Assembly (NCBI GenBank): GCA_000934665.2
Contig: KZ538017.1
Coordinates: 1 to 64,000 of the forward strand
Direction of reading: 5' to 3'
Origin: Catajapyx aquilonaris
Taxonomy: Eukaryota
DNA: 64,000 bases
Shown here: in pieces, positions 1 through 64,000 of the stretch
Layout of the letters: every line of letters begins with the position of its first letter
Position numbering within the stretch: the first letter of the stretch is position 1
Translations under genes and position numbers: made by a program
The notes under the pieces: model-generated
Told to the model about the DNA's origin: nothing
The model's input: only the letters and a program-made list of their open reading frames with translations
Database searches by the model: none

Positions 1-96
1 TTCGTCTCTCAGGAAAACTGCTTATACCCTCGGAATCAGGATTTTCTGCCCGATTTTTAGAATCCAACTTGTATTTTGAGTGGAGTGTCCCTTTAA
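1..96. mobile_element. Probable terminus of a TTAA-targeting DNA transposon (Kolobok-like), truncated by the window edge
   Basis: Minus strand reads TTAA-AGGGACACTCCACTCAAAATACAAGTTGG (TTAA at 93-96). It abruptly ends the homology between the adjacent repeat and its inverted copy at 9445-9543. Confidence 0.35.
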
Positions 97-450
97 ATCA
101 ATTGGTGAAGGTCTTACGTGCGCCTGTCTTGTTTCAGTACCTTTATTCCGGCGCGGAGGTCTTACTTCTCTTTTTTTTTTACCGAAGGGAAAGTTTTTGA
201 TCTAATCAATTAAGAAAGGGGGCGTGTCCCGAAACGCCAATATATAGAGGGAGTTAATAGACACCAGGTCAGGTCAAGCTTGTAAAATGGGGGCGTGTGA
301 TGGCCTCTTTAAGACCATCAGCTTCCTCTCTACAGATTTCCCCTGCAGGTACTCCCGCGATCCCAATGGTAAAGTGGGCCTACGAAAGCAAGATACATCA
401 CTCCTGCAGCAGGTCCTTCAGTCTGTGGTTAGACCTTTATTGACACTCAC

Positions 451-597
451 CTGATGGTATGCCGGATTGGGATATGTCTGCATAAACCGAGCCTTGCACC
501 CTGACTCCAGCAGCATCCGTCGATAGTCCCGCAGGATCATAAAGAAGGAGACGATGGCCGTCCAGGTCAAGCCAGCAGGCAAGATCTTCTTCGTCAT
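451..597 (-). pseudogene. Signal-peptide exon of small secreted-peptide paralog 1, probably frameshifted
   Basis: ATG at 597 in the context CTGAACGACCATGACG shared with paralogs at 3451 and 6488. Reads MTKKILPAGLTWTAIVSFFMIL, with a GTGAGT donor at 450. One extra base after ILL/MIL would restore the paralogous frame (ILAGLSTDAAG) and a phase-1 intron. Confidence 0.5.
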
Positions 598-834
598 GGT
601 CGTTCAGATGGTTCTGAGGATGTATGAAAGGTTAATCGTATAAGTGGACTGTTTGCGATCGGACTCGAGTCAGAAGATGCAGTGAGTGGAGGTGTTGAAG
701 GTGCCTTTCCTTGGTTGAGAGAAGGCCAGCCCCCTGTTGGGAAATCACATCCGCAAAAACTGAACAAAAGGCATCGGCAGATGCTCCAAACAGATGTGAT
801 GATTCACTTCTTCTCTTTCCTTCCAATAAGGTGA

Positions 835-2244
835 GACTAATAATAGATCGGACTAACTTCATTTGCTGGCGCCGATGGGAATGTAACTTGCAAGCAGTGG
901 CGGATGAGAGGCCAACCCAGTCGTCATTATTGGTGACAACGGTACCGAAGAAGTCCAGCGCTGGCCTCATCTTCGTGAAGGAGGATGAGTTTTTATTATC
1001 CGGAAACCAATGGAGGATCGTCTTCGATGTCAACATGGAACAAATTGAACCAGATGATGACGCAGTTGACTGACGAGACGCGACGTCTGAAGAATCAACG
1101 TGCTAATATATTCTTGCGTATAGTGACAGTCAGCTCAATCAGATGTGGCAATTCCAGAGCCGGATGGGTCGAGTTTGAGGAAAAGACCCCTCCTATAATG
1201 ACAGTTTTACAACACGTGTGCTTACAGATACCCGACAGATGACCGACGCAGAGTTGACATATGTCGAGGGTGAATTGAATTTATTGGCAGAGAAAGTCAG
1301 GAAATTCGTGAGTTTACTGGGTGTAATGGAACCTAATAGGGCAAAGAGAGGTTTGGATTGTGATTTAGGCGGGATACTATTGAAAAGCATATTTGGGGTT
1401 AGTAATGATGCACAGAAGATTAATGTCCAGATGAACAGGCTAGCGGGGGAGACAAGAGGAAAATAATTCGCCTCAATAACTTACAAGCAACGGTGATCAT
1501 TAAAATGGGTGAATCGATTCAGGATAATACCAGGTCCATCAAACATTTAGTCGACACACTGAGAATTTTCCTGACAAATTTCGAGCATAGTGTTAAACCC
1601 TATAAGCCTGTGCCTTTGACTCATAATGGACAGTGGTTGTTCAACACTGCCGAGGAGATTAAGTTACACATAGGCTGCCCCAAGTCCGACAAGGACGCTG
1701 GACATACGAGTCATGTAAATTGTTGAGTGGTACTGGACGTGTGGTCATTCCAATGGGTTGCTCAGCCCATGCCCACAGGGCTGCGCATTGGAACGAGGAC
1801 ACAATGGAGGAAACAAGTGGATGGTCAATTTATTTTCCCTAATTTGGACGGTGTATATTAACCGATGTAGAACATCTGTTTGTTGCTGCCCGCCAGCATG
1901 TGAATTTACATCATAAAAATGTAAGTAAAGTTATACAAATGTTGAGAGAAACTGAAAACATTGTTGGTAACCATGAGTACCAGGTGCCACTAACACTGTT
2001 CCAACACTCACTGAAATAAATAAATGAAAGGGATAATGATAATTTGCTAAATGATGTCAGTAGTTTATACCATTCACCGTTTTTAATTGTGTCATATTTT
2101 ATAGTAGGGCTTTTATTTGCTTTAGGTCATGGGTTGCATGTCTATATAGGAGGCCCCAGAGCGGCATCCCAAGCCTTTCCCTTCGCACCTTACCCCCAAA
2201 GTTCAAGTAGTAATAATGTTAATAATACAAGTGGAAAACAGTAA
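835..2244 (+). pseudogene. env: Decayed envelope (env, class I fusion, F-like) gene of an errantivirus-like LTR retroelement
   Basis: Consecutive frameshifted ORF pieces: GLIFVKEDEFLLSGNQWRIVFDVN; furin site RAKR (1338-1349) followed by fusion-peptide-like GLDCDLGGILLKSIFGV; heptad-like segment; Cys-containing region; C-terminal hydrophobic TM-like SPFLIVSYFIVGLLFALG. Followed by a PPT and LTR start. Confidence 0.75.
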
Positions 2245-2578
2245 TCATTGACCCGTCATACAGGAACAGACCGGCAAAAAGACGGGGTTGTAACATGGAC
2301 CCAAAAACATTTTGAATCGACCCCCACTGTGGATGGAAGCATTCCTGCATGGTGTTGCGAGGATCAGAGGTGGCCAACTCTGAATAATTATCCGCAATAC
2401 CCTACCTGGTATGATCCAGATTGCCTATATCTGATGCGCATATTGAACGTTCTAAAGTATTGCGTTTTGAATGTTTTATTTTGAATTCAGGAGCGCTCGT
2501 TGACCCTGATGGCACTCCACTTTTCCAGCCATCCTGCTTGCCGCAGACTTGAATAGTTAGGATAACTATACAAACTTT

Positions 2579-2875
2579 TAAGGAGGGGGAATAATTGTTA
2601 CACTTTGCATTGTTGGATCTGAGACCATAATTATATGGTTCGAACGCGGGGTTGTTTAGGACCTGGAGGCTGCCCGACTATTAAGATACTAAAGTGTACG
2701 ATCAGCATCAGTGACGTGAGCCGTAAGGACATTGTCACCAAAACAGAGGCGTTGGTCGTACGTGCCTGGGAGAGCAACTTCCTGTACACACAACCCGAGG
2801 GGATAAAAAGGGGGTGATCGCCCCAGAGCAGCAGCACCTTTTTATTTTCGAGTCCGTCGAGAGTGAGTGAGAACA
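2579..2875 (+). mobile_element. Polypurine tract and truncated 3' LTR of the env-bearing retroelement
   Basis: AAGGAGGGGGAA purine tract just before TGTTAC (2596), about 350 bp after the env TM segment. TATA-like GGATAAAAAGGGG near 2800. Right boundary approximate. Confidence 0.55.
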
Positions 2876-3067
2876 GTGATCATGGGTATGTAACTATTTA
2901 TTTGTTATTGATCCATCGTCCTTCTTTGAAAAACCACTGAAGCCAATCCCAGGTCAGCACAGGTCAAGTGCAACAGACACATCGGGCTGCTCACTTCTGT
3001 ATACGCTTGACCAAAATACAGTCCCTGGTCCGTCCGATGATCATCGTCATGGTGGACTCTGAAGGCC

Positions 3068-3451
3068 TCATATGAGCTGTTTCACCGGGCAATCACCTGA
3101 GAACATGCACCCCCCCCTCACATAAAGTTAGCCCCAAACCGCTTAGATCCTTGCATTTCGCCTTGCAGTCATCGCATTCTGCGAAGGAGAAGAAGAGGCA
3201 CAAAGGGAGGCGTCATTACTCGTCACCATTATCACCAACGTCATATTTCTAGATCAGGTCATCAGGTCAAGCTTGTAAAATGAGGCATAGTGTGGTCTAT
3301 TTCGAACAACTTCCTATCTTTCTAATATATGGTTACACAGTGGATACTCACTATCAGCAGCCACTCCACCATCCATGGCCAGTGCCAGGATCAAGAAGAA
3401 GGAGACGGCCACGATGGTCAGCATCCAGGTCGGCATGATCCTAGTCGTCAT
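3068..3451 (-). CDS. Two-exon small secreted cysteine-rich peptide gene (paralog 2), with a 1-nt frameshift in a G8 run as assembled
   Basis: Exon 1 3451-3352 (MTTRIMPTWMLTIVAVSFFLILALAMDGGVAAD, GTGAGT donor, phase 1). Exon 2 starts at 3178 after a pyrimidine tract and CAG: KCDDCKAKCKDLSGLGLTLCEGG. It ends VHVLR* as assembled, or CMFSGDCPVKQLI* (stop 3068) with G7. AATAAA at 2902-2897. Confidence 0.65.
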
Positions 3452-4498
3452 GGTCGTTCAGAAGGTTCTGAGAATGGACAAAAGGGTATTATTCCTTTAT
3501 GAACAAGTGGATTGATTGTTTCAGCAGGAGAGGTGTGTGGACTTGGGTGTGGAGGCACGTCTGATCGAGTCAGAAGATGCAGTGAGTGGAGGTATATCGA
3601 ATAAGGTGCCACTTTCCTATAGGCCGGGAGAGAGAACCTTTCTTTTTTGCGCTGTGAAATATATTATTAGATCTGCAACGCTGGCATACATCACTTATTG
3701 AAAGGGAAACAAAAGGAATCGGCAGATGCTCCAAACAGATGTGCCGATTCACTTAGCTTCTCTTTCTTTCCAAGGTGAATCCGACCCTTTCATAGTTTGC
3801 ATAACTTGCAAAAAGGGATAGTTGCGATTTCACTATTTTTCTGCGTGATGCTCATTTTGTGTTGCAAATTTAATGGATGATATAGCCGGTGACGTTATTA
3901 GTGACAAAGTGGGCCTTTAAAATTATTTAATATTTCGATGGAGTCATAAACTCCAACCTGTGTGAAAATATTTAACACGACATACATGATAAATAGCTGT
4001 AAATAAGAGTGGAATTCCGAAGTACATTTTCCCTGGTGACCGCCATTTTGACGAATAAATTAATTACGGGGCTAATTAAAGCCTAAAAACATGGGGTCTG
4101 GGGCTTTTTTTATGTTCGGGAAGGGATGTATACGTATAGTATCAGTTCCGTAAATATATGGCATCTTCTCTGCCAGAAGTGAAAATAATATTCGTGTGGC
4201 TCTTTCTGACGTTCCAACGAACCCCACTACATGGTCAGCTCAGGAAAAGACTCGTGACATTAAGGTCCAGTACCGTATTTATCTTTCTTGGGCCATTGAA
4301 GGTCCGGACCCACCCCGGGTAAAGGCATGGATTTTAATAATTTTCATATGGTACCACAGGGTTAATTTTTGGAAATAGAAACATGTGCAGCAAGGGTATA
4401 AAATAAGGGCCTATCAAGACAGGACATTCGGCCATTAGCCTATGATGTCCTGTACAGGCGCGTATAGGCAGAAAATAATATCGGGGGGGGGGGGGGGC

Positions 4499-4568
4499 NN
4501 NNNNNNNNNNNNNNNNNNNNNNNNNNNNNNNNNNNNNNNNNNNNNNNNNNNNNNNNNNNNNNNNNNNN
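4499..4568. other. Assembly gap flanked by poly-G
   Basis: Run of N between G homopolymers. Confidence 0.99.
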
Positions 4569-5452
4569 GGGGGGGGGGGGGGGGGGAGGGGTTCACGGTC
4601 TTGTGGGAGATTTGAATGGGTGCGTTTTTGATGAAATTGGTAGCACTTTTTCCAAAAAACTAATGAATTAGTAATTTTTAATGCTATTTCAGAATGTCCT
4701 GTATATCGTCGCGGTCCGGACAAAATTACGTCGCGGTCCGACAGTTGAATAGCCCTGCTGTAGACAGATGCGATGTCACACGAAATGGAACAATGTCACG
4801 TACGTGCTCTTCTTGTTCTTTGCTGCCTATATTGTTCGAATCCATGTTCGACGAATTACGTATCCAGACAAATGGTGGAGAGATCATGGCACAAATATAT
4901 TCATAGTAATAATCGATCTTCAAAGGTCGTATCATTGGCGAATAGACGTGTGCACATGTGTGCAGCCAGCTGCTGCTTCTCCACATCATCCGAGCACTCG
5001 ATCGAGCCTGCAGGCATGTGACTGCGTACACGTTGCCCATATTTCTCAATGTCGAGGAAATGGGCATCAGTTTCAAGGTTAAGGTGTCATTCATGCCCTT
5101 TGGACCTCATTTGGAGTCTGCAGCTTCAAAGCTTCTTTCTCTAGGGGCTGTAGTGTTTATCTAGATACCGTATAGTGAAAGTGTCTGGACCAGTTAGATA
5201 GTACCCCTCGAAGACACAATAAAGACAAGCCTTAAGATGCCCGCGACGTGCTGCAGTCGAAGCGTTTTCATGGGGCTGAGGCAGGACATATTAATTCCCG
5301 AGTCACGACCCACTCATCATTAGTTGTCTTAAAAAATTTATACGTATTCATTCACATGCACTTGACTTGATTGATATTGCTTGATGCTATAGGTTTCTGT
5401 GCACACACAAAAGGGGATAGGTGGTGGTGGTGGTGGGTATACATAAGTGTGC

Positions 5453-5453
<1 letters not shown>

Positions 5454-5515
<62 letters not shown>
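5454..5515. repeat. (ATC)n microsatellite
   Basis: About 20 perfect ATC units; explains the poly-H/S/D ORFs. Confidence 0.97.
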
Positions 5516-5519
<4 letters not shown>

Positions 5520-6307
5520 TGGGTCAGTTTGGTCTCGTTGTCCATCAGACTCTCCGAAGGACAATCACATGGACTGTGATGGTCTCTAATTTACTGCTTC
5601 TCTGTTATGTCAGGCTTGTTTTCCAGAAGTGAATCATGAAGTTTTCACGGACTGTGAATGGGGACGATATAGATGCAAAGAGAGGCGTGAGTACACCGTC
5701 ACCCACCACTCTAGTCCACCTACCAGTGTCACCAGCTGCATCAGAATGAATAAGCCGAGATAAGAAATAACCTGAACAACTAGTGCGGTATTGGTGTTTT
5801 ACAATAAGAAGGGTGCGTGACGACCCGACTCTTCAGGAGATGAGCCAGGTCAAGGGTCACAGATGCCCCATACATTCATTGACGAAGATTCTTTCCCACT
5901 AACTTCATCCCGTGTAGCTCGTGTCAGCGAATGGTCATTTCCCGAGATATACCCTGGCTCCCAGACTAATATATGGAACCCTTGTTGATCTTGGTTGACC
6001 TCGTGGCAGGAGAACTGGAGCTTCCTCTCTCAAGACCAGAGGTTCTTAACCTGTGGTGCGAGCACGGTGCACCTCGGGACTTATATAGTCTAACTCGGTC
6101 TAACTATGGACTTAATCAATCACCCATGCGACAAGGACCAACTCTCTTCGAAGGGGTGCGGACCACTGCCCCTCTACTCGCAATGGTGGTTGACGTGGTG
6201 GTGGATAAAGAGCGAGAGAAGGAGGATATAATTATGGCACTCATGCAAGTCATACAGTCCGCGGCTACACCTTTGGCACTCACGTACACTGCTGGTGTAT
6301 TGCATTC

Positions 6308-6488
6308 TCAAAAAATAAGGCGCCATAATGATCCGTTAGCAGCATCCACTTCGGAATGGAAGTTATCCTCGAAATAAGAGTCGACTCCATCACCCATCGC
6401 CAGTCCCAGGCTCCAGAAGAATGAGACGGCCACGAACACGATGGTCGTCCCTGGAGGTCAAACAGACAGGGAAGATCTCCTTCGTCAT
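6308..6488 (-). pseudogene. Signal-peptide exon of small secreted-peptide paralog 3, frameshifted
   Basis: Same 16-nt start context. MTKEIFPVCLTSR, then after removing one base TTIVFVAVSFFWSLGLAMGDGVDS, matching TIVAVSFFLILALAMDGGV of paralog 2. Confidence 0.5.
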
Positions 6489-7617
6489 GGTCGTTCAGAC
6501 GGTTATTCAGGTGAGGATGGGTGAAGGGCTGTTATTCGTTTCAGTCTAGGTTTGCAGGAGAGGTGTTGAGGCACTTCCTATCAGGCCAGACTCGACAGAT
6601 ATGCAGTAGTGAGTGAGGGTATTATTATGATGGTGACCTTGGCTGAGAGAGGTTCCCTATAGGGCGTTTGGAAATCACATCTATGCAACGTGCAACCAGG
6701 CCACAAAAATGCTGTGGTGTTTTTCTCATCGCTTTTGTCCTTACTTCAGGTCTACGATATACATTTCTGTTGTTTGCTCGCATGGAGTGTGCTGGGAGTG
6801 ATTTATATTTTTCCGAAGCAATATGCAGTAGCTTTGAGAAATTTGCCCCGATACGTAAAGGGCACAATACACACGACGAGTGTCGCTTCAATTTCGTTCG
6901 CGCAACTTTTGTTTCGGCAAGCATGCCTTTTGGACATGATTGTTACAGCAACCATGACAAGGCAAACTTGCTCGGATTGCACTGCACATTTGTTGTCCTG
7001 TTTGTCTGTGCAGCTCGGAACATCATATTTCATTGTAATTACAAGTTTAGCGCGATTTTCAGGCTGAGCGGACAGTAGTTTTAGAATGCACTTGAAATAT
7101 AACCGTCATTTGCATAATTTTTAACCGTACGTCGGCTAACTTGGCTTGCAGAATAAGTAGCTACTTATTTGGTGGGGAGGCCACGAGATGCTTTCAGGAG
7201 GAAGGTCCAGGAGGAGGATGGAGCCAGCCACCACAGGTTGGCCACCAGCCAGGACTGTTAATAAGCTTATTCGAAAATCGCGCGCCTAGGGAGCAGGGGT
7301 GCCAACCAGTCCGTGAATTATTCCGTTCGATTATATTTTTTAAAACATTCCACCATTTTATTTCCCGACTATAACTGGCTGCAGTGTCCAGATCAAGTGG
7401 TGTCCACTCTTGCTGTCCGATTCGTCCAGGTTGTTACGATGCTCGCTTGTTTTTCCTGTGTGTGTGGCGTCTGGTGGTCTGGACAAAGATGGCGGCGCCC
7501 AGTCAGACCCTTTGAGAGGAACGACAGCACGTGTCTGTCTCTTCTTCTTCTTCTTCTACAGTTCTTCCCGGCTTCAAACCTTTGCCTGCGGGGCTCCTGG
7601 TTGAGGAAGGCGCAGGG

Positions 7618-8949
7618 ATGAGCTGCAGGCCGAAGAGATGGATGCTGCGGGATGAGGTGGACGGGAAGGAAAAGGTTTGTGTCTGACACACTCGTGATGC
7701 CTTGAGAGTTGGCTTCAATGACATTGTTCCATATGTTCCAGGCCAATGGTCGCTTCCCCGACGAGATTCTCCTCAGGATCTTCAGCCACCTGGGCCAACG
7801 GGACCTACTGCTGGGGGCCGCCCTGGTGTGCAAGGACTGGGCCAGGGTGGCCACGGACCCTACGCTGTGGAAGGAGGTGGGGCTGCGCGGGTGGAAGTTG
7901 ACCATGGAGAGGGCCAAGGGACTCATCCGGCACATGACGTGGCTGAAGAAGGTGCAGCTGGTCGATTGGAGGGATCCCATCGAGAGTGTGGATGCACTGC
8001 TGCTCCTCATTGCAGAACGGCATCCCAAGTTGGAAGTGATGGACCTCTATCATTGCGAGTTCATCTCCTTGGATTGTCTGGAGCAGGTGGCCTCCAGGTG
8101 AGTAGGATCCTAATGTTCCAACTGCAATCTAATGTGCTCAGAAAGAATAACATCGACACAGTCATGCGTAATGCTTATTCCCTTTCCCTTGTTTTGAGCA
8201 GCTGCACTGACATTAAGGAACTGAGGGTGACGTGGGGCTATATGCTACAACCGAATCATCGCCACATATTTGACATGTTTGGCAGCAGTTCCAAACTGGA
8301 GAAGATCACTCTGGAGTATAACAGGTTCTCATCTGGTTCTGATCTGGACGCATCGATGAGAAGGGATTGGCCTCAACTGAGGGAAGTCAACATGTCCGTG
8401 CTCCATGGTGGTGAAGCAGAGTTGGAGGTGGTGTGCAGGAGTGCTGCAGGGTCTCTTCGGAAGCTTAGGGCTTTTCCCTTGGTTGGACCTGCGGCCCTGG
8501 TTCATCTCAAACAGTGCACTCTGCTGGAAGACTTGAGTCTCAAGGTACACAATTTAAGTCATCTGAATGCGGCCATTGGAAACCTGAGGAACCTCCGCCG
8601 GCTTGATCTGCATGTATTGGCATTAGACGTGGTCTGGGACTCGTTCTTCTCCATGCAGGAAGTATTTCAGAAACTTGAGAGGATTGACTTGAAGAGATCT
8701 CACAATGTAAGTGACGCCACCCTCTCTTTGATTGCCAGAAACTGCCCTGAACTGACCAGCATTTGCTTGCTCAATGACAAGATAACCAGGAATGGGCTGG
8801 GAGATCTTATTCTCACCCGATACGACAAACTCAAGTCTCTGGAAGTGAATTTTCAATACCGTACAGTACTTGTCCCCAGAGATTTGAAATTATTGCACAC
8901 CCTTTTCCCACGCGTAGATGTCGTACCATATGGTGGGGACACAGATTAG
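7618..8949 (+). CDS. F-box / leucine-rich-repeat protein (FBXL-like), 3 coding exons, 386 aa
   Basis: Exons 7618-7674, 7742-8097 and 8202-8949 join in frame through GT-AG introns (phase 0, phase 2). F-box motif FPDEILLRIFSHL...AALVCKDWARVATDPTLW. LRR units such as LEKITL, LRNLRRLDL, LERIDL and NVSDATLSLIARNCPELTSICL. Confidence 0.9.
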
Positions 8950-10527
8950 CCTGACAATTTCCGGTTGGATAATTTCTTAACTTCTTTTGTGAGCCGCTGA
9001 AGAGTGTTTGTGACATAACTGCCATTCCGACCAGTAATTTTTTATTGTTCTCAGGTTTTTGTACTCCTTTTGTATACGGGTAATAAATTGCCAGTTGAAG
9101 CGCACTTGCTCCCGTGTCTTCCTGCCTGTTTGGCGTAAAAGCATGAAGCGGAACTTGCTTGCTTGCAGAATAAGCCTGCTTTATGCGGAGAGGCCAAGAG
9201 ATGTGTTCAAGAGGAGGAGGGTCCAAGAGGAGGAGGAGGTCAGCACAGGTAGGTCACCTGCAGGAGGTCACCAGTAAGGAGCCTGCCTTACATTAGGACC
9301 GTTCAATTTAAAATCCAAATCTTGCACGCCTTGTGAGCAGGGGTGCCAACTGCACGCTCTACGAGACACTGTGTGATTTCTACACCATGTATTGTTGAAT
9401 GAGGCATCATTGTACTTATTACTATTTTAAAAAGAACAAAAATAAGAGCAAAAACATTCCCTTCAGTGAAAAAAAAGCTAGGCTCTGTGGCGGAATGAAA
9501 CAATAAGGCAGGTGCACGTAAGACCTTCACCAATTGATTTAAGCTGTAGGTACATAGGTCTTACTTTTAAAGCAATTATTCTGAAGTTGGAAGATGGAAT
9601 GGCTCGTAAAAAGTTGTACTACCGAAAATTACTTATAGCAGTGTAATCAGGGGAACATGCGAACCGATATATCGATACCGAGATATCATAGCCTAGACCG
9701 TGGCCTAGACGGCGCGGCGCGACGCGACGCGACGTGTCGAACATCCCGGCAGCCGAGGACTTGCATGGCAAACATCATGTCCACCGTCAGCAGGAATTAA
9801 TATAGCTTTGGATGAGAAGCCAGGGTCTATAAATCCCCGACACACTTGGGAACAATCCAACGATAAAGGCCGCCCGTAAAGTACAGACAAGACTTGTAAT
9901 GATATAGAGTGAACCGGAGTGAACCCACAGAAAACCGGAAGTGGCGGGTCACCAGCAGTTGACCATGACACCTGTTTGGGTCACGCTTCATCCGAATCTG
10001 AAAACCGTTTGTCGATATCTCTTGCGGTTTAGGCCCTGATACCTGTCCACGGACAGACGGACGGACGGACAGTGCGGTTTTTTTTATATAAAAATCGACG
10101 AGAAAAAGTCTTAAAATGCGTCATAGAGACCGATTTTTTTACAGATTTTATGAAGATATACAGGGTCACTCTAAAATCAGGAAACACAATTATATTCTCT
10201 CTCACTTTTATTAGCAGGGTGTCCATGAGCTGATTGATGTGCCATGTGCGCAGTTGTTTGGCCCTATGTGTCTGTCTGTCTGTCGTCACCCTGGCGATAA
10301 ATCTGGTGCTATTCCTCCGGTTGGCTTCTGCTGCTGCCTGCTGGGCTCTCTCTTCATCCATCCATCCAACCCCCATTGGCCAGCCCTTGCGTCTGGCGCC
10401 GTCGCCGACGTCGGTTCTCTCTAGCTGCTACTCCCTCCCTCCCTCCCTCCCTCCCTACACACACACACATGCTGCTGCTTGCACATCACGGCGGCGCCTC
10501 GTCTAAAGCCGCCTCTTTCGGTGCTCA

Positions 10528-10760
10528 TCAGTTGGTCGGACACTAGCTGGGAGGAAGCTCCTTTGTTGCGTCTTGTGCTGGTCACAACCCACTTTTAATC
10601 ATTGTCATTATTGCCAGCCAGTAACAATCGGACCGCCCCTTGTTGTGGTGCAATCTGAGCTATAGTCTGTGCTGCGCTTGCACCATCCGCAGTACGTGTG
10701 TGTCATAAGCAGCAGGCAGTGCTGTGTGCATCGAGCTGCGAGGAGGAACTATACTCTCAG
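10528..10760 (+). promoter_or_regulatory. Probable transcription start (Inr TCAGTT) and non-coding first exon of the GPCR gene
   Basis: TCAGTT at 10528 after a CT/CA-rich promoter-like stretch. CAG|GTCAGT donor at 10761, the same donor hexamer used by two coding exons. Matching acceptor TTTCAG at 13218 upstream of the ATG. Confidence 0.45.
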
Positions 10761-12299
10761 GTCAGTTGTTGTTGTTGTTGTTGTGCTAGATAAGGACCAC
10801 CACACTACTTGCCCTCGAGTCGTCAACAATCGCCGCTGAAAAGACAAAAGTTTGAAACGAGACCATTTTTAGAAAATGTTTCGGCCAGGTATTTCCGCAA
10901 TGCATTTCGACGTACGTCATTTGCACAGCAGTATAGTACCTACCGCGAGAGGGTATATGAATCAAGCGAGAGTTTTTAACGAGCGCACATTCCTCTCGAG
11001 CTGCTCTCATATTTTTATTGTTCCGACAACCTTGCCCGGTGCCACTCGGAGCCAATCGCAAGTCAATGTGGACAGGTCCGATGTTGACATTCATAACCAC
11101 ACACCTCCCTAGCAAGTTTGCTAGAGTCGTTGCTTTCTTTAAGATAAATACAGGCGAGATACGGATGACCCAGTTTCACAACTCTCAATAGTCCGGAAGT
11201 GGGTTAGGCAGCAGCTGGGACGTACAAACACGCGGAGAAATTTCCCCATCTATACTTGATCTATCAATTTATGTTAATTTATTATAATTATATTTTACTA
11301 GGCGACTTTTGCCAGGAGGCGTTTTGCGGGAATCCTCGATTAAACATGCAGGAAGAACCAGTCCAGCAAGGTGCTCGATTATTTGACGTTAATGTGCGAT
11401 TTAATTGCGATAATATTATGGACCTCGTCATTGTTTGCTAATGAGGGAGTTGTACAGCATCGTGTGCCTTTTATTGGGGGGGGGGGCATATTTTTGCACG
11501 CTTATAATATTGGCATAGTCTATAATATATTATCCCGAAGGGCAAGGTTGAAGTGTGACCGGATATTTCGTACCTGATCGTTGCACGTTTGAAATGAATA
11601 AAAAAATGTGTCGGCCTTGTACGTACACTTTATTATGACGATTAAGATTTGTAAACGTTCCTTGTTGTGTCATGTCTAATGCAAAAGGGGCGTAAATCAA
11701 AGTAGCTGTCAGGCGAGGAGGAATTGCGCCAATTGCAAAAGTCACCCCACTCCCCCTGTCTAGAATACCTTTTTCTTTTTTACAACAACTACAAGTTCAA
11801 CCTTGAATAATAATTAAATATTTAAGCGAATAAACATGCTCCGTTACATGGTTCATTCGCAATAAACGTGCTCGAGTCAACTGGAAGCGAAACTATCTGA
11901 TTTTCGCTCAAATAAGCGGTTTGGCAAAACTGATTTTGTCGCGTCTCCATTTCAAAAGCTCGTGTGTTTACCGCCAGTCGAGGTCGTCTCGATCGCGGTC
12001 GGAAAAACTCCCGTTCAAAAATGGCTTTTCTAATCGAGATCGGCAGGCGCGATTCCAGGTGACACAATGAGTGGTCGTGACGACCCAGCTGGCACTAGAC
12101 GACCTTTTAGTCGCGTTCCAGACGCGGTTACAAGCGAACTATAATAGTCTGCCATAGTTTGACCCGCATTTTTGTAAACAAGCTACACGATCTGACCGAG
12201 GCGATGGAAGTGTCGTAGGCAATGTCCACCAAAATCGTTAGAAATGTATAACCGTTAAAAATGTTTCATCCTTTCAAAAATACTTAAATACAACCGTTC

Positions 12300-13140
12300 A
12301 AAAGTAGCGGTTTAAAGCAACTGCTTAAACTGTCATAATAACTGTTGAAAGTAGCTATTGAAAGTAACTGCTTAAACTGTCATAATAACTGTTGAAAGTA
12401 GCTATTGAAAGTAACTGCTTAAACTGTCATAATAACTGTTGAAAGTAGCTATTGAAAGTAACTGCTTAAACTGTAACTGTTGAGAGTAACTACTTAAACT
12501 GTAACTGTTGAGAGTAACTACTTAAACTGTAACTGTTGAGAGTAACTACTTAAATATTGTAACTGTTGAAAGTAGCTATTGAAAGTAACTGCTTAAACTG
12601 TAGCTCTTGAGAGTAACTACTTAAATTCTAACTGCTTAAACTGTAACTGTTGAAAGTAGCTGTTGAGAGTAACTACTTAAATTCTAACTGCTTAAACTGC
12701 AACTATTGAAAGTAGCTGCTGAGAGTAACTGCTTAAACTGTAACTGTTGAAAGTAGCTGTTGAGAGTAACTACTTAAATTGTAACTGTTGAAAGTAGCTG
12801 TTGAGAGTAACTGCTTAAACTGTAACTGTTTAAAGTAGCTGTTGAGAGTAACTGCTTAAACTGTAACTGTTGAAAGTAGCTGTTGAGAGTAACTACGTAA
12901 ACTGTAACTGTTTAAAAGTAACGACTTAATGGAGCTGGTTAAAGCAATTGAGTAATAATGATGATGATGATGATGATGATGATGATGTAAATACTGCTTG
13001 AAACCAACCGATTAAAAGTAACTGATTATACTGTAGCTGCTTTAAATATGTAGCTGCTTAAAGGTAACTGTTAAAAAGAGGAACTATTTTGAAATGCAAC
13101 TGCTCGTTAAAGTAGCTGTTTGAAAGTAGCTGTTTGAAAT
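12300..13140. repeat. AT-rich minisatellite (AACTGTTGAAAGTAGCT/AACTGCTTAAACTGT units) with embedded (ATG)n
   Basis: Directly visible tandem units with higher-order variation. Confidence 0.93.
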
Positions 13141-13333
13141 GGCAATGGGTTAAAATAAGCGGCTTATCAGTGCAATTTCCAACTGTGTGACGTGTGTGTT
13201 CTTTGTGCGTATTTCAGGTGTACGGAGCGTCGGTATGGCCCGACGAGAGGATAGTGTGGCATCGTCGGAGGCGTGTTGTTTGTTCTGATTGGTGCGTGCG
13301 AGTGCGTATGAGAGTGTGTCGTCGTCGTTGATC

Positions 13334-13777
13334 ATGGCAGACTGGTCGAGCAGTAGTACCGTAGCTACTACTACGATGACGATGGCGGGGGCCGCTGAAG
13401 AGGAGCAGGAGATGGGTCCGTACAACGAGACCTGGGAGGACGATTACGACTGGAGCAACTGCAGCAACGAGTACTGCGTGTCCAACGAGGACTACATGCA
13501 GATGATCGAGGACCACGTCCACCCGAGGGACTACGAGTGGGTCCTGATCGCCCTCTTCGGAGCGGTCTTCATCGTGGGACTCGTGGGGAACTGCCTGGTC
13601 TGCACAGCCGTCTACAGAAACCACGTGATGAGGACGGTCACCAACTACTTCATCGTCAACCTGGCCGTCGCCGACTTCATGGTCATCCTCCTCTGTCTGC
13701 CCCCGACCGTCGTCTGGGACGTGACCGAGACGTGGTTCCTAGGGGACATCCTCTGCAAGATCGTCCTCTACCTGCAG
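13334..13777 (+). CDS. AT-R: Allatotropin/orexin-type neuropeptide GPCR, coding exon 1 (N-terminus, TM1 to start of TM3)
   Basis: CSNEYCVSNEDY...YEWVLI, GLVGNCLVC, NHVMRTVTNYFIVNLAVADFMVILLCLPPTVVWDVTETWFLGDILCK are typical of arthropod allatotropin/orexin receptors. Ends CAG|GTCAGT, phase 0. Confidence 0.95.
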
Positions 13778-13837
13778 GTCAGTTGATCCTAATTTGTCAA
13801 CGAGAGTGCCGAAACTTGGCAACACTGCCAGGAACTC

Positions 13838-14395
13838 ATAGATGGCGCATCCACCAACTCTGCACACTACTGCCACTCTCAGGGTCGTGCGGATGATAGT
13901 GGTACTTATCCACGCTGATGACTCCGGACAAACAGAGGCACAGACTCCAGCCAATTTTAAACTATGGTTAAGCCGACCTTGAACCGCTGTTTTTTTGGCG
14001 ACGTCATCGACTGGGTGTTAATTTGCCGAAACTGGGATCTGAACAAATAACGGCTGGTTTTTACAGTCGGGCAGTAAAATATTGTGTATAGGTTTCCAAG
14101 TGAAGAAAACCGACTAGCTGCACTGTGGGGATATGTCATCGTTCGGCTTGTTGCAAAAATATCCGCCAACCGCGCACGACTTATGGCCTTTTTCCCAGAG
14201 AAACATCGAGATATTCGCAGAAAATAACACACGCGCACTTCTCACGGTCAACATTGCGTAATTTGTGATGATAATAATAATAATCGAGCGATAGAATTGG
14301 CTCCAATCTGTGCCTGTCCGCGGTGAGTCATCATCTATAGTACTCGCAACGACCTGAGAGTGGCAGTAGTGTGCAGAGAGGATGTGCCATCTATG
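13838..14395. repeat. Inverted pair of a dispersed ~100 bp repeat (ATAGATGGCGCA...CTCTGCACAGTGCTGCCACTC family)
   Basis: Forward copy 13838-13945 and reverse copy 14305-14395. Further copies near 19467, 20575 (reverse), 22398 and 61287. Confidence 0.7.
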
Positions 14396-17300
14396 TGAGG
14401 GTTACGGCAATACAGAAAAAATTTACCGGAAGATTCCAGGAATTCTATTGGGTGTAATGTACACGTCGCACATATCGGTTAAGCCAGGGTTGGCATTCCT
14501 GTCGTGCGAAATTATTTTTGCGAGCAGGAAAAAAAATTGCAATTTCCGCCACCCGACCTTGACAAGAACAACACTTTACTGGAACGACCAAAGTGCCATA
14601 AAAATAGCAGTTATTTGTCGGGTCAAACGCATGACACACGTACATACTCATGTATCGAGTTACAACACTTCATGCGGCGCGAATTTTTATGCTCGTCTTG
14701 CAAAAAAAAAAAATTGCACCGAGTGACCTTTCAACCCACGGCTCGCCAATTTGGTCAGAGTTCGCAACATTTTTGCGATTTGATGCGAATACGCGGATGT
14801 TCTGAACTTGAGAAGCGAAAAAAAATTTAGTGATTTATGGGCAGGAAGTTGCAGAAAGCTTTTTCGCGATTCCCTTGAAATTCTTTCTGTTTGCGCAAAC
14901 ATAACTTTGTCATCGAATCCCCTCGCAAAATAGAATCTTCCCGAGTGTACGGCAACCAAATTGCGATTTCCTGTTTTGCGAAAAGGCAGGTTGAGCTTCT
15001 GCAAAAATGTGATACGGGCTGTTTTGCAAATTTTGTATCATTTGAGTCGGCGAATAGCCTGGCTTTTATAAGCCAGATTTAAATGAATGAAAAATCGCGA
15101 TTAACTTTAATTCGCGAATCGTAAAACGCGGTGGGTTAGTAATGACATTTTGTGACGGATTTGCCAGTAATTAAAAGAGGATTTGTAGCCGTGCGTTTGG
15201 CTAGGATTTGCATCGGACTCGTTTTGCACATTTTTTTTTTGCACGAATATTATTCCACACTTTACTTACCGAGGCATGAACAAGCCAGCTTAAGCCAAAA
15301 GGAGTTTTCGCAAAAATAAGTTTCGAAAGCGGCAAACATAAAGTTGGGATTCTAATTTTTCGCATAAAAGTTTTCTTTATTTTATAGCGCACTACATTTA
15401 CGACCAACTTTTTTTTGCAAATTTTTTTTGGGCAAACTAGACACGTTCGTGGTTGTGTATATATTTTATAGCTCTCCTGGGAGATATTCCGTTCCTATTC
15501 TTCGCCTTTATTTAGCGGGGGAAAAAGAAGGATGAATGCGAAATGATGTCGCTGCAATTCGCGAAACAGCTGCACAAGTCGTAATGAGTTAACTGCCGGT
15601 ATTTTTTTTTTTTTGCAGCTTCTGTCAGTTAACAGCACAACCATTTACAGCTCAGTACTAGTGTTTGAAAATAATAATTGTTTCAATCCATTTTTGCATG
15701 GGTTTATTCTGTCGTGTACTTGTTGCAATTTGTTTGACAGCCCGTCAGCAGTGAATCAGTCAATGTTCAAGGTCGTTGACGGGCTTGATTTTTACACGAG
15801 GATATCGTCGAGCAATTAACAGGAAATAATAATTTATTAAATCATCTTCGCATTGCGCAATAATTATTATTCATAGTCGTCATAACCGGTTGAAATTGGC
15901 GATTTTTTTTTTGCGTGATTGTACAGCAGTACAGACGCGATATAAACTCAAAGGGTGTTCACACTGCTCCCTCGAGTTTATATTTGGACCGTGGTCATTG
16001 CATATGGGCAGCCCATTGTCCGGTTTGAAAATGAAGAGTAATGGGTTCGACTTACCAGTGATGACGGGAGCCACATCTAGAGAGATCAAGACCCGAATAA
16101 AAATAGTTTTTTTTTTCCAACCCGGATTTCCAACGCGCTTTTGAGTCGCCTTTTATTGGCCCACCTGAATCACAGCAGTTTGCGTGGGCCTGCAAAGTCC
16201 CTTAGATGAAACGAAAAGCGAGTCTGAAGAAATCCTAGGAAAATCCTCACTCAGAATATTCCACAGAATCATTTTCTGCGAATTGCGAAGAAATTCCGTT
16301 GTTATCCGACAGATTGCTACGTGTTATTCGACCAGCAGGTCATGGCTTTGGAAAATAACTGCTTTTTAAAAGCGGAAGTTGCTTGTCTGCAACTTCTATT
16401 TTGGGTGATATTCACGCCCTATAATATTTGCTGTTCACTCCTTGCGAATATCTTTGCAGAAAGAAGGCTCGCACTTTTTCAGAGAATTGGTCCAATAGCA
16501 AAAAAGTAGCTGCTACTAGCCCGATCGCTGCTTATGGAAGGTTTTGCAAAATCGTTCGAGTGACTTTCCTGCTCGTTGCCTGTTGGGATCATAATTAAGT
16601 AGTCGAGTACACAGGTGCGCTCTACATGCCTACTAATCAAACTGTGCTGCACACTATCATTACTCACTGTACTGTAAGACAACGCTGTACACATGTGCTG
16701 ATGTGCAATTGCTGCATTGGATCGTATATGCTTTGTTAACGTACTTTTAATGATGGTGTGTGTGTGCCTGCTGCTTGCGACCTTGACTTATCGTCAACAA
16801 TTGGGTCCAGACATTCCCTATATGTACAATTGAGTAGAAACATATAATTATGGTTCCTTCGTCCTATTGTCAGTTGCTAGCTGCAAAACTGCGGATTGTT
16901 CGCTTATTTCGATAAATAAAAATTGGCCCGACTCGCGATAACAGCAATTTTCGCAACAAATATAAGCGGTGTTGCCAAGATGTCCATCAGCTCTCCTTAT
17001 TACGTAACCAGACTTTATTGAGTCGTTCCGCCTTGTCGTGTTGCGAAAAACGTATGGCTTGTGACAAGGCTGCTTTTCCGCTGGCATTAATCACCCCCAG
17101 CAAGCAACCCCCTCCCCTCCCTTACCCCCCCCATCTCTCTGCTGACTCAATATTGGCATTCCACATCAGTCATGAACCAACCCCCGAGTAATGTGTACCG
17201 CTCGTTTTGCATGTAACGCAGCCTTGCATACCCTCGTTCGCTCCCACGACTCATTATTTATGCCATGGAAAAGCAACATTTTGTGGTACCATACCGATTG

Positions 17301-17399
17301 GCTGCTGATTGGCTTATTGTTACTGGAAAAAATAGCGCTTTGGCATAAGTAGTAACCGCTATTTGCAAACCCGTGAAAATACCCTGTTAAAATTAGCTG

Positions 17400-17790
17400 A
17401 TACCGTTATTTACAGCTATTTTATGCCAAAGTCGCTGCTATTTGCGAGGCCGTAAAATAGCGGGTTAAAAATAGCTGCTGCCGTTATTTGCAACTACTTT
17501 GGATATAAGTCGCTGCTATTTGCGAGGGCGTAAAATAGCGGGTTAAAAATAGCTGCTGCCGTTATTTACAACCACTTTGGATATAAGTCGCTGCTATTTG
17601 CGAGGCCGTTAAATAGCGGGTTAAAAATAACTGCTGCCGTTATTTACAACCACTTTGGATATAAGTCGCTGCTATTTGCGAGGCCGTTAAATAGCGAGTT
17701 AAAAATAACTGCTGCCGGTTTTTTTGGCCAAACTCGCTGCTATTTGCAAATCCGTAAAACAGCGGGTTAAAAACATCTGGTATAGCGGCT
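17400..17790. repeat. 78-bp tandem repeat, 4-5 copies
   Basis: GTCGCTGCTATTTGCGAGG recurs at 17431, 17509, 17587 and 17665. Confidence 0.93.
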
Positions 17791-18215
17791 ATTTTTACGT
17801 CAGAATAATTGAGTGACTGGACGTGAAAGTGTAATCAAGCGGTCTCTAGGGATGAAAAACTTTGATAATAATCTGCATAAGGTTATTACAACCTGAGCTG
17901 TAAACGCCTGCCTGCTTTTTTAAACCCAATTAAGGTCCACGCTGGGGGGCTACATTAATGCCTTGGCAATATTGCTAGCTTATGAATATAGCAGGCCGGA
18001 GTCAAAAAATGGATGCTAATCCCGCTCTTTGCCCAATTATTTTTTTCGTATAACGCATTATTTTATTTGAAACAGAGAGGAAAGTAGTCGTCCTGTGCAT
18101 GTTAGTGTCATCTGCATGGCTTTTGGGTGACCGCTACTTCCAGCTTGTGTCCCTGCCAGGCACGGGCCGTCGCTCTGAGTGATGATTTTAGTTAATTGCA
18201 ACCGTGTGGGCTATA

Positions 18216-18456
18216 CAGGGTGGACCAACTTCAAGTGTCGTTTTATAACGGCTATTAATAGAAGCGCTTTACGATTGACGTAGCAGCGACGTGTAAAATG
18301 GCCCACTTCGGCGCCATCGAAAATATTAGCAGCCCTGTTGGCAGCTAATATTTTCGATGGCGCCGAAGTGGGACATTTTGCACGTCGCTGCTACGTCATC
18401 GCAAAATCACTGCTATTAATCGCCGTTATAAAACGACACTTTAAGTTGGTCCACCC
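18216..18456. mobile_element. Tc1/mariner-type MITE family A, copy 1
   Basis: TA-CAGGGTGGACCAACTTCAAGTGTCG long terminal inverted repeats; right end slightly eroded. Confidence 0.88.
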
Positions 18457-20656
18457 GCCAACAATGCGGTCCTTATTGTGCTCCGCAGGCCAACGAACGT
18501 TATTGTGGCTTTTCCATATCTAATCGCCATGGTAACTCATTGCCATTTTTTAACCCCGAATTCCTTCAAACCTATAGATGTTCCTAATCGACGGTTTCTA
18601 TAATATATTTTTGGCAAGTCGTCGGACTGATGGCGCAGGTCATAAACAGTTAATTGCAGGCGAATCAGCATTGCAGAATTTTCTGAAACTGCGAGGCTTC
18701 ACTCGTTAGCTGCACCCACATTTTACGGCCGGTTTTAACGCGGCAAAGCGGAAAATATCAACCAATTAGCTCGTTAGCCCGGACACTACGCACATACGGG
18801 GGGGCCAGTGCAAATTTTTTGCGACAAAAATGTCAGTTGCAAAAGTTTTCTTCCGCGCAATTGGATGGATCCACAAAATAGGTGATTTTCGACTCCAAAG
18901 AGTCAAACCTGCTGAGAGCCGTTTTATTTCCGCGAACGCCTATTACCTCGACAATTTTTGCACTGTGAAATTACCTCCAGTCATAACACTGATAACATTC
19001 TTCGCGCATAACTGCCGGCTTTAAAAATATTGCAAGTATGCAATCTGCGGTTCACATTCGTACAAAAAGAGGAGGAAATCGATGGATTAATTGCAACAAC
19101 ATCACTAGTTGAACAGCCGAATATTTCCGTGTAAAATCCAGTAAATAAACGAGCGTGCAAATATTCGCAATTATATCTTTTTGGAACACCCTGTAGCGTA
19201 ATAAGTGCGATAACTCGTGCGTTGTTGGGTGACAGGGACGCGACCGATCAAAAACCAGGTGCCTAATAGCTCAACAGCTAGAATAACTGCGCCGTAATTA
19301 TGGCAAACCCGCTCCATTCGGACGGGGAAATACAAACACGGGTTCATTAATAGGCAGAAAAATGAATGGGAATTATTAAATTTTGATGCGTAATTTCGGG
19401 GGGGTTAACCGGGTTCAAAATGAGGTGTCACTTCTGGATATTAAATATTGGCCCCAAAAATGTCACATAGATGGCGCATACTCCCTCTCTGCACAGTGCT
19501 GCCAGTGCATTGTGCGGGGGGTAGTGGTACTGCATGTGAAATCATGCAACGCGACGTGCAGTGCCTGGCAGGGACAGTACTCCAACGCCTCACAGCAGAT
19601 ACACCAGAGGCGAACGACCCATGACCCGAGTTGACCTCCTGGCTTCCGGGACGTTGTTGATACTGCCCATAAAACGAGGTGGGGTGTTAAATGAGGCCCT
19701 CTCCTTGATTGGGCAATTGGGCCCTTGGGTGGGGTATAAGGCGGAAGGAGCTCGTAACCAGGATCCCCATGACTTAGCCTCAACACCTCCTCTCCCAAAC
19801 TTACGCCGCATTTGGAGCCTCAAACTATCGCGCATTAACACTAATGAGGCAAAGTGCAAAGTACTCCTTTTGAACAAGCCGTCGCTTCAGGTGTTGCACC
19901 AACCCTATACTTAGAAGCCAATTAACACCCCCCGGTTCATATGTTGCAGAATATCGAGTCTGTTTGTCCGCTCTAAGTTCAGGTGTAGTACCACCACCCC
20001 TCGGCCGACCCTGATAGTGACAGAATAAATTTTTTTTCTAAGCACCTTGTAGCTTCCATATAGGACGATCACCCTTCCATCTGCGAGCCATAAACACATA
20101 CTCAGCACGTGTCATATATTAAAGAGTGGGATAGATATGTTGAAACGGTGTCCAGAATTAGCTCACGTCCATTACTCTTTTTAAAAGTGTCTGGGGCATC
20201 AGACGGGTTCACACCTAAAGTGCCGGGTTAAATCAAGGGCCCTCTTCAACCCCCCTATGCCTGTGTTTAAGATTCGGCCCACGCCCCCATCTATTCGCAA
20301 AACTTTTTTCAAGAATATTTTTTTTTTGCAAGGGGGGTGATTTTCAGATTAAGACCGGACTTTGATTGCGAATATAAAAATAACAGCCGGGGGGTTTGTT
20401 CTAGAGTAGTTAATTACGCCAATCAATCACTGCGCATGTCGAAAAGGGATCGGAGTTTGACGGGCCCGGATGTGTACACGCACCCAATAAATACACAGAT
20501 TGCTGGGCATGGGGGAGAAAAAGTCACCAATTGTGCACCAGCTGGTTGCTGGAATCGGTCACTTCCTTGGCTCCGGATTCTGTCCGCAGCGAGTCATCAT
20601 CAGCTTGCAGAGAAGCATGGTGCGCCATCTATGTGTCATGTCCGCAGTATGGAGCA

Positions 20657-20888
20657 GTGTTCTGACGTCCGCTGGAAAAAAAACCGTAACTCAAAATCCA
20701 CATCCCTTGCGGCGAGAAAAGTAAGAAAGTGTTTCCGAAAGCCACCAAGAGGTGGCGTTGAAGGAAGTGGGAAAAGGAACGGGCACCCCACCTCCATCTG
20801 TTGGATGCTTTTGGTACCACTCCTTTTTTTCTCTCCGCAAGGGAAAGTGGATGTTGAGTTACGGTCTTCTTCCAGCGGACGGCAGTGT
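20657..20888. mobile_element. MITE family C, copy 1
   Basis: TIR core CCGTAACTCAA..TCCAC.TCCCTTGCGG; homologous along its length to 29136-29366. Confidence 0.8.
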
Positions 20889-22263
20889 TGCCAAGTTCTC
20901 AGCCAGGATTGGCTCGTGCACATAAATAAATAAATCTCTCTTCAACATATGATTCAACGTGGTGGTTCGCTGACCATGGTCAGTGAACCGCGCCCTGTAT
21001 GTGAAGGCGCACGAATAATAACATTCCTGAGATGCATGTTATGACGTCTTCTGCCCAAATTGCGATGTTGGAATTTTGATATGTACGACGAATGGGAGGA
21101 ATAACCTGGTGACGTCGGCTCTTCCTTTTTTATTTTGAGGCTTGAAACATTGTTATGTGTAGCCAATCGGTTTTGAACAAGTGTGACCTGCGTGGAGATA
21201 TCTTGGGTGTCAAGTGGCAGCTTGGATGGAAAAACAATGGACGAGTTTTATTATATTTCGAGAGCGGATCATTGTTTAGGGGCCGACCGAGCAGCACGAC
21301 CCATTGTTCTTTGCTTTTGCCAATTATATTATTATTGGAGGTAATGTTATTCCTAGGTTATTCCTGGTGCATACGTGCACTGAACTTGGCCGCAATCTTC
21401 GACGCGCTGGGAAAATATGCCAAATTGGCATATCAGTGTGACAAACGTGGCTCATATTGAAAGAATGATTTTTTTGCAAACTTAACCCGTCGACATTTGC
21501 ATTTTTCAAAAATGTGGATCGCGTAACCAATATTGGCATTGTAAAATATTGTCGCTGACATGTTGGTCAAATTTTCTGAACAGTTTCGGGCGATATATTG
21601 CTTTCAAATTTAGCTACGTATTACGTACTGTATAGATTGCATATGATACGTACCTGTCATTGCTTGTAATGAAATGAAATGACTGTAAGACGCCCAATTT
21701 CCAAAGAGTGCGGCCAAAAATATCCAGTCTTTAGATGATCTAATCAGTGGGATTCGTAGCTAGACAATGTCTGAAGGTCACATATACTGTAATATCTGCG
21801 TGTGGGTCGTTTCATGGTAATTACCTGGGTAACGAAAGTTGGCAGGGTAAATGTCACCTCAAGTTTGCAAAAGTTTACCTTATAAAGTTTGTGCGAATAA
21901 TTATGGCACATCCGGTGATTACACTCCGTGTGCTTGCCGTACTTGTCTCGATCTTTTGGCCCCAAAATGTCGAGGATTTGCAAACACTGGGGAACATGTC
22001 GTGTGAAGTAATGACCCTTTTTAATGGACTGGTGTCATTTTTGTTTTCCTGCGCCCGGAAAGGCAGGGTGTGACTGAGGGTGTTATAGCCCGGGCTATGA
22101 AAAATAGAGGAGGGAAATAAAGGAGTCATTAGTCTATTATGACAGCTATTTGCACACACTGTACACTCTCGCGCATTCAGCATCAACAGTCATCTTTTAT
22201 TTTCATGTCCGTCTCCATAATCCTCAGCAAAACGAGTCGTTTACTATGCCACGAAGTACTGTC

Positions 22264-22395
22264 GGGTTCAAATACTTTTGGCCACTTTATCCTGGTCTTG
22301 AAGCAACCCTTCGCACAAACGCACCTCCTTAACGTGGGGTCTGTGCGAAGGGTTGCTTCAAGACCAAGATAAAGTGGCCAAAAGTATTTGAACCC
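22264..22395. repeat. Foldback hairpin element (~130 bp)
   Basis: GGGTTCAAATACTTTTGGCCACTTTATC...GATAAAGTGGCCAAAAGTATTTGAACCC near-perfect inverted arms. Confidence 0.85.
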
Positions 22396-25159
22396 AATAG
22401 ATGGCGCATCCTCCCTCTCTGCACAGTGCTGCCACTCTCAGCGACGCGGCGGGTAGTGGAACTACCTAGCTCACTCTGGACAAACAGAGGCACACGAGCC
22501 TATTCTACGCAATGAATTGGTCTCTGGTTTGTGACGCTAATGGTTATTCGAGACTACGATAAAGCGGATTTTGTCGCCAATTATCGCGACCTGTAATTAC
22601 TCTTTTGGTGGCCAATATAAAAGGGCGCGAGTGTGTCCAGTGGGCCAGAACTGCCCGAAGCAACAGAGTCCATTACAGTGTACATGCAGCATTACCAACA
22701 GGAATGATTGACAGGCTGCAGCTAACTAAAAAACAAAGTACAGGGAGAACGTGGGAAGCTGGCCGATTGCCAAGTCATAGTCCGCCCCTCCTTTTTTCCA
22801 TAGCGTTTTATCGTCGATGGAAGTGTGATAAGTGGTGCACTTTGGCCTCCTGCCTTGTGAAGGAAGCCTGCAGCGGTATGCACACTCTTCAATCGCCATT
22901 AGCCAGCTCTCAAGGCTATCAAACCAGCCAGGTTCACTCACCTATCCAGATCATAAAAGGGCCACACGCTTTTATGCTCTCACACCCTCCTTAATTACCC
23001 TCACTCTCATTACACGGGAGCTTGCTTTTTGACACGAAAATTTGAAAAAAAAAGTGCGGCACATTTTCTCCTCAGATACTGTATGAGGATCTTACCCAGA
23101 TAAAAATATAATGGATCACGATGCAGACAGTTTCATTACAATTTTCTCCAGCCACGTGCCTCCTAATCGAGCTTCTTTTTAAATTACTGTAGATGATCTG
23201 GATTGGAAAAAAAAGCGACTCCATCTAATTAGCCGAGTCTTAATTAATTGGGGTTCAATCCCATGCTTTGAAAACATTTCGAGCCACCCTGTAGAGCCTG
23301 AAGGTATATATTCATTATCGCGAAAGCATGCTTTTGTAGCCATGCATGGATAGAAAGGAAAAAAAAAAAATGACCGTCAGAGAGAGAGAGAGAGAGAGAA
23401 AAAAGAGCTGGAGTTTTTAGTGTCCGAGACTATAGTAGATAAGAGTGTAGCCTACTATTCGTGGAATGCTTTTTATATAAATTTCCATGATGCATTGCAC
23501 GCGAGCACTTCGCTCCGGGCGTTTTAGCAAAAGCTGACTATGATGTTATAAATCATGTTTATGCTGATCCTTATCTGTGAAACCTGCCTCGCGACCAAGG
23601 GTATATATGCTCACACACCGTACTACATGTATACGCACACACTTCAAGACCGGACACTTGTTAAGTCCGGTACATCGCATTAAGTATGGACAGGAAAACA
23701 ATAGCGACGTATTTTGCGCGATTGTCGTGTGATGGCTATATTGGTCATTCATCGCGCGACCTTATGTGCTACATAAATATGCCCCCGAGTCCGTAATATA
23801 ATCTATATATTTATATGAAAGGGAAAGTTGGTATGTTTGTAAGGGCTTCCCAACCACTTTCAGACTACAGAGAGGAATGAAACTTGGCACACTGATAGTA
23901 GACCGGACAGTGGTTGAGGAAAAGGTCCGAAAGTCACACTTTTTGGGCATAAACCCACCAAAATTTATGATTTATGAGTTTGAGTTTTAGCCGGGTTTTC
24001 ACCATATGCCACTGGATGGCGCTAGCGACCGGTTCGAGCCGCACGCAACAGATGGCGTGGGCATGCACTGTCTCTGCGCGTGCGTAATGAACAACGAAGG
24101 GCATCAAAATAAATTCCGAAGTCGCGATAACTGTAGCGCTATGTCATTTTGTTTTTTCGATAATTCCCGTTGTTATTATCTCGCTCTATAGTAAGCGCCT
24201 GTCCTGGGGTGTCCAGCCGGGTAATAATATCGGGCGTACCAGCTGGACGGAATAAGTGGGACAGGACATTGGGCAGGAGACGGATGGTGTCGTTTGGGTG
24301 TCCCAGCCTGGGTTGTCTCGGAGTCAGGCCCTGAGAAATGGATGGACTCGCTTTGAAAGGCTGACCAGATTGATTGGTCAGCCGGAGGGACACCCTTTTA
24401 GCACTCTTTTTTTTATATCGCAAAAAAGAAGTGTTTTTCTAAGGTGGGCGCGTAGAGTGCGAGCCAAAATTATTTACGATCGAGTTCATGCCTCGGATTA
24501 AGTCGCCGCCAGTATTTTGGTCCAAAAATAATGGTCGTAATGAGGCGGGGGTTAGTAATTTGCGGGGCGAAAGTTAATTAACCGTGTTGTAGCGCCACCT
24601 TCCGATCTAAAGTAAACACTTTTCCCGACACTTAATTACTTTTGGGAGCCAACCTGCTGCTGCTGAACAAGTGCATTAAGGGCATTTCCCTCCTTCCCTT
24701 CTCTTACTTTTATATCGGCCTCCGATCATCGGCTTCTCTGGAGGGATTCCGGGGAAAACACGGCGAGTATAGAGGGATTCTCTCAGGCGAGAAGCTTTGC
24801 CCGCAGAAAACCACTCTTTTCTCAGGGGAGGTGAAGTACTAACCACCATCATCCATTTCAGCGGCACACTTTCTCTCCGGAAAGAAACAGCGCAGCTTTA
24901 CCTTACTTGATCTCCGGGTCAGAAGGCTACATCTGACATTTTTAAGGGGGCCGGATACCTATGAGATTATTCCGATTCTAATTGATCGAAACGCCGTCGG
25001 GGGCTCCATTGGCTATTCCTCGCCATTCTGTGAAAATTTCAGGTCCGTACCTCCAGCGAGACGCCCGCATCGGCGGTGCAAAGAGAACGCTGCACCCGTG
25101 TGACTCGGCCAAACTTTAAACGCGATTCGGAAAAATCGCGTAGATATCCGTCGCCCCTA

Positions 25160-25760
25160 AGCATTCTCTGGAGAGAAGTGGTTCAAGAAATATGGCTTCT
25201 CCCCGGAGAGCGAGATATAACTTATCTTTGGGGAGAAGCTATTATCAAGCTGCCCTCCGCGGAGGGAAGTCGTTCAAGAAAACCGCCGAACATCACGGAA
25301 TGACCTCTCCGGAGAGAACCTATATCAGCCATAGGGATCCTCTCCGGAGAGAAGCCGTTTAGGTAATGTGGTTTTTTAAATGTGGTTTCTCTCCGGAGAG
25401 ACGCTATAGCAGTCATGTGGATCCTCTCCGGAGAGAGGCCGTTTAGGTAATATGGTTTCTCCCCGGAGAGCATGAAATGACTTCTCTCCGGAGAGTAGCT
25501 ATAGCAGTCATATGAATCCTCACCGGAGAGAAGTCGTTGAGGTAATGTGGTTTTTTTCCGGAGAGACGCTATAGCAGTCATGTGGATCCTCTCCGGAGAG
25601 AAGTCGTTTAGGTAATATGATTTCTCTCCAAAGAGAAACAAGCGGTCATATGTATCCTCTCCGGCGAGAAGTCGCTTAGGCAATATAGTTTCTCCCCGGA
25701 GAGAGCGAAATGACTTCTCTCCGGAGACAAGCGGTTTGATGACTTCTCTTCGGCGAGAGG
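25160..25760. repeat. Degenerate tandem array built on the palindrome CTCTCCGGAGAG
   Basis: More than 15 copies at irregular ~25-35 bp spacing; related arrays at 36370-36510 and 59805-60420. Confidence 0.9.
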
Positions 25761-26840
25761 CATGCAGCTCTTTAACTCTCTATTTCCCTGTATAATGTTC
25801 TGCGTTATTATATATAACGATCTGTGCCTGGGACGAGACAGTCCTTGATGTAGTAATAACTCTCCCAGAATGCCCAACAGCCTTCCCCTTGGTTCGCAAC
25901 CAATTTCATTCCCCCATCCCTCCTCCTCCTCCTTCCATCCTCCTTCCGCTCATTGGTCCGGAAGAGAGCCGGGTCAAAGGTCAAAGGTTCAGCTATCATA
26001 TGCTAGCAATGCTACAGACCCAGCCATGCGACCGAACTTGCATCCGACTATATATCCTGTGATGAATTATTGTTGGCTCCAGCAACCTGTAGAGAAGAAA
26101 CACTATAGTCGTTAGCAATATTTGGCAAAATAATAAGCAGCTTTGGTAATTCAAATTAGCCGATATTATTATTATATTACGTGGTGCACACAGTGCAGTG
26201 GTTTAAATGAAGGGGGGAAAAAAACCAGCGTACAGTTCATGACCGTGCTTGAATCCAAGAGGTGAAGTACCGGTAATTAGACCTATACGGATATGCAGTT
26301 CGCCTCGTTTGCATCTAATTACACTGACATCATAGAGATTGTCGCATACATACGTGTCATATCAGCTGAATACGATAAGCTAATGGACAGGCCGGACCGG
26401 AGATCAAATAGCGCAAATGAGATGTAACGACGTAGCACCGCCGCCGCCGTTGTCGTCGCGACGCTGGCTGCGGTGTCGACAACACAAGGTGACACCTCCG
26501 ACCTCGCTTCATCACAGGGTGCCTCACAATAATTGGGATGCAACTCCTCAGGTTGTCAACTCTAGTAATTTTTAGGCTATAGTAGGTGACAATATTAATG
26601 AATAGTCTGGATCGCGATCAGAAACGCGTCTACCGATTTTAGGAGCGGCCCATGTAGGGCGCGAACTAAGGGCGAGGAAGGAAGCCAGCGAGAAAATAAT
26701 TGAGCATTGATTGATTGATTCGCCCTGCACTTTGCCCAAATTAATTGCGTGCCAATAAGTGCTGGGTTATCGACTGGTAAAAAGGGCAGCAGGTGTCTTG
26801 TGACGTCAGTTGGAATAAGCACGACCCTTTTTTATATATA

Positions 26841-27047
26841 CAGGGTGGACCAACTTCAAGTGTCGTTTTATAACGGCGATTAATAGCAGTGATTTTGCGA
26901 TGACGTAGCAGCGACGCGTAAAATGTCCCACTTCGGCGCATGTTCGGCGCAATCGAAGTGGGCAATTTTACACGTCGCTGCTACGTCATCGTTAAGCGCT
27001 TCTATTAATCGCCGTTATAAAACGACACTTGAAGTTGGTCCACCCTG
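26841..27047. mobile_element. Tc1/mariner-type MITE family A, copy 2 (207 bp)
   Basis: CAGGGTGGACCAAC...GTTGGTCCACCCTG flanked by TA on both sides. Confidence 0.92.
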
Positions 27048-28283
27048 TATATATATATATATATATATAAATGCGGCAGTGTGTAGCGGACTGCTGATAT
27101 CCGGGATTAGAGAGACGAAATGTAACCGGATATTGTAATCGGATTACCGCACTTTGTAACCCGATGACGTCACGTGCCTATAGTTTTATCGACTGGACCG
27201 GATGAGTAACGAAATCAAACTGGTTGTCCGGAATTAGCTACAGGTGGGGCCGCCGCCTCATTTGTCTCCGGGATACTCCACCAATTATTTGGCTGTCAAA
27301 CCGCTCTCTAATCACGCCGGATCCTCATTGAGTTATTAAGGATACAGGGGGTGTCACAATACTCGTCTGCTGCTCCGCCCACAACTCTGTGCCACATGGC
27401 CTAACCTAACCCCGCTATTAACAACCCCGGCTTACAATCGCCGCTACTTTTCAACGTGGCTGAAAATAACGGCGACTCTACTATTAGAACTTGCAGTGAT
27501 TCAGACATGCTATTTTTACCCGTGATTTATAGCCCATGAAGGTTAAATGTCCCACCGCGAATTGCTGTAAATTGGTGGAGCACTTTTGGCAGGTTGGTGC
27601 GCAATCGGAAACCATGATTGGCTCTCCCGATAATGCTCCGGAGCATCATCCATCAAAAATTCCGGAAGAGTGGAGAGTGCACAGGGGGCCATTGTTCGCC
27701 TAACAGAACTCAACCAACTCCATCGTCGAGGGAGCTGCCTTTTGTTGTATGCGCCCTATGAATACAATGCGATCCGGCCCATATTCCTCTTATTATTGGC
27801 TGCCATTGTTTGACGTTGCTTTTGTTGCAATCGGATGTAACCGATACATGAAAAAGATGTCCAATTTTTTTGATCTCATAGGCTGAACTGCTGCCTGCCA
27901 ATGTGTCTAGGGGCATCCGATGTCATGCGGGTTGCCGCGAGTGTCTAGTGGCAAATGTTTGTAACTCGTTATCAGTCCCAGTTGCGGACATTTGTTCCCC
28001 CTACATTGTTTCGATCCAACGAGTATTTTTGGCGGCCTGTGTGTCAAGCAGGAAACTGTAATAACGGATATAGCGAGTACATTGTGGCTCGGAGGCCAAA
28101 TCTCCGAGGCGGTTGGATGGTCACGTTCCTTCTGTGTGTGTGCTTCTTGGTCTCAAAGACACGGAGACTGTACTTTATAGGAGAACATCGACTCGGTCTG
28201 CAGTCACGTCTCAGACACAGCAAATATTGCCGGCCTCTTAAAAGAAATGAGATTATATATTGTTCCTTTCTCTTGTTGTTCAG

Positions 28284-28431
28284 ACGGTGTCGGTGTCGGT
28301 GTCTGTGCTGACCCTGACCTTCATCTCGATCGACCGCTGGTACGCCATCTGCTTCCCGCTCAAGTTCAAGTCAACCACGTCCAGGGCCAAGACGGCCATC
28401 CTCGTCATTTGGATCGTCTCTCTCCTGCTCG
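28284..28431 (+). CDS. AT-R: Allatotropin/orexin-type GPCR, coding exon 2 (TM3-TM4)
   Basis: TVSVSVSVLTLTFISIDRWYAICFPLKFKSTTSRAKTAILVIWIVSLLL with the DRW motif. TTCAG acceptor, G|GTAAGT donor. Confidence 0.95.
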
Positions 28432-28545
28432 GTAAGTCTTTCAACAGGGCCTTCAACTACACCTTCAACTAACAAGGAAACCCGCATAATTGGTGTCGTC
28501 GCTGTTTTTATTTTAATTTTGGATGGGACATTGTGCTCGCTGACT

Positions 28546-30224
28546 TTACATAAATATGTATGGCCTACCGGTCTTCTTGACATGTGATTGGACCTGCCTC
28601 ATATCCGACTTTATTATGTCCAGCATGGTGTTAACTTCCAGCAGGCTGTGTCTGACCCTCTCCAGCCTTAGCTTGACCGATGGCTCGACCTCTGGAACCA
28701 CTTTTGCCCTGACCTTATTTCCTTTCAACGAGCGGATCCTGTTCGGAATAACCGTGGTGGTCAGTGATTTGCTGCTGGCCGCTGCCTTGACCTTTCCTCT
28801 CAACTTTGTGTCTGATCCGGCCTTGACCCTTGACACATGGTCAATCCCGAGGTTTCCGAACCTCCTGCAGTACTCGTTGGTCACTCTGGCCGCCTGGGTG
28901 TCTCGCTGCATCAGCTTGCTGAGTTTGGACATGAATCGGTCACGGGTCACAGGCCCCCTGCTGTCTTCCTTCAGGATCGCATCCTGCAGGCTCCTGTACC
29001 TTCTGTACACCACGTGGTCGGGTTCACGCCGGGAACCGGGAATTCGACACAGTTCCGCTTCGTCTAGTTCTGTAACGGCTGTGGAAATAATTGCGCTAAT
29101 GTCACATTTGCTAATTTGAGCTTCAGGTCTGCTAACTCTGCCGTCAGATGTGAGAGGACCGTAACTCAATATCCACTTCCCTTGCGGCGAGAAGAGAAAG
29201 CAAGTGTTACCGAAAGCATCCAAGAGGTGGCGTTGGGAGAAGGGGGGAAAAGGAACGGCATCCCAACTCCACCTGTTGGATGCTTTTGGTACCACTGCTT
29301 TCTTTTCTCGCCGCAAGGGGAAGTGGACATTGAGTTACGGTCCTCTCATATCTGACGGCAGAACTTAGGCTTACTTACAGGGCGAGCTGGTGGTGAGTTC
29401 GTCGCTTAACCGACGCTGGTTAGCCTGGCGACATTGAGTTATGTACTCGCGCATGCGCCGGTCACCTGTAAGCAAAAAATGGGGGTTGTGCGCATGGCCG
29501 TCGAGGATTGGAAATAAGAGGGTTGGAACTACCTTACCGCCATGCTTCTTCATGGCTGAGGGCCACCTGTCTGCGCAGTCGCTGACGGTGGAGCTCAGGG
29601 TACGACGCTTCCAAGGGGCTGCCACTGCCGCGCGACCCATGCTGGCCTCCTTCAGGGCCACAGGTACCCTGCGTAATTTGGGGCCTAGACCCACAATGCG
29701 ATCGCCCCTGGCAACGGCCGCCTCGATGCGCATCTCGATCACGTCTGCCTTTCCTCTCGCATCGTTGATACCTACGGGCAGGAAAGCAAGGACTATAGTT
29801 ACCTCGAAAAGAACCTGCACACCCACACTCGCGCAGCTCCATTGTTCCGACAACAGTGTTGCCAGGGGGCCCAAAAATTCTGAGTTACGTTCCAGAAATT
29901 CGGCAACGTCGAAAACCTAATCACTTATCTCCAACACTACTCATGGCCGGGAAGCCCCAATAAGAGTAGTGTTGGAAATAAAGTGCAACGCCAGCTGTTA
30001 TTGATAATTCCAACCGTGCACGCTGCGCGAACTGTGGGGCGCACTCGGTTCTTTTGACGTGTCAGCGGCATAGGATATTATATGAGACACATTGTATTAC
30101 CTCTCTGAATGGCATTGGGATCGTAGCTGAATAACATCTTTGCGTCCGAGTCCTCTCGGGGACTGGCGACTGGAGAAAAGACTCGCGTGACCTGCCCTGC
30201 CCTCACTGGACGATAGCCATCCAT
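28546..30224 (-). CDS. Nested antisense three-exon gene, 349-aa basic protein of unknown function
   Basis: Exons 30224-30101, 29771-29379 and 29078-28546 total 1050 nt in one open frame through two phase-1 GT-AG introns. Start context GCGGCTATGG; AATAAA at 28512-28507. Confidence 0.8.
29136..29366. mobile_element. MITE family C, copy 2, inside intron 2 of the nested gene
   Basis: TCTGCCGTCAGAT.TGAGAGGACCGTAACTCAA and its reverse complement at the two ends. Confidence 0.85.
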
Positions 30225-30920
30225 AGCCGCCAACCTGCGCCGGTCGTCTCACAAGTTCTTTCGGAGCGATTCGAACCCGGTGGCCGTTGCCGCAACAATA
30301 ATATACTGCCACAACGCGCCGTTGCTTGACGACACTGGCATATCAAACCAACAGGCGCTGCTTTTATCTGCCCCACAACCGCCAGCGAAAAAAAAAAAAA
30401 ATCGCGGTGACTTTCAGCTGCTACAAATAACTTTGATGCTCTTTCTGTTCCGTCCTTGTGTGTATAGCCTAAGCGAAATGGATGCAGCTGGTCCAAAAAT
30501 AAGAGCTTGAGGCAGGTCCTGCAAAACACGTAGCATCCATTATGGCCGTCGCTTTATATCCACTAAATTTCCTCCATTCCCTTCCCTCCCCCCCGGTGGG
30601 TGGGAAATATGTTACTCTGTCTCTCTCTCTCTCTGTTGGTGGTTCCGAGAGATCTTCTGCAGACTGCATCACAAGTTCCATTGGGATGCAGCAGCTGTGC
30701 TGTCTCTTGGACGTGAAGATTTTTTAAGGAACCGCTCGGCCATACCCCCACAACTTTTCCCCGCAATGCGTGCCATTTAAATACCTCGATCCAACTCAAA
30801 ATGGCCATTAGCAATTTGGCAGATATTTTGGTTGTAGGAAATAATTATATACCGGTATTGTGTTGCGGACAGTAAGCTGCTTACATGGGGTTGATTTAAG
30901 AGGTAATTTGCTAATTGCAG

Positions 30921-31175
30921 ATATCCCCGAGCTGGTGGTCCTGGAGACTCGACCCCGACCCGACCTGGCCATAGTGACCCAGTACTTCACCCAGTGCATC
31001 GCCACCTGGAGCGACGAGTCGGAGATGGTGTACAGCGTGATGAAGGCCGTTCTTCTCTACACCCTTCCCCTGGCCTTCATGTCCCTCGCCTACTTCCAGA
31101 TCGTCAGGGTCCTCTGGAGGGCAGACATACCCGGAAGAAGGGAGGCCAACACGTCCAACAACTCGCAACAACACT
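30921..31175 (+). CDS. AT-R: Allatotropin/orexin-type GPCR, coding exon 3 (ECL2, TM5)
   Basis: DIPELVVL...TQCIATW...LLYTLPLAFMSLAYFQIVRVLWRADIPG. TTGCAG acceptor; the T|GTCAGT donor gives the phase 1 needed for exon 4. Confidence 0.9.
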
Positions 31176-31542
31176 GTCAGTTCATCGCTTTTTTTTGCGA
31201 CTTGGATCAAAAATGGCGGCTTCCATGGCACGACGTGGCCTACCTTTATATGAAAAGGGGTTGCCAGATGATTTTGAGGGAAACATTTCCTTCAAAATCA
31301 TCTGGCAACCCTTTCCAAGCCGCCATGTTTGATCCGTCCTATTTCTAATGCGTTTGGTGCTGTTTAAAAGGTGGCTGACACTTCAAATTATATGGATTTA
31401 ATTAAGCGACACAATAAGTGCTCGTGGTTTAAGTGCCAGGAACGGCGCTCAATTAGCGCCTAATATTCGCAGCATCCGTCGCCCCGACTAATTACCTCGT
31501 CTAATTAGCCGGCCTCGTTTTTTTTAAATGTGTGTTTGGCAG

Positions 31543-31753
31543 TGAACAACTCCTGTCGCAACAAGACGTCGCTGAGTTCGTCGTCCGGCGTGCCGTTGGT
31601 GCACGGGCATCCAGTGACGTCGTCGACGTCGTGCGGCGGAGGACAGCACGACGGTCCACTCCGGGCCCGTCGGAAGGCGGCCAAGATGCTGGTCGTCGTC
31701 GTCGTCATGTTCGCCGTCTGCTACTTCCCCGTCCACCTGCTCAACATCCTCAG
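31543..31753 (+). CDS. AT-R: Allatotropin/orexin-type GPCR, coding exon 4 (ICL3, TM6)
   Basis: LRARRKAAKMLVVVVVMFAVCYFPVHLLNILR; phase 1 in, phase 2 out. Confidence 0.93.
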
Positions 31754-31875
31754 GTATATATTATAGTGTTGAACTCACACTCATCATGCAGTGTATCAAA
31801 TTGGTGCTACGTGTACTGTGTTGCCAATATACCTATGAATGTGACACGCATTTTTCACCGCATATTTTTTTGCAG

Positions 31876-31988
31876 ATATATTTCCGCCATTCCCCAGAAC
31901 GACTTGACTTCCAGCTTTTCTATGATTTCCCACTGGCTGTGCTATGCCAACAGTGCCATGAACCCGGTCATCTACAACTTCATGAGCG
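31876..31988 (+). CDS. AT-R: Allatotropin/orexin-type GPCR, coding exon 5 (TM7)
   Basis: SHWLCYANSAMNPVIYNFMS with NPxxY; G|GTGAGT donor, phase 1. Confidence 0.95.
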
Positions 31989-33249
31989 GTGAGTACTTGT
32001 CTTCTTGTCTTCTTGTTAACAATACGTTGACTTTTTTTTAAAAGTGAAAAAAATAAACACAAAGGAAGCGGCGGCACAAACGCGCGTCATAGGCTTATAT
32101 TTTTGATTTCGGTTTGCACCATCATCATCGACATGGGAGTGGTTCATGCATCTGTGCACATGCACACCGCGCGACACAAGTGCAAACATACCTCGGCTGT
32201 ATGACTCTCTCTTCTGTAATTAAAATCCGGTTGGCTCCCTCCCCCTGCTGCTGCTGGCCGGAGTATATAGTTGTGTGTGCTCATCCCAATAGGAGGGGGA
32301 CCAATAATTGACCGACAGGTCGTGAATGGCAACCGCAAGCAAGGAGCATTGTTGCCACGGATGGGCGGATTCGAGATAACGGCGGTGACGTCACAGGCGC
32401 GACATTGGTCATCTGCAGGTCAGACGGAAATAGACCAATCCATGCTGATCGATTGCGGTCCAATCAGCAACAGTATAAGGTAGCACAAATTAGCCTCTAT
32501 AATACAAGCCATAGAAGCACCTCTCTTATTAGAGGTTCATTTGAGCTACTTCTTTTCTGCGACTGTACAGTATAGGCTACCACACCCTTTTCTGGACGTG
32601 CTGGCTGCATGTTGATTCATTTCTAACAGCTTTCTGAGGGGGGGCGAACAATCGCCTGTGAGTAGTGACCCACCCCCGCATTTCCAGGCCCTAATCCGGG
32701 CACAAATTCCGGTTAGTATAATGATGGCTGAATCCCCACTTAACGAAGAGATGTATGCAGATGAAAACGAAGGACCGGGAGCTATAGCTGCCCCAGACTC
32801 GCAAATTTTCCACAAATAAATCCGGGGAGATTTTTTTTTTGGTTGCCAATCGTGATATTTTATTCAGGGTCGTGAGGTCGTGACCTTGACCCATCCGGAG
32901 AATGTCACCTGCAGATGTCTCTTTCTCTCTCTCTCTTTTTGCGAATCTGCAGAGTTCTCTGTGTGTGTAAGAGCAACGGGTGTTCTCGACATCCCGTGAA
33001 GCAGAGATGGGGTTTCCGATATATACGCTTGGTTTCATCGCATGGTGGGGGGCGTTTCCGGTAAATTATTTACGGAAACTTCAAAAGGATCCGGAGGACT
33101 CGCGCAACTCGGAACAACGCGCAGACGCAGTCGATTCAATTAGCACATCCGTCGGCACGACCCCTTTTTTTCGCCAATTCATCTGTACGAGTCGTAAATA
33201 GCATAGGATTTAGATCGCTGCTCCAGAAAGCAGTTCCCTAATATCACTG

Positions 33250-33930
33250 CTTGACGGCAGCTTTTAAAAGCAGCGTGCGATAGCAGTTCTTGGGTATTCG
33301 CAGTTATTAATAGCTGCTCTTGAACGATCGCGGTTATTTATAGCATCGCAGGTTATTGTATGATTGCTGATATTAATAATTAATAACGGTTAATGAGTGC
33401 CGCAGTTATTCGCAGCAGTTAGTGAACTATCGCAGTTGTTAATAGCAGTTATTTGATGATCGCCGCTATAACAGTTATTAAACATCGCTGTTATAAGTCA
33501 TTGGATGCTCACATTCGTAGCAGCAGTTATTGAATAACACTGTGGCAGCAAGTTATTTGTAACAACTATGGAATTATCAGTTATTTATAGCAGTCAATGC
33601 AAGATCACTGATTCATATCGGTGAATGATCGCATTTATAACGGTTAGCGAATAATCAGAATAACGGTTATCAAACGATCGCGGTTATTTATAGCGACTAT
33701 TGAATGATCCCAGTTATTAATAGCTGCTCTTGAACGATAGCGGTTATTTATTAGCGGTTAGGGAGTAATCAGTGATTAATACCGGTTATCGGATGATTGC
33801 AGTTATTTATTGCAGTTAGTGAAAGATCGCAGTTATAGCGGCTATCGAATGATAGCAGTTATTGATATCAGTTATTTAATGATCACAGTTATTAATAGCA
33901 GTTAGTGAGCGATCGCAATTTGTATCGGTT
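33250..33930. repeat. Degenerate minisatellite (GATCGCAGTTATTAATAGC-like units)
   Basis: Repeated GCAGTTATT/GCGGTTATT cores throughout. Confidence 0.8.
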
Positions 33931-33955
33931 ACTGTAGACGAGCAGCTACGCGTCA

Positions 33956-34403
33956 AGGGCTATTCACATCCGTCGCCCGTCTTGTGTTCGGTCGCGTTGA
34001 CACCGCCGCGACCAATCAGAGAGGGGGCCCTGCGGTCTAAAGGCCCATCCACACTTACAGGCCGTCGCGTCGCCCGTTTTGTCTTCGGTCCCGTTGATGC
34101 CGACGACCAATCAGAGCGGGCCCTCGCTGTCGACGAAACGATCTCGACCTCTTCGATTTTGTTTTGTTGCGGTCTCTGTCGATTACAAACTGCGACCGGC
34201 CAATAGGAGGACGCTCTTGGGCAGAGAGCGCGTGCGCACTGATGCAGCACTCATGTAAACCTGCAACTGAGGAACTGAAACGTGTAAACAGCAGCTCGCC
34301 CTGGACCAATCAGAGCGGGCTCTCGGGGCCCGCTCTGATTGGTCGGCGGCATCAACGCGACCGAAGACAAGACGGTCGACGCGACGCCAGTGTGAATAGC
34401 CCT
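33956..34403. mobile_element. PIF/Harbinger-like MITE with internal inverted repeats
   Basis: Termini AGGGCTATTCACA...TGTGAATAGCCCT; internal GTCTTCGGTC.CGTTGATGCCG.CGACCAATCAGAGCGGGCCC is mirrored on the right arm. Superfamily assignment tentative. Confidence 0.75.
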
Positions 34404-34628
34404 ATGGGTTATCAGTGGGATGCGACGTTGCCATTTTGAGAGAGGAAGGTGGTGAGTGTGCGCCGAAAGTGAATAGTTTGATCCCGTTTTTAATTGTGGT
34501 GGTTAGGTAATAATAATAGTGCGTGTGGGTGAGTGCCTGTCTCTGATTGGTTCTCTCTTCTCTCTCTCTCTCCCTCTCTTTCTTTCCCCATCACCCTCTC
34601 TCTTTTTCCCTTCCCACCGTCTTTTCAG

Positions 34629-34876
34629 GCAAGTTTCGGAGGGAGTTTAAGCTGGCCTTCAGGTGTCTGTGTCTGTACGGCGACTATTACCCGGCAGCCT
34701 CTGCCCGAGTCCACACGTCCCATTGCACTACAACAATGCTCAGGGTGCACACAACGTCCAACAACAACGTCAACAACAACAACAACAACAACAGGGCAGC
34801 CAGACAAAGCTCACAAATATACCGTCTGCCCTCCTGCAACAGCGACCTGCAAAAGACGAGAGACACACGCATGTGA
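34629..34876 (+). CDS. AT-R: GPCR alternative last exon 6a (isoform A, 472 aa)
   Basis: Long pyrimidine tract and TTTCAG, phase 1: GKFRREFKLAFRCLCLYG...NNNNNNN...DTRM*. Confidence 0.88.
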
Positions 34877-36663
34877 TTCTTTTGACCTGGCTGAAGATGT
34901 CTGGTGACCTATGTTGCTGCCGCCACATGTGTGACCTCGGGTCAAACCCTGACCTCTGAGAGGGCCGGTTTACATGTTCATCCTCCTCGACACTGCTGTG
35001 CCGCCTCCCCCACACATTCATACCCATTTTGTACCCATCCGACACTTGGGACAGACAGACAAGACATCCGTCTCTTTATCCAAAAAAAATGACCAAGAGT
35101 TTCAGGCCAAACCCGCGTTAACTTATAATTACCTAACCACCACAAACGAAATCAACTGGTATGACCTGACGCTTTTGACAACAATTTACTCGAGTTAAAA
35201 TGGTGTAGGGGAAAAAAAATTCCACGACACGAATGTGCAGGATTAAGACATATACCCTGACGTGACTTGGACTTAATAACCTCTAGGGAGAAAGGACTGG
35301 ATCATTGCTGCTTCCGACAAGGAGCAATACTCTTGTAAATAATAATAATAATAATCGACAGTATTTAATTGGTGCCAACAAATGCCCGGCCATGCATGTT
35401 TGCCAAAACAAGTGTGCCAAAAAAAAGAGGAAAATGGAAAGAAATTTATTGTTATTGTCGATGTCAAATGCATGCCTGGTCGATTATGGGGGCAATTTGC
35501 GCGCACTAACGCATTTTATGTACTGTAATTAAATGTGGGGGGGATTGACAGTGCGAGTGTTATGTTCATTGTGCTCATGTTTTAAAATATGTGGACCACT
35601 TTTGCTCAGGACGATAACGGATAAGGTCCGGTTGCCCATTTTCCGGCTGGAAAAAAAAAAAGTTTTACGGCCAGAAAATGTTTCCTGCAACCGGGAACCT
35701 GTATTGACGAATTGCAAGTTTAAAAAGCGAGAGTATAGTACAGAGTACTTTCCACAAGTAGACCATATTATTAATATTGCTGCTTTAATATTCCCAATTC
35801 CATGTAAACAGTAGTGCGCATTTCCATATGTACGGTATTGCAAAAGTTCGTTTGCACCAACCGCCAGGAAACATTTTCCTACCGGAAAATAGCCAGAAAA
35901 GTTTGTAATCGGTAGGAAACATTTTCGGCCGATTGCAAATTTTTCTGGTTGTTTTTCCGGCAGGAAAATGTTTCATGGGGATTGGCGCAACCGGATCGTA
36001 ATGTGGGATACATTCGTGTGTATTTAAAAATAAAATAACGCGTTGTTGTCAAGTTGTGTATCTCGATATCGTGCGTGTATCCTTGCGCGTTGTGATGTGA
36101 ATGTTATACTTGAACTCTCGACGTCGCAGCATCCGCCATTTGATCCCTTACAGTCGTGCCAATTCGCCATGAAATGTAACTCAGGATCTGGTTGTGTCAA
36201 AAAAAAAAACTTATATTTTAATGTAGTAAATCGAGTTTACAAAAATAAACCAGAAATGTCGTGAAAAACATTACAATCACGTGTATTTTCATCCCTTCTG
36301 TTATTTTCAAAGTTATTTTCCATTGTTATAATTATTCAAGTGGCGGTTATTTGCTCTTTTAAACAAATACGTCTCCTCCCCGGAGAGAAAATGGAGATAA
36401 ATGGCTTCTCCCCTGAGAGAAACTATAGAAAATGGTTTCTCTCCGGAGTGATGTCATTCCAAAAATACCCCTCCGGAGAGAAGCCATTTTCTAAACTTTC
36501 TCTCCGGTGTGATGCGATTTTTCATCAAAAAATAATCCGAATAAAATAACTCATACTGAAATAACATACTTGAAGCAAATCTTTTAAGCAACTAGTTGTT
36601 TTCCATTGTAATATTCAACTAGCAGCTATTTCGTTTTCAACTAACAGCTTTGTTTTGTTAATA

Positions 36664-36870
36664 CAGGGTGGTCCAAGTTCAAGTGTCGTTTTATAACGGC
36701 GATTAATAGAAGCGCTTAACGATGACGTAGCAGCGACGTGTAAAATTGCCCACTTCGCTGGCGCCGAAGATGCGCCAAAGTGGGACATTTGACGCGTCGC
36801 TGCTACGTCATCGCAAAATCACTGCTATTAATCGCCGTTATAAAACGACACTTGAACTTGGACCACCCTG
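36664..36870. mobile_element. Tc1/mariner-type MITE family A, copy 3 (207 bp)
   Basis: TA-CAGGGTGGTCCAAGTTC...GAACTTGGACCACCCTG-TA. Confidence 0.92.
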
Positions 36871-37038
36871 TATTATAACCGCTACTTGAAAGCAGTTCTT
36901 AAAATCAGTTACATTTCGCGACTAGCTTTTAGTGCGATGCGACGTTGCCAGATTTGTGCATTTCTGTCCAGAATAATTCGTTGTTGAAACGTCGTGTATC
37001 GAGCCACTGGATTGGATGCTTGACCTTTGACCTTCCAG

Positions 37039-37229
37039 GCAAGTTCCGGAAGGAGTTCAAGAGGACGTTCTGCTGGGGTCGTGGTCGGGGTCGTGGCAAG
37101 AGTCGCAGGCAGCCTCACTCGAGCAGCACCTACGTGTGGAGGTTCACCAGGACAATGAGCATGAGCACACCTCGCACCGAGGAGCTGCCCATGACCTCCA
37201 TCGTCACCACCGCACCTGACCTGGACTAG
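37039..37229 (+). CDS. AT-R: GPCR alternative last exon 6b (isoform B, 453 aa)
   Basis: CCTTCCAG acceptor, phase 1: GKFRKEFKRTFCWGRGRGRGKSRR...TTAPDLD*. GC3-rich codons like the other exons. Confidence 0.88.
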
Positions 37230-37775
37230 GTCAAGGGTCACGGCCTCCCGTGAACTAATACTCCGCAATCATCAGTGTATACGTGCGCGTGTAATCGAGC
37301 GAGGGACTGGATTCATCAACCGCGAGGGGTGGTAAGTAGTTACTCCGGAGCAAAGTTACTCCTCCTTCAGTATATAGTTACTCCCAGGATAAGTCTAGGC
37401 ATCTCTCACGCCGGTTGATGAATCCATTCCCAGAGGAAGCAAAGAAAGTCGCACATGCGCATCCGGTTGATGCGCACGCAGGCGAGGACTACGCATGCGC
37501 CGAATGATGCGCACGCAGGCCAGGACTGCACATGCGCATACCTTTCCTTCCTTCTGAAGGCAGAACTCAACCGTGTGTTTCATAATGTAGCTCACATCCG
37601 TTCCGGTAGAAATGTTGCGAACAGCCGGATTATGAAACACACGGTGTGTACACATCGATGTTACTTTCTTACATATAGATTGTATTTATTTTGCCCGTGT
37701 GACGAGGACAGTCGTCGACGTCGTAATGTGTACGTGTAAATTATTGCATGGACTTATTATAAGTATACCGACATG

Positions 37776-38010
37776 CAGAGCTGGGCAAGCTAACCGTAAT
37801 TTTTAGCTCAGCTAACTTCCGCTAACAGCTAATTCGGTTAGTAAACCGTGGGCGGAGCTAAATTGCTAATGATAAACAGCTAGAATGATTAGGGGGGGGG
37901 GNGGGGGTTCCACTAACCTTTCTAGCTGTTAAGCATTAAGGATTTGGTGATGTCCATGGTTTTGCTGACCAAGTTAGCTGTTATCGAAAGTTAGCTGTGC
38001 CCACCTCTGC
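37776..38010. mobile_element. hAT-type MITE with 8-bp target-site duplication
   Basis: TIRs CAGAGCTGGGCA / TGCCCACCTCTG; CCGACATG on both flanks (37768-37775, 38011-38018). Confidence 0.8.
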
Positions 38011-41000
38011 CCGACATGTTGCCAAGCTTTGTTTGCTCACCGTGTGATCTCGGCAATGCAGCGTTGCCGTCTTCGAGTAAAATGTTCCGATCTCATTCTC
38101 TCTTCCTTTTCGGACGGAACAAGTGCATGACTGATGACTTGTGAACATATCTGTCGCTCTACTTACTGTGGTACCCTTGTAAAATGCGGATGGATATTAT
38201 AAAAAGGAAAGCGGTGGCATCTATTTTGAATCCCGCAACACCACCAACTGGTTTTTTAATCTCGATTTTAAATCCCACTTTTATAGCTCATCAACATTGC
38301 GCCTTTTTTTCTATAATAACACCCGTTTCAGAAGGCTTCTGCAGACGGTACTGGTATCTCCGTGGTCCGGTAAGTGTCTTTCGTCATATATTCAAAAGGG
38401 CGGGGGCATGTCAGCATTCAGAGAGTGGCAATTACAATAATGGCAAGGGTGCTTTCTGCCCAGAAGGAAAAATTGTCGCGTGTAATAATTATTTTATGGT
38501 TCGTCGAGATAAAAGTGTCGTACCCTGGAGCGCTGGAGGCGTTAGACTCTCTCCAGATTGCAGGCTATTTCTTTACGACTATTGCATGTCTTTGCACTGA
38601 AAATAGCGACGATATTTAGTGCAGATTTTTCCACCTTCTTATTTTCATCACAATGACAGGCGGTACGACAATTATTGTAAGAGGGCCTTCAACTATTGCT
38701 CAACCTGATATTGTAGCAACAGGAAACTCGAGACTTATTGGAGACCTTGAGACCTTTGATTGCAACCCGTTGCCTTATACCTTCCGGCCAATAAAACACT
38801 GCGAAAGACGACAGGCATGAATAACTGATCGCCCTTTGTTGTAATTGCGGTAATAAAAGTGCGAGATAATTCATCCAGACTCGACATGTCCGTGTGTGTG
38901 AGAGAGATCCTGATTGTTGGTTTGGATTAACTGCCAACTGGAACCGGAAGTGTGTCCTGTCCAGGACAGTTTCCGGACGTTTCTGCGATCTTGTCCGGAG
39001 TGTGAGACCAATTTCAGCTCGACCAGTAGACTTGGGCTCCGGGGGAATCGTATATCTTCAAAGTGGTCATGGTTTCCCCTCTTGACATCCTGGGTAGTGC
39101 CTGTTACATACCCTGAAGCAGCCATGCACTGTGTGATGATGCGCTCTATTATATACCCCCTTTTCCGACTACTCTCTGCTGGTCCCATCTCCAGGCGCCT
39201 GGAAAAGCCTGGAGCACTTTTCCAGGGTTTATTAGGCTATGTCGAGTCTCCGGAAGAAGGGATTCCGGATAAGGAGCTCTCAAGGTCCACTCGACGGATT
39301 TACACCCGGATATAAAAAAGTGCACTCTGTATGTCAAGGTTCGCAGATTGGCGATGTAAGTGTCATAGGCTGTATTTACATATGCGCAATGCTATAGATT
39401 TCAGCGAACCTACCATATAGAGAGCTTACCAGGTATCATTGATAATGCCAACCCTGCGAGCTGCGCGGACTGTGGTGCGCACTAGGTTGTGCTCATTTTT
39501 AAAATGATCCGCAATTATTCGAGTAACGAGGCTGCGTCGTAGGGCAAATAACATAAAGCGATGTTCTAATCAGTTCACCTTAGAAGTTTGTCTATACTCA
39601 TTATGACACTTTGTGCAGAGGGCGCCTTTAGCAACACAAGAAATCGCGACTAATTGTTGCGGATAAGCTGTCTTCATGTGACGGATGCAAATGAGGCGAT
39701 AATCCGAGAAATACGATAGTGGCCCCCATTTACACGATAGAACCTGATAGTCTTCCTGGTTCAGCCAGCTTTTGTTACGACCTGCGACTGGAGAGAACTA
39801 TAAGACCGTAACGAGCTCAGCGGGTCAAGGTCTGGCACGTGTCCTGGAGAAAATGCCTATATATAGACACGTGTCGCGACTTATGGTCTCGGATAGGACC
39901 TGAAAGTCTTCTCGGCTGTTATAATGGGAAGCATTCAGTCATCTCGAGCAGGGTGTGTTGCATACCCTTCAGCGACTTGTCTCAACTGGTTTACCCGAGA
40001 TGTATTGCTTCAGACTTTGCCAACTTCAGGCACTTGGGATTCATTCCGTTCTGACAGGGATTAAGCCGAGTCGCGTCATCCGGATATGCCAGAGAGGCAC
40101 GTCGTAAAAATGTGCCCGTAACAACAGCAGCGGTAACAAATAAATACGGAGCCTATACGTGTACATACTCGAAACGGTAATGTCATCGGTTACCGTTTCA
40201 TGCGGAATAATATTTGCGAGCAGGGAAAAAAAATGCTGGCAATTTCCGGCACTCGACCTTGGCATATTCCTTCCTGCAGCATGAAACCATAAAACAAAAA
40301 AGGCATAGTTGTCAGGGGTCAAACCCACCCCCTTCCTATATCCATCTCAAGGATCGCATATTTGGGGGGGGGGGGGGGTGACTCGTANGGTGACTCGTAG
40401 GCGAATTTTTAAAACTGTGTTGGCCCACAAAAGTGCGAAAAAAAATTCCGAGTTGCAAAAAATTCGATGTGTAGAGCTGTAGCGTGGATGTGATAGATAC
40501 AATTAATTCATTTGCCACAGCGAGTGGCTGTTTGTACAAGGTGGAAAAGAGAAGATTTGACCCGAATTTATGGCGGGGAGTTTCCGGGGAATAAATTTTG
40601 CAACCTAATGAGCAAAAAAGAGGGGGGGGGGCGGTTACTATTTGCGCGAATGAATCAATCTATTCGCCACATCACAGGGCTTGCGAAAAGTCACGCGGGT
40701 TTCAACCCTGCAAAATATCGCGAATTTTTGTAGCTACTGTAGTTTGCTTTTTTTAAATTTAAAAAAAAACACCCTTTTCCCTCCCGAGGAGCAGCTACAA
40801 ATAACCGCTCTTTTTTTATGTCGATGCTGCTGAGTATAATACCGGGGCCGATATTGGCTCATTACTTTCATGATCCGCATGTATAGGTACTGTGTAATGG
40901 TTCGAAAAGAGTATAAGGTGCTACTAATCCCAGTTTTTTGGAGGGGTGAAAAATGAGCGAGATGGTGAAGGATGAAGAGCATTCTGTACAACCCCCCTAG

Positions 41001-42205
41001 GGTGTTTGATGACCGGTGTTTTATGCCGCGATGTTTATTAATCCTGGGCTCCCAGCGCCGCAGTATCATGCAAGTTGCCTGCTTTTGATAAAAGAGTCCA
41101 ATTAATGCGCAGGACCGCAAACTATAGGGGCTACTCGTGTTCGCCTCTAGAAGGCCTCGTTATAATACCCCCAACTCTGATGATGGAAGCGATACTCGAC
41201 GCCCGCGTATTATATTATTAGTCTAAAGGCGTCGTATCCGATCAGCGACAGTCGTTTACACAAGCGAAAAGCTGGCAACACCGCTGATGACTCACCCCGG
41301 ACACTACATAGCCGCTAAAGCGCAGCTGCTATTATAGCAGCGAGCGGATAATGCGTTGAGCGAGCGTGTGAACCGCAGTTGGCACGACCACTCTTGTCCA
41401 GCCGACCGGTCCAAAACTCGCAGCACGTGTTGCGAACTCTTGGAATTGAATTGAAAAGAGCCATTGGTCCAGTGCAGCCTCCTACAAAAAAATTATGATC
41501 TCGTGGATGGAGGCCGCGATATAATGAGACCCGCTTCGTGCATGCACACCGATTATATACACTTTGTTCGTACCCCTGTGTGACCACTCGTTGCGAACAC
41601 TAACCGGGTTTGGTACGCTTCAAATAGAATTTTAAACTAAAATTGGTCAGTTTGAAAAGGCAAATGTTACGGTTAGTGAATCCCTTTTTGTTTGACTAAT
41701 TGGCGCATCAATTAGCACCCTCGCTTACTATAACTTTGCATGTTGAAATATTGGCAACGTTGGCAGTAGATAGGCTATTAAGAATTTGAAGCATCTACAG
41801 CCTGGTCTTTGATCAGCGTCGCCTCTCAGAGTAAGTTGATGTCATGCTTTGAAAACATGTCGCGATGTCAATATTGGCAAACCACATCAGTCATGCGCCA
41901 GGTCATGCACATGCAATGTTGCATATACCTCTCACTATTTATCTGTGGGGCATGTAACTCCAGACTGAAGCGGACCTTGCCAAAAATGAGTCGCATTTGG
42001 CCAATCTGCATATAACGTTATTTGCTACACAAACTAACCCCATTAAAATCCGCGACGAATGCCCTGGCCAATATTTGCCGGCTTATGAATATCAGGCGGA
42101 GGAAAGAATGCTAATCCTTCATCTCCTGTATCCATCCATCCATCTCTCAGTCGCCGTCACATGCTTTTGTTGAAGAGATGGTAGGGGAAAATGTGTTTGG
42201 ATATA

Positions 42206-42412
42206 CTGGGTGGACCAACTTCAAGTGTCGTTTTATAACGGCTATTAATAGAAGCGCTTTAGATTGACGTAGCAGCGGCGTGTAAAAAGGTCTACTTCGA
42301 TGGCGCCGAAGCTTGGCCGAAGTGGGACATTTTACACGTCGCTGCTACGTCATCGCAAAATCACTGCTCTTAATCGCCGTTATAAAACGACACTTGAAGT
42401 TGGTCCACCCTG
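42206..42412. mobile_element. Tc1/mariner-type MITE family A, copy 4 (207 bp)
   Basis: Same TIRs and length, TA flanks. Confidence 0.9.
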
Positions 42413-43296
42413 TATAGTTGTGCATCACTCCAACCATTAGCCTCGATACATTCTGAAAGGAAAAGATGGCGGGGGGTGAATGCGGTTGCCACACCCTTGA
42501 AAAGAAATTATAGAGGGCAGCAGCTCCGATGCCACTCACACCAAAGCGACCTGGTAGCAAAGCCACAGTAACGTTTGTTGGCACGGTGCGGACAGTTGGC
42601 GGCGGATACACAACCCACAACGCTCGGAGGTAACTAAAAATTATGCGACTGACCGTGCCTGGCAGCGCCTCAAATCAGTACTTAAGGTTACCCAAAAGCC
42701 ATACAGATGACACCAATGGGCTGTGTTGATCTTAATCGGCGTCCAGCGCGTCAATATTGGGCGTCAATTAAGGGGGGCGGTGCGTGAGGGTTTGTTTGAT
42801 GACAGCGTTAAAACACAATCCTAATTGAGCTGCAGCTCGGACCGTATTTGAATTGCAAATGTTTTATATTTTTGGCGAAACGCAGACTTAATGTCCACTC
42901 GTCAGCTGCTTTTTATGGCTCGTTTTATAACCTAGGGCGAAAAAAATACCAAATTAGCGAATTACTGTGTAACAAAGCTTCGGTTGTTTTTTTTCACGAG
43001 GATGATGGTATGCAAATATTTTGCGAGTTGTCTTTTGTCTTCCGGAAGGTGAGCTGTACAAAGGGGCTCTCTCCATTGTGCCACCCAAATTATGCAATGG
43101 CCCCACTTGGTTTGCTTAAGTGCCTGTACCTACACGCCACTTAAACCCTCGTAGGTACAGTACACTACAGTGCAGAGCATTGTCCTCTCGAATGAATCGA
43201 CGCAATAGTTGAGCGAGACTTTGCTCAATTTCGTACTTGGAGCGTCATTATGCAAGTTTAATAACTCCCTGTTAATTTTCGGCTACGTAATAGTTT

Positions 43297-43544
43297 AAAT
43301 CATAATATTGCGCAAATTGGAATTTATGGCACGGTAACCTCCTAACGGCTATTATACAGCGCTACGTTAGGAATGACCAAATCGGCGTTGCCACATGTCA
43401 TAATTTCAATAAACTTTAGCTCGTTTATTGAAATTATGACACATGTGGCAACACCGATTTGGTCATTCCTAACGTAGCAGTGTATAATAGCCGTTAGGAG
43501 GTTACCGTGCCATAAATTCCAATTTGCGCAATATTATATGATTT
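43297..43544. repeat. Near-perfect ~250 bp palindrome (foldback element)
   Basis: Arms of about 118 bp separated by the 8-nt spacer TTTAGCTC. Confidence 0.93.
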
Positions 43545-45229
43545 CGTGGCCCTTCCGAAGAACGTGTTCTGCTGCTAGTATACGCAACGAATGAGTGTGT
43601 GTAAATTAATAAAAAGTGAGGGACCGATCCTCTGGGAGTATGCAGCCCAATGGTGGACCATTGGGTTCGAAAGTGTGCTGCGTCGTGACTTTTGGTCAAA
43701 ATGGGGGCCGGTTCCACTCCGAAGGGTTCGATGTCGTCCACACGTATTTACGAGAATAGCTCGTAAAAGAGAGTATGTCGACGAGTCGGGATGGGTATAG
43801 GTTGGGGGAAGGTCAAGAGATAGACTGTGAGAGAAGAAAGGCGAAGTTGCCAGGAATAAGTGCCTCGAATAACTGTACATACTGTATAGAAGGCAATTTG
43901 TGCCAGGTAAGCAAATCATTGCCATAATACTCGCTGTATATTTTTAACTATGAAAGGAACCGTAATTGGACTCGTAAGAGACGCAATTAGAATGGGCCAA
44001 ATTGCACCACTTGCATCGGGTCATTTGACCGCACCTCCTACCACCACGGCTATAGACTCGAAAGTGTCTCCATGCAGTTTCGCAACAGACTGAACAGAGG
44101 TTAGGTCGGCACAAAACCGCTGCAAATGTGAGTATACCATACAGTTCTGAGAAAAGGAGAAATTCGGTGGACCTCCTGTCGCCTTCTGGTCTGTCGCGCT
44201 TGTCACTTTCCTTCGGCGTCAATCAAGTAGCCCGTGAAAAAGGTCGCCGGCTTATGTTTACACCTCACGGCCTGTCCTCTTATAACGGGATTGGACAGGC
44301 CCCAGCCAGCCTCCTGGGACACATCTCTGCCAAAAACAGCCCGAAACGGGACACGTCCTCTGTACAAACGGTAAGTGGCGCATAATTAGCAACCAATCAG
44401 TCAAGTAATGAGACGAATCGTCGTACAGGGTCGCGCTTTTATTTACCTTTGAAAACAAGGAGAGATGGCTATTGGAAGCGCAGCAGTTGTGTTTGGTTAA
44501 GCGAGACGAAATGCGATTCCGGACGATATTGGAGCCTGATCTCTGGACCAGAAAGTCTCCCCCGAGTCTGTTGGCAGGAAGGAAGCCTTATATCCAAAAC
44601 CTGAGTCATGCAAATAAGCAACGTCCTGTCGAGCAGGGGAAAGGAATGTTGATTAAGTTCAATCGAGCATGATCACTTACTCGAAATACGCGGATTCTAT
44701 TCAAAAAATTTCGTATAAAATGCGTGTAATTATTAGTGGGAGTGAAACTTTGTAGAGGATATTCGTACTCGGGTTGATTTTTTTTGTTTTTTTTGCTTGG
44801 TAAGTGCTGCACTTTAGCCCCTTCCCATATACGCCAGATAATAAGGGCGGGTCCGATGCAATATGGCTTGATGTGCCTTGCAGCGCCCGCAACACACTCT
44901 CGCTCCAACGCCCCTCGTAATATACATCTATAGGCGAGGCTATTATTAGTCGCCTATACCCCCTCTTGCTCTATACATGTTTCACGGAAAGATGGGCTTT
45001 ACTATTTTATCAAAGCGTCGCCACCTATGTGAAGGCCCAGTCCTGGACATTAATGGTGTCGTACTGGTGACGCCACTAGCCATTGGCGGAAAAAGAGCGA
45101 ATCTGCCCTCCGGATGACCACCTTCATTTGATCGAATTTAGTCATCCGGAGGGCAGATTTCGATTCGCTCTTTTGCCGCCAACGGCTCGTGGCGCCACCA
45201 GTAATGTCCGGCAGTGTTGCCAAGTTTAT

Positions 45230-45511
45230 TATTGTGCGATTCACAAGTCCTGGCCTGTTAGGCTCCTCCCCCGTCCTCCGCCCTCTGAAGGCGAGGTTGC
45301 CACGTCCGCCATGGCCTCACACGCCTGCCAGGAGGATGGGGGAGAGCACTTGGCAGCAGTGGATCGCATTGGGGGGGACAACCAGGCCTGGAAATACGAC
45401 GAACCACCTATACCTTGTTGAGACCTAATTCCAGGCCTGATTTCTTCCGCCGCTGACGTTGGGAGGAAGTGGGTGGAGCCTAACAGGCCAGGACTCGTGA
45501 ATCGCATAATA
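45230..45511. mobile_element. MITE family B, copy 1
   Basis: TIR TTATGCGATTCACGAGTCCTGGCCTGTTAGGCTCC, TA flanks; near-identical inverted copy at 52945-53272. Confidence 0.88.
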
Positions 45512-46598
45512 TGTGCACTTTATGTTGGAATAATTATCTGTGGACACAGCACCATGTGGTTAAGTTTATGTGGCCGCTGTGGTTCATTACTGGGCTGGAG
45601 TCGTAAAAGTTTGTACCGTATAAAACAAGTGGTCTCGGATGTGTGTAAGTACTACTGTAGGGGGGTGGGAGGGACACACGAGGGGCGTGGTCGAGACATA
45701 AAAAAACCTTTACCCGGAAGAGGAAGGGGCCAAGTGGGACACTCCCTTCTCTCTTCTTATTGCTGGTTAGATATTATATTGGACCCGCAGCGGACACTAA
45801 CGGATATCCAGGACTTAATTTTGCGCTGCCGGAATCAAAATTTAAAAAGCGTGGGGGTCTGCAGGGATTTACAGACCTTCGAATGGTCACCACTTAAACC
45901 GTGTAATTTACACTAATTCAGACCCTCGTTCGGTTTTACGATCCTCTTAAAACTCTTTTTTTTTTTTTCATCGCGCCTCATTGCGCTGTAACTGACTGTA
46001 CGAAATCCATTGCGACTCACCCTGTATCGCCTGCTCATTATCGGCAAATGAAGCACCGTTTTACGATCCCGGTTAAAAGAAAAGATTAAAAGCGATCGGG
46101 CTAAACTGAAATCCCGGATTTTAAGTAGGAGACTGGTATATTAAAACCGGATGATAAACGGGGTCTATTCCTAGAAACGTTTCTTTTTTTTCCCCAACAA
46201 TAATGCGAGGGACACGCGAGCTTAACGGGACATAAATCACTCGCTTTTTTATTACGCTTCCTGTTTAATCTGCGTACACAGTTGGACGCACACGCACGTT
46301 AAATGGGACACACACGGATTCGTACGTTACGTAATAAGATAAATCGAGCGCCATTTTCTGTAAGACGAGTGGTGTCCCGATTCCTGCCGAGTTAATCCGG
46401 ACACTTTAATCCGGGGAGGTGTCCCGTCTGTGGAAATGGGACAGAGACGGATTGGTTCTTGCTTTATTTTTCACTCCGAGGTTTTTGTTTGGGACAGATT
46501 GTGCAGCCAGCAATGAATGGACCTACTCGGGGGGGTCTCTCTTTGAATGGATGGGTCGCTTTAAAGAGATTGATCGAGGGGAAGGGGGGGGGGGGGGG

Positions 46599-46733
46599 NN
46601 NNNNNNNNNNNNNNNNNNNNNNNNNNNNNNNNNNNNNNNNNNNNNNNNNNNNNNNNNNNNNNNNNNNNNNNNNNNNNNNNNNNNNNNNNNNNNNNNNNNN
46701 NNNNNNNNNNNNNNNNNNNNNNNNNNNNNNNNN
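46599..46733. other. Assembly gap after poly-G; (TA)n follows at 46795-46850
   Basis: Run of N. Confidence 0.99.
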
Positions 46734-46792
46734 GCAATTCCGAGATAATTGTGCGAAAAAATGTGTTCCGCAACTCTTCGTGACCGTCGAGC

Positions 46793-46855
<63 letters not shown>

Positions 46856-48954
46856 CGAGAATGTCTATAGAGGCCTAACCATATTATGCGAAGGAAGTTC
46901 CAATTCCTTCAAATAGAAACGGTGATCAAAGTGATGCTAATTGCCCCCCATCTGGGCTTCTAAGATGGAAATGAAGGAAAGTAATTAAAGACACCAAGTT
47001 AGTTGAACACCACCTGGAATTCAATAGACATTATCTGCATGTATACAGTGTGAAGGAAAAGTACAGGCTGGAGTGTCATTAAAGTACAAAAAAAAGTCGG
47101 GTGATAAGTTATTTATTTATTTATTTTACCCCGTTACAGGCCTGGTGATAGGCTATATTTTGTAAGTGTGGCGTTTTAGAAGCTGCAAAAAAATTGCGTG
47201 CAAAAGATAAGCGCATGTGCTCTGGTGGCCTATAATGAGATCGGAGCCTATTATATCCGTGGATCCCTGGTTTTGACAACCTGTCCCAAAAGTTTTTCTT
47301 GGCCCGCCTGGAATCCTCCCGAGTCTATTATTTCGGAGGCTATAATTGGTTGTCACCTTTCCCTTCATCGACGTCTGGTGTCGTCGTCGTTCATCACTCG
47401 GTCGTCGACATAGTGTTCTCCAATTACTCTCGGTTAGTCGAGAGCGCGTCTCGATCGCGTTTCGGACGTTTCATCCCCCGGAACTTAATCCGGTGGACTC
47501 CGGAATGACAAATCCAATCATAGCTTGTGTAGCTGCGCCTAACAGACGGAATTATCCGGAGGGGCTGTGCTTGTGGTTGTTGTCATCATCCGGAGCTTCT
47601 ATTTTCCAGGAATAATCCGGGACTTTTGCCCGTCCGGATAATCATTTTGTTTTTCCCGCAATCAGCTCCAAATCATCCCAATTTGGAAGCCAAGAAATCC
47701 ACTCGCATTTTCAATTGTTTTTTTCTCATTGTTGTTCCGGACAAAACTATTTTTGTCTACACTTCTCCGAAAAATTACGTTACACGGAACACTCTACAGG
47801 TTTCCGGTGCTGTGCTTTGAAGCCAGATATGTTTGCCACGGAAAAACCGGTGCTATAAAATGGACTATAAAAACGTCGCACATTTTACGCGCTCCAAATA
47901 GCCTCGAGATATTGGATTTTTTTTTTTTTTTGCAGAATCCGAAAATCTTAACTGATGACAATATTAATCGGGCTTCTTTTTATTATTTAACAAAAATTAT
48001 CTCCATAGACATGCCTATCGATAGTACAGAGAGTGCTGTACTATAAAAGGGGGGGGGTTGGCAAAGACTATCGATTGATTGATCGTGCCTTGGATCGTGC
48101 CCCCTTTTTTCTTTGCCGGATAAATTAATTGGGCGCGAATAAGTGCCTGGTTATCGACTACCGGAAGAGTGGCTATGGTACAGGGTGTACCATCGGCAAA
48201 ACTTTATCTTATGTACTGTATATAAAATGAAAAGTTTGTCGGTATGCGCCACCTTGATGACGTCACCATGGACAAACGGAGTCGCAGACCCGAGCCATAG
48301 TGGCAGAGGGCGAATTTCGAGGCTGGAATTGGCCAGAATGTGGACAGAGATGTATGAAATGGACCGAGGATGGATGCTGGGGTGGGGGAAGCGGAGGAGA
48401 AAAATGGTTGGTTAGGAGGCAGTGACACGACCCCTAGTTTTTCCTTCACGCCCGGTGCCAAATATAATGAAGGCATATCTCTCTCTCTGATGGCATCAAA
48501 TGAGGCGTTGCCAAGTTGGCGGACGATGAGGCTTTTATAACCAGGTTAACCCCGGTCGCATCTAAGTTCCTCCCATACACGTAGCCTGAGAGGAAAACCT
48601 TGCCAATTTTTGAGAGGCTAATGCGATAATCAGAATCCGAGGAGAGCCTTGCGAATTCTTCATTTTTTCTTTCTGCCTTCTCGGCTTAATCGCATTCCCG
48701 TCTGCACGTAACCCAGGGAAATGTGGCCTGCCATTGATCAAACATGGCCTCTAGCCAGGATGTACTCCGGCTTTATTTAAATGTAGTTTTATGAATATAA
48801 GGCCCCGGTTTTTAATTAGCTGCCCTGCAGGCTACTTCCGATTCAGACGATTTTTATGCCGGATCGATCCGACTATACGTTCTTTGGGTTTTCAAAGGAG
48901 CCTCTTTCATGCATTTAGGAGGGCTGCCTCTATATAGTCTACTGACGCTGCTAT

Positions 48955-49170
48955 AGAGAGTCTATAGTTTAAAGAAAAGGGGGACGCTTGTGACGTCGCA
49001 CCAAGGCGGGATCAGGAATCATTTCCGGTCTAGTTCCTTCGGGAAACAAATTGCGAATCGCGGCTGACCACTCTCATCAGCTTGAAAAACCCTTGGCAAA
49101 ACCAACTAAAATCATTCGGTTTGAACCTCCCGCCTCGCACTAATCAATCTGGCTAAAAAGCAGCTACGGT
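48955..49170 (+). repeat. Dispersed ~200 bp repeat; direct copy at 50985-51185, fragment near 63065
   Basis: GAGTCTATAGTTTAAAGAAAA.GGGGACGC.TGTGACGTCGCACCAAGGCGG...AATCAATCTGGCTAAAAAGCAGCT in both copies. Confidence 0.88.
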
Positions 49171-49486
49171 TGCTCTTTGTAACCGATTTACAAAAAAGCA
49201 TTGCAAATATCAACACACGGTATACAATGATTGAAATTATTACAGTTCAATTGGGACATGTAACTACACGGTAACTACGGCAATGGCGGTAACCATGTTG
49301 ACTTGTCTCCATAGGCGTGGAGTTTGTTGATTCCCAGTTGCCCTCAGCTTGTTGACACCGCTGGGGTCATTCGGCATCAGAGTCTCTTGTAGGTCGGACG
49401 CATCGAACGATCGCTCCTGCCCTGAACGCAATAACCTTTGACCTCAGCTAGTCCCCGTGGTTTATTAGCTCTGACGAAAGGGAAGG

Positions 49487-49970
49487 ATGGACCTCCGCCT
49501 GGTGCTGATCCTGGGCCTGGTGGTGTGCAGCCTGGTGCCTCATGGGGCCATGGGCCAGGACGATCCGCCTGCTGAAGGGGGGGGGGACGCCGCAACAACT
49601 GGGGCACCCGGTGGAGGAGGAGGAGGTGGAGGAGGTGCGGGCACCACCGCCCAACCCAGGAAGACCACAGCCGCAAAGGGACGCATCCTGGGTGAGTACA
49701 GTACACAGTACACAGTACACCATACTTCTTCTTGTTCCAAACAAACCCACCCACCCGTTGCCATTGGACACACGCCCAATTGTTTTTTTTTGGGGGGGGG
49801 GGGTGGGTTGTTTACCACCATTGTTTACGATACAACGCCCCTCCCCCTATAATATGTTGTTGTTCCAACTCATTGTTGCAGTCCCACCTTCCTGCTCCAT
49901 GGTGATCCTGACCGGCTTCCTGGTGACCGTCCCTGCCGCCGTCCTGATGACCAAGCGTCATCTCTTCTAA
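49487..49970 (+). CDS. Two-exon 97-aa Gly/Thr/Pro-rich protein with signal peptide and C-terminal hydrophobic anchor
   Basis: Exon 1 49487-49691 (MDLRLVLILGLVVCSLVPHGAMG-QDDPP...; G|GTGAGT). Exon 2 49882-49970 after TTGCAG (VPPSCSMVILTGFLVTVPAAVLMTKRHLF*). Phase 1, GC3-rich codons. Confidence 0.82.
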
Positions 49971-52944
49971 GGGGGCCGCCTCTGATGACCCCCATTTCCG
50001 GCCGCCCACTGATGGCTGGCCACGCAGAAGAAGAGGAGGAGGAGGAGGTGGACAAAATTACCAGTTCCAGTTAGTTGCACACGACGAGTACATCGCTGAT
50101 CCTCGTCCCATTGTTGGTCGCAGCCATCGCCCGGCTTGTTTGCGGTTGTACCAGAAGTGTCGGCTTAAAATTTTGTCACCGGCTTTTTTGTCGCATTAAA
50201 AAGAAAACTGTTTCGACGCCAACTTCTTGTCTTCTTCACTCTTGTGGTGGTGGTGTGCTGGGGGCTGGTAGATTTTCAGGCGAAATAATAGACCAATTGT
50301 GGAGGCCATCGTTGGATTCAGGTAATCCGGATAATGGTGTTAGTAGTACGGTAATTGGCAACAATGTCGATGCACGGTACATGGTCTCCACAGTAACAAT
50401 GTGTTGCGTCATTGTTGCACTGAGAATATTCTAGAGGCTATCTTCTAGACGTGTCATTCTCTCTCACTCCATGTTCCAAACCAAACTGTTGGAGCCTTGG
50501 TTTTAAAGGTGCAGTTGGGTCTGATGCACTCAATGTTACATGTACTGTGTATACCACCCCGATGCGCCACAAAAAGTTAAATCCGTAAGAATGAAATTTT
50601 ATTTCTGTCGAGAGTTTTAATACCGGTTATTAATACCGGTCCAAATTATGGCAAACACATTCATCCATATTGGAAACAGTTCCCCTTTAACCATAGCTGA
50701 CGGCATCAAGATTCGTAAGAGCCAGGGTTTGAGCTTATAATATAGACAGTGCCCTTATGGACATTGGCTCGTCACTTTCCTGTTGTGGTCAAGCGCATGT
50801 GGCCTTGTCTCGAGTCAAAAAAAAAAAATGGATGGAGGTATGGGTGGTCAGGGGCGGTCGGTCGTGGACAGTACTCAAAGGTGGCCAATAGATAGATTCT
50901 CAGGACAATGGCCATACTCCGAACCAGATAGGTTTTTACTTTCTCCTTGTCATTAATTCATTCAACTTAACAAAAAGTGGCGACTATGGAGTCTATAGTT
51001 TAAAGAAAAAGGGGACGCCTGTGACGTCGCACCAAGGCGGAATTAGGAATCATTTCCGGTCTGGTTCCTTCGAAACAAATTGCGAATCCCGGCTGACCAC
51101 TCTCATCAACTTGCAAAACCGCTAAAATCATGTTCGGTTTGTACCTCCCGCCTCGACCTAATCAATCTGGCTAAAAAGCAGCTGTTAGCGTAACGGCTTT
51201 CGACTTAAATAGCTGCTATTTCGACACTGCCATTTGTAGGGAATTATTTTCATGTCATTCATCGAACATACGGTATTGCAAAACTACAGGCGATTTTTTA
51301 AAATACGAGCGAGACCGAATGCGCACCACAGTTCGCGCAGCTTGCAGGGTTGGAATTATCGATGATTATTTATTTATTTATTTACACAGCCCCGTGATAT
51401 GCAGAGACATTTTAGGGGGACACCAGACACCAGATTACATAGGAATTATCAATGGTAGTTGGTAAGGGTAGCCTATGGTGAGTGTACTGCGCCGCACTTA
51501 TTTCCAACGCTACATTTTGGGGGCGTTTGCGACGTTGCCAAGCTTTGGAGTTAGATAATAATTATGTCTGTGCGACTAACTGGAGGAAAAATGTAGGGCT
51601 CCCGGAGAAATCATCTCTCAAATTCCGGTAACCCTCCCGTGGCGTGGGTTTATTTTGCACCCACATTGTTCGCCCCCCACCAAAGTCTTCGTCAATAGAG
51701 AACCTTTTGTTGGCAGACTATGATGGCCGATTGGATGGTGCCTATTCCCCCATATTTCTCAGCCCCTTATTGGCTCCCTCGCAGCTTGACGATGCTGCGT
51801 TGAATGAAATCCTGGGGATCCTGGGAGTACAAAAAGTAAGTGAGCGACAATGCCCCCCCATATGGTTCAATTACGGTAATGGAACGCTTGCCCCAAACCT
51901 ACCCGGCCAAACTTTGGCAAGTTGAAGTCTTCTGTTTCAATTGTTTCCGGGCCCGGTATTTTTCCCCGGACCTATTTCCAGATGGCTGCCAGGCAACTTA
52001 ACAATGCGACGAGTCCACGTACTAGAGGACTATTGACTTAAAATAGTCTTTCCTGAAATCATCGTTTGTCACATTTGTTTCGAGCTGCAACCTTCCCTAT
52101 TAGGGAAAAAAAGGCCGCAGAGATATAGTTGATTTGTCCGGGTCCATGGCAACCTCGACTGCTTCCGTGGCAACTGGTTACATCATGCAAGTTGCACGAG
52201 TTGATGGAAGTGATGCTGGGATCGGGTTTTGCGATGGGAGTGGACCTCTTGCCGATTTAAGTCAAAGTCATGCGGGCTGCTGGAAGGGGCGACGGACGGT
52301 TTTTTTTGGGGGGGGGGAGGGGGGGAGGAGAGGGAAATTTTTTGGGAGAAACTTTTTGATTCGAAAAAATGTCTTCAAACGCGCCCGCTTCATCCAGAGG
52401 TTGCCATGTCATCCGCAGACACAAGTTCCGAACCATCTGGCTGCCATTTGAGGGGGTGTGTGTAAAGTTTATCAGGGAGGACTTGTGGAAATTAACTAAG
52501 GGTTATAAAGCAAACATTTTGCGAACCCGATAGTTAGATTATTAGAAAGTACAAGGTGTTTCCCTATCGATTTTGTATGCAGGGTTGGTCATATGGGGCA
52601 CTTGGTATAGAATTTGACAGGTGTGAGCCCTATTGACTGGAAGCACTTGTCCGTAGTGTCGTGACATGTGTTTTGGCATGATCGAACCGCGAAAAATAAA
52701 CCACTCAGTCAAGGTCAGATGGAGGGAAATTGAGAGAAGCGAACAATAAAAAGGCTGTCCGATGACTGAGTGGACTCGACCTCTAGTGGCCGCTGACCAC
52801 TCTTCTATCTCTGGAGGACGTGCTTCCCTGCACGATCATCCTACCAACCCTCTTCAAACGGGCTGGGAAAAGTGGACCGTCAAATGTCTCGAAAATGTCT
52901 GCAAAACCTCTCATCACCATGTGGCAACGTCGCACCCTTTCTAC

Positions 52945-53272
52945 TATTATGCGATTCACGAGTCCTGGCCTGTTAGGCTCCACCCACCTCCTCCCAACGT
53001 CAGCGGCGGAAGAAATCAGGCCTGGAATGCTCGCGATTCTCGCGAGTAGGAGCCATTGGTGAGGGGTTCGGTCTCAACAAGGGATAGGTGATTCGTCGTA
53101 TTTCCAGGCCTGGTTGTCCCCCCCCCCCCCAAATGCGATCCACTGCTGCCAAGTGCTCTCCCCCATCCTCCTGGCAGGCGTGTGAGGCCATGGCGGACGT
53201 GGCAACCTCGCCTTCAGAGGGCGGAGGACGGGGGAGGAGCCTAACAGGCCAGGACTCGTGAATCGCATAATA
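52945..53272. mobile_element. MITE family B, copy 2 (inverted, with an extra internal segment)
   Basis: Reverse complement of 45230-45511. Confidence 0.88.
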
Positions 53273-56200
53273 GCTGTTATCAGCAACTATTATGGCAGCT
53301 GTTCAGCTAGTAGCAGTAGAGGACGATCGAAAGTGTCTGGAGCCGTGTGTCTGAAGCGGTTGATTGGGCCTGACGGATGAGTAATAGGAACTTGGATTGA
53401 CCCGGACACGTTGATCAATCCAGCAGAGTCACCTGCAGGCACAGGTCAAAAGGTCACTTGCGGCTTCAGGTCAGATTAAGGATCGGTTTCGCCAACTAAA
53501 ATTAAAGAGAAAAATCTACCATTATGTGAATCGCATATGGCGCTGAAGGTTTGAACAAAAAAAAATACATTTGTGGAGAGTCGAAAAATTGGCGTAATTA
53601 TTGCAGTTTTTGCAGAGAGATAATAGCTTCGAGTTAAGTGGAATGGCGGCATGAAAAATTCTGCAAAATCCGCACACATTTTGCGAAATTCCTTCCCGGA
53701 ATGGTCCTCCATTTAGAGATCCGCGTTTAAAAAAATAAACGGCTTCAAATCCTTTTCATTGCACTAAATGCAACAGAGGAATCTGAACTGCGGCCACTGA
53801 AGCCAACAATAATGTCAACAATCAGCATTTTAGTTGGCCAACCCAGAGAGAGAGAGAACACAAAGGGAATGCAAAAATGGTTCCGTTTTGTAGATTGGGA
53901 CTGGGATCGAATATTTTGCAAGAAAAAAAAACGCCACGTGCAAACAATAAGGGCGGAACACACAAAGCATTGCTCTGGATATGCTGGAATTTGAGCTCGC
54001 CAATTCATTTCGCCAAACATTGGTCATGAATGTTGCGATATTACTCTGGGTCGCATTATACGCCGGGTAATAGTTTTCGCAATTTGGCGGAAAAACCTGG
54101 AATAAAAGTTTCCAGCTGGGTCTGATTATATTGCAAAAATCGGTAGCAATTTTGATGCTCGTCTGTTGCAAAGATGAAGGAAGGAAAATAAAGAAATTCG
54201 TCCGTTTCTTTGCAGAATAAAAGTTGTTCTCAATGATTGGCAGATGACAGCCGGATGTAAGCTATTTTTGCAGAAATTTTTGCGAAATACAAACAGCCTG
54301 CTTTTCGGATCGTTGAAAGAAAACCTTCAACGGCCTGGTTTTGCGACCTTCCTCCAGACGGATCGGTGGAAACTTTCGCGATTTTTTGTTGTTGTAACTG
54401 AGATTAATATGCCATTTTCGGGAAAAAAATTGGCATAAAAATGTCGAGGAAGCGAAATATTAGTCGAGTGTATACGACGGCAAAATTGCGGACTGGATTA
54501 TTTATGGCTTCGAGAGTCGGCCAAATTAGTCTGCAAGGAGAATGATTGGCAGTTTTTTTTGCGATCAGCTCAGTAGCAGGAAAATTCGCGAATTGTTAGC
54601 TCTAGCAACATCAGGTCGAACAGAATGACCTTGAAATTTTTCGATGGTAAATCCGGTTTTTTGCGAGTCCGAAACTGGCGGATTTCAATTTTTGCCGCGT
54701 GACTTACGGTGCGAATTATCTGCATATTTGCAAAAAAAATGCAAATTCGCAATAATGATATCGGATGCGATTTGGTGTGTTCAGACTGCGTGCTGTACAA
54801 TTTGGCGAAATGGAGATTATGCTCGGGGTTTCGGAACGCATTTTTGCATGATTATATGCCATCGATCAGTTCGCTAAAATGGGGTTGAACTTGAGATGTT
54901 GCGAAAAATCCTGACGAGGCATTTGTTAATCAATGTTATTCCGTTAACTGCACGTTGAAAGGAAGATCTCCATAGGACCAGACGCGAATTTTCCGCAAGA
55001 ATGAGAATCTGGAGGATTTGCCTGTGTGTGGGCGCTGGAATTTCGCGAAATCCGAGGAGCTGTCTCTGTCTGCACAATCCTGGCAGAAAAGAGGCGGGGA
55101 TTTTAGCAAAGAGTGCGAAAGTGGTTGCCTTGCCACCTGACACGACAAAAGCCACGGTTCAAGGAGAGACTTTTGGCGATTTCCTTACTTTTGCGAAAAT
55201 GGCTTCTGCGGTTTTTTTTTTCGTCGAGCGTTTGTGTCGAGGTCGGAGCTACAGACTGTTTACGACCCAACTTTTTTTTTTTTTTGCAAACTCCTATTGC
55301 GGATGTAAACGAGACACTTTTGCAGTCCTTTCATGGCTGCCCTGGGAGGAATTCCATCTCACTTCGCACTGTATTTCGCCTTTAAAAAATGAGCCAAAAA
55401 AAGGTGATATGATACGAATGCGAAATTCCATTAACACTTAATTTAAAATGCGGCTTTCTGCGAAATATCTGCCCCTAATTCAACGTTACTTTTGAGTGCG
55501 CAGAGTTGACACAACGAATTAGCGTCGGATGAGTTTCTTTATCATTTTTTGGTTCAAACTTTGGCGCGATCGATCGTTCGGTAGAGTTTGAGACGAGATA
55601 AACTCATCTTCAGAAATGGTCCAGAATATGGATGATGCTGCATTGCTAATTCCTTTTCATGTGGTCCCTGCTGGCAAATCTATCCCCATCTTGCTATAAC
55701 CTGTCATTCGCAAACCTGGCTTTATTGGTCCTCCCAGGGAGGATTATTGAATTGGCCAATAATGATTCGCAGGTTCTGTTTGCCAACCCTAATTGCTTTC
55801 CACTGCTGGGAAAATGGTCTTATCGAGAGGAAGAAGTGTCCACACTTTTTTCTCACACCAACTGTGCTGCTAATTAGGGTTTTATCATTTGATGTGTTAT
55901 ATTTCATAGAAGCCTTGTATGACCGCAGTTTTATGCGCCGACAAAATATTTAGCGTGGCACTTTGGATGTCAATTAGTGGCCCCCCAATTAATACTTGAT
56001 CTCTATACCACGACCACTCCATAAAGGTTAAGGCTAACCGGCTTGATGGTCACCTTTCTCTAATGATGATTAGTTGCCCGTTAGCTGTCCAATAATGGGT
56101 GGGGAGTGATAATTGCGGCTATAATCGGAGTCAATATGACAGGTTTAGGGTAAGAGTTATTTAGCGGCGCGGACTGGCAACAGTGTGCTGCGCAGCGAGT

Positions 56201-59200
56201 AAAAAACAATAAAGTTTGAGAGCCAACTGGAGCTTATTGTCAGTAATGAACCGGAGTCAATCAGCTTCGTTTTCTCACGTGGCCAAAGTTTCTGCAGCCC
56301 GTCATGTTGCGACAACTTTGTGACAGTCTGCAGCCTGCTTTTCCCCCGTCCTATTAATCACCTGTACTAGTCGTACTTACCCTGCTGAGTCAATATTGTC
56401 ATTCCGCCAATTCACTCGGAAAGCCCTTCGTCATTTACTTATTCAGCTCACTGAAACAAGTCTCTTGGCATATACGTGTCGCTGGTTCACTAATAATTAA
56501 TTATTCGAGGTTGTAGAAAATTAATATCGGGTGATTACGCGCTCATCCGGCCATCTTTTTATGCTTTTTTTCCTGCCAATAATCCGTCTGGTTGCAGAGA
56601 TTAATATCTTGGGGATATTGCTGATGGCGGCTTATGAATAGCTGGCGGATGATCGCAAAAAATTAATTATTTCTAATCCTGCTCGTTGCTTCCCATCCCA
56701 TCCATCTCACGTCTTTGTGAAGACGACATGAATCCATCTCTTGCATTTAAAGTAGATGATAGTAAAGCAGTATATACTCTGGGAGTGTAATCCATGTGCT
56801 GATCAAAAGTGCGGAGGATTATTCATTATGGGGCAATGTTTAATGGAATAACGAGGCAGTTGATGCCCCCGTTTTAAAACATTGCGAATTTCCGCCAACG
56901 AGAATCAGCATTGCTATTTTTTTTTTGTTTATAGAGTGCGTATCTTTTTTGGTGCGTGCTCGTTACCCCACTTTTAATGTACATTTTATGGCCCCATTCA
57001 GCATGGTAATAACTGAACTACTGTGCAGTTTTTTTTTTCCAACTCGTCATTTCGCACGCAGTACTTGACATCAAAAAAATTTCGCACCAATTCGGCGAGT
57101 CTTTTGAGCAATTAGGTGAAGCAAAGGAGAAAGAGGAGCCCCCCTGGGAATTTATTAGCTTACTTATTCGCCAAACCTAGTTAAGAAAATGACCTTGACA
57201 CTATTTCAGCCTAGCTAGGGTTGATCATCCCAGGCCTTGAACTTAGCCTCGGACTAATTATTATACAGAACTTTTTGCCGCCATTTCCAGCATGCCTCTT
57301 CATGAAACAATTTCAAAAAATGGCACTCGACTAATTAGTTCGAGTGCAAGTACTTTCCGTTAAGCACTCCCTTTTGATCTGCAGACCAGCAGGTGCTTCT
57401 CCAGCCAGAGAGAGCGAAGGTGGTCACAATCAGAGGGGGTGCACTAATTAACAAAGGCGGTCCTTCACTTCTTATTAGTGCAATCAGCCGCTGCTTCATC
57501 ACCCTCTCTAACTCAGGGCACTCATCCCGTTGCCAAATGCGTCGAGGCACATATCTCTGTGCACTCGAGTAAGCATTACAGTACATGTCGGTATAGGTTA
57601 TGATAGGTTTGTTATCAATCAAGCTTTTTTTCCACCAGAAACAGTTTTGTACATATGTTTGCTGATTCATGTACTTAGCTTGGTATACATTTCTTCTCCT
57701 CCACCGCACCGATTCCTCTAAATCCAAAGCTGCGCTTGTTCACATATAAGAAATTCCCTTCCGTTCCATTAGCTGGAGCAGCTTACATGAAATATTCATC
57801 CCCCCAAAATACGAGACTTCTTTTGGGAAAAGATCCAGTTTGAAAAGTATGTCGATCTAAAGAAGCTTTTCGCTGCGATTGCACTTATTTTTGCACAGTT
57901 GTCCGGTGGGGACAGTCATTACTTTCGGAAATGATGAGTATGACCTTTTCACCTTTCCCTCTTATGGTACACGACATGAAGTGTAATGAGCATGTGGGCG
58001 CGGTGACCAGTAGTGTAAACATGCGTCGAGAGCCATGGCAACACAGCAGCTCATACTTGACGCCTTTGTGTGTGTACACGTGTAATTTGCCAAAAGTGGA
58101 TGTGCACTATTCAAGTGTGGCCAATTAGCATGTTGTACGACGACATTCAGGCACGTGCTGAGTATGTGTTTATCTTGAATTCAATGGGAGGGTGATAACC
58201 CTGTCTGGAAAAGGACAGGGTGTCCGAAAACTCTCCGGCTCAAATTGGCGACAGCGATTGATGCACCGGATGCCATTAGAGCTCTAATTCGCGAACGATT
58301 TGCTAACTTTTGAGGCCAAAGGTGTGACCTTTCACCCTCTGGATTTTGCAATAAGAGACGACTCCGATTCAAGTGGCCCTGGAGTGTTTGTTTTGCTCGG
58401 CAGGAAAAGCGATATATTGGATCTTTTCCGCTGTAAGATCATTGCATAATTGCGCGCATTTTTAACAAGTCGTTACATCTGGATAATGAGGCTACTGGAT
58501 TGCAATTGGCATGTCCCCAATTATTTGCGAGGATTCTGTGGGGGCTTAACGAGATGCTGCTTTCCGATCGAGACTTGTCACCTTGATAAGTTTTGGCAAA
58601 ATCATTTCTCGCCTTATTTGCCAAAACGTCTCGCAGCAACACTTGCATCCTGGAATCCATGCAATTTGGCATACTCGTCTGCTCGGCTCTTTGCACGACT
58701 CACAGGCGCGTGGTCCCAAACTTACATGCTGAAAATGACATGTTGTTGACCTTTTGCAGATATCAAGTACTTGCAAAGACGCGTTATAATTGCCCCCGTT
58801 TTTTGATGGGGCTATAATTTGTTTTCCTGGCTGCTCAGACACGAAGACAGCAGCTTATGACTATGGCTATAAAAACTGAAGCCATTAGTCTGTTATGACA
58901 GCTGTTTGCGAATTATTACGCGCTCGATATTTTCTTGCATGTTCTGTGCATACTGACATCCTTGCAGTACATGCCTGAGAATTTATTTGGCAAACATGGC
59001 GGGTTATATGGACGAACGAATATTTTTGGGGGTTAAAATGTGCGATTTTTTTGTGTGCAGTTTCTTTAGGGATAAACAAGCTCGAATCCATTCGTCAGCC
59101 TGGTGTCTGGTTGATCCCCAGCTCCGTCGTTAGGATTCAAGTCAGCCTCTTTATTTCCAAGCCCACTTTTTCTCCTGTCACTTTACTTGTTAGTAGTGCA

Positions 59201-59804
59201 TGGTCTGCAAATTACAAGCCGGGAATTGGATTGGCCCGCCTTGTGCGCGCACGACCTTTGCAAGTGACGGAGAGGACAAGCCGTGATAAATTTGGGAGTT
59301 AACACCTATACATAAATTTATTTGGGATCTGCCGCTGGGTGCCACAAGTACAAGTAGTTCGGAAGTGGACATTTGGACTCATTACAATCGGGATGGACTT
59401 AATTATTAACTGATTTCACACTTCCCCACGTGCTGCCGGATGATGATGTTTTATGCAGCGTGGCAATTATGCTAAAATAATGGAGTCGTTAGAAGGGATT
59501 ATGCGGCTCTGTACCCTGTGCCCCAAACGGTGAATGCGTGTCGGTGACGCGAGGCGCCAGTAAATCAACTGCGATGTTACCAGTTGAAGAGGATGAAAAA
59601 AAGGAGCTTGTAATTATTATTAGGGAGGGAGAAAGTAATTGAAGCGTCGAGCAAGTAAGGCGCACCCTTTCCTATAAAGTCGACGCTTAATTACTTCTTG
59701 GCCAAAACCTAGCTTCCAACCGGGGCGTCAACAACGGTCCAAGACACTTAGCCTGGAGGTAAGTTCAACCTGTTGCCAAGTTCCAGTGGTCTCTCTCTCT
59801 CTCT

Positions 59805-60420
59805 CTCTCAGGGGAGAAGCCAATCCCACAAAAATGGTTCCTCTCAGGGGAGAAGCCAATCCCACTAGAATGGGTCCTCTCTGGAGAGAAGCCAATCCCA
59901 GTAAAAGGGTTCCTCTCAGGGGAGAAGTCAAGGCCACTAAAATGGTTCCTCTCAGGGGAGAAGCCACTTACATAGAAGTGGTTTCTCTCTGGAGAGAAAT
60001 AATTTTCACTGAAACTAGTGAAACAGGTCCTCTGGCCGGTGAGAAGCCCATTCACTGAATCGGCGCCTCTCCTGAAATGGGGTCATCCAGGAGAGAAGCA
60101 ACTTCCAATGAAGCGGTTCCTGTTCGGGGAGAAGTGATTTCGCTCTGGTCAAAATAGCCCCTCTCCCAGGACGAGTAGCTAATTTACTGAAATGGGGTCT
60201 CTCAGGTGAGAATCAATTTCCACTGATATGGCTCCTCTATGGAGAGCAGTCACTTACCACGAAGTGACTTCGCTCTGGAGATTAATAAATTTTCCGAAAC
60301 AGGTACTCTCCGGAGAGAATACATTTGCATCGAAGTGGCTTCTCTATGGAGAGGAACAATGTTCACAAAAATGGCCCCTCTCCGGGGAGCAGCCATTTTA
60401 CTGAAACCTCTCCGTAGAGA
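59805..60420. repeat. 36-bp tandem repeat (CTCTCAGGGGAGAAG core) decaying rightwards
   Basis: Core recurs with a 36-bp period over 59805-59990, then degenerates. Confidence 0.9.
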
Positions 60421-61872
60421 CGTCGTATAAGATCAGCGAAAGAGCGGGCTTTGCTATAGTACTACTTTTGTATTGTTTCGAATGGGAATAATTTTTGCTA
60501 TAAAATGTTTCATTTCCCCATCGATAATAGTCGAGGCAATGGCCTGTGTCAGGTATAACGATTGTTGGTATATAGTGAGCATCGCTCATACCCTGATCAT
60601 AGCCACTTCCTGGACCATCAGCAATTTCCTGTCCTCTTTCTGCCCGTCGGCTCGTGTGAGTCGAATAAACGACCGGATTTTTGTGGGGTTCCCCCCAGCA
60701 GGGATCCGCATCCTGACAATAAATCGCCTCTGGATCGTCCACCTCATTTTTTGTTGTTGCGGTTTTAATAGCGATACAATGTATTACTGTATATCGCCAG
60801 TGCGTCCCCATATAGCTAAGACGCGACTCAAACACCACGACTTAACTGGCTGGAACTAAATGAAATAGTCGAATGGAGGTGTTTGTAGACCTATACAGAT
60901 AGTATCGAGCATTACTCAGGTGGAGAAACTCTAAATCGGTTTTGCAGCCAGCAGGTGCGAGGAAGAAGTTGGCTTCATCGATCAAGTTTCTCTCTAGTTG
61001 TACGTACAAAACTCTCCAAACCTTCGCAACTACTTACCATTGCAAAAGGTAGCCCCCCCCCCCCCCTTTTGTTCAAGAAGTCGATTACGAAACTTTGGGA
61101 GATAGATGTGCAAGGAGGTGCAAGAGTAGCTTGGGGGGTCTTATCGCAACCGAATATTATCGTGATTTATTAGCCAAGTCCTATTTCTGCATCTGCTGGC
61201 AACAACTTAATACATTGCATGTTAAAGTCTGCACTACAGTTTCAAATTAGGCCAAAAATTTGGCAACACTGCACCACCGACTGTCCATAGATGGCGCGCC
61301 CTTCCCCTCTCTCTCTGCATAGTGCTGCCACTCGGAGTCGTACAGGGGGTAGTGTTACTACCAGCTCGGACAAACATCAGACAGATTAGTAGCACATTCG
61401 CAATCCTTTTGTACGCAACCTATCCCAACATTTTTGCTTTGGCTCGTCTACTTCTAGTCTACTATTTTGGGAAAGGGTATAGGCGAGAAAGGGTCAGCTG
61501 TCACCCGTTCCCCACTGAACCCGGATTAGGTAATTAATCACTAGTCGACACGGACTTAATCACCGTGGAAAAGGTGCGCTCCAATTACTCGCATTAGTCC
61601 GACAACAAAGAGGCCGGAGCTAGTTCTCTGGGCCAGACACTGAATGCAGAAAAGGCTCCGGATTCTTAATTCGGGCTGAAATCCGGGATGACAAATCCAA
61701 TCACCCCCTTTTTTTTATTATTCGGGAGCCTATACCAGATCTAGTTATCGGAAGAGAAAAGAGGAGGGTGCACAATAAAAGGGATGGATGTTGATCCGGA
61801 TTCACCCGGAGTCGCCTCTTTACGCTCCATAATTACCTTACCTCTTTCCACGCTCATTCCCTCCACCCATCG

Positions 61873-62224
61873 CATGGGGCAGGGAGCATACATAAGAGGC
61901 GCAAACTTCTGTCGGAGCCTTTGATGCTCGCGTCTCCCTGTTTGGGGCCGTTGCCAAAGCTGGCGGCCATTTTGAAGTGTGGGTAACGCCAACGAGGTAC
62001 AAATAAGGTACAGGCAAAAATAGGGTCCGCCATCTTTGATGGTTTTGGCGCCCATGGCAACTACACGGCAAGAACACGCGCGAATCAAAGATGGCGGACC
62101 ATATTTTTGCCTGTACCCTATTTATACCTCGTTGGCGTTGCCCCCGATGGCCGCCAGCCTTGGCAGAGAGACGCGAAAATCGAATGTTTGCGTCTCTTAT
62201 GTAGTATATGCTCCCTGGCATGGG
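61873..62224. repeat. Imperfect ~350 bp foldback element
   Basis: CAGGGAGCATA...TACAGGCAAAAATA.GGTCCGCCATCTTTGAT mirrored by ATCAAAGATGGCGGACC.TATTTTTGCCTGTA...TATGCTCCCTG. Confidence 0.85.
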
Positions 62225-63527
62225 AATAAGCCATTTTCAGGGCATGTTAGGAAAATGAGTAAGGTAGCAGACCTCCAGGTCAGCCTCCATGAGAGTCAGG
62301 AGCGCCTCTCACGGAGGCTTCAAGCGAACCAACATTTGTCCTGGAACTGTTTGTCCTGAGATTACAAGACGTGTAAGTACGGTGCATGGAGAGCAATCCA
62401 AATTATGGGGAAGATGCCGCGCACAGTGGGAGCTTCTTCGGTGCAAAAAGAAATGAAGAAGAAAAGTAATCTGGATACGCAATAAAAACGTCCCATATCT
62501 TATGCGCCAGAACTAAGCGAGATAATTGGGTCTGCGCAGGGAATAGCGAAGAGACGAGTACAGTGTACAGTACTGCGAATAAGAGGAAATAATGGCACTA
62601 TTTTGTCCGGTTGCGGTTGGATCGCGAGCCAGGAGTTTGGGTCATCTCAGACTGCGTCTCGGGTGGGCTGTCCGCTAGACTAACCACCCGGGGGAGCTCA
62701 ACAGCAGAATTCTGCGCAAATGTTGCCAAATATGCCTACCAGACATAAGGTTCAATCAGCCGGCACGAAATTGCGCGAGTACCGCCGTATATATTTGAAG
62801 ACCGTAATTGCATATGTGGCCCTAAGTTATTGGCAAAGCAGCGGGCCGCCTTTTATTATTAGGATATAACGTATGCAGGAATGTAAACCTGGCCTAATTG
62901 GCGATCCCGGAGGCTGCTTTTGATTCATCTCCTTCCAGACGACTCCATTTCTATACAACCTTTATTCCTTTTTGAATAAAGGCGAGGGTCTCTATTATAT
63001 TTACGACGTCTCTTCAGCTAACTAAGCAATAGCTTGCGACATCATGGTGCAGCGGGCATGAAACAGAAATCATTTCCGGTCTGGTTCCTCCACAGCAAAT
63101 TGGAGGGGGGAATGGTCAACGTCAGTCGGAATTCGCACTAGAAATAACCGCGATTTTACAATAGCCGCTATAACGTTTAAAATGGAAGCAATTATCCCAA
63201 ATTTCCGTCCTCTTCGGCCGACCAATTAGGAGCCAAGTCGCGGCTTGCCATCGGGAAATGAATGCAGCATATGCCACAGTAGCGATAATGCGTCTTCTCT
63301 TAAGACCAGCTAACGACTAGACCTAGGCAGTGATTCGCAAAGACAAAATCCGCTGATTGATGAGGAGCAGAGGCTTACGGCTCATCAATCAGGCCAATCG
63401 GCGATAATGGCTTCTAAATGGCCTCACTGGCCCATTTAGTCGCCATTCGTATAGCCACGATGACCCCCCTGGGACGACGAGATCAAAAATGTCCGCGGTG
63501 AGTCATCAGTAGCCTGCGCCATCTTAA

Positions 63528-63644
63528 CCTCCTGAGACCCCTGGTACAGTATACTGTACCTTTGTTTTTTTCCAGCACCTTCTGACTAACTCAAACGCGT
63601 AAAAAAGCAAAGGTACAGTATGCTGTACCAGGGGTCTCAGGAGG
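63528..63644. mobile_element. 117-bp piggyBac-like MITE
   Basis: TTAA-CCTCCTGAGACCCCTGGTACAG...CTGTACCAGGGGTCTCAGGAGG-ATAA. Confidence 0.75.
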
Positions 63645-64000
63645 ATAAGACATACTCCGTCCACAGTCGGACACAAGTTTTTGATGGAAAAGTAACCTTG
63701 CTTTCGAGCTACTAACCTTTGCAACCGGATCCTGCAACAGACCAAATAATAGTCGACTCTCAGACACAATAATGGTCCTTTTGGAGGCAGGCAATCTCCT
63801 GGCCGGTTATAGCCTCTTATTCCGCGGCTTCTAAGGGAAGGAGAGAGGAGATTGAAGCTGTCCAGGACACTTTTTGAGGGACCGACGACCCCCTTCCGGT
63901 CAGCCATATCCTCTTGCATGTCTCATCCACACACACACCCACTATAGAAACACGACCTTTTCGCTAAAGTCGACCCCGCAAATATTTTCTAGGCAGTCAA

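Follow-up and report, generated by a model that had tools for sequence, protein, structure and literature searches.

The 64-kb stretch of DNA analysed here (hereafter the window) contains a long spliced reading frame on the minus strand, inside an intron of a plus-strand receptor gene. The question raised by this locus is whether the frame is a genuine nested gene or whether it is better explained as the chance extension of a smaller frame, as a frame left open by decay or composition, as mobile DNA, or as the shadow of coding sequence on the other strand. On the evidence set out below, we consider it probable that the frame is a genuine, intact and independently transcribed protein-coding gene acting as we propose, and likely that it is an ordinary opposite-strand nested gene whose family is not recognised.

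Architecture of the nested unit and its host

By homology, the host is an insect-type allatotropin/orexin-like neuropeptide GPCR gene on the plus strand. The two coding exons that flank the intron match Pfam 7tm_1 (3.5e-11 and 2.3e-4), and in blastx receptor homologues are contiguous across the intron (for example, P0122, residues 132-185 and then 182-271). The intron between coding exons 2 and 3 extends from 28432 to 30920 (2,489 nt), and both the nested coding sequence (28546-30224) and its putative poly(A) signals (28466-28512) lie wholly inside it, the nested unit filling about three-quarters of the 2.5-kb intron (Table 1). These Pfam and blastx assignments of the host exons bear out the proposal of the initial annotation, which placed a complete antisense unit in the receptor's second coding intron: the unit is contained in a single host intron and is read from the opposite strand. 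A limited literature search found no published gene nested in an intron of an allatotropin-type receptor.

The gene model of the initial annotation (three exons, canonical phase-1 splicing and an intact 349-aa frame) was reproduced in its coordinates, its GT..AG signals and its translation. Three minus-strand segments (30224-30101, 29771-29379 and 29078-28546; 124 + 393 + 533 = 1,050 nt) are joined across two GT..AG introns, both in phase 1, to give a frame of 349 codons plus a TAA (28548-28546). The frame starts with the ATG at 30224, and an in-frame TGA at 30251-30249 lies 24 nt (8 codons) 5' of this ATG. Within the second segment there is probably a third intron of 72 nt (29537-29466), which is in frame and contains no stops. 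Its acceptor is preceded by 15 pyrimidines in the 20 nt scored, and the 24 residues that it would otherwise encode are hydrophobic and unlike the remaining protein; its removal would give a product of 325 aa.

Table 1. Positions of the host exons, the modelled parts of the nested unit and its candidate signals in the window.
Feature	Position	Strand	Details
Host receptor coding exon 2	28272..28431	+	7tm_1 profile positions 62-116; donor G/GTAAGT at 28432
Host receptor coding exon 3	30921..31177, 3' boundary approximate	+	7tm_1 positions 135-183; acceptor TTGCAG/A at 30920/30921
Candidate core promoter	30332..30368	-	TATA-like GATAAAA 30368-30362 and Inr-like CCAGTGT 30338-30332, 32 nt apart
Coding exon 1	30101..30224	-	124 nt, 41 codons + 1 base, starts with ATG
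Intron 1	29772..30100	-	329 nt, GTAATA..CCGTAG, phase 1
Coding exon 2a (first part of exon 2 of the initial annotation)	29538..29771	-	234 nt
Candidate third intron	29466..29537	-	72 nt, GTAAGG..(T-rich)..TTACAG, phase 1
Coding exon 2b	29379..29465	-	87 nt
Intron 2	29079..29378	-	300 nt, GTAAGT..CCACAG, phase 1
Coding exon 3	28546..29078	-	533 nt including TAA; encodes basic stretch and C-terminal amphipathic helix
Putative 3' end signals	28466..28512	-	AATAAA 28512-28507, CA 28492-28491, GT-rich 28483-28466

The layout of metazoan poly(A) sites is the basis on which we read the AATAAA, CA and GT-rich elements as putative 3' end signals. An AATAAA shortly 3' of the stop and about 75 nt from the receptor exon-2 donor had been described before, and the measured distances agree: 33 nt separate the stop from the AATAAA, and the host donor GT at 28432 is 75 nt from the end of the hexamer. 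The predicted cleavage site would lie ~59 nt from that donor. Upstream of the frame, a TATA-like and an Inr-like element may constitute the core promoter of the nested gene; with the two strands of the window counted together (128 kb), the combination, a pattern picked post hoc, occurs four times. The 112-nt leader that would precede the ATG contains no upstream ATG. The context of the ATG, GGCGGCTATGG, is unlike what we take to be the A-rich arthropod consensus. Because a sequence 5' of the start codon, GGTTCGAATC, is similar to a tRNA B box, the 64-kb window was scanned for tRNAs, and no tRNA gene was found.

Both modelled introns contain a repeat insertion, and the local insertions are confined to them, as originally noted. 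Intron 2 carries a 226-nt near-perfect palindrome (29137-29362), the arms of which (45, 36 and 24 nt) are 89-96% complementary; it has a predicted fold of -174.8 kcal/mol (z = -21.7), and a second copy with 86% identity is present at 20683-20885. Palindromic, devoid of coding capacity and present in more than one copy, 29137-29362 is a palindromic MITE-like element. The foldback in intron 1 (~260 nt, 29801-30060) is less clear-cut: its outer arms of ~38 nt are interrupted by gaps, and a single 50-nt piece of it (30000-30049) recurs elsewhere, at 51314-51363 (90%). With the foldbacks subtracted, introns 1 and 2 measure ~69 and ~74 nt, close to the 72-nt candidate. Read-through of intron 1 meets a stop 7 codons past the donor, and read-through of intron 2 meets a TAA 2 codons past the donor; both stops precede the repeats, and the introns are therefore required irrespective of the insertions. 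Introns make up 12-18% of the pre-insertion ATG-to-stop span (~1,193 nt), and by simple arithmetic the probability that both insertions land in an intron by chance is ~0.014-0.03. Rfam returned nine weak hairpin matches, all far under gathering scores and all on palindromic repeats. An intron in the F-box gene nearby measures ~104 nt.

The predicted protein and searches for relatives

The 349-aa product is highly basic (K + R 67 of 349 residues, 19%; pI 10.5), with a net charge of +7 at residues 276-300, and residues 309-341 are hydrophobic at eight of eight a/d heptad positions, in line with the K/R-rich composition and C-terminal heptad pattern that had been reported for it. All searches and folds were carried out on single-exon peptides, for which sensitivity to a junction-spanning domain is lower. 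AlphaFold2, run with no alignment, left these peptides mostly unmodelled (mean pLDDT 45 and 42) and predicted one confident helix, at residues 132-169 of the exon 3 peptide (P0001; pLDDT 62-80). A bZIP identity was considered and rejected: there is no Pfam match, and a P-E-V-E-P break parts the basic stretch from the helix.

In keeping with the view that the protein has no recognisable domain, a Pfam search at E<=10 returned no family for any of the exon peptides (three of three). Word-based searches with exon 3 and exon 2 yielded no match against longer proteins, and phmmer with exon 3 against 1.84 billion representatives yielded one, which was spurious (P0004, a 46-residue, 27-bit alignment repeated nine times in a tandem-repeat zinc-finger protein, and hence a repeat artefact). 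In the PDB sequence search exon 3 had no match and exon 2 had one, at E=1.4. The ESM Atlas gave no usable match for either peptide; the Atlas recognition value of exon 3 (1587) falls under the level attained by 91 of 100 known-family proteins, and that of exon 2 (2454) exceeds it. Scans with exon 3 confirmed none of 30 pattern matches in viral contigs, none of 232 in metagenome contigs and none of 142 in prokaryote genome contigs, and an exact 32-base exon-3 pattern was absent from the metagenome contigs. The exon peptides have no further copies within the 64-kb window, where they are thus single-copy, and no inverted or direct terminal repeats flank the nested unit between 28000 and 31300.

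Coding signal and alternative readings

By its sequence statistics the frame is protein-coding beyond chance: exon 3 gives a strong signal, exon 2 a moderate one and exon 1 none. Exon 3 has a chi per codon of 0.218 and a GC3-GC12 of 0.207, compared with maxima of 0.146 and 0.124 among 255 chance frames, each of at least 170 codons. Its periodicity keeps the one expected phase across nine consecutive windows of the scan and is gone in intron 2 and in the 3' flank. For the whole of exon 2, chi per codon is 0.149 (99th percentile of 1,576 chance frames, 0.140) and GC3-GC12 is 0.104 (95th percentile of the same frames, 0.096), and in the first scan windows of this exon the periodicity peak is in the wrong phase. 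No codon periodicity was detected in exon 1, which is short. Purines occupy 65% of first codon positions, where G is the most frequent base. Codon log-likelihood, computed from an under-trained table (~480 codons of neighbouring genes), did not distinguish the proposed frame from the others.

Length was assessed by a search for spliced frames in real and simulated sequence. In the rest of the window the longest spliced frame is 834 nt, the F-box gene (1,215 nt) aside. A 1,050-nt spliced frame was reached in none of 40 simulated 64-kb strands trained on the window and in 13 of 40 trained on the locus. When exon 3 was held fixed, chance 5' extension to at least 1,050 nt arose in 4 of 300 window-trained simulations, in 11 of 300 trained on local non-coding sequence and in 21 of 300 trained on the locus, which makes exons 1 and 2 less secure.

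It is conceivable, then, that only the 3' part is genuine, whether as exon 3, as a frame from an internal ATG or with other 5' exons, and that exons 1 and 2 are a chance extension assembled from among many GT/AG pairs; we consider this unlikely. Strong, phase-consistent periodicity is indeed limited to about 28990-28550, with a moderate signal in exon 2 and none in exon 1, and the simulated extensions just described point in the same direction, as do alternative acceptors that yield a longer, 1,221-nt chain, so that the junctions are not uniquely fixed by sequence. However, the chi per codon of exon 2 exceeds the 99th percentile of chance frames, its Atlas recognition value is protein-like, and the modelled acceptors have 15 of 20 pyrimidines compared with 10 of 20 for the alternative at 29879; the residual intron sizes (~69, 72 and 74 nt) are mutually consistent, and at the 5' end a stop lies in frame upstream of the start codon and the leader contains no ATG. 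Quite unlikely, in our view, is a frame without function, either a former gene in decay that has so far stayed open or a frame that is open by chance because the local sequence is rich in GC and poor in stops. The intact start, stop, splice and poly(A) signals speak against it, as does the location of both repeat insertions in introns, and the periodicity of exon 3 is greater than that of all 255 chance frames, such that composition alone is insufficient. What this explanation has in its favour is that the searches and models gave neither a homologue nor a domain nor a confident fold, that GC-rich non-coding DNA would also translate into an R-rich product, and that 13 of 40 locus-like strands attain the length of the frame; this last frequency, however, is per 64 kb and corresponds to about 1% once scaled to the 2.3-kb locus, and with window-like composition it is zero.

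An origin from a transposon or virus, with the frame as a DNA transposon's accessory ORF, as a domesticated copy or as an endogenous viral element in the intron, appears very improbable. At least two mobile foldback elements have been drawn to the same intron, and the accessory ORFs of some DNA transposons typically encode basic proteins that belong to no known family. A match to a transposon-encoded ORF, which the initial annotation had named as the finding that would count against a gene, was looked for, and support came neither from Pfam (no family for any of the three exon peptides) nor from the viral contigs (none of the 30 pattern matches confirmed), extra copies in the 64 kb or flanking terminal repeats; the two or three spliceosomal introns, moreover, have the host's minimal size. 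That it is the plus strand that codes here, with 191- and 160-codon frames opposite exons 3 and 2 serving as alternative 3' exons of the receptor, seems to us extremely improbable, even though both frames are open and show 3-base periodicity (0.193/0.188 and 0.171/0.078) and a lenient chain search joins the receptor exon-2 donor (28431) to 28624-29119. Their third positions coincide with the third positions of the minus-strand frame, as is usual for a 'shadow' frame, and their composition is L/S/T-rich (KL 0.22-0.31), whereas the minus-strand peptides are near average protein composition (KL 0.088). Neither plus-strand frame matches Pfam, no splice chain links the two to each other, and in the alignments with receptor homologues exon 2 is followed directly by exon 3.

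Age, proposed function and comparison with known nested genes

The description of the gene as an orphan, and as young, is not supported as worded. No homologue was found, yet such a status does not follow: the receptor, although highly conserved, likewise has no match above ~75% identity, so that the databases must lack close relatives. The best database identity is 53-75% for the receptor exon and ~67% over all receptor exons, with no self match. With no close relatives represented, a disordered protein that evolves fast would escape detection at any age. Young de novo frames are usually short, with one or two exons and little codon bias. The nested frame resembles de novo genes in that no homologue was found for it, in its basic, predicted disordered product and in its intronic antisense location, but its length (325-349 aa), its two or three introns of canonical type and minimal size and its clear codon-position bias are unlike what a very young de novo frame would show. 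Homology detection failure has been put forward, in the available text of Weisman et al. 2020 (PMC7660931), as an explanation of lineage-specific 'orphan' genes, and the situation here is alike in combining no detectable homologue in very large databases with a large distance to the nearest annotated species.

We regard as improbable a recent, lineage-specific origin from the receptor's intronic DNA or from captured DNA, in which head-on transcription, running through three-quarters of the intron and ending ~59 nt from the exon-2 donor, would gate transcription or splicing of the receptor. If this were true, an antisense switch specific to the lineage would be built into a hormone-receptor gene and would encode a new basic protein as well; the palindromes, which have 100-bp stems and are common to the two pre-mRNAs, might contribute double-stranded RNA. 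A regulatory link between the nested gene and the allatotropin-type receptor is speculation.

Under the preferred reading of an ordinary opposite-strand nested gene, transcription would start from the gene's own promoter around 30336-30368 and produce an mRNA of ~1.2 kb. The product would be very basic and mostly disordered, and it would bind a polyanion through its R/K-rich stretches, with nucleic acid or chromatin as the most likely partner; it may also self-associate through the amphipathic helix near its C terminus (about residues 305-342). The gene would be a member of a fast-evolving family whose relatives are beyond database reach. Since the two genes would be transcribed head-on through the same 1.9 kb, we expect receptor and nested gene to be expressed in different tissues, as for Drosophila pairs, and not that one regulates the other.

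In D. melanogaster, according to the available text of Lee & Chang 2013 (PMC3814207), nested genes account for ~10% of all genes, and 71% of these are on the strand opposite to the host; nested genes evolve faster, 43.9% of them peak in testis, and their hosts are brain-enriched. The divergence in expression of nested pairs is attributed to transcriptional interference in the corresponding portion of Assis 2016 (PMC5174743). As far as these sources go (PMC3814207, PMC5174743), the locus is like the Drosophila opposite-strand cases in that a small gene with few, short introns sits inside one intron of a larger gene, in that the host is of neural type and in that the nested product is fast-evolving or unrecognisable. 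It differs from them in belonging to another arthropod, one that has no close annotated relative, and in its short host intron (2.5 kb), about three-quarters of which is occupied. A further parallel is 2mit, which is described (PMC3786989, in the text available) as lying in the 11th intron of Drosophila timeless2 in the opposite orientation and as having a role in behavioural plasticity; here too a protein-coding gene occupies a host intron in the opposite transcriptional orientation, and no sequence relation is expected.

Opposite-strand nesting in neural host genes is already common, and the locus addresses no open question yet. Should the gene be genuine, it is probably absent from the genome's annotation, as no self match appeared in protein collections, and the arthropod 'dark proteome' gains a further protein whose family is not recognised. 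It would also offer a clean case for gene-model curation: all three introns would be minimal and in phase 1, foldbacks have inflated two, and the other is in frame and easily missed.

A spliced minus-strand coding unit inside a receptor intron

The host is a plus-strand gene for an allatotropin/orexin-like GPCR. Its first coding exon (13319-13780) has 522 protein matches at E ≤ 1e-10, and the 120 listed of these, drawn from insects, spiders, ticks and crustaceans and 53-75% identical, carry the names allatotropin receptor, orexin receptor-like or neuropeptide receptor A5/A16. Receptor exons were placed by blastx of 13000-40000 against the receptor-like proteins matched by this first exon. Homologue residues are continuous across the intron that carries the nested unit (28432-30920, 2,489 nt), and both flanking exons match the Pfam 7tm_1 profile (28272-28431, profile positions 62-116, E 3.5e-11; from 30921 onward, positions 135-183, E 2.3e-4). 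The placement of the unit in intron 2 of a neuropeptide receptor, as proposed in the initial annotation, is thus right for the coding exons.

Re-reading of 28300-30500 on the minus strand and rejoining of the segments reproduced all the annotated coordinates: the three exons give 1,050 nt, or 349 codons and a TAA. The ATG is preceded in frame by a TGA 24 nt (8 codons) upstream. Downstream of the stop, AATAAA, then CA, then a GT-rich stretch follow the ordinary layout of a metazoan poly(A) site. Upstream, a TATA-like GATAAAA lies 32 nt before an Inr-like CCAGTGT on the minus strand; this promoter-like pair was picked post hoc, and its pattern, chosen likewise, occurs four times in 128 kb. It would define a putative 112-nt leader without an ATG, and the unit from TATA-like motif to CA fills 1,878 nt of the host intron. 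The sequence thus read shows a spliced coding unit, intact and with 3' signals of its own, on the minus strand inside the receptor intron; with moderate confidence we take it to be an independent gene. Within the putative leader, GGTTCGAATC at 30260-30285 (minus strand) resembles a tRNA B box consensus; ARAGORN finds no tRNA gene anywhere in the window.

Coordinates of the nested unit and of the host receptor exons
Feature	Position	Strand	Details
Nested coding exon 1	30224-30101	-	124 nt, joined from coordinates
Nested coding exon 2	29771-29379	-	393 nt, joined from coordinates
Nested coding exon 3	29078-28546	-	533 nt, joined from coordinates
Nested intron 1	between exons 1 and 2	-	329 nt, GTAATA..CCGTAG, phase 1
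Nested intron 2	between exons 2 and 3	-	300 nt, GTAAGT..CCACAG, phase 1
Candidate third intron	29537-29466, inside exon 2	-	72 nt, GTAAGG..T-rich..TTACAG, phase 1
Nested poly(A) signals	AATAAA 28512-28507; CA 15 nt on; GT-rich 28483-28466	-	
Receptor exons (approximate)	13442-13777, 28272-28433, 30911-31177, 31488-31763, 31856-31996, 37002-37226	+	blastx

Coding signal, coding strand and chance

Every ATG served as a start in a search for spliced frames, which permitted no more than two introns (40-600 nt each) and defined splice sites leniently: GT[AG]A[GT] for donors and, for acceptors, a YAG preceded by 8 or more pyrimidines in 15. The longest minus-strand chain in the window is the nested locus (1,221 nt if the greediest sites are taken, 1,050 nt for those of the initial annotation); the next-longest chain anywhere in the window, the F-box gene (1,215 nt) excepted, is 834 nt. 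Chains of at least 1,050 nt arose in 0 of 40 simulated 64-kb strands under a second-order Markov model of the window, and in 13 of 40 under a stop-poor, locus-trained model, or ~1% when scaled to the 2.3-kb locus.

Three-base periodicity tests the frame more stringently, since it cannot arise from composition by itself. Exon 3 reaches a chi-square per codon of 0.218 and a GC3 minus GC1,2 of 0.207, against chance maxima of 0.146 and 0.124 among 255 frames of at least 170 codons in locus-like sequence. The exon 2 values (0.149 and 0.104) exceed the 99th and 95th percentiles, respectively, of 1,576 chance frames of at least 120 codons, and no three-base periodicity was detected in exon 1 (41 codons). 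In sliding windows, the exon 3 signal keeps the expected phase through nine consecutive windows and is gone in intron 2 and the 3' flank; that of exon 2 is weak, its first two windows peaking in another phase. When exon 3 was kept and the upstream sequence randomised, chains that ran for at least 1,050 nt to the real stop were recovered in 4 of 300 trials with a window-trained model, 11 of 300 with one trained on local introns and flanks, and 21 of 300 with a locus-trained one. Periodicity and chance extension together make exon 3 a solid coding exon, whereas the coding status of exons 1 and 2 is probable but not secure.

The plus strand offers open frames opposite the nested exons (28544-29119, 191 codons; 29438-29920, 160 codons). 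The third codon positions of these 'shadow' frames fall on those of the minus-strand frame, which is why they show the periodicity too, and an automated prediction could wrongly add them to the receptor. They are rich in L, S and T (Kullback-Leibler divergence 0.22-0.31 from Swiss-Prot frequencies), have no Pfam match and are linked by no splice chain in the spliced-frame search, and we consider them very unlikely to be coding. The minus-strand peptides lie near average protein composition (divergence 0.088), purines make up 65% of the first codon positions in the minus frame and G is the most frequent base there, and start, splice sites, stop and poly(A) signal are all on the minus strand. 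These observations point to the minus strand as the coding one. A transposon origin, the alternative raised by the initial annotation, found no support: Pfam searches with the exon peptides matched no mobile-element domain or transposon-encoded ORF, neither inverted nor direct repeats were found flanking the unit, and its exons are single-copy within the window. As far as can be seen, the unit is not a transposon ORF.

Introns and the insertions within them

The initial annotation had both repeat insertions confined to introns, and both were located there. Intron 2 holds a 226-nt near-perfect palindrome (29137-29362; arms of 45, 36 and 24 nt, 89-96% complementarity), a MITE-like element with a second copy at 20683-20885 (86% identity). 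As RNA it forms a predicted ~100-bp stem (-174.8 kcal/mol, z = -21.7), with sub-threshold miRNA-family matches only; being palindromic, it would fold in receptor and nested pre-mRNA alike. Intron 1 contains an inner inverted repeat (18 nt) and two outer arms (29801-29837 and 30022-30060), and 50 nt of it recur at 51314-51363 with 90% identity. Without the insertions, introns 1 and 2 would measure ~69 and ~74 nt. If either donor is read through, a stop codon is reached ahead of the repeat; the introns are therefore needed regardless of the insertions, and the argument is not circular. Both insertions fall within the intronic 12-18% of the pre-insertion ATG-to-stop span (~1,193 nt), for which our own arithmetic gives a chance of ~0.014-0.03, mild evidence that selection removed exon-disrupting insertions.

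The 72-nt stretch inside exon 2 is in frame and without a stop, and its 24 encoded residues are hydrophobic, unlike the remaining protein. Short introns are normal in this genome, because that of the neighbouring F-box gene is ~104 nt. On balance we favour a third intron here, giving four exons and 325 residues.

Predicted product, age and relation to the receptor

The predicted protein (349 or 325 residues) agrees with the earlier description of a basic product with a C-terminal heptad pattern: pI 10.5, GRAVY -0.56, 67 K+R to 38 D+E, a net +7 stretch at residues 276-300, and hydrophobic residues at 8 of 8 a/d positions in the last 40. It lacks a hydrophobic N-terminus. AlphaFold2 on single sequences gives mean pLDDT values of 45 (exon 3 peptide) and 42 (exon 2 peptide), only the C-terminal helix (exon 3 peptide residues 132-169) reaching 62-80. 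That no domain is recognisable was borne out with single-exon peptides, a design by which a junction-spanning domain could have been missed: Pfam gave no family for any of the three at E ≤ 10, PDB sequence searches found no match to exon 3 and one to exon 2 (E = 1.4), neither of these two peptides had a usable match in the Atlas, and word-based protein searches returned no match. A phmmer search of 1.84 billion representatives returned a single match, a zinc-finger protein, rejected as a relative since its score adds up one match (46 residues, 27 bits) over nine tandem repeats. Viral, metagenome and prokaryote contig scans gave no confirmed match to the nested-gene sequence.

The properties of de novo genes fit poorly with a frame of this length that has two or three minimal introns and a codon-position bias, which speaks against its having arisen de novo very recently. 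The most conserved receptor exon has nothing above 75% identity and no self match among the matches listed, and the best identities over all receptor exons are ~67% (stick insects, a mayfly and a whitefly; blastx). It follows that even the closest annotated genome is a distant one and that the animal's own proteins are missing from the collections. The negative searches do not show that the gene is young; so far from annotated relatives, a protein that is disordered and evolves fast should escape detection, the homology detection failure put forward for missing homologues in PMC7660931.

Tentatively, the product may be a disordered basic protein that could bind a polyanion (nucleic acid or chromatin) and might self-associate via its C-terminal helix. 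The arginine-rich N-terminus has just one acidic residue among its first 23 and would likewise be compatible with a mitochondrial presequence. The initial annotation had suggested interference with the receptor. Among Drosophila nested genes, PMC3814207 reports 71% on the opposite strand, fast evolution, highest expression in testis for 43.9% and brain-enriched hosts, and PMC5174743 attributes expression divergence of nested pairs to selection against transcriptional interference. By analogy with these patterns, tissue-exclusive expression rather than regulation of the receptor would be most likely here. The reading of the unit as a gene is probably right: exon 3, at the least, has a good likelihood of being part of a real gene. 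We lean, less strongly, towards the gene model and mechanism as stated. As an opposite-strand nested gene with no recognised family, it would be of a kind that is common.

Several other features were observed in the window. A two-exon F-box gene (7706-8949, plus strand) has an F-box-like domain at 7706-8097 (Pfam E 7.4e-15), a GTGAGT donor at 8098, an acceptor near 8201 and a second exon with a leucine-rich frame to 8949 that has no Pfam match. In the next receptor intron, a short hairpin or palindrome (31248-31320; arms 31269-31283 and 31286-31300) has weak miRNA-family matches, the best reaching 39 bits where the gathering score is 80. Related tandem arrays of 32-36-nt, CTCTCCGGAGAGAAG-type units (25305-25704, 36376-36448 and 59805-59998) yield minus-strand open frames of 185 and 105 codons that are repeat artefacts. 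Minisatellites with periods of 13-78 nt lie upstream of the receptor gene, inside its long first intron and in the downstream region (12301-12922, 17358-17717 and 33659-33917). Assembly gaps (N runs, 207 in all, at 4400-4700, 40350-40400 and 46560-46750) have poly-G/C or poly-P-coding stretches at their flanks, as well as a (TA)28 microsatellite (46795-46850).

What the first reader, a model, noticed from the sequence alone, without database searches (positions are those of the whole stretch)
34629..37229. Duplicated alternative last exons give the receptor two different cytoplasmic tails
Seen: after the TM7 exon (phase 1) two exons both begin with helix 8 (GKFRREFKLAF vs GKFRKEFKRTF) and then diverge completely, each with its own stop. 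Tail A has RCLC and a poly-Asn run. Tail B has one Cys, a basic GRGRGRGKSRR patch and a Ser/Thr cluster (TRTMSMSTPRTEE). Known: GPCR tails control palmitoylation, GRK/arrestin binding and trafficking. Inference: exon duplication created a splice switch between signalling isoforms of an allatotropin/orexin receptor.
Basis: partly seen in the sequence, partly recalled or inferred. Interest (0 to 1): 0.72.

Follow-up and report, generated by a model that had tools for sequence, protein, structure and literature searches.

The report
Two alternative tails of allatotropin receptor
An arthropod hormone-receptor gene ends in two alternative final exons that give the same receptor two different inner tails, an arrangement also annotated in bees, ants, whiteflies and thrips, so it is real and probably old but not a new kind of thing.

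Summary
A five-exon allatotropin/orexin-type GPCR core (13334-31988, + strand) ends in phase 1 after NPVIYNFMS. Two downstream exons (34629-34876 and 37039-37229) each start behind an AG in the matching phase. Each re-encodes helix 8 (GKFRREFKLAF / GKFRKEFKRTF) and has its own stop, giving 472 and 453 aa. These are the only two helix-8 motifs in the six frames of the window.

Tail B is the conserved arthropod tail (z 9-11 against whitefly, leafhopper, stick-insect and spider tails). Tail A has no detectable relative beyond helix 8. It does have frame-specific coding composition above all 5000 intron controls and the strongest acceptor tract of the gene.

Annotated isoforms of the orthologous gene in 16 of 20 species examined (13 Hymenoptera, 2 Hemiptera, 1 thrips) split at the same point into two tails, each with its own helix 8.

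Most likely (0.7) these are working alternative last exons. Use of either junction in this species is untested, and orthology of tail A to the other insects' second tail is unresolved. It is a new member of a known kind, of moderate interest.

The parts
13334..13777 (+). Exon 1: start codon, N-terminus, TM1, TM2, start of TM3; donor CAG|gtcagt, phase 0
   Evidence: sequence; Pfam 7tm_1 E 2e-17; 551 homologs; tblastn of 10 of 10 homologs
28284..28431 (+). Exon 2: TM3 with DRW motif (SIDRWYAI), ICL2, TM4; ends in phase 1
   Evidence: Pfam 7tm_1 E 1.3e-10; tblastn 10 of 10
30921..31175 (+). Exon 3: ECL2, TM5, start of ICL3; donor ACT|gtcagt
   Evidence: 7tm_1 E 1.9e-5, below the Pfam cut-off; tblastn 10 of 10; the frame closes only with this donor
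31543..31753 (+). Exon 4: ICL3 and TM6; donor CAG|gtatat, ends in phase 2
   Evidence: tblastn 10 of 10; full frame open
31876..31988 (+). Exon 5: TM7 with NPVIYNFMS; ends with the first base (G) of the Gly codon; donor GCG|gtgagt
   Evidence: 7tm_1 E 9.4e-5, below the Pfam cut-off
34553..34628 (+). Long C/T-rich tract and AG acceptor of tail exon A
   Evidence: pyrimidine fraction 0.91 at -25..-4, the highest of the gene's six acceptors and above the 99th percentile (0.77) of 1138 intronic AGs
34629..34876 (+). Alternative last exon A (coding part): helix 8 KFRREFKLAF, Cys-x-Cys, Ser/Thr-rich stretch, Asn run, stop TGA; 82 codons with the split Gly
   Evidence: codon-usage score +0.27 bits per codon, GC3 0.72; no GT[AG]AG donor in 34629-34990
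35528..36034 (+). First candidate poly(A) signals after exon A (ATTAAA 35528, AATAAA 36029)
   Evidence: hexamer matches only, not evidence of use
37039..37229 (+). Alternative last exon B (coding part): helix 8 KFRKEFKRTF, one Cys, RGRGRG basic patch, SSSTYVWRFT, TPRTEELPMTS, stop TAG; the conserved arthropod tail
   Evidence: z 11.2 against Bemisia and 9.0 against Macrosteles, 0 of 1000 shuffles each; z 11.0, 10.4 and 9.9 against P0019, P0015 and P0082; profile score reached by 2 of 500 shuffles
38790..38795 (+). First canonical AATAAA after exon B
   Evidence: hexamer match only

Best explanation
This is an arthropod allatotropin/orexin-type neuropeptide GPCR gene whose last intron lies exactly at the TM7/helix 8 boundary, in phase 1 inside the Gly codon. 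The donor at 31988/31989 can be joined to either of two terminal exons. Because the intron sits before helix 8, each terminal exon has to bring its own helix 8, and each does. Joining to 34629, with cleavage somewhere downstream of the exon A stop, gives a 472-aa receptor with a lineage-specific tail (Cys-x-Cys, Ser/Thr-rich, Asn run). Skipping exon A and joining to 37039 gives a 453-aa receptor with the tail conserved across arthropods (basic RG patch, SSTY..RFT, TPRTEELPMTS). The seven-helix core is identical, so ligand binding should be the same. The isoforms should differ in what the tail controls: lipid anchoring, phosphorylation-dependent desensitisation, and trafficking. Shown: the anatomy, phase and open frames, coding-type composition of both exons, homology of tail B, and the same two-tail split in annotated isoforms of 16 other insects. 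Inferred: that both junctions are used here, that the choice is a competition between the strong proximal acceptor plus polyadenylation and the distal acceptor, and any signalling difference. Open: whether exon A is the ortholog of the other insects' second tail exon.
For: Acceptors, phase and stops were read directly, and both spliced frames are open with one terminal stop. These are the only two helix-8 motifs in six frames of 64 kb. The first 37 nt are 28 of 37 identical while the flanks do not align. Helix 8 has therefore been kept in both copies although everything around it has diverged beyond recognition. Exon A in frame scores +0.27 bits per codon on the gene's own codon usage, against -0.92 and -0.63 in the wrong frames. 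The maximum of 5000 intron windows is 0.17 and their 99th percentile is -0.22. GC3 is 0.72 against an intron mean of 0.46. Without the Asn run the score is still +0.06 and GC3 0.67. Exon B scores +0.24 (all). The exon A acceptor has the strongest pyrimidine tract of the gene (0.91), and exon B (0.64) lies within the range of the constitutive acceptors, 0.45-0.82. There is no donor-like GT[AG]AG in or just after exon A, as expected for a terminal exon. Homologs hit no second receptor copy in the window. In 16 of 20 species with isoform sets examined, isoforms of one gene are identical up to NFMS(G) and then carry two different tails, each beginning KFR[KRQG]E[FY]. In Odontomachus the second tail begins D instead of G, which fits a G contributed by the upstream exon (inference).
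Against: There is no transcript evidence for this species. The distal 70 residues of tail A have no detectable relative. Its best pairwise z is 4.2, driven by Asn runs. On the canonical profile 316 of 500 shuffles reach its score. Of six profiles of 'second-type' tails the best is reached by 21 of 1000 shuffles, which is not significant after six tests. The whole-library HMMER search gave one low-complexity hit, and nothing was found in metagenome contigs. The helix-8 class score of tail A is only -1.9 bits, against +15.5 for tail B. An 11-codon Asn/Val run from AAC repeats is microsatellite-like. An open frame of this length follows 3.1% of intronic AGs. The nearest canonical poly(A) hexamers lie 650 nt or more after the stop. 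The isoforms of the other insects are mostly automatic RefSeq models whose transcript support I could not inspect.
Confidence: 0.7

Rival explanations
1. Exon A is an unused relic or chance pseudo-exon. Only the conserved exon B finishes the receptor, and the helix-8 copy at 34629 is a decaying remnant of an old duplication.
For: No relative of the distal tail A was found in any search. It has a microsatellite-like Asn run. Its class score is ambiguous. Open frames of this length follow 36 of 1144 intronic AGs.
Against: A relic old enough to have lost all likeness to exon B outside helix 8 should also have lost helix 8, the frame-specific codon usage and the high GC3. Exon A exceeds all 5000 intron windows on codon usage and has wrong-frame scores of -0.92 and -0.63. 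It also has the best acceptor tract of the gene. A second helix-8 tail exon is the rule in the insects compared, 16 of 20.
Confidence: 0.2
2. Exon A is a regulatory 'poison' exon and not a protein-diversifying one. Its use serves mainly to cut down the amount of the full, conserved isoform B, and its distal peptide has no function of its own.
For: The distal tail A is not conserved. The very strong proximal acceptor would compete with the weaker distal one.
Against: Helix 8 and the cysteines after it are kept, and the whole 81-codon frame has coding-type composition, distal part alone +0.31 bits per codon. Neither would be needed for a mere truncating exon. No donor was found that would make it an internal exon subject to decay.
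Confidence: 0.07
3. Exon B is the leftover last exon of a lost tandem gene copy, and exon A is the only real ending.
For: Exon B has the weaker acceptor tract (0.64). A 220-nt mobile element sits 165 nt upstream of it.
Against: Exon B carries the tail conserved from spiders to Hemiptera. Its composition is coding-type. No other receptor exons lie in the window. Its acceptor is within the range of the gene's constitutive acceptors.
Confidence: 0.03

Closest known systems
Annotated isoform pairs of the orthologous 'orexin receptor type 1/2(-like)' gene, the insect allatotropin receptor. Examples: Apis florea, A. cerana, A. dorsata and A. laboriosa, Megachile rotundata, Monomorium pharaonis, Cephus cinctus, Bemisia tabaci, Macrosteles quadrilineatus, Frankliniella occidentalis (names as given by the sources)
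   Same: Isoforms of one gene are identical up to NPxIYNFMS(G) and then carry two different tails, each with its own KFRxEF helix 8. One tail is the conserved type ending in ..TE[VI][IM]PLS.., to which tail B aligns.
   Different: Their second tails are not detectably like tail A beyond helix 8. I could not see their genomic exon order or their transcript support. Most are automatic models and not cloned cDNAs.
Functionally characterised allatotropin receptors (Bombyx NGR-A16, Manduca, Tribolium, Aedes, Bombus, Schistocerca)
   Same: Same receptor family. They resemble vertebrate orexin receptors and raise Ca2+ and cAMP in cell assays (passages of PMC3510462; abstract of PMC4357254).
   Different: Each was studied as a single protein. 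The passages I read mention extra paralogs but no tail isoforms.
   Same: One seven-helix core with alternative cytoplasmic tails that change desensitisation, trafficking or coupling.
   Different: As I recall them, those variants diverge after a shared helix 8. Here the split lies before helix 8, so each exon carries a duplicated copy of it.
Paralogous receptor pairs in insects with two genes (Bacillus rossius P0012 and P0015 on different contigs; Lepidoptera A5 and A16 types)
   Same: In Bacillus rossius one gene carries the conserved K-type tail, to which tail B aligns (z 10.4). The other carries a GKFRREF-type tail.
   Different: The two endings lie on two genes and not on two exons of one gene. 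That this is an alternative outcome of the same ancestral state is my inference only.

Membership tests
Rhodopsin-type (class A) GPCR | Seven-transmembrane core matching Pfam 7tm_1, with DRY-type and NPxxY motifs | tested here: met
   7tm_1 passes the cut-off on exon 1 (E 2e-17, 64 bits) and exon 2 (1.3e-10, 41.6 bits). Exon 3 and the TM7 exon match below the cut-off. The TM6 piece was sent in the wrong frame and so gave nothing. DRW (SIDRWYAI) and NPVIY were read.
Allatotropin receptor / orexin receptor family | Closest sequence relatives are receptors of this family | tested here: met
   the named ones among the best 120 hits are arthropod proteins, nearly all labelled orexin or allatotropin receptor, with one labelled SIFamide receptor. 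The spliced protein is 63% identical over about 372 residues to the Carausius morosus allatotropin receptor P0006.
Allatotropin receptor / orexin receptor family | Activated by allatotropin-type peptide | not testable with these tools
   Needs a cell assay with the species' own peptide.
Alternative last exons (alternative C-terminal GPCR isoforms) | Two acceptors compatible in phase with one upstream donor, each exon with its own stop | tested here: met
Alternative last exons (alternative C-terminal GPCR isoforms) | Each terminal exon followed by its own cleavage/polyadenylation site | tested here: inconclusive
   Hexamers only: ATTAAA at 35528 and AATAAA at 36029 after A; AATAAA at 38790 after B.
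Alternative last exons (alternative C-terminal GPCR isoforms) | Both junctions seen in transcripts | not testable with these tools
   No RNA data and no genome were held for this window.
Conserved insect two-tail arrangement of the allatotropin receptor gene | Conserved-type tail (K-type helix 8, SSTY..RFT and TE..P[LM][ST] motifs) present | tested here: met
   Tail B: class score +15.5 bits; z 11.2 and 9.0 against Bemisia and Macrosteles, 0 of 1000 shuffles each.
Conserved insect two-tail arrangement of the allatotropin receptor gene | Second tail orthologous to the R/Q-type second tail of Hymenoptera, Hemiptera and thrips | tested here: inconclusive
   Tail A class score -1.9 bits. It shares ..LAF..C.C with the Frankliniella second tail (listing). 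The distal part matches no profile.

The most novel reading that the evidence does not exclude
The allatotropin receptor gene has carried two alternative helix-8-plus-tail exons since before Hemiptera, thrips and Hymenoptera diverged, and exon A here is the fast-evolving ortholog of that second exon. If so, every functional study of insect allatotropin receptors has tested only one of two ancient isoforms. Lineages with two receptor genes (stick insects, Lepidoptera) may then have resolved the splice switch into paralogs.
Probability: 0.3. Interest if true: 0.55.

Novelty: new member of a known kind. Interest (0 to 1): 0.38.

Why it matters
Allatotropin receptors control juvenile-hormone synthesis, gut and heart muscle, and are discussed as insecticide targets. 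If the gene regularly makes two receptors with one binding pocket but different tails, then tissue differences in allatotropin action, and differences between Ca2+ and cAMP responses, could come from isoform choice and not from different receptors. The deep conservation of one tail (RG patch, SSTY..RFT, TE..PLS) also marks motifs worth testing for arrestin or trafficking roles. For genome annotation, the case shows that a second helix-8 exon downstream of TM7 should be looked for in this gene family. In six literature searches and in passages of six papers I found no description of tail isoforms of this receptor. Subscription papers on the cloned receptors could not be searched.

Tried and rejected
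1. Word-index protein searches with each tail against longer proteins found nothing.
2. A whole-library HMMER search with tail A gave one hit, a 1501-aa low-complexity protein (bias 39.9 of 44.3 bits). This null is weak. Tail B's best true relative scores only 28.5 bits (E 0.13 at library size), so distant tails could not have passed.
3. The metagenome contig scan with tail A found none. With tail B it found two loci (L001, L002), which are RG-rich or Ser-rich chance matches without helix 8 or NPxxY.
4. A resemblance of tail A 'TTTMLRVHTTS' to the lepidopteran 'FTTLTRVTTSK' motif was not supported. Its profile score is -1.4 bits, and 876 of 1000 shuffles reach it.
5. A resemblance of tail A's Asn run and 'RQSSQIYRL' to the hymenopteran 'NNNNVQQSTEVIPL' gave pairwise z up to 4.2, but the profile test failed, with 316 of 500 shuffles reaching the score. 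I treat it as compositional.
6. The first codon-usage run used a wrong frame for exon 4 and is replaced. The TM6 piece was also in the wrong frame.
7. No whole genome is held for the window, so paralogs and relatives of this species could not be searched. No insect genomes are reachable, so exon order in other species was not checked.
8. Earlier findings of the scan: nothing on this genome or sequence, and the word search gave only unrelated cases.
9. Cluster look-ups of ten further proteins gave no additional isoform pairs.

Full report
THE OBSERVATION. The + strand of the window carries a class A GPCR gene. I placed five core exons from the sequence and from homolog matches:
- 13334-13777: start codon, TM1-2
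- 28284-28431: TM3 with DRW, TM4
- 30921-31175: ECL2, TM5
- 31543-31753: ICL3, TM6
- 31876-31988: TM7 with NPVIYNFMS

The last core exon ends ...AGC G|gtgagt, so one base (G) of the next codon is carried over, which is phase 1. Exon A begins at 34629 behind ...ttttcag and exon B at 37039 behind ...ccttccag. Both begin GC AAG TT., which completes a Gly codon and reads KFRREFKLAF... and KFRKEFKRTF.... Exon A stops at 34874-34876 (TGA) and exon B at 37227-37229 (TAG). Joined inside a script, the two versions give single open frames of 472 and 453 residues.

IS IT MORE THAN CHANCE. A six-frame scan of the whole window for the helix-8 pattern found these two sites and nothing else. Ten full-length homologs hit only the five core exons, and two of the ten also hit exon B, so there is no second receptor copy in the window. 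The two exons are 28 of 37 identical over their first 37 nt. They do not align in the upstream intron or further into the exon, and the distal peptides are unrelated (z -1.2). An open frame of 81 codons follows 36 of 1144 intronic AGs. The open frame alone is therefore weak evidence, but the placement of a second helix 8 in the right phase is not a chance event.

WHAT THE GENE IS. Exon 1 found 551 proteins at E<=0.001. The named ones among the best 120 are arthropod proteins, nearly all labelled orexin receptor or allatotropin receptor, with one labelled SIFamide receptor. Pfam 7tm_1 passes its cut-off on exons 1 and 2. The TM6 piece in that call was in a wrong frame and says nothing. The spliced protein is 63% identical to the Carausius morosus allatotropin receptor, and no hit is closer, so no close relative of this species is in the collection. 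No genome is held for the window.

THE TWO TAILS ARE NOT EQUIVALENT. With helix 8 removed, tail B aligns colinearly with tails of distant arthropods:
- Bemisia, z 11.2, and Macrosteles, z 9.0, with 0 of 1000 shuffles reaching the score in each case
- a spider (P0019), z 11.0; Bacillus rossius (P0015), z 10.4; Macrosteles (P0082), z 9.9

The shared blocks are the RG-rich basic patch, SSTY.[CW]RFT and [TS]PR[TS]E..P[LM][ST]. A profile of 27 such tails scores tail B at 10.6 bits, reached by 2 of 500 shuffles. I chose that set by a motif I had noticed in tail B, so the pairwise tests are the cleaner evidence. Tail B is therefore the ancestral, conserved ending.

Tail A beyond helix 8 matches nothing:
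- Its best pairwise z is 4.2, carried by Asn runs.
- On the canonical profile 316 of 500 shuffles reach its score.
- Of six profiles of other tail classes the best is reached by 21 of 1000 shuffles, which is not significant after six tests.
- The whole-library HMMER search gave one low-complexity hit.
- Metagenome contigs gave none.

The library null is weak, because even tail B's best true relative would have scored E 0.13.

IS EXON A A LIVE EXON. Three internal signs say yes.
- Scored with the gene's own codon usage against intron trinucleotides, exon A in frame gives +0.27 bits per codon. The two wrong frames give -0.92 and -0.63. Among 5000 intron windows of the same length the 99th percentile is -0.22 and the maximum 0.17. 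GC3 is 0.72 against an intron mean of 0.46. Leaving out the Asn run still gives +0.06 and GC3 0.67. Exon B gives +0.24.
- Its acceptor has the strongest pyrimidine tract of the gene, 0.91 at -25..-4. The other acceptors range from 0.45 to 0.82, and the 99th percentile of 1138 intronic AGs is 0.77. No donor-like site lies in or just after the exon, as expected for a terminal exon.
- Helix 8 has stayed nearly intact in both copies, with two of the three changes in the first eight codons synonymous, while all surrounding sequence has diverged past alignment. This argues for selection on both copies (inference).

Signs against are the microsatellite-like Asn run, the absence of any relative of the distal part, and poly(A) hexamers only from 650 nt after the stop.

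THE COMPARATIVE RESULT THAT CHANGES THE PICTURE. The tails of the homologs fall into two helix-8 types. I therefore looked up the isoform sets that sit together in the 90% clusters. I examined 20 species with two or more isoforms. In 16 of them the isoforms are identical up to NFMS(G) and then carry two different tails, each with its own KFR[KRQG]E[FY] helix 8. The 16 are 13 Hymenoptera, the hemipterans Bemisia and Macrosteles, and the thrips Frankliniella. The four without this split are:
- Nasonia, which splits later in the tail
- Nilaparvata, whose isoforms share one tail
- Centruroides, whose isoforms share one tail
- Artemia, whose second form lacks a helix 8

In every one of the 16, one tail is the conserved type that tail B belongs to.

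A position-weight classifier on the first 16 residues separates the two classes in 32 of 32 leave-one-out tests. Most of these are Hymenoptera with close relatives left in, so that is an easy test; the only thrips also classified correctly. The classifier puts tail B firmly in the conserved class (+15.5 bits). It leaves tail A almost undecided (-1.9 bits), although tail A shares ..LAF..C.C with the Frankliniella second tail.

The design 'one core, two helix-8 tails' is thus common in insects. Whether exon A descends from the same ancient second exon or from a separate duplication cannot be settled here. Most of these isoforms are automatic RefSeq models, and I could not inspect their transcript support or their exon order.

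HOW IT MOST LIKELY WORKS. The intron sits before helix 8, so any alternative ending must supply helix 8 anew. That explains the duplicated start of both exons.

Pairing the donor at 31988 with the strong proximal acceptor, with cleavage downstream of exon A, would give isoform A. Skipping to 37039 would give isoform B. The binding pocket and the G-protein face are shared.

The isoforms differ in the number of cysteines after helix 8: two in A and one in B, all candidate palmitoylation sites. They differ in their Ser/Thr clusters, and only B has the conserved basic patch and the TE..P motif. From general GPCR knowledge these features govern membrane anchoring of helix 8, kinase- and arrestin-dependent desensitisation, and trafficking. 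None of this was tested.

I put 0.7 on two working alternative last exons and 0.2 on exon A being an unused relic. Small weights go to a merely down-regulating exon A (0.07) and to exon B being a leftover (0.03).

COMPARISON WITH WHAT IS KNOWN. Alternative cytoplasmic tails are a familiar way of diversifying GPCRs. I recall EP3, 5-HT4 and 5-HT7, the mu-opioid receptor and mouse OX2R, none of which I retrieved here. The closest matches are the annotated isoform pairs of the same gene in other insects.

Six full-text searches gave no paper describing tail isoforms of an allatotropin receptor. I also read passages of six papers by term search: PMC3510462, PMC3863949, PMC4926255, PMC12483516, PMC4357254 and PMC10987541. 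They mention paralogs and splicing of the peptide gene only. Subscription papers on the cloned receptors and all supplements were not seen.

I rate this a new member of a known kind. It is real, and probably part of an old and under-described feature of this receptor family, but it is neither surprising in kind nor unique to this genome.

Noticed in passing
window 36654-36873; copies at 18212-18456, 26837-27052, 42196-42416: A palindromic element of about 215-220 nt, MITE-like, occurs four times in the window (copies 85-97% alike). One copy lies in the interval between the two tail exons, 165 nt upstream of the exon B acceptor, and one lies in the long first intron.
   Followed up: partly
window 7706-8098 (+) and 7687-8946 (+): An upstream gene has an F-box (Pfam F-box-like, E 7.4e-15). 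It is followed, in another frame, by a 420-codon open frame that looks leucine-rich-repeat-like by eye but had no Pfam hit. The two frames imply an intron or a frameshift.
   Followed up: partly
window 25295-25703 and 36360-36520: Short tandem units built around ...CTCTCCGGAGAGA... (about 35-95 nt periods) recur in the first intron and between the two tail exons. They create spurious open frames rich in 'SGEK/PER'.
   Followed up: no
window 12405-12957 and 17376-17765: There are two tandem-repeat arrays, with 41-nt and 78-nt periods. The first lies about 400 nt upstream of the receptor's start codon and the second in the first intron.
   Followed up: no
window ~4500 and ~46600: Runs of N, 207 in all, mark assembly gaps (seen as X runs).
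   Followed up: no
proteins P0012 and P0015 (Bacillus rossius), P0037/P0038 (Hyposmocoma): In the stick insect the two tail types sit on two genes on different contigs. In Hyposmocoma the two isoforms differ by a 6-residue insert (FPGFSG) exactly at the TM7/helix 8 junction, which suggests alternative donor use at the same intron.
   Followed up: no
proteins P0050/P0051 (Megachile rotundata): Both listed isoforms read RKAAKIYTIMLPSDK, so the stretch where TM6 should be is missing. They are either a TM6-skipping transcript or a model error.
   Followed up: no
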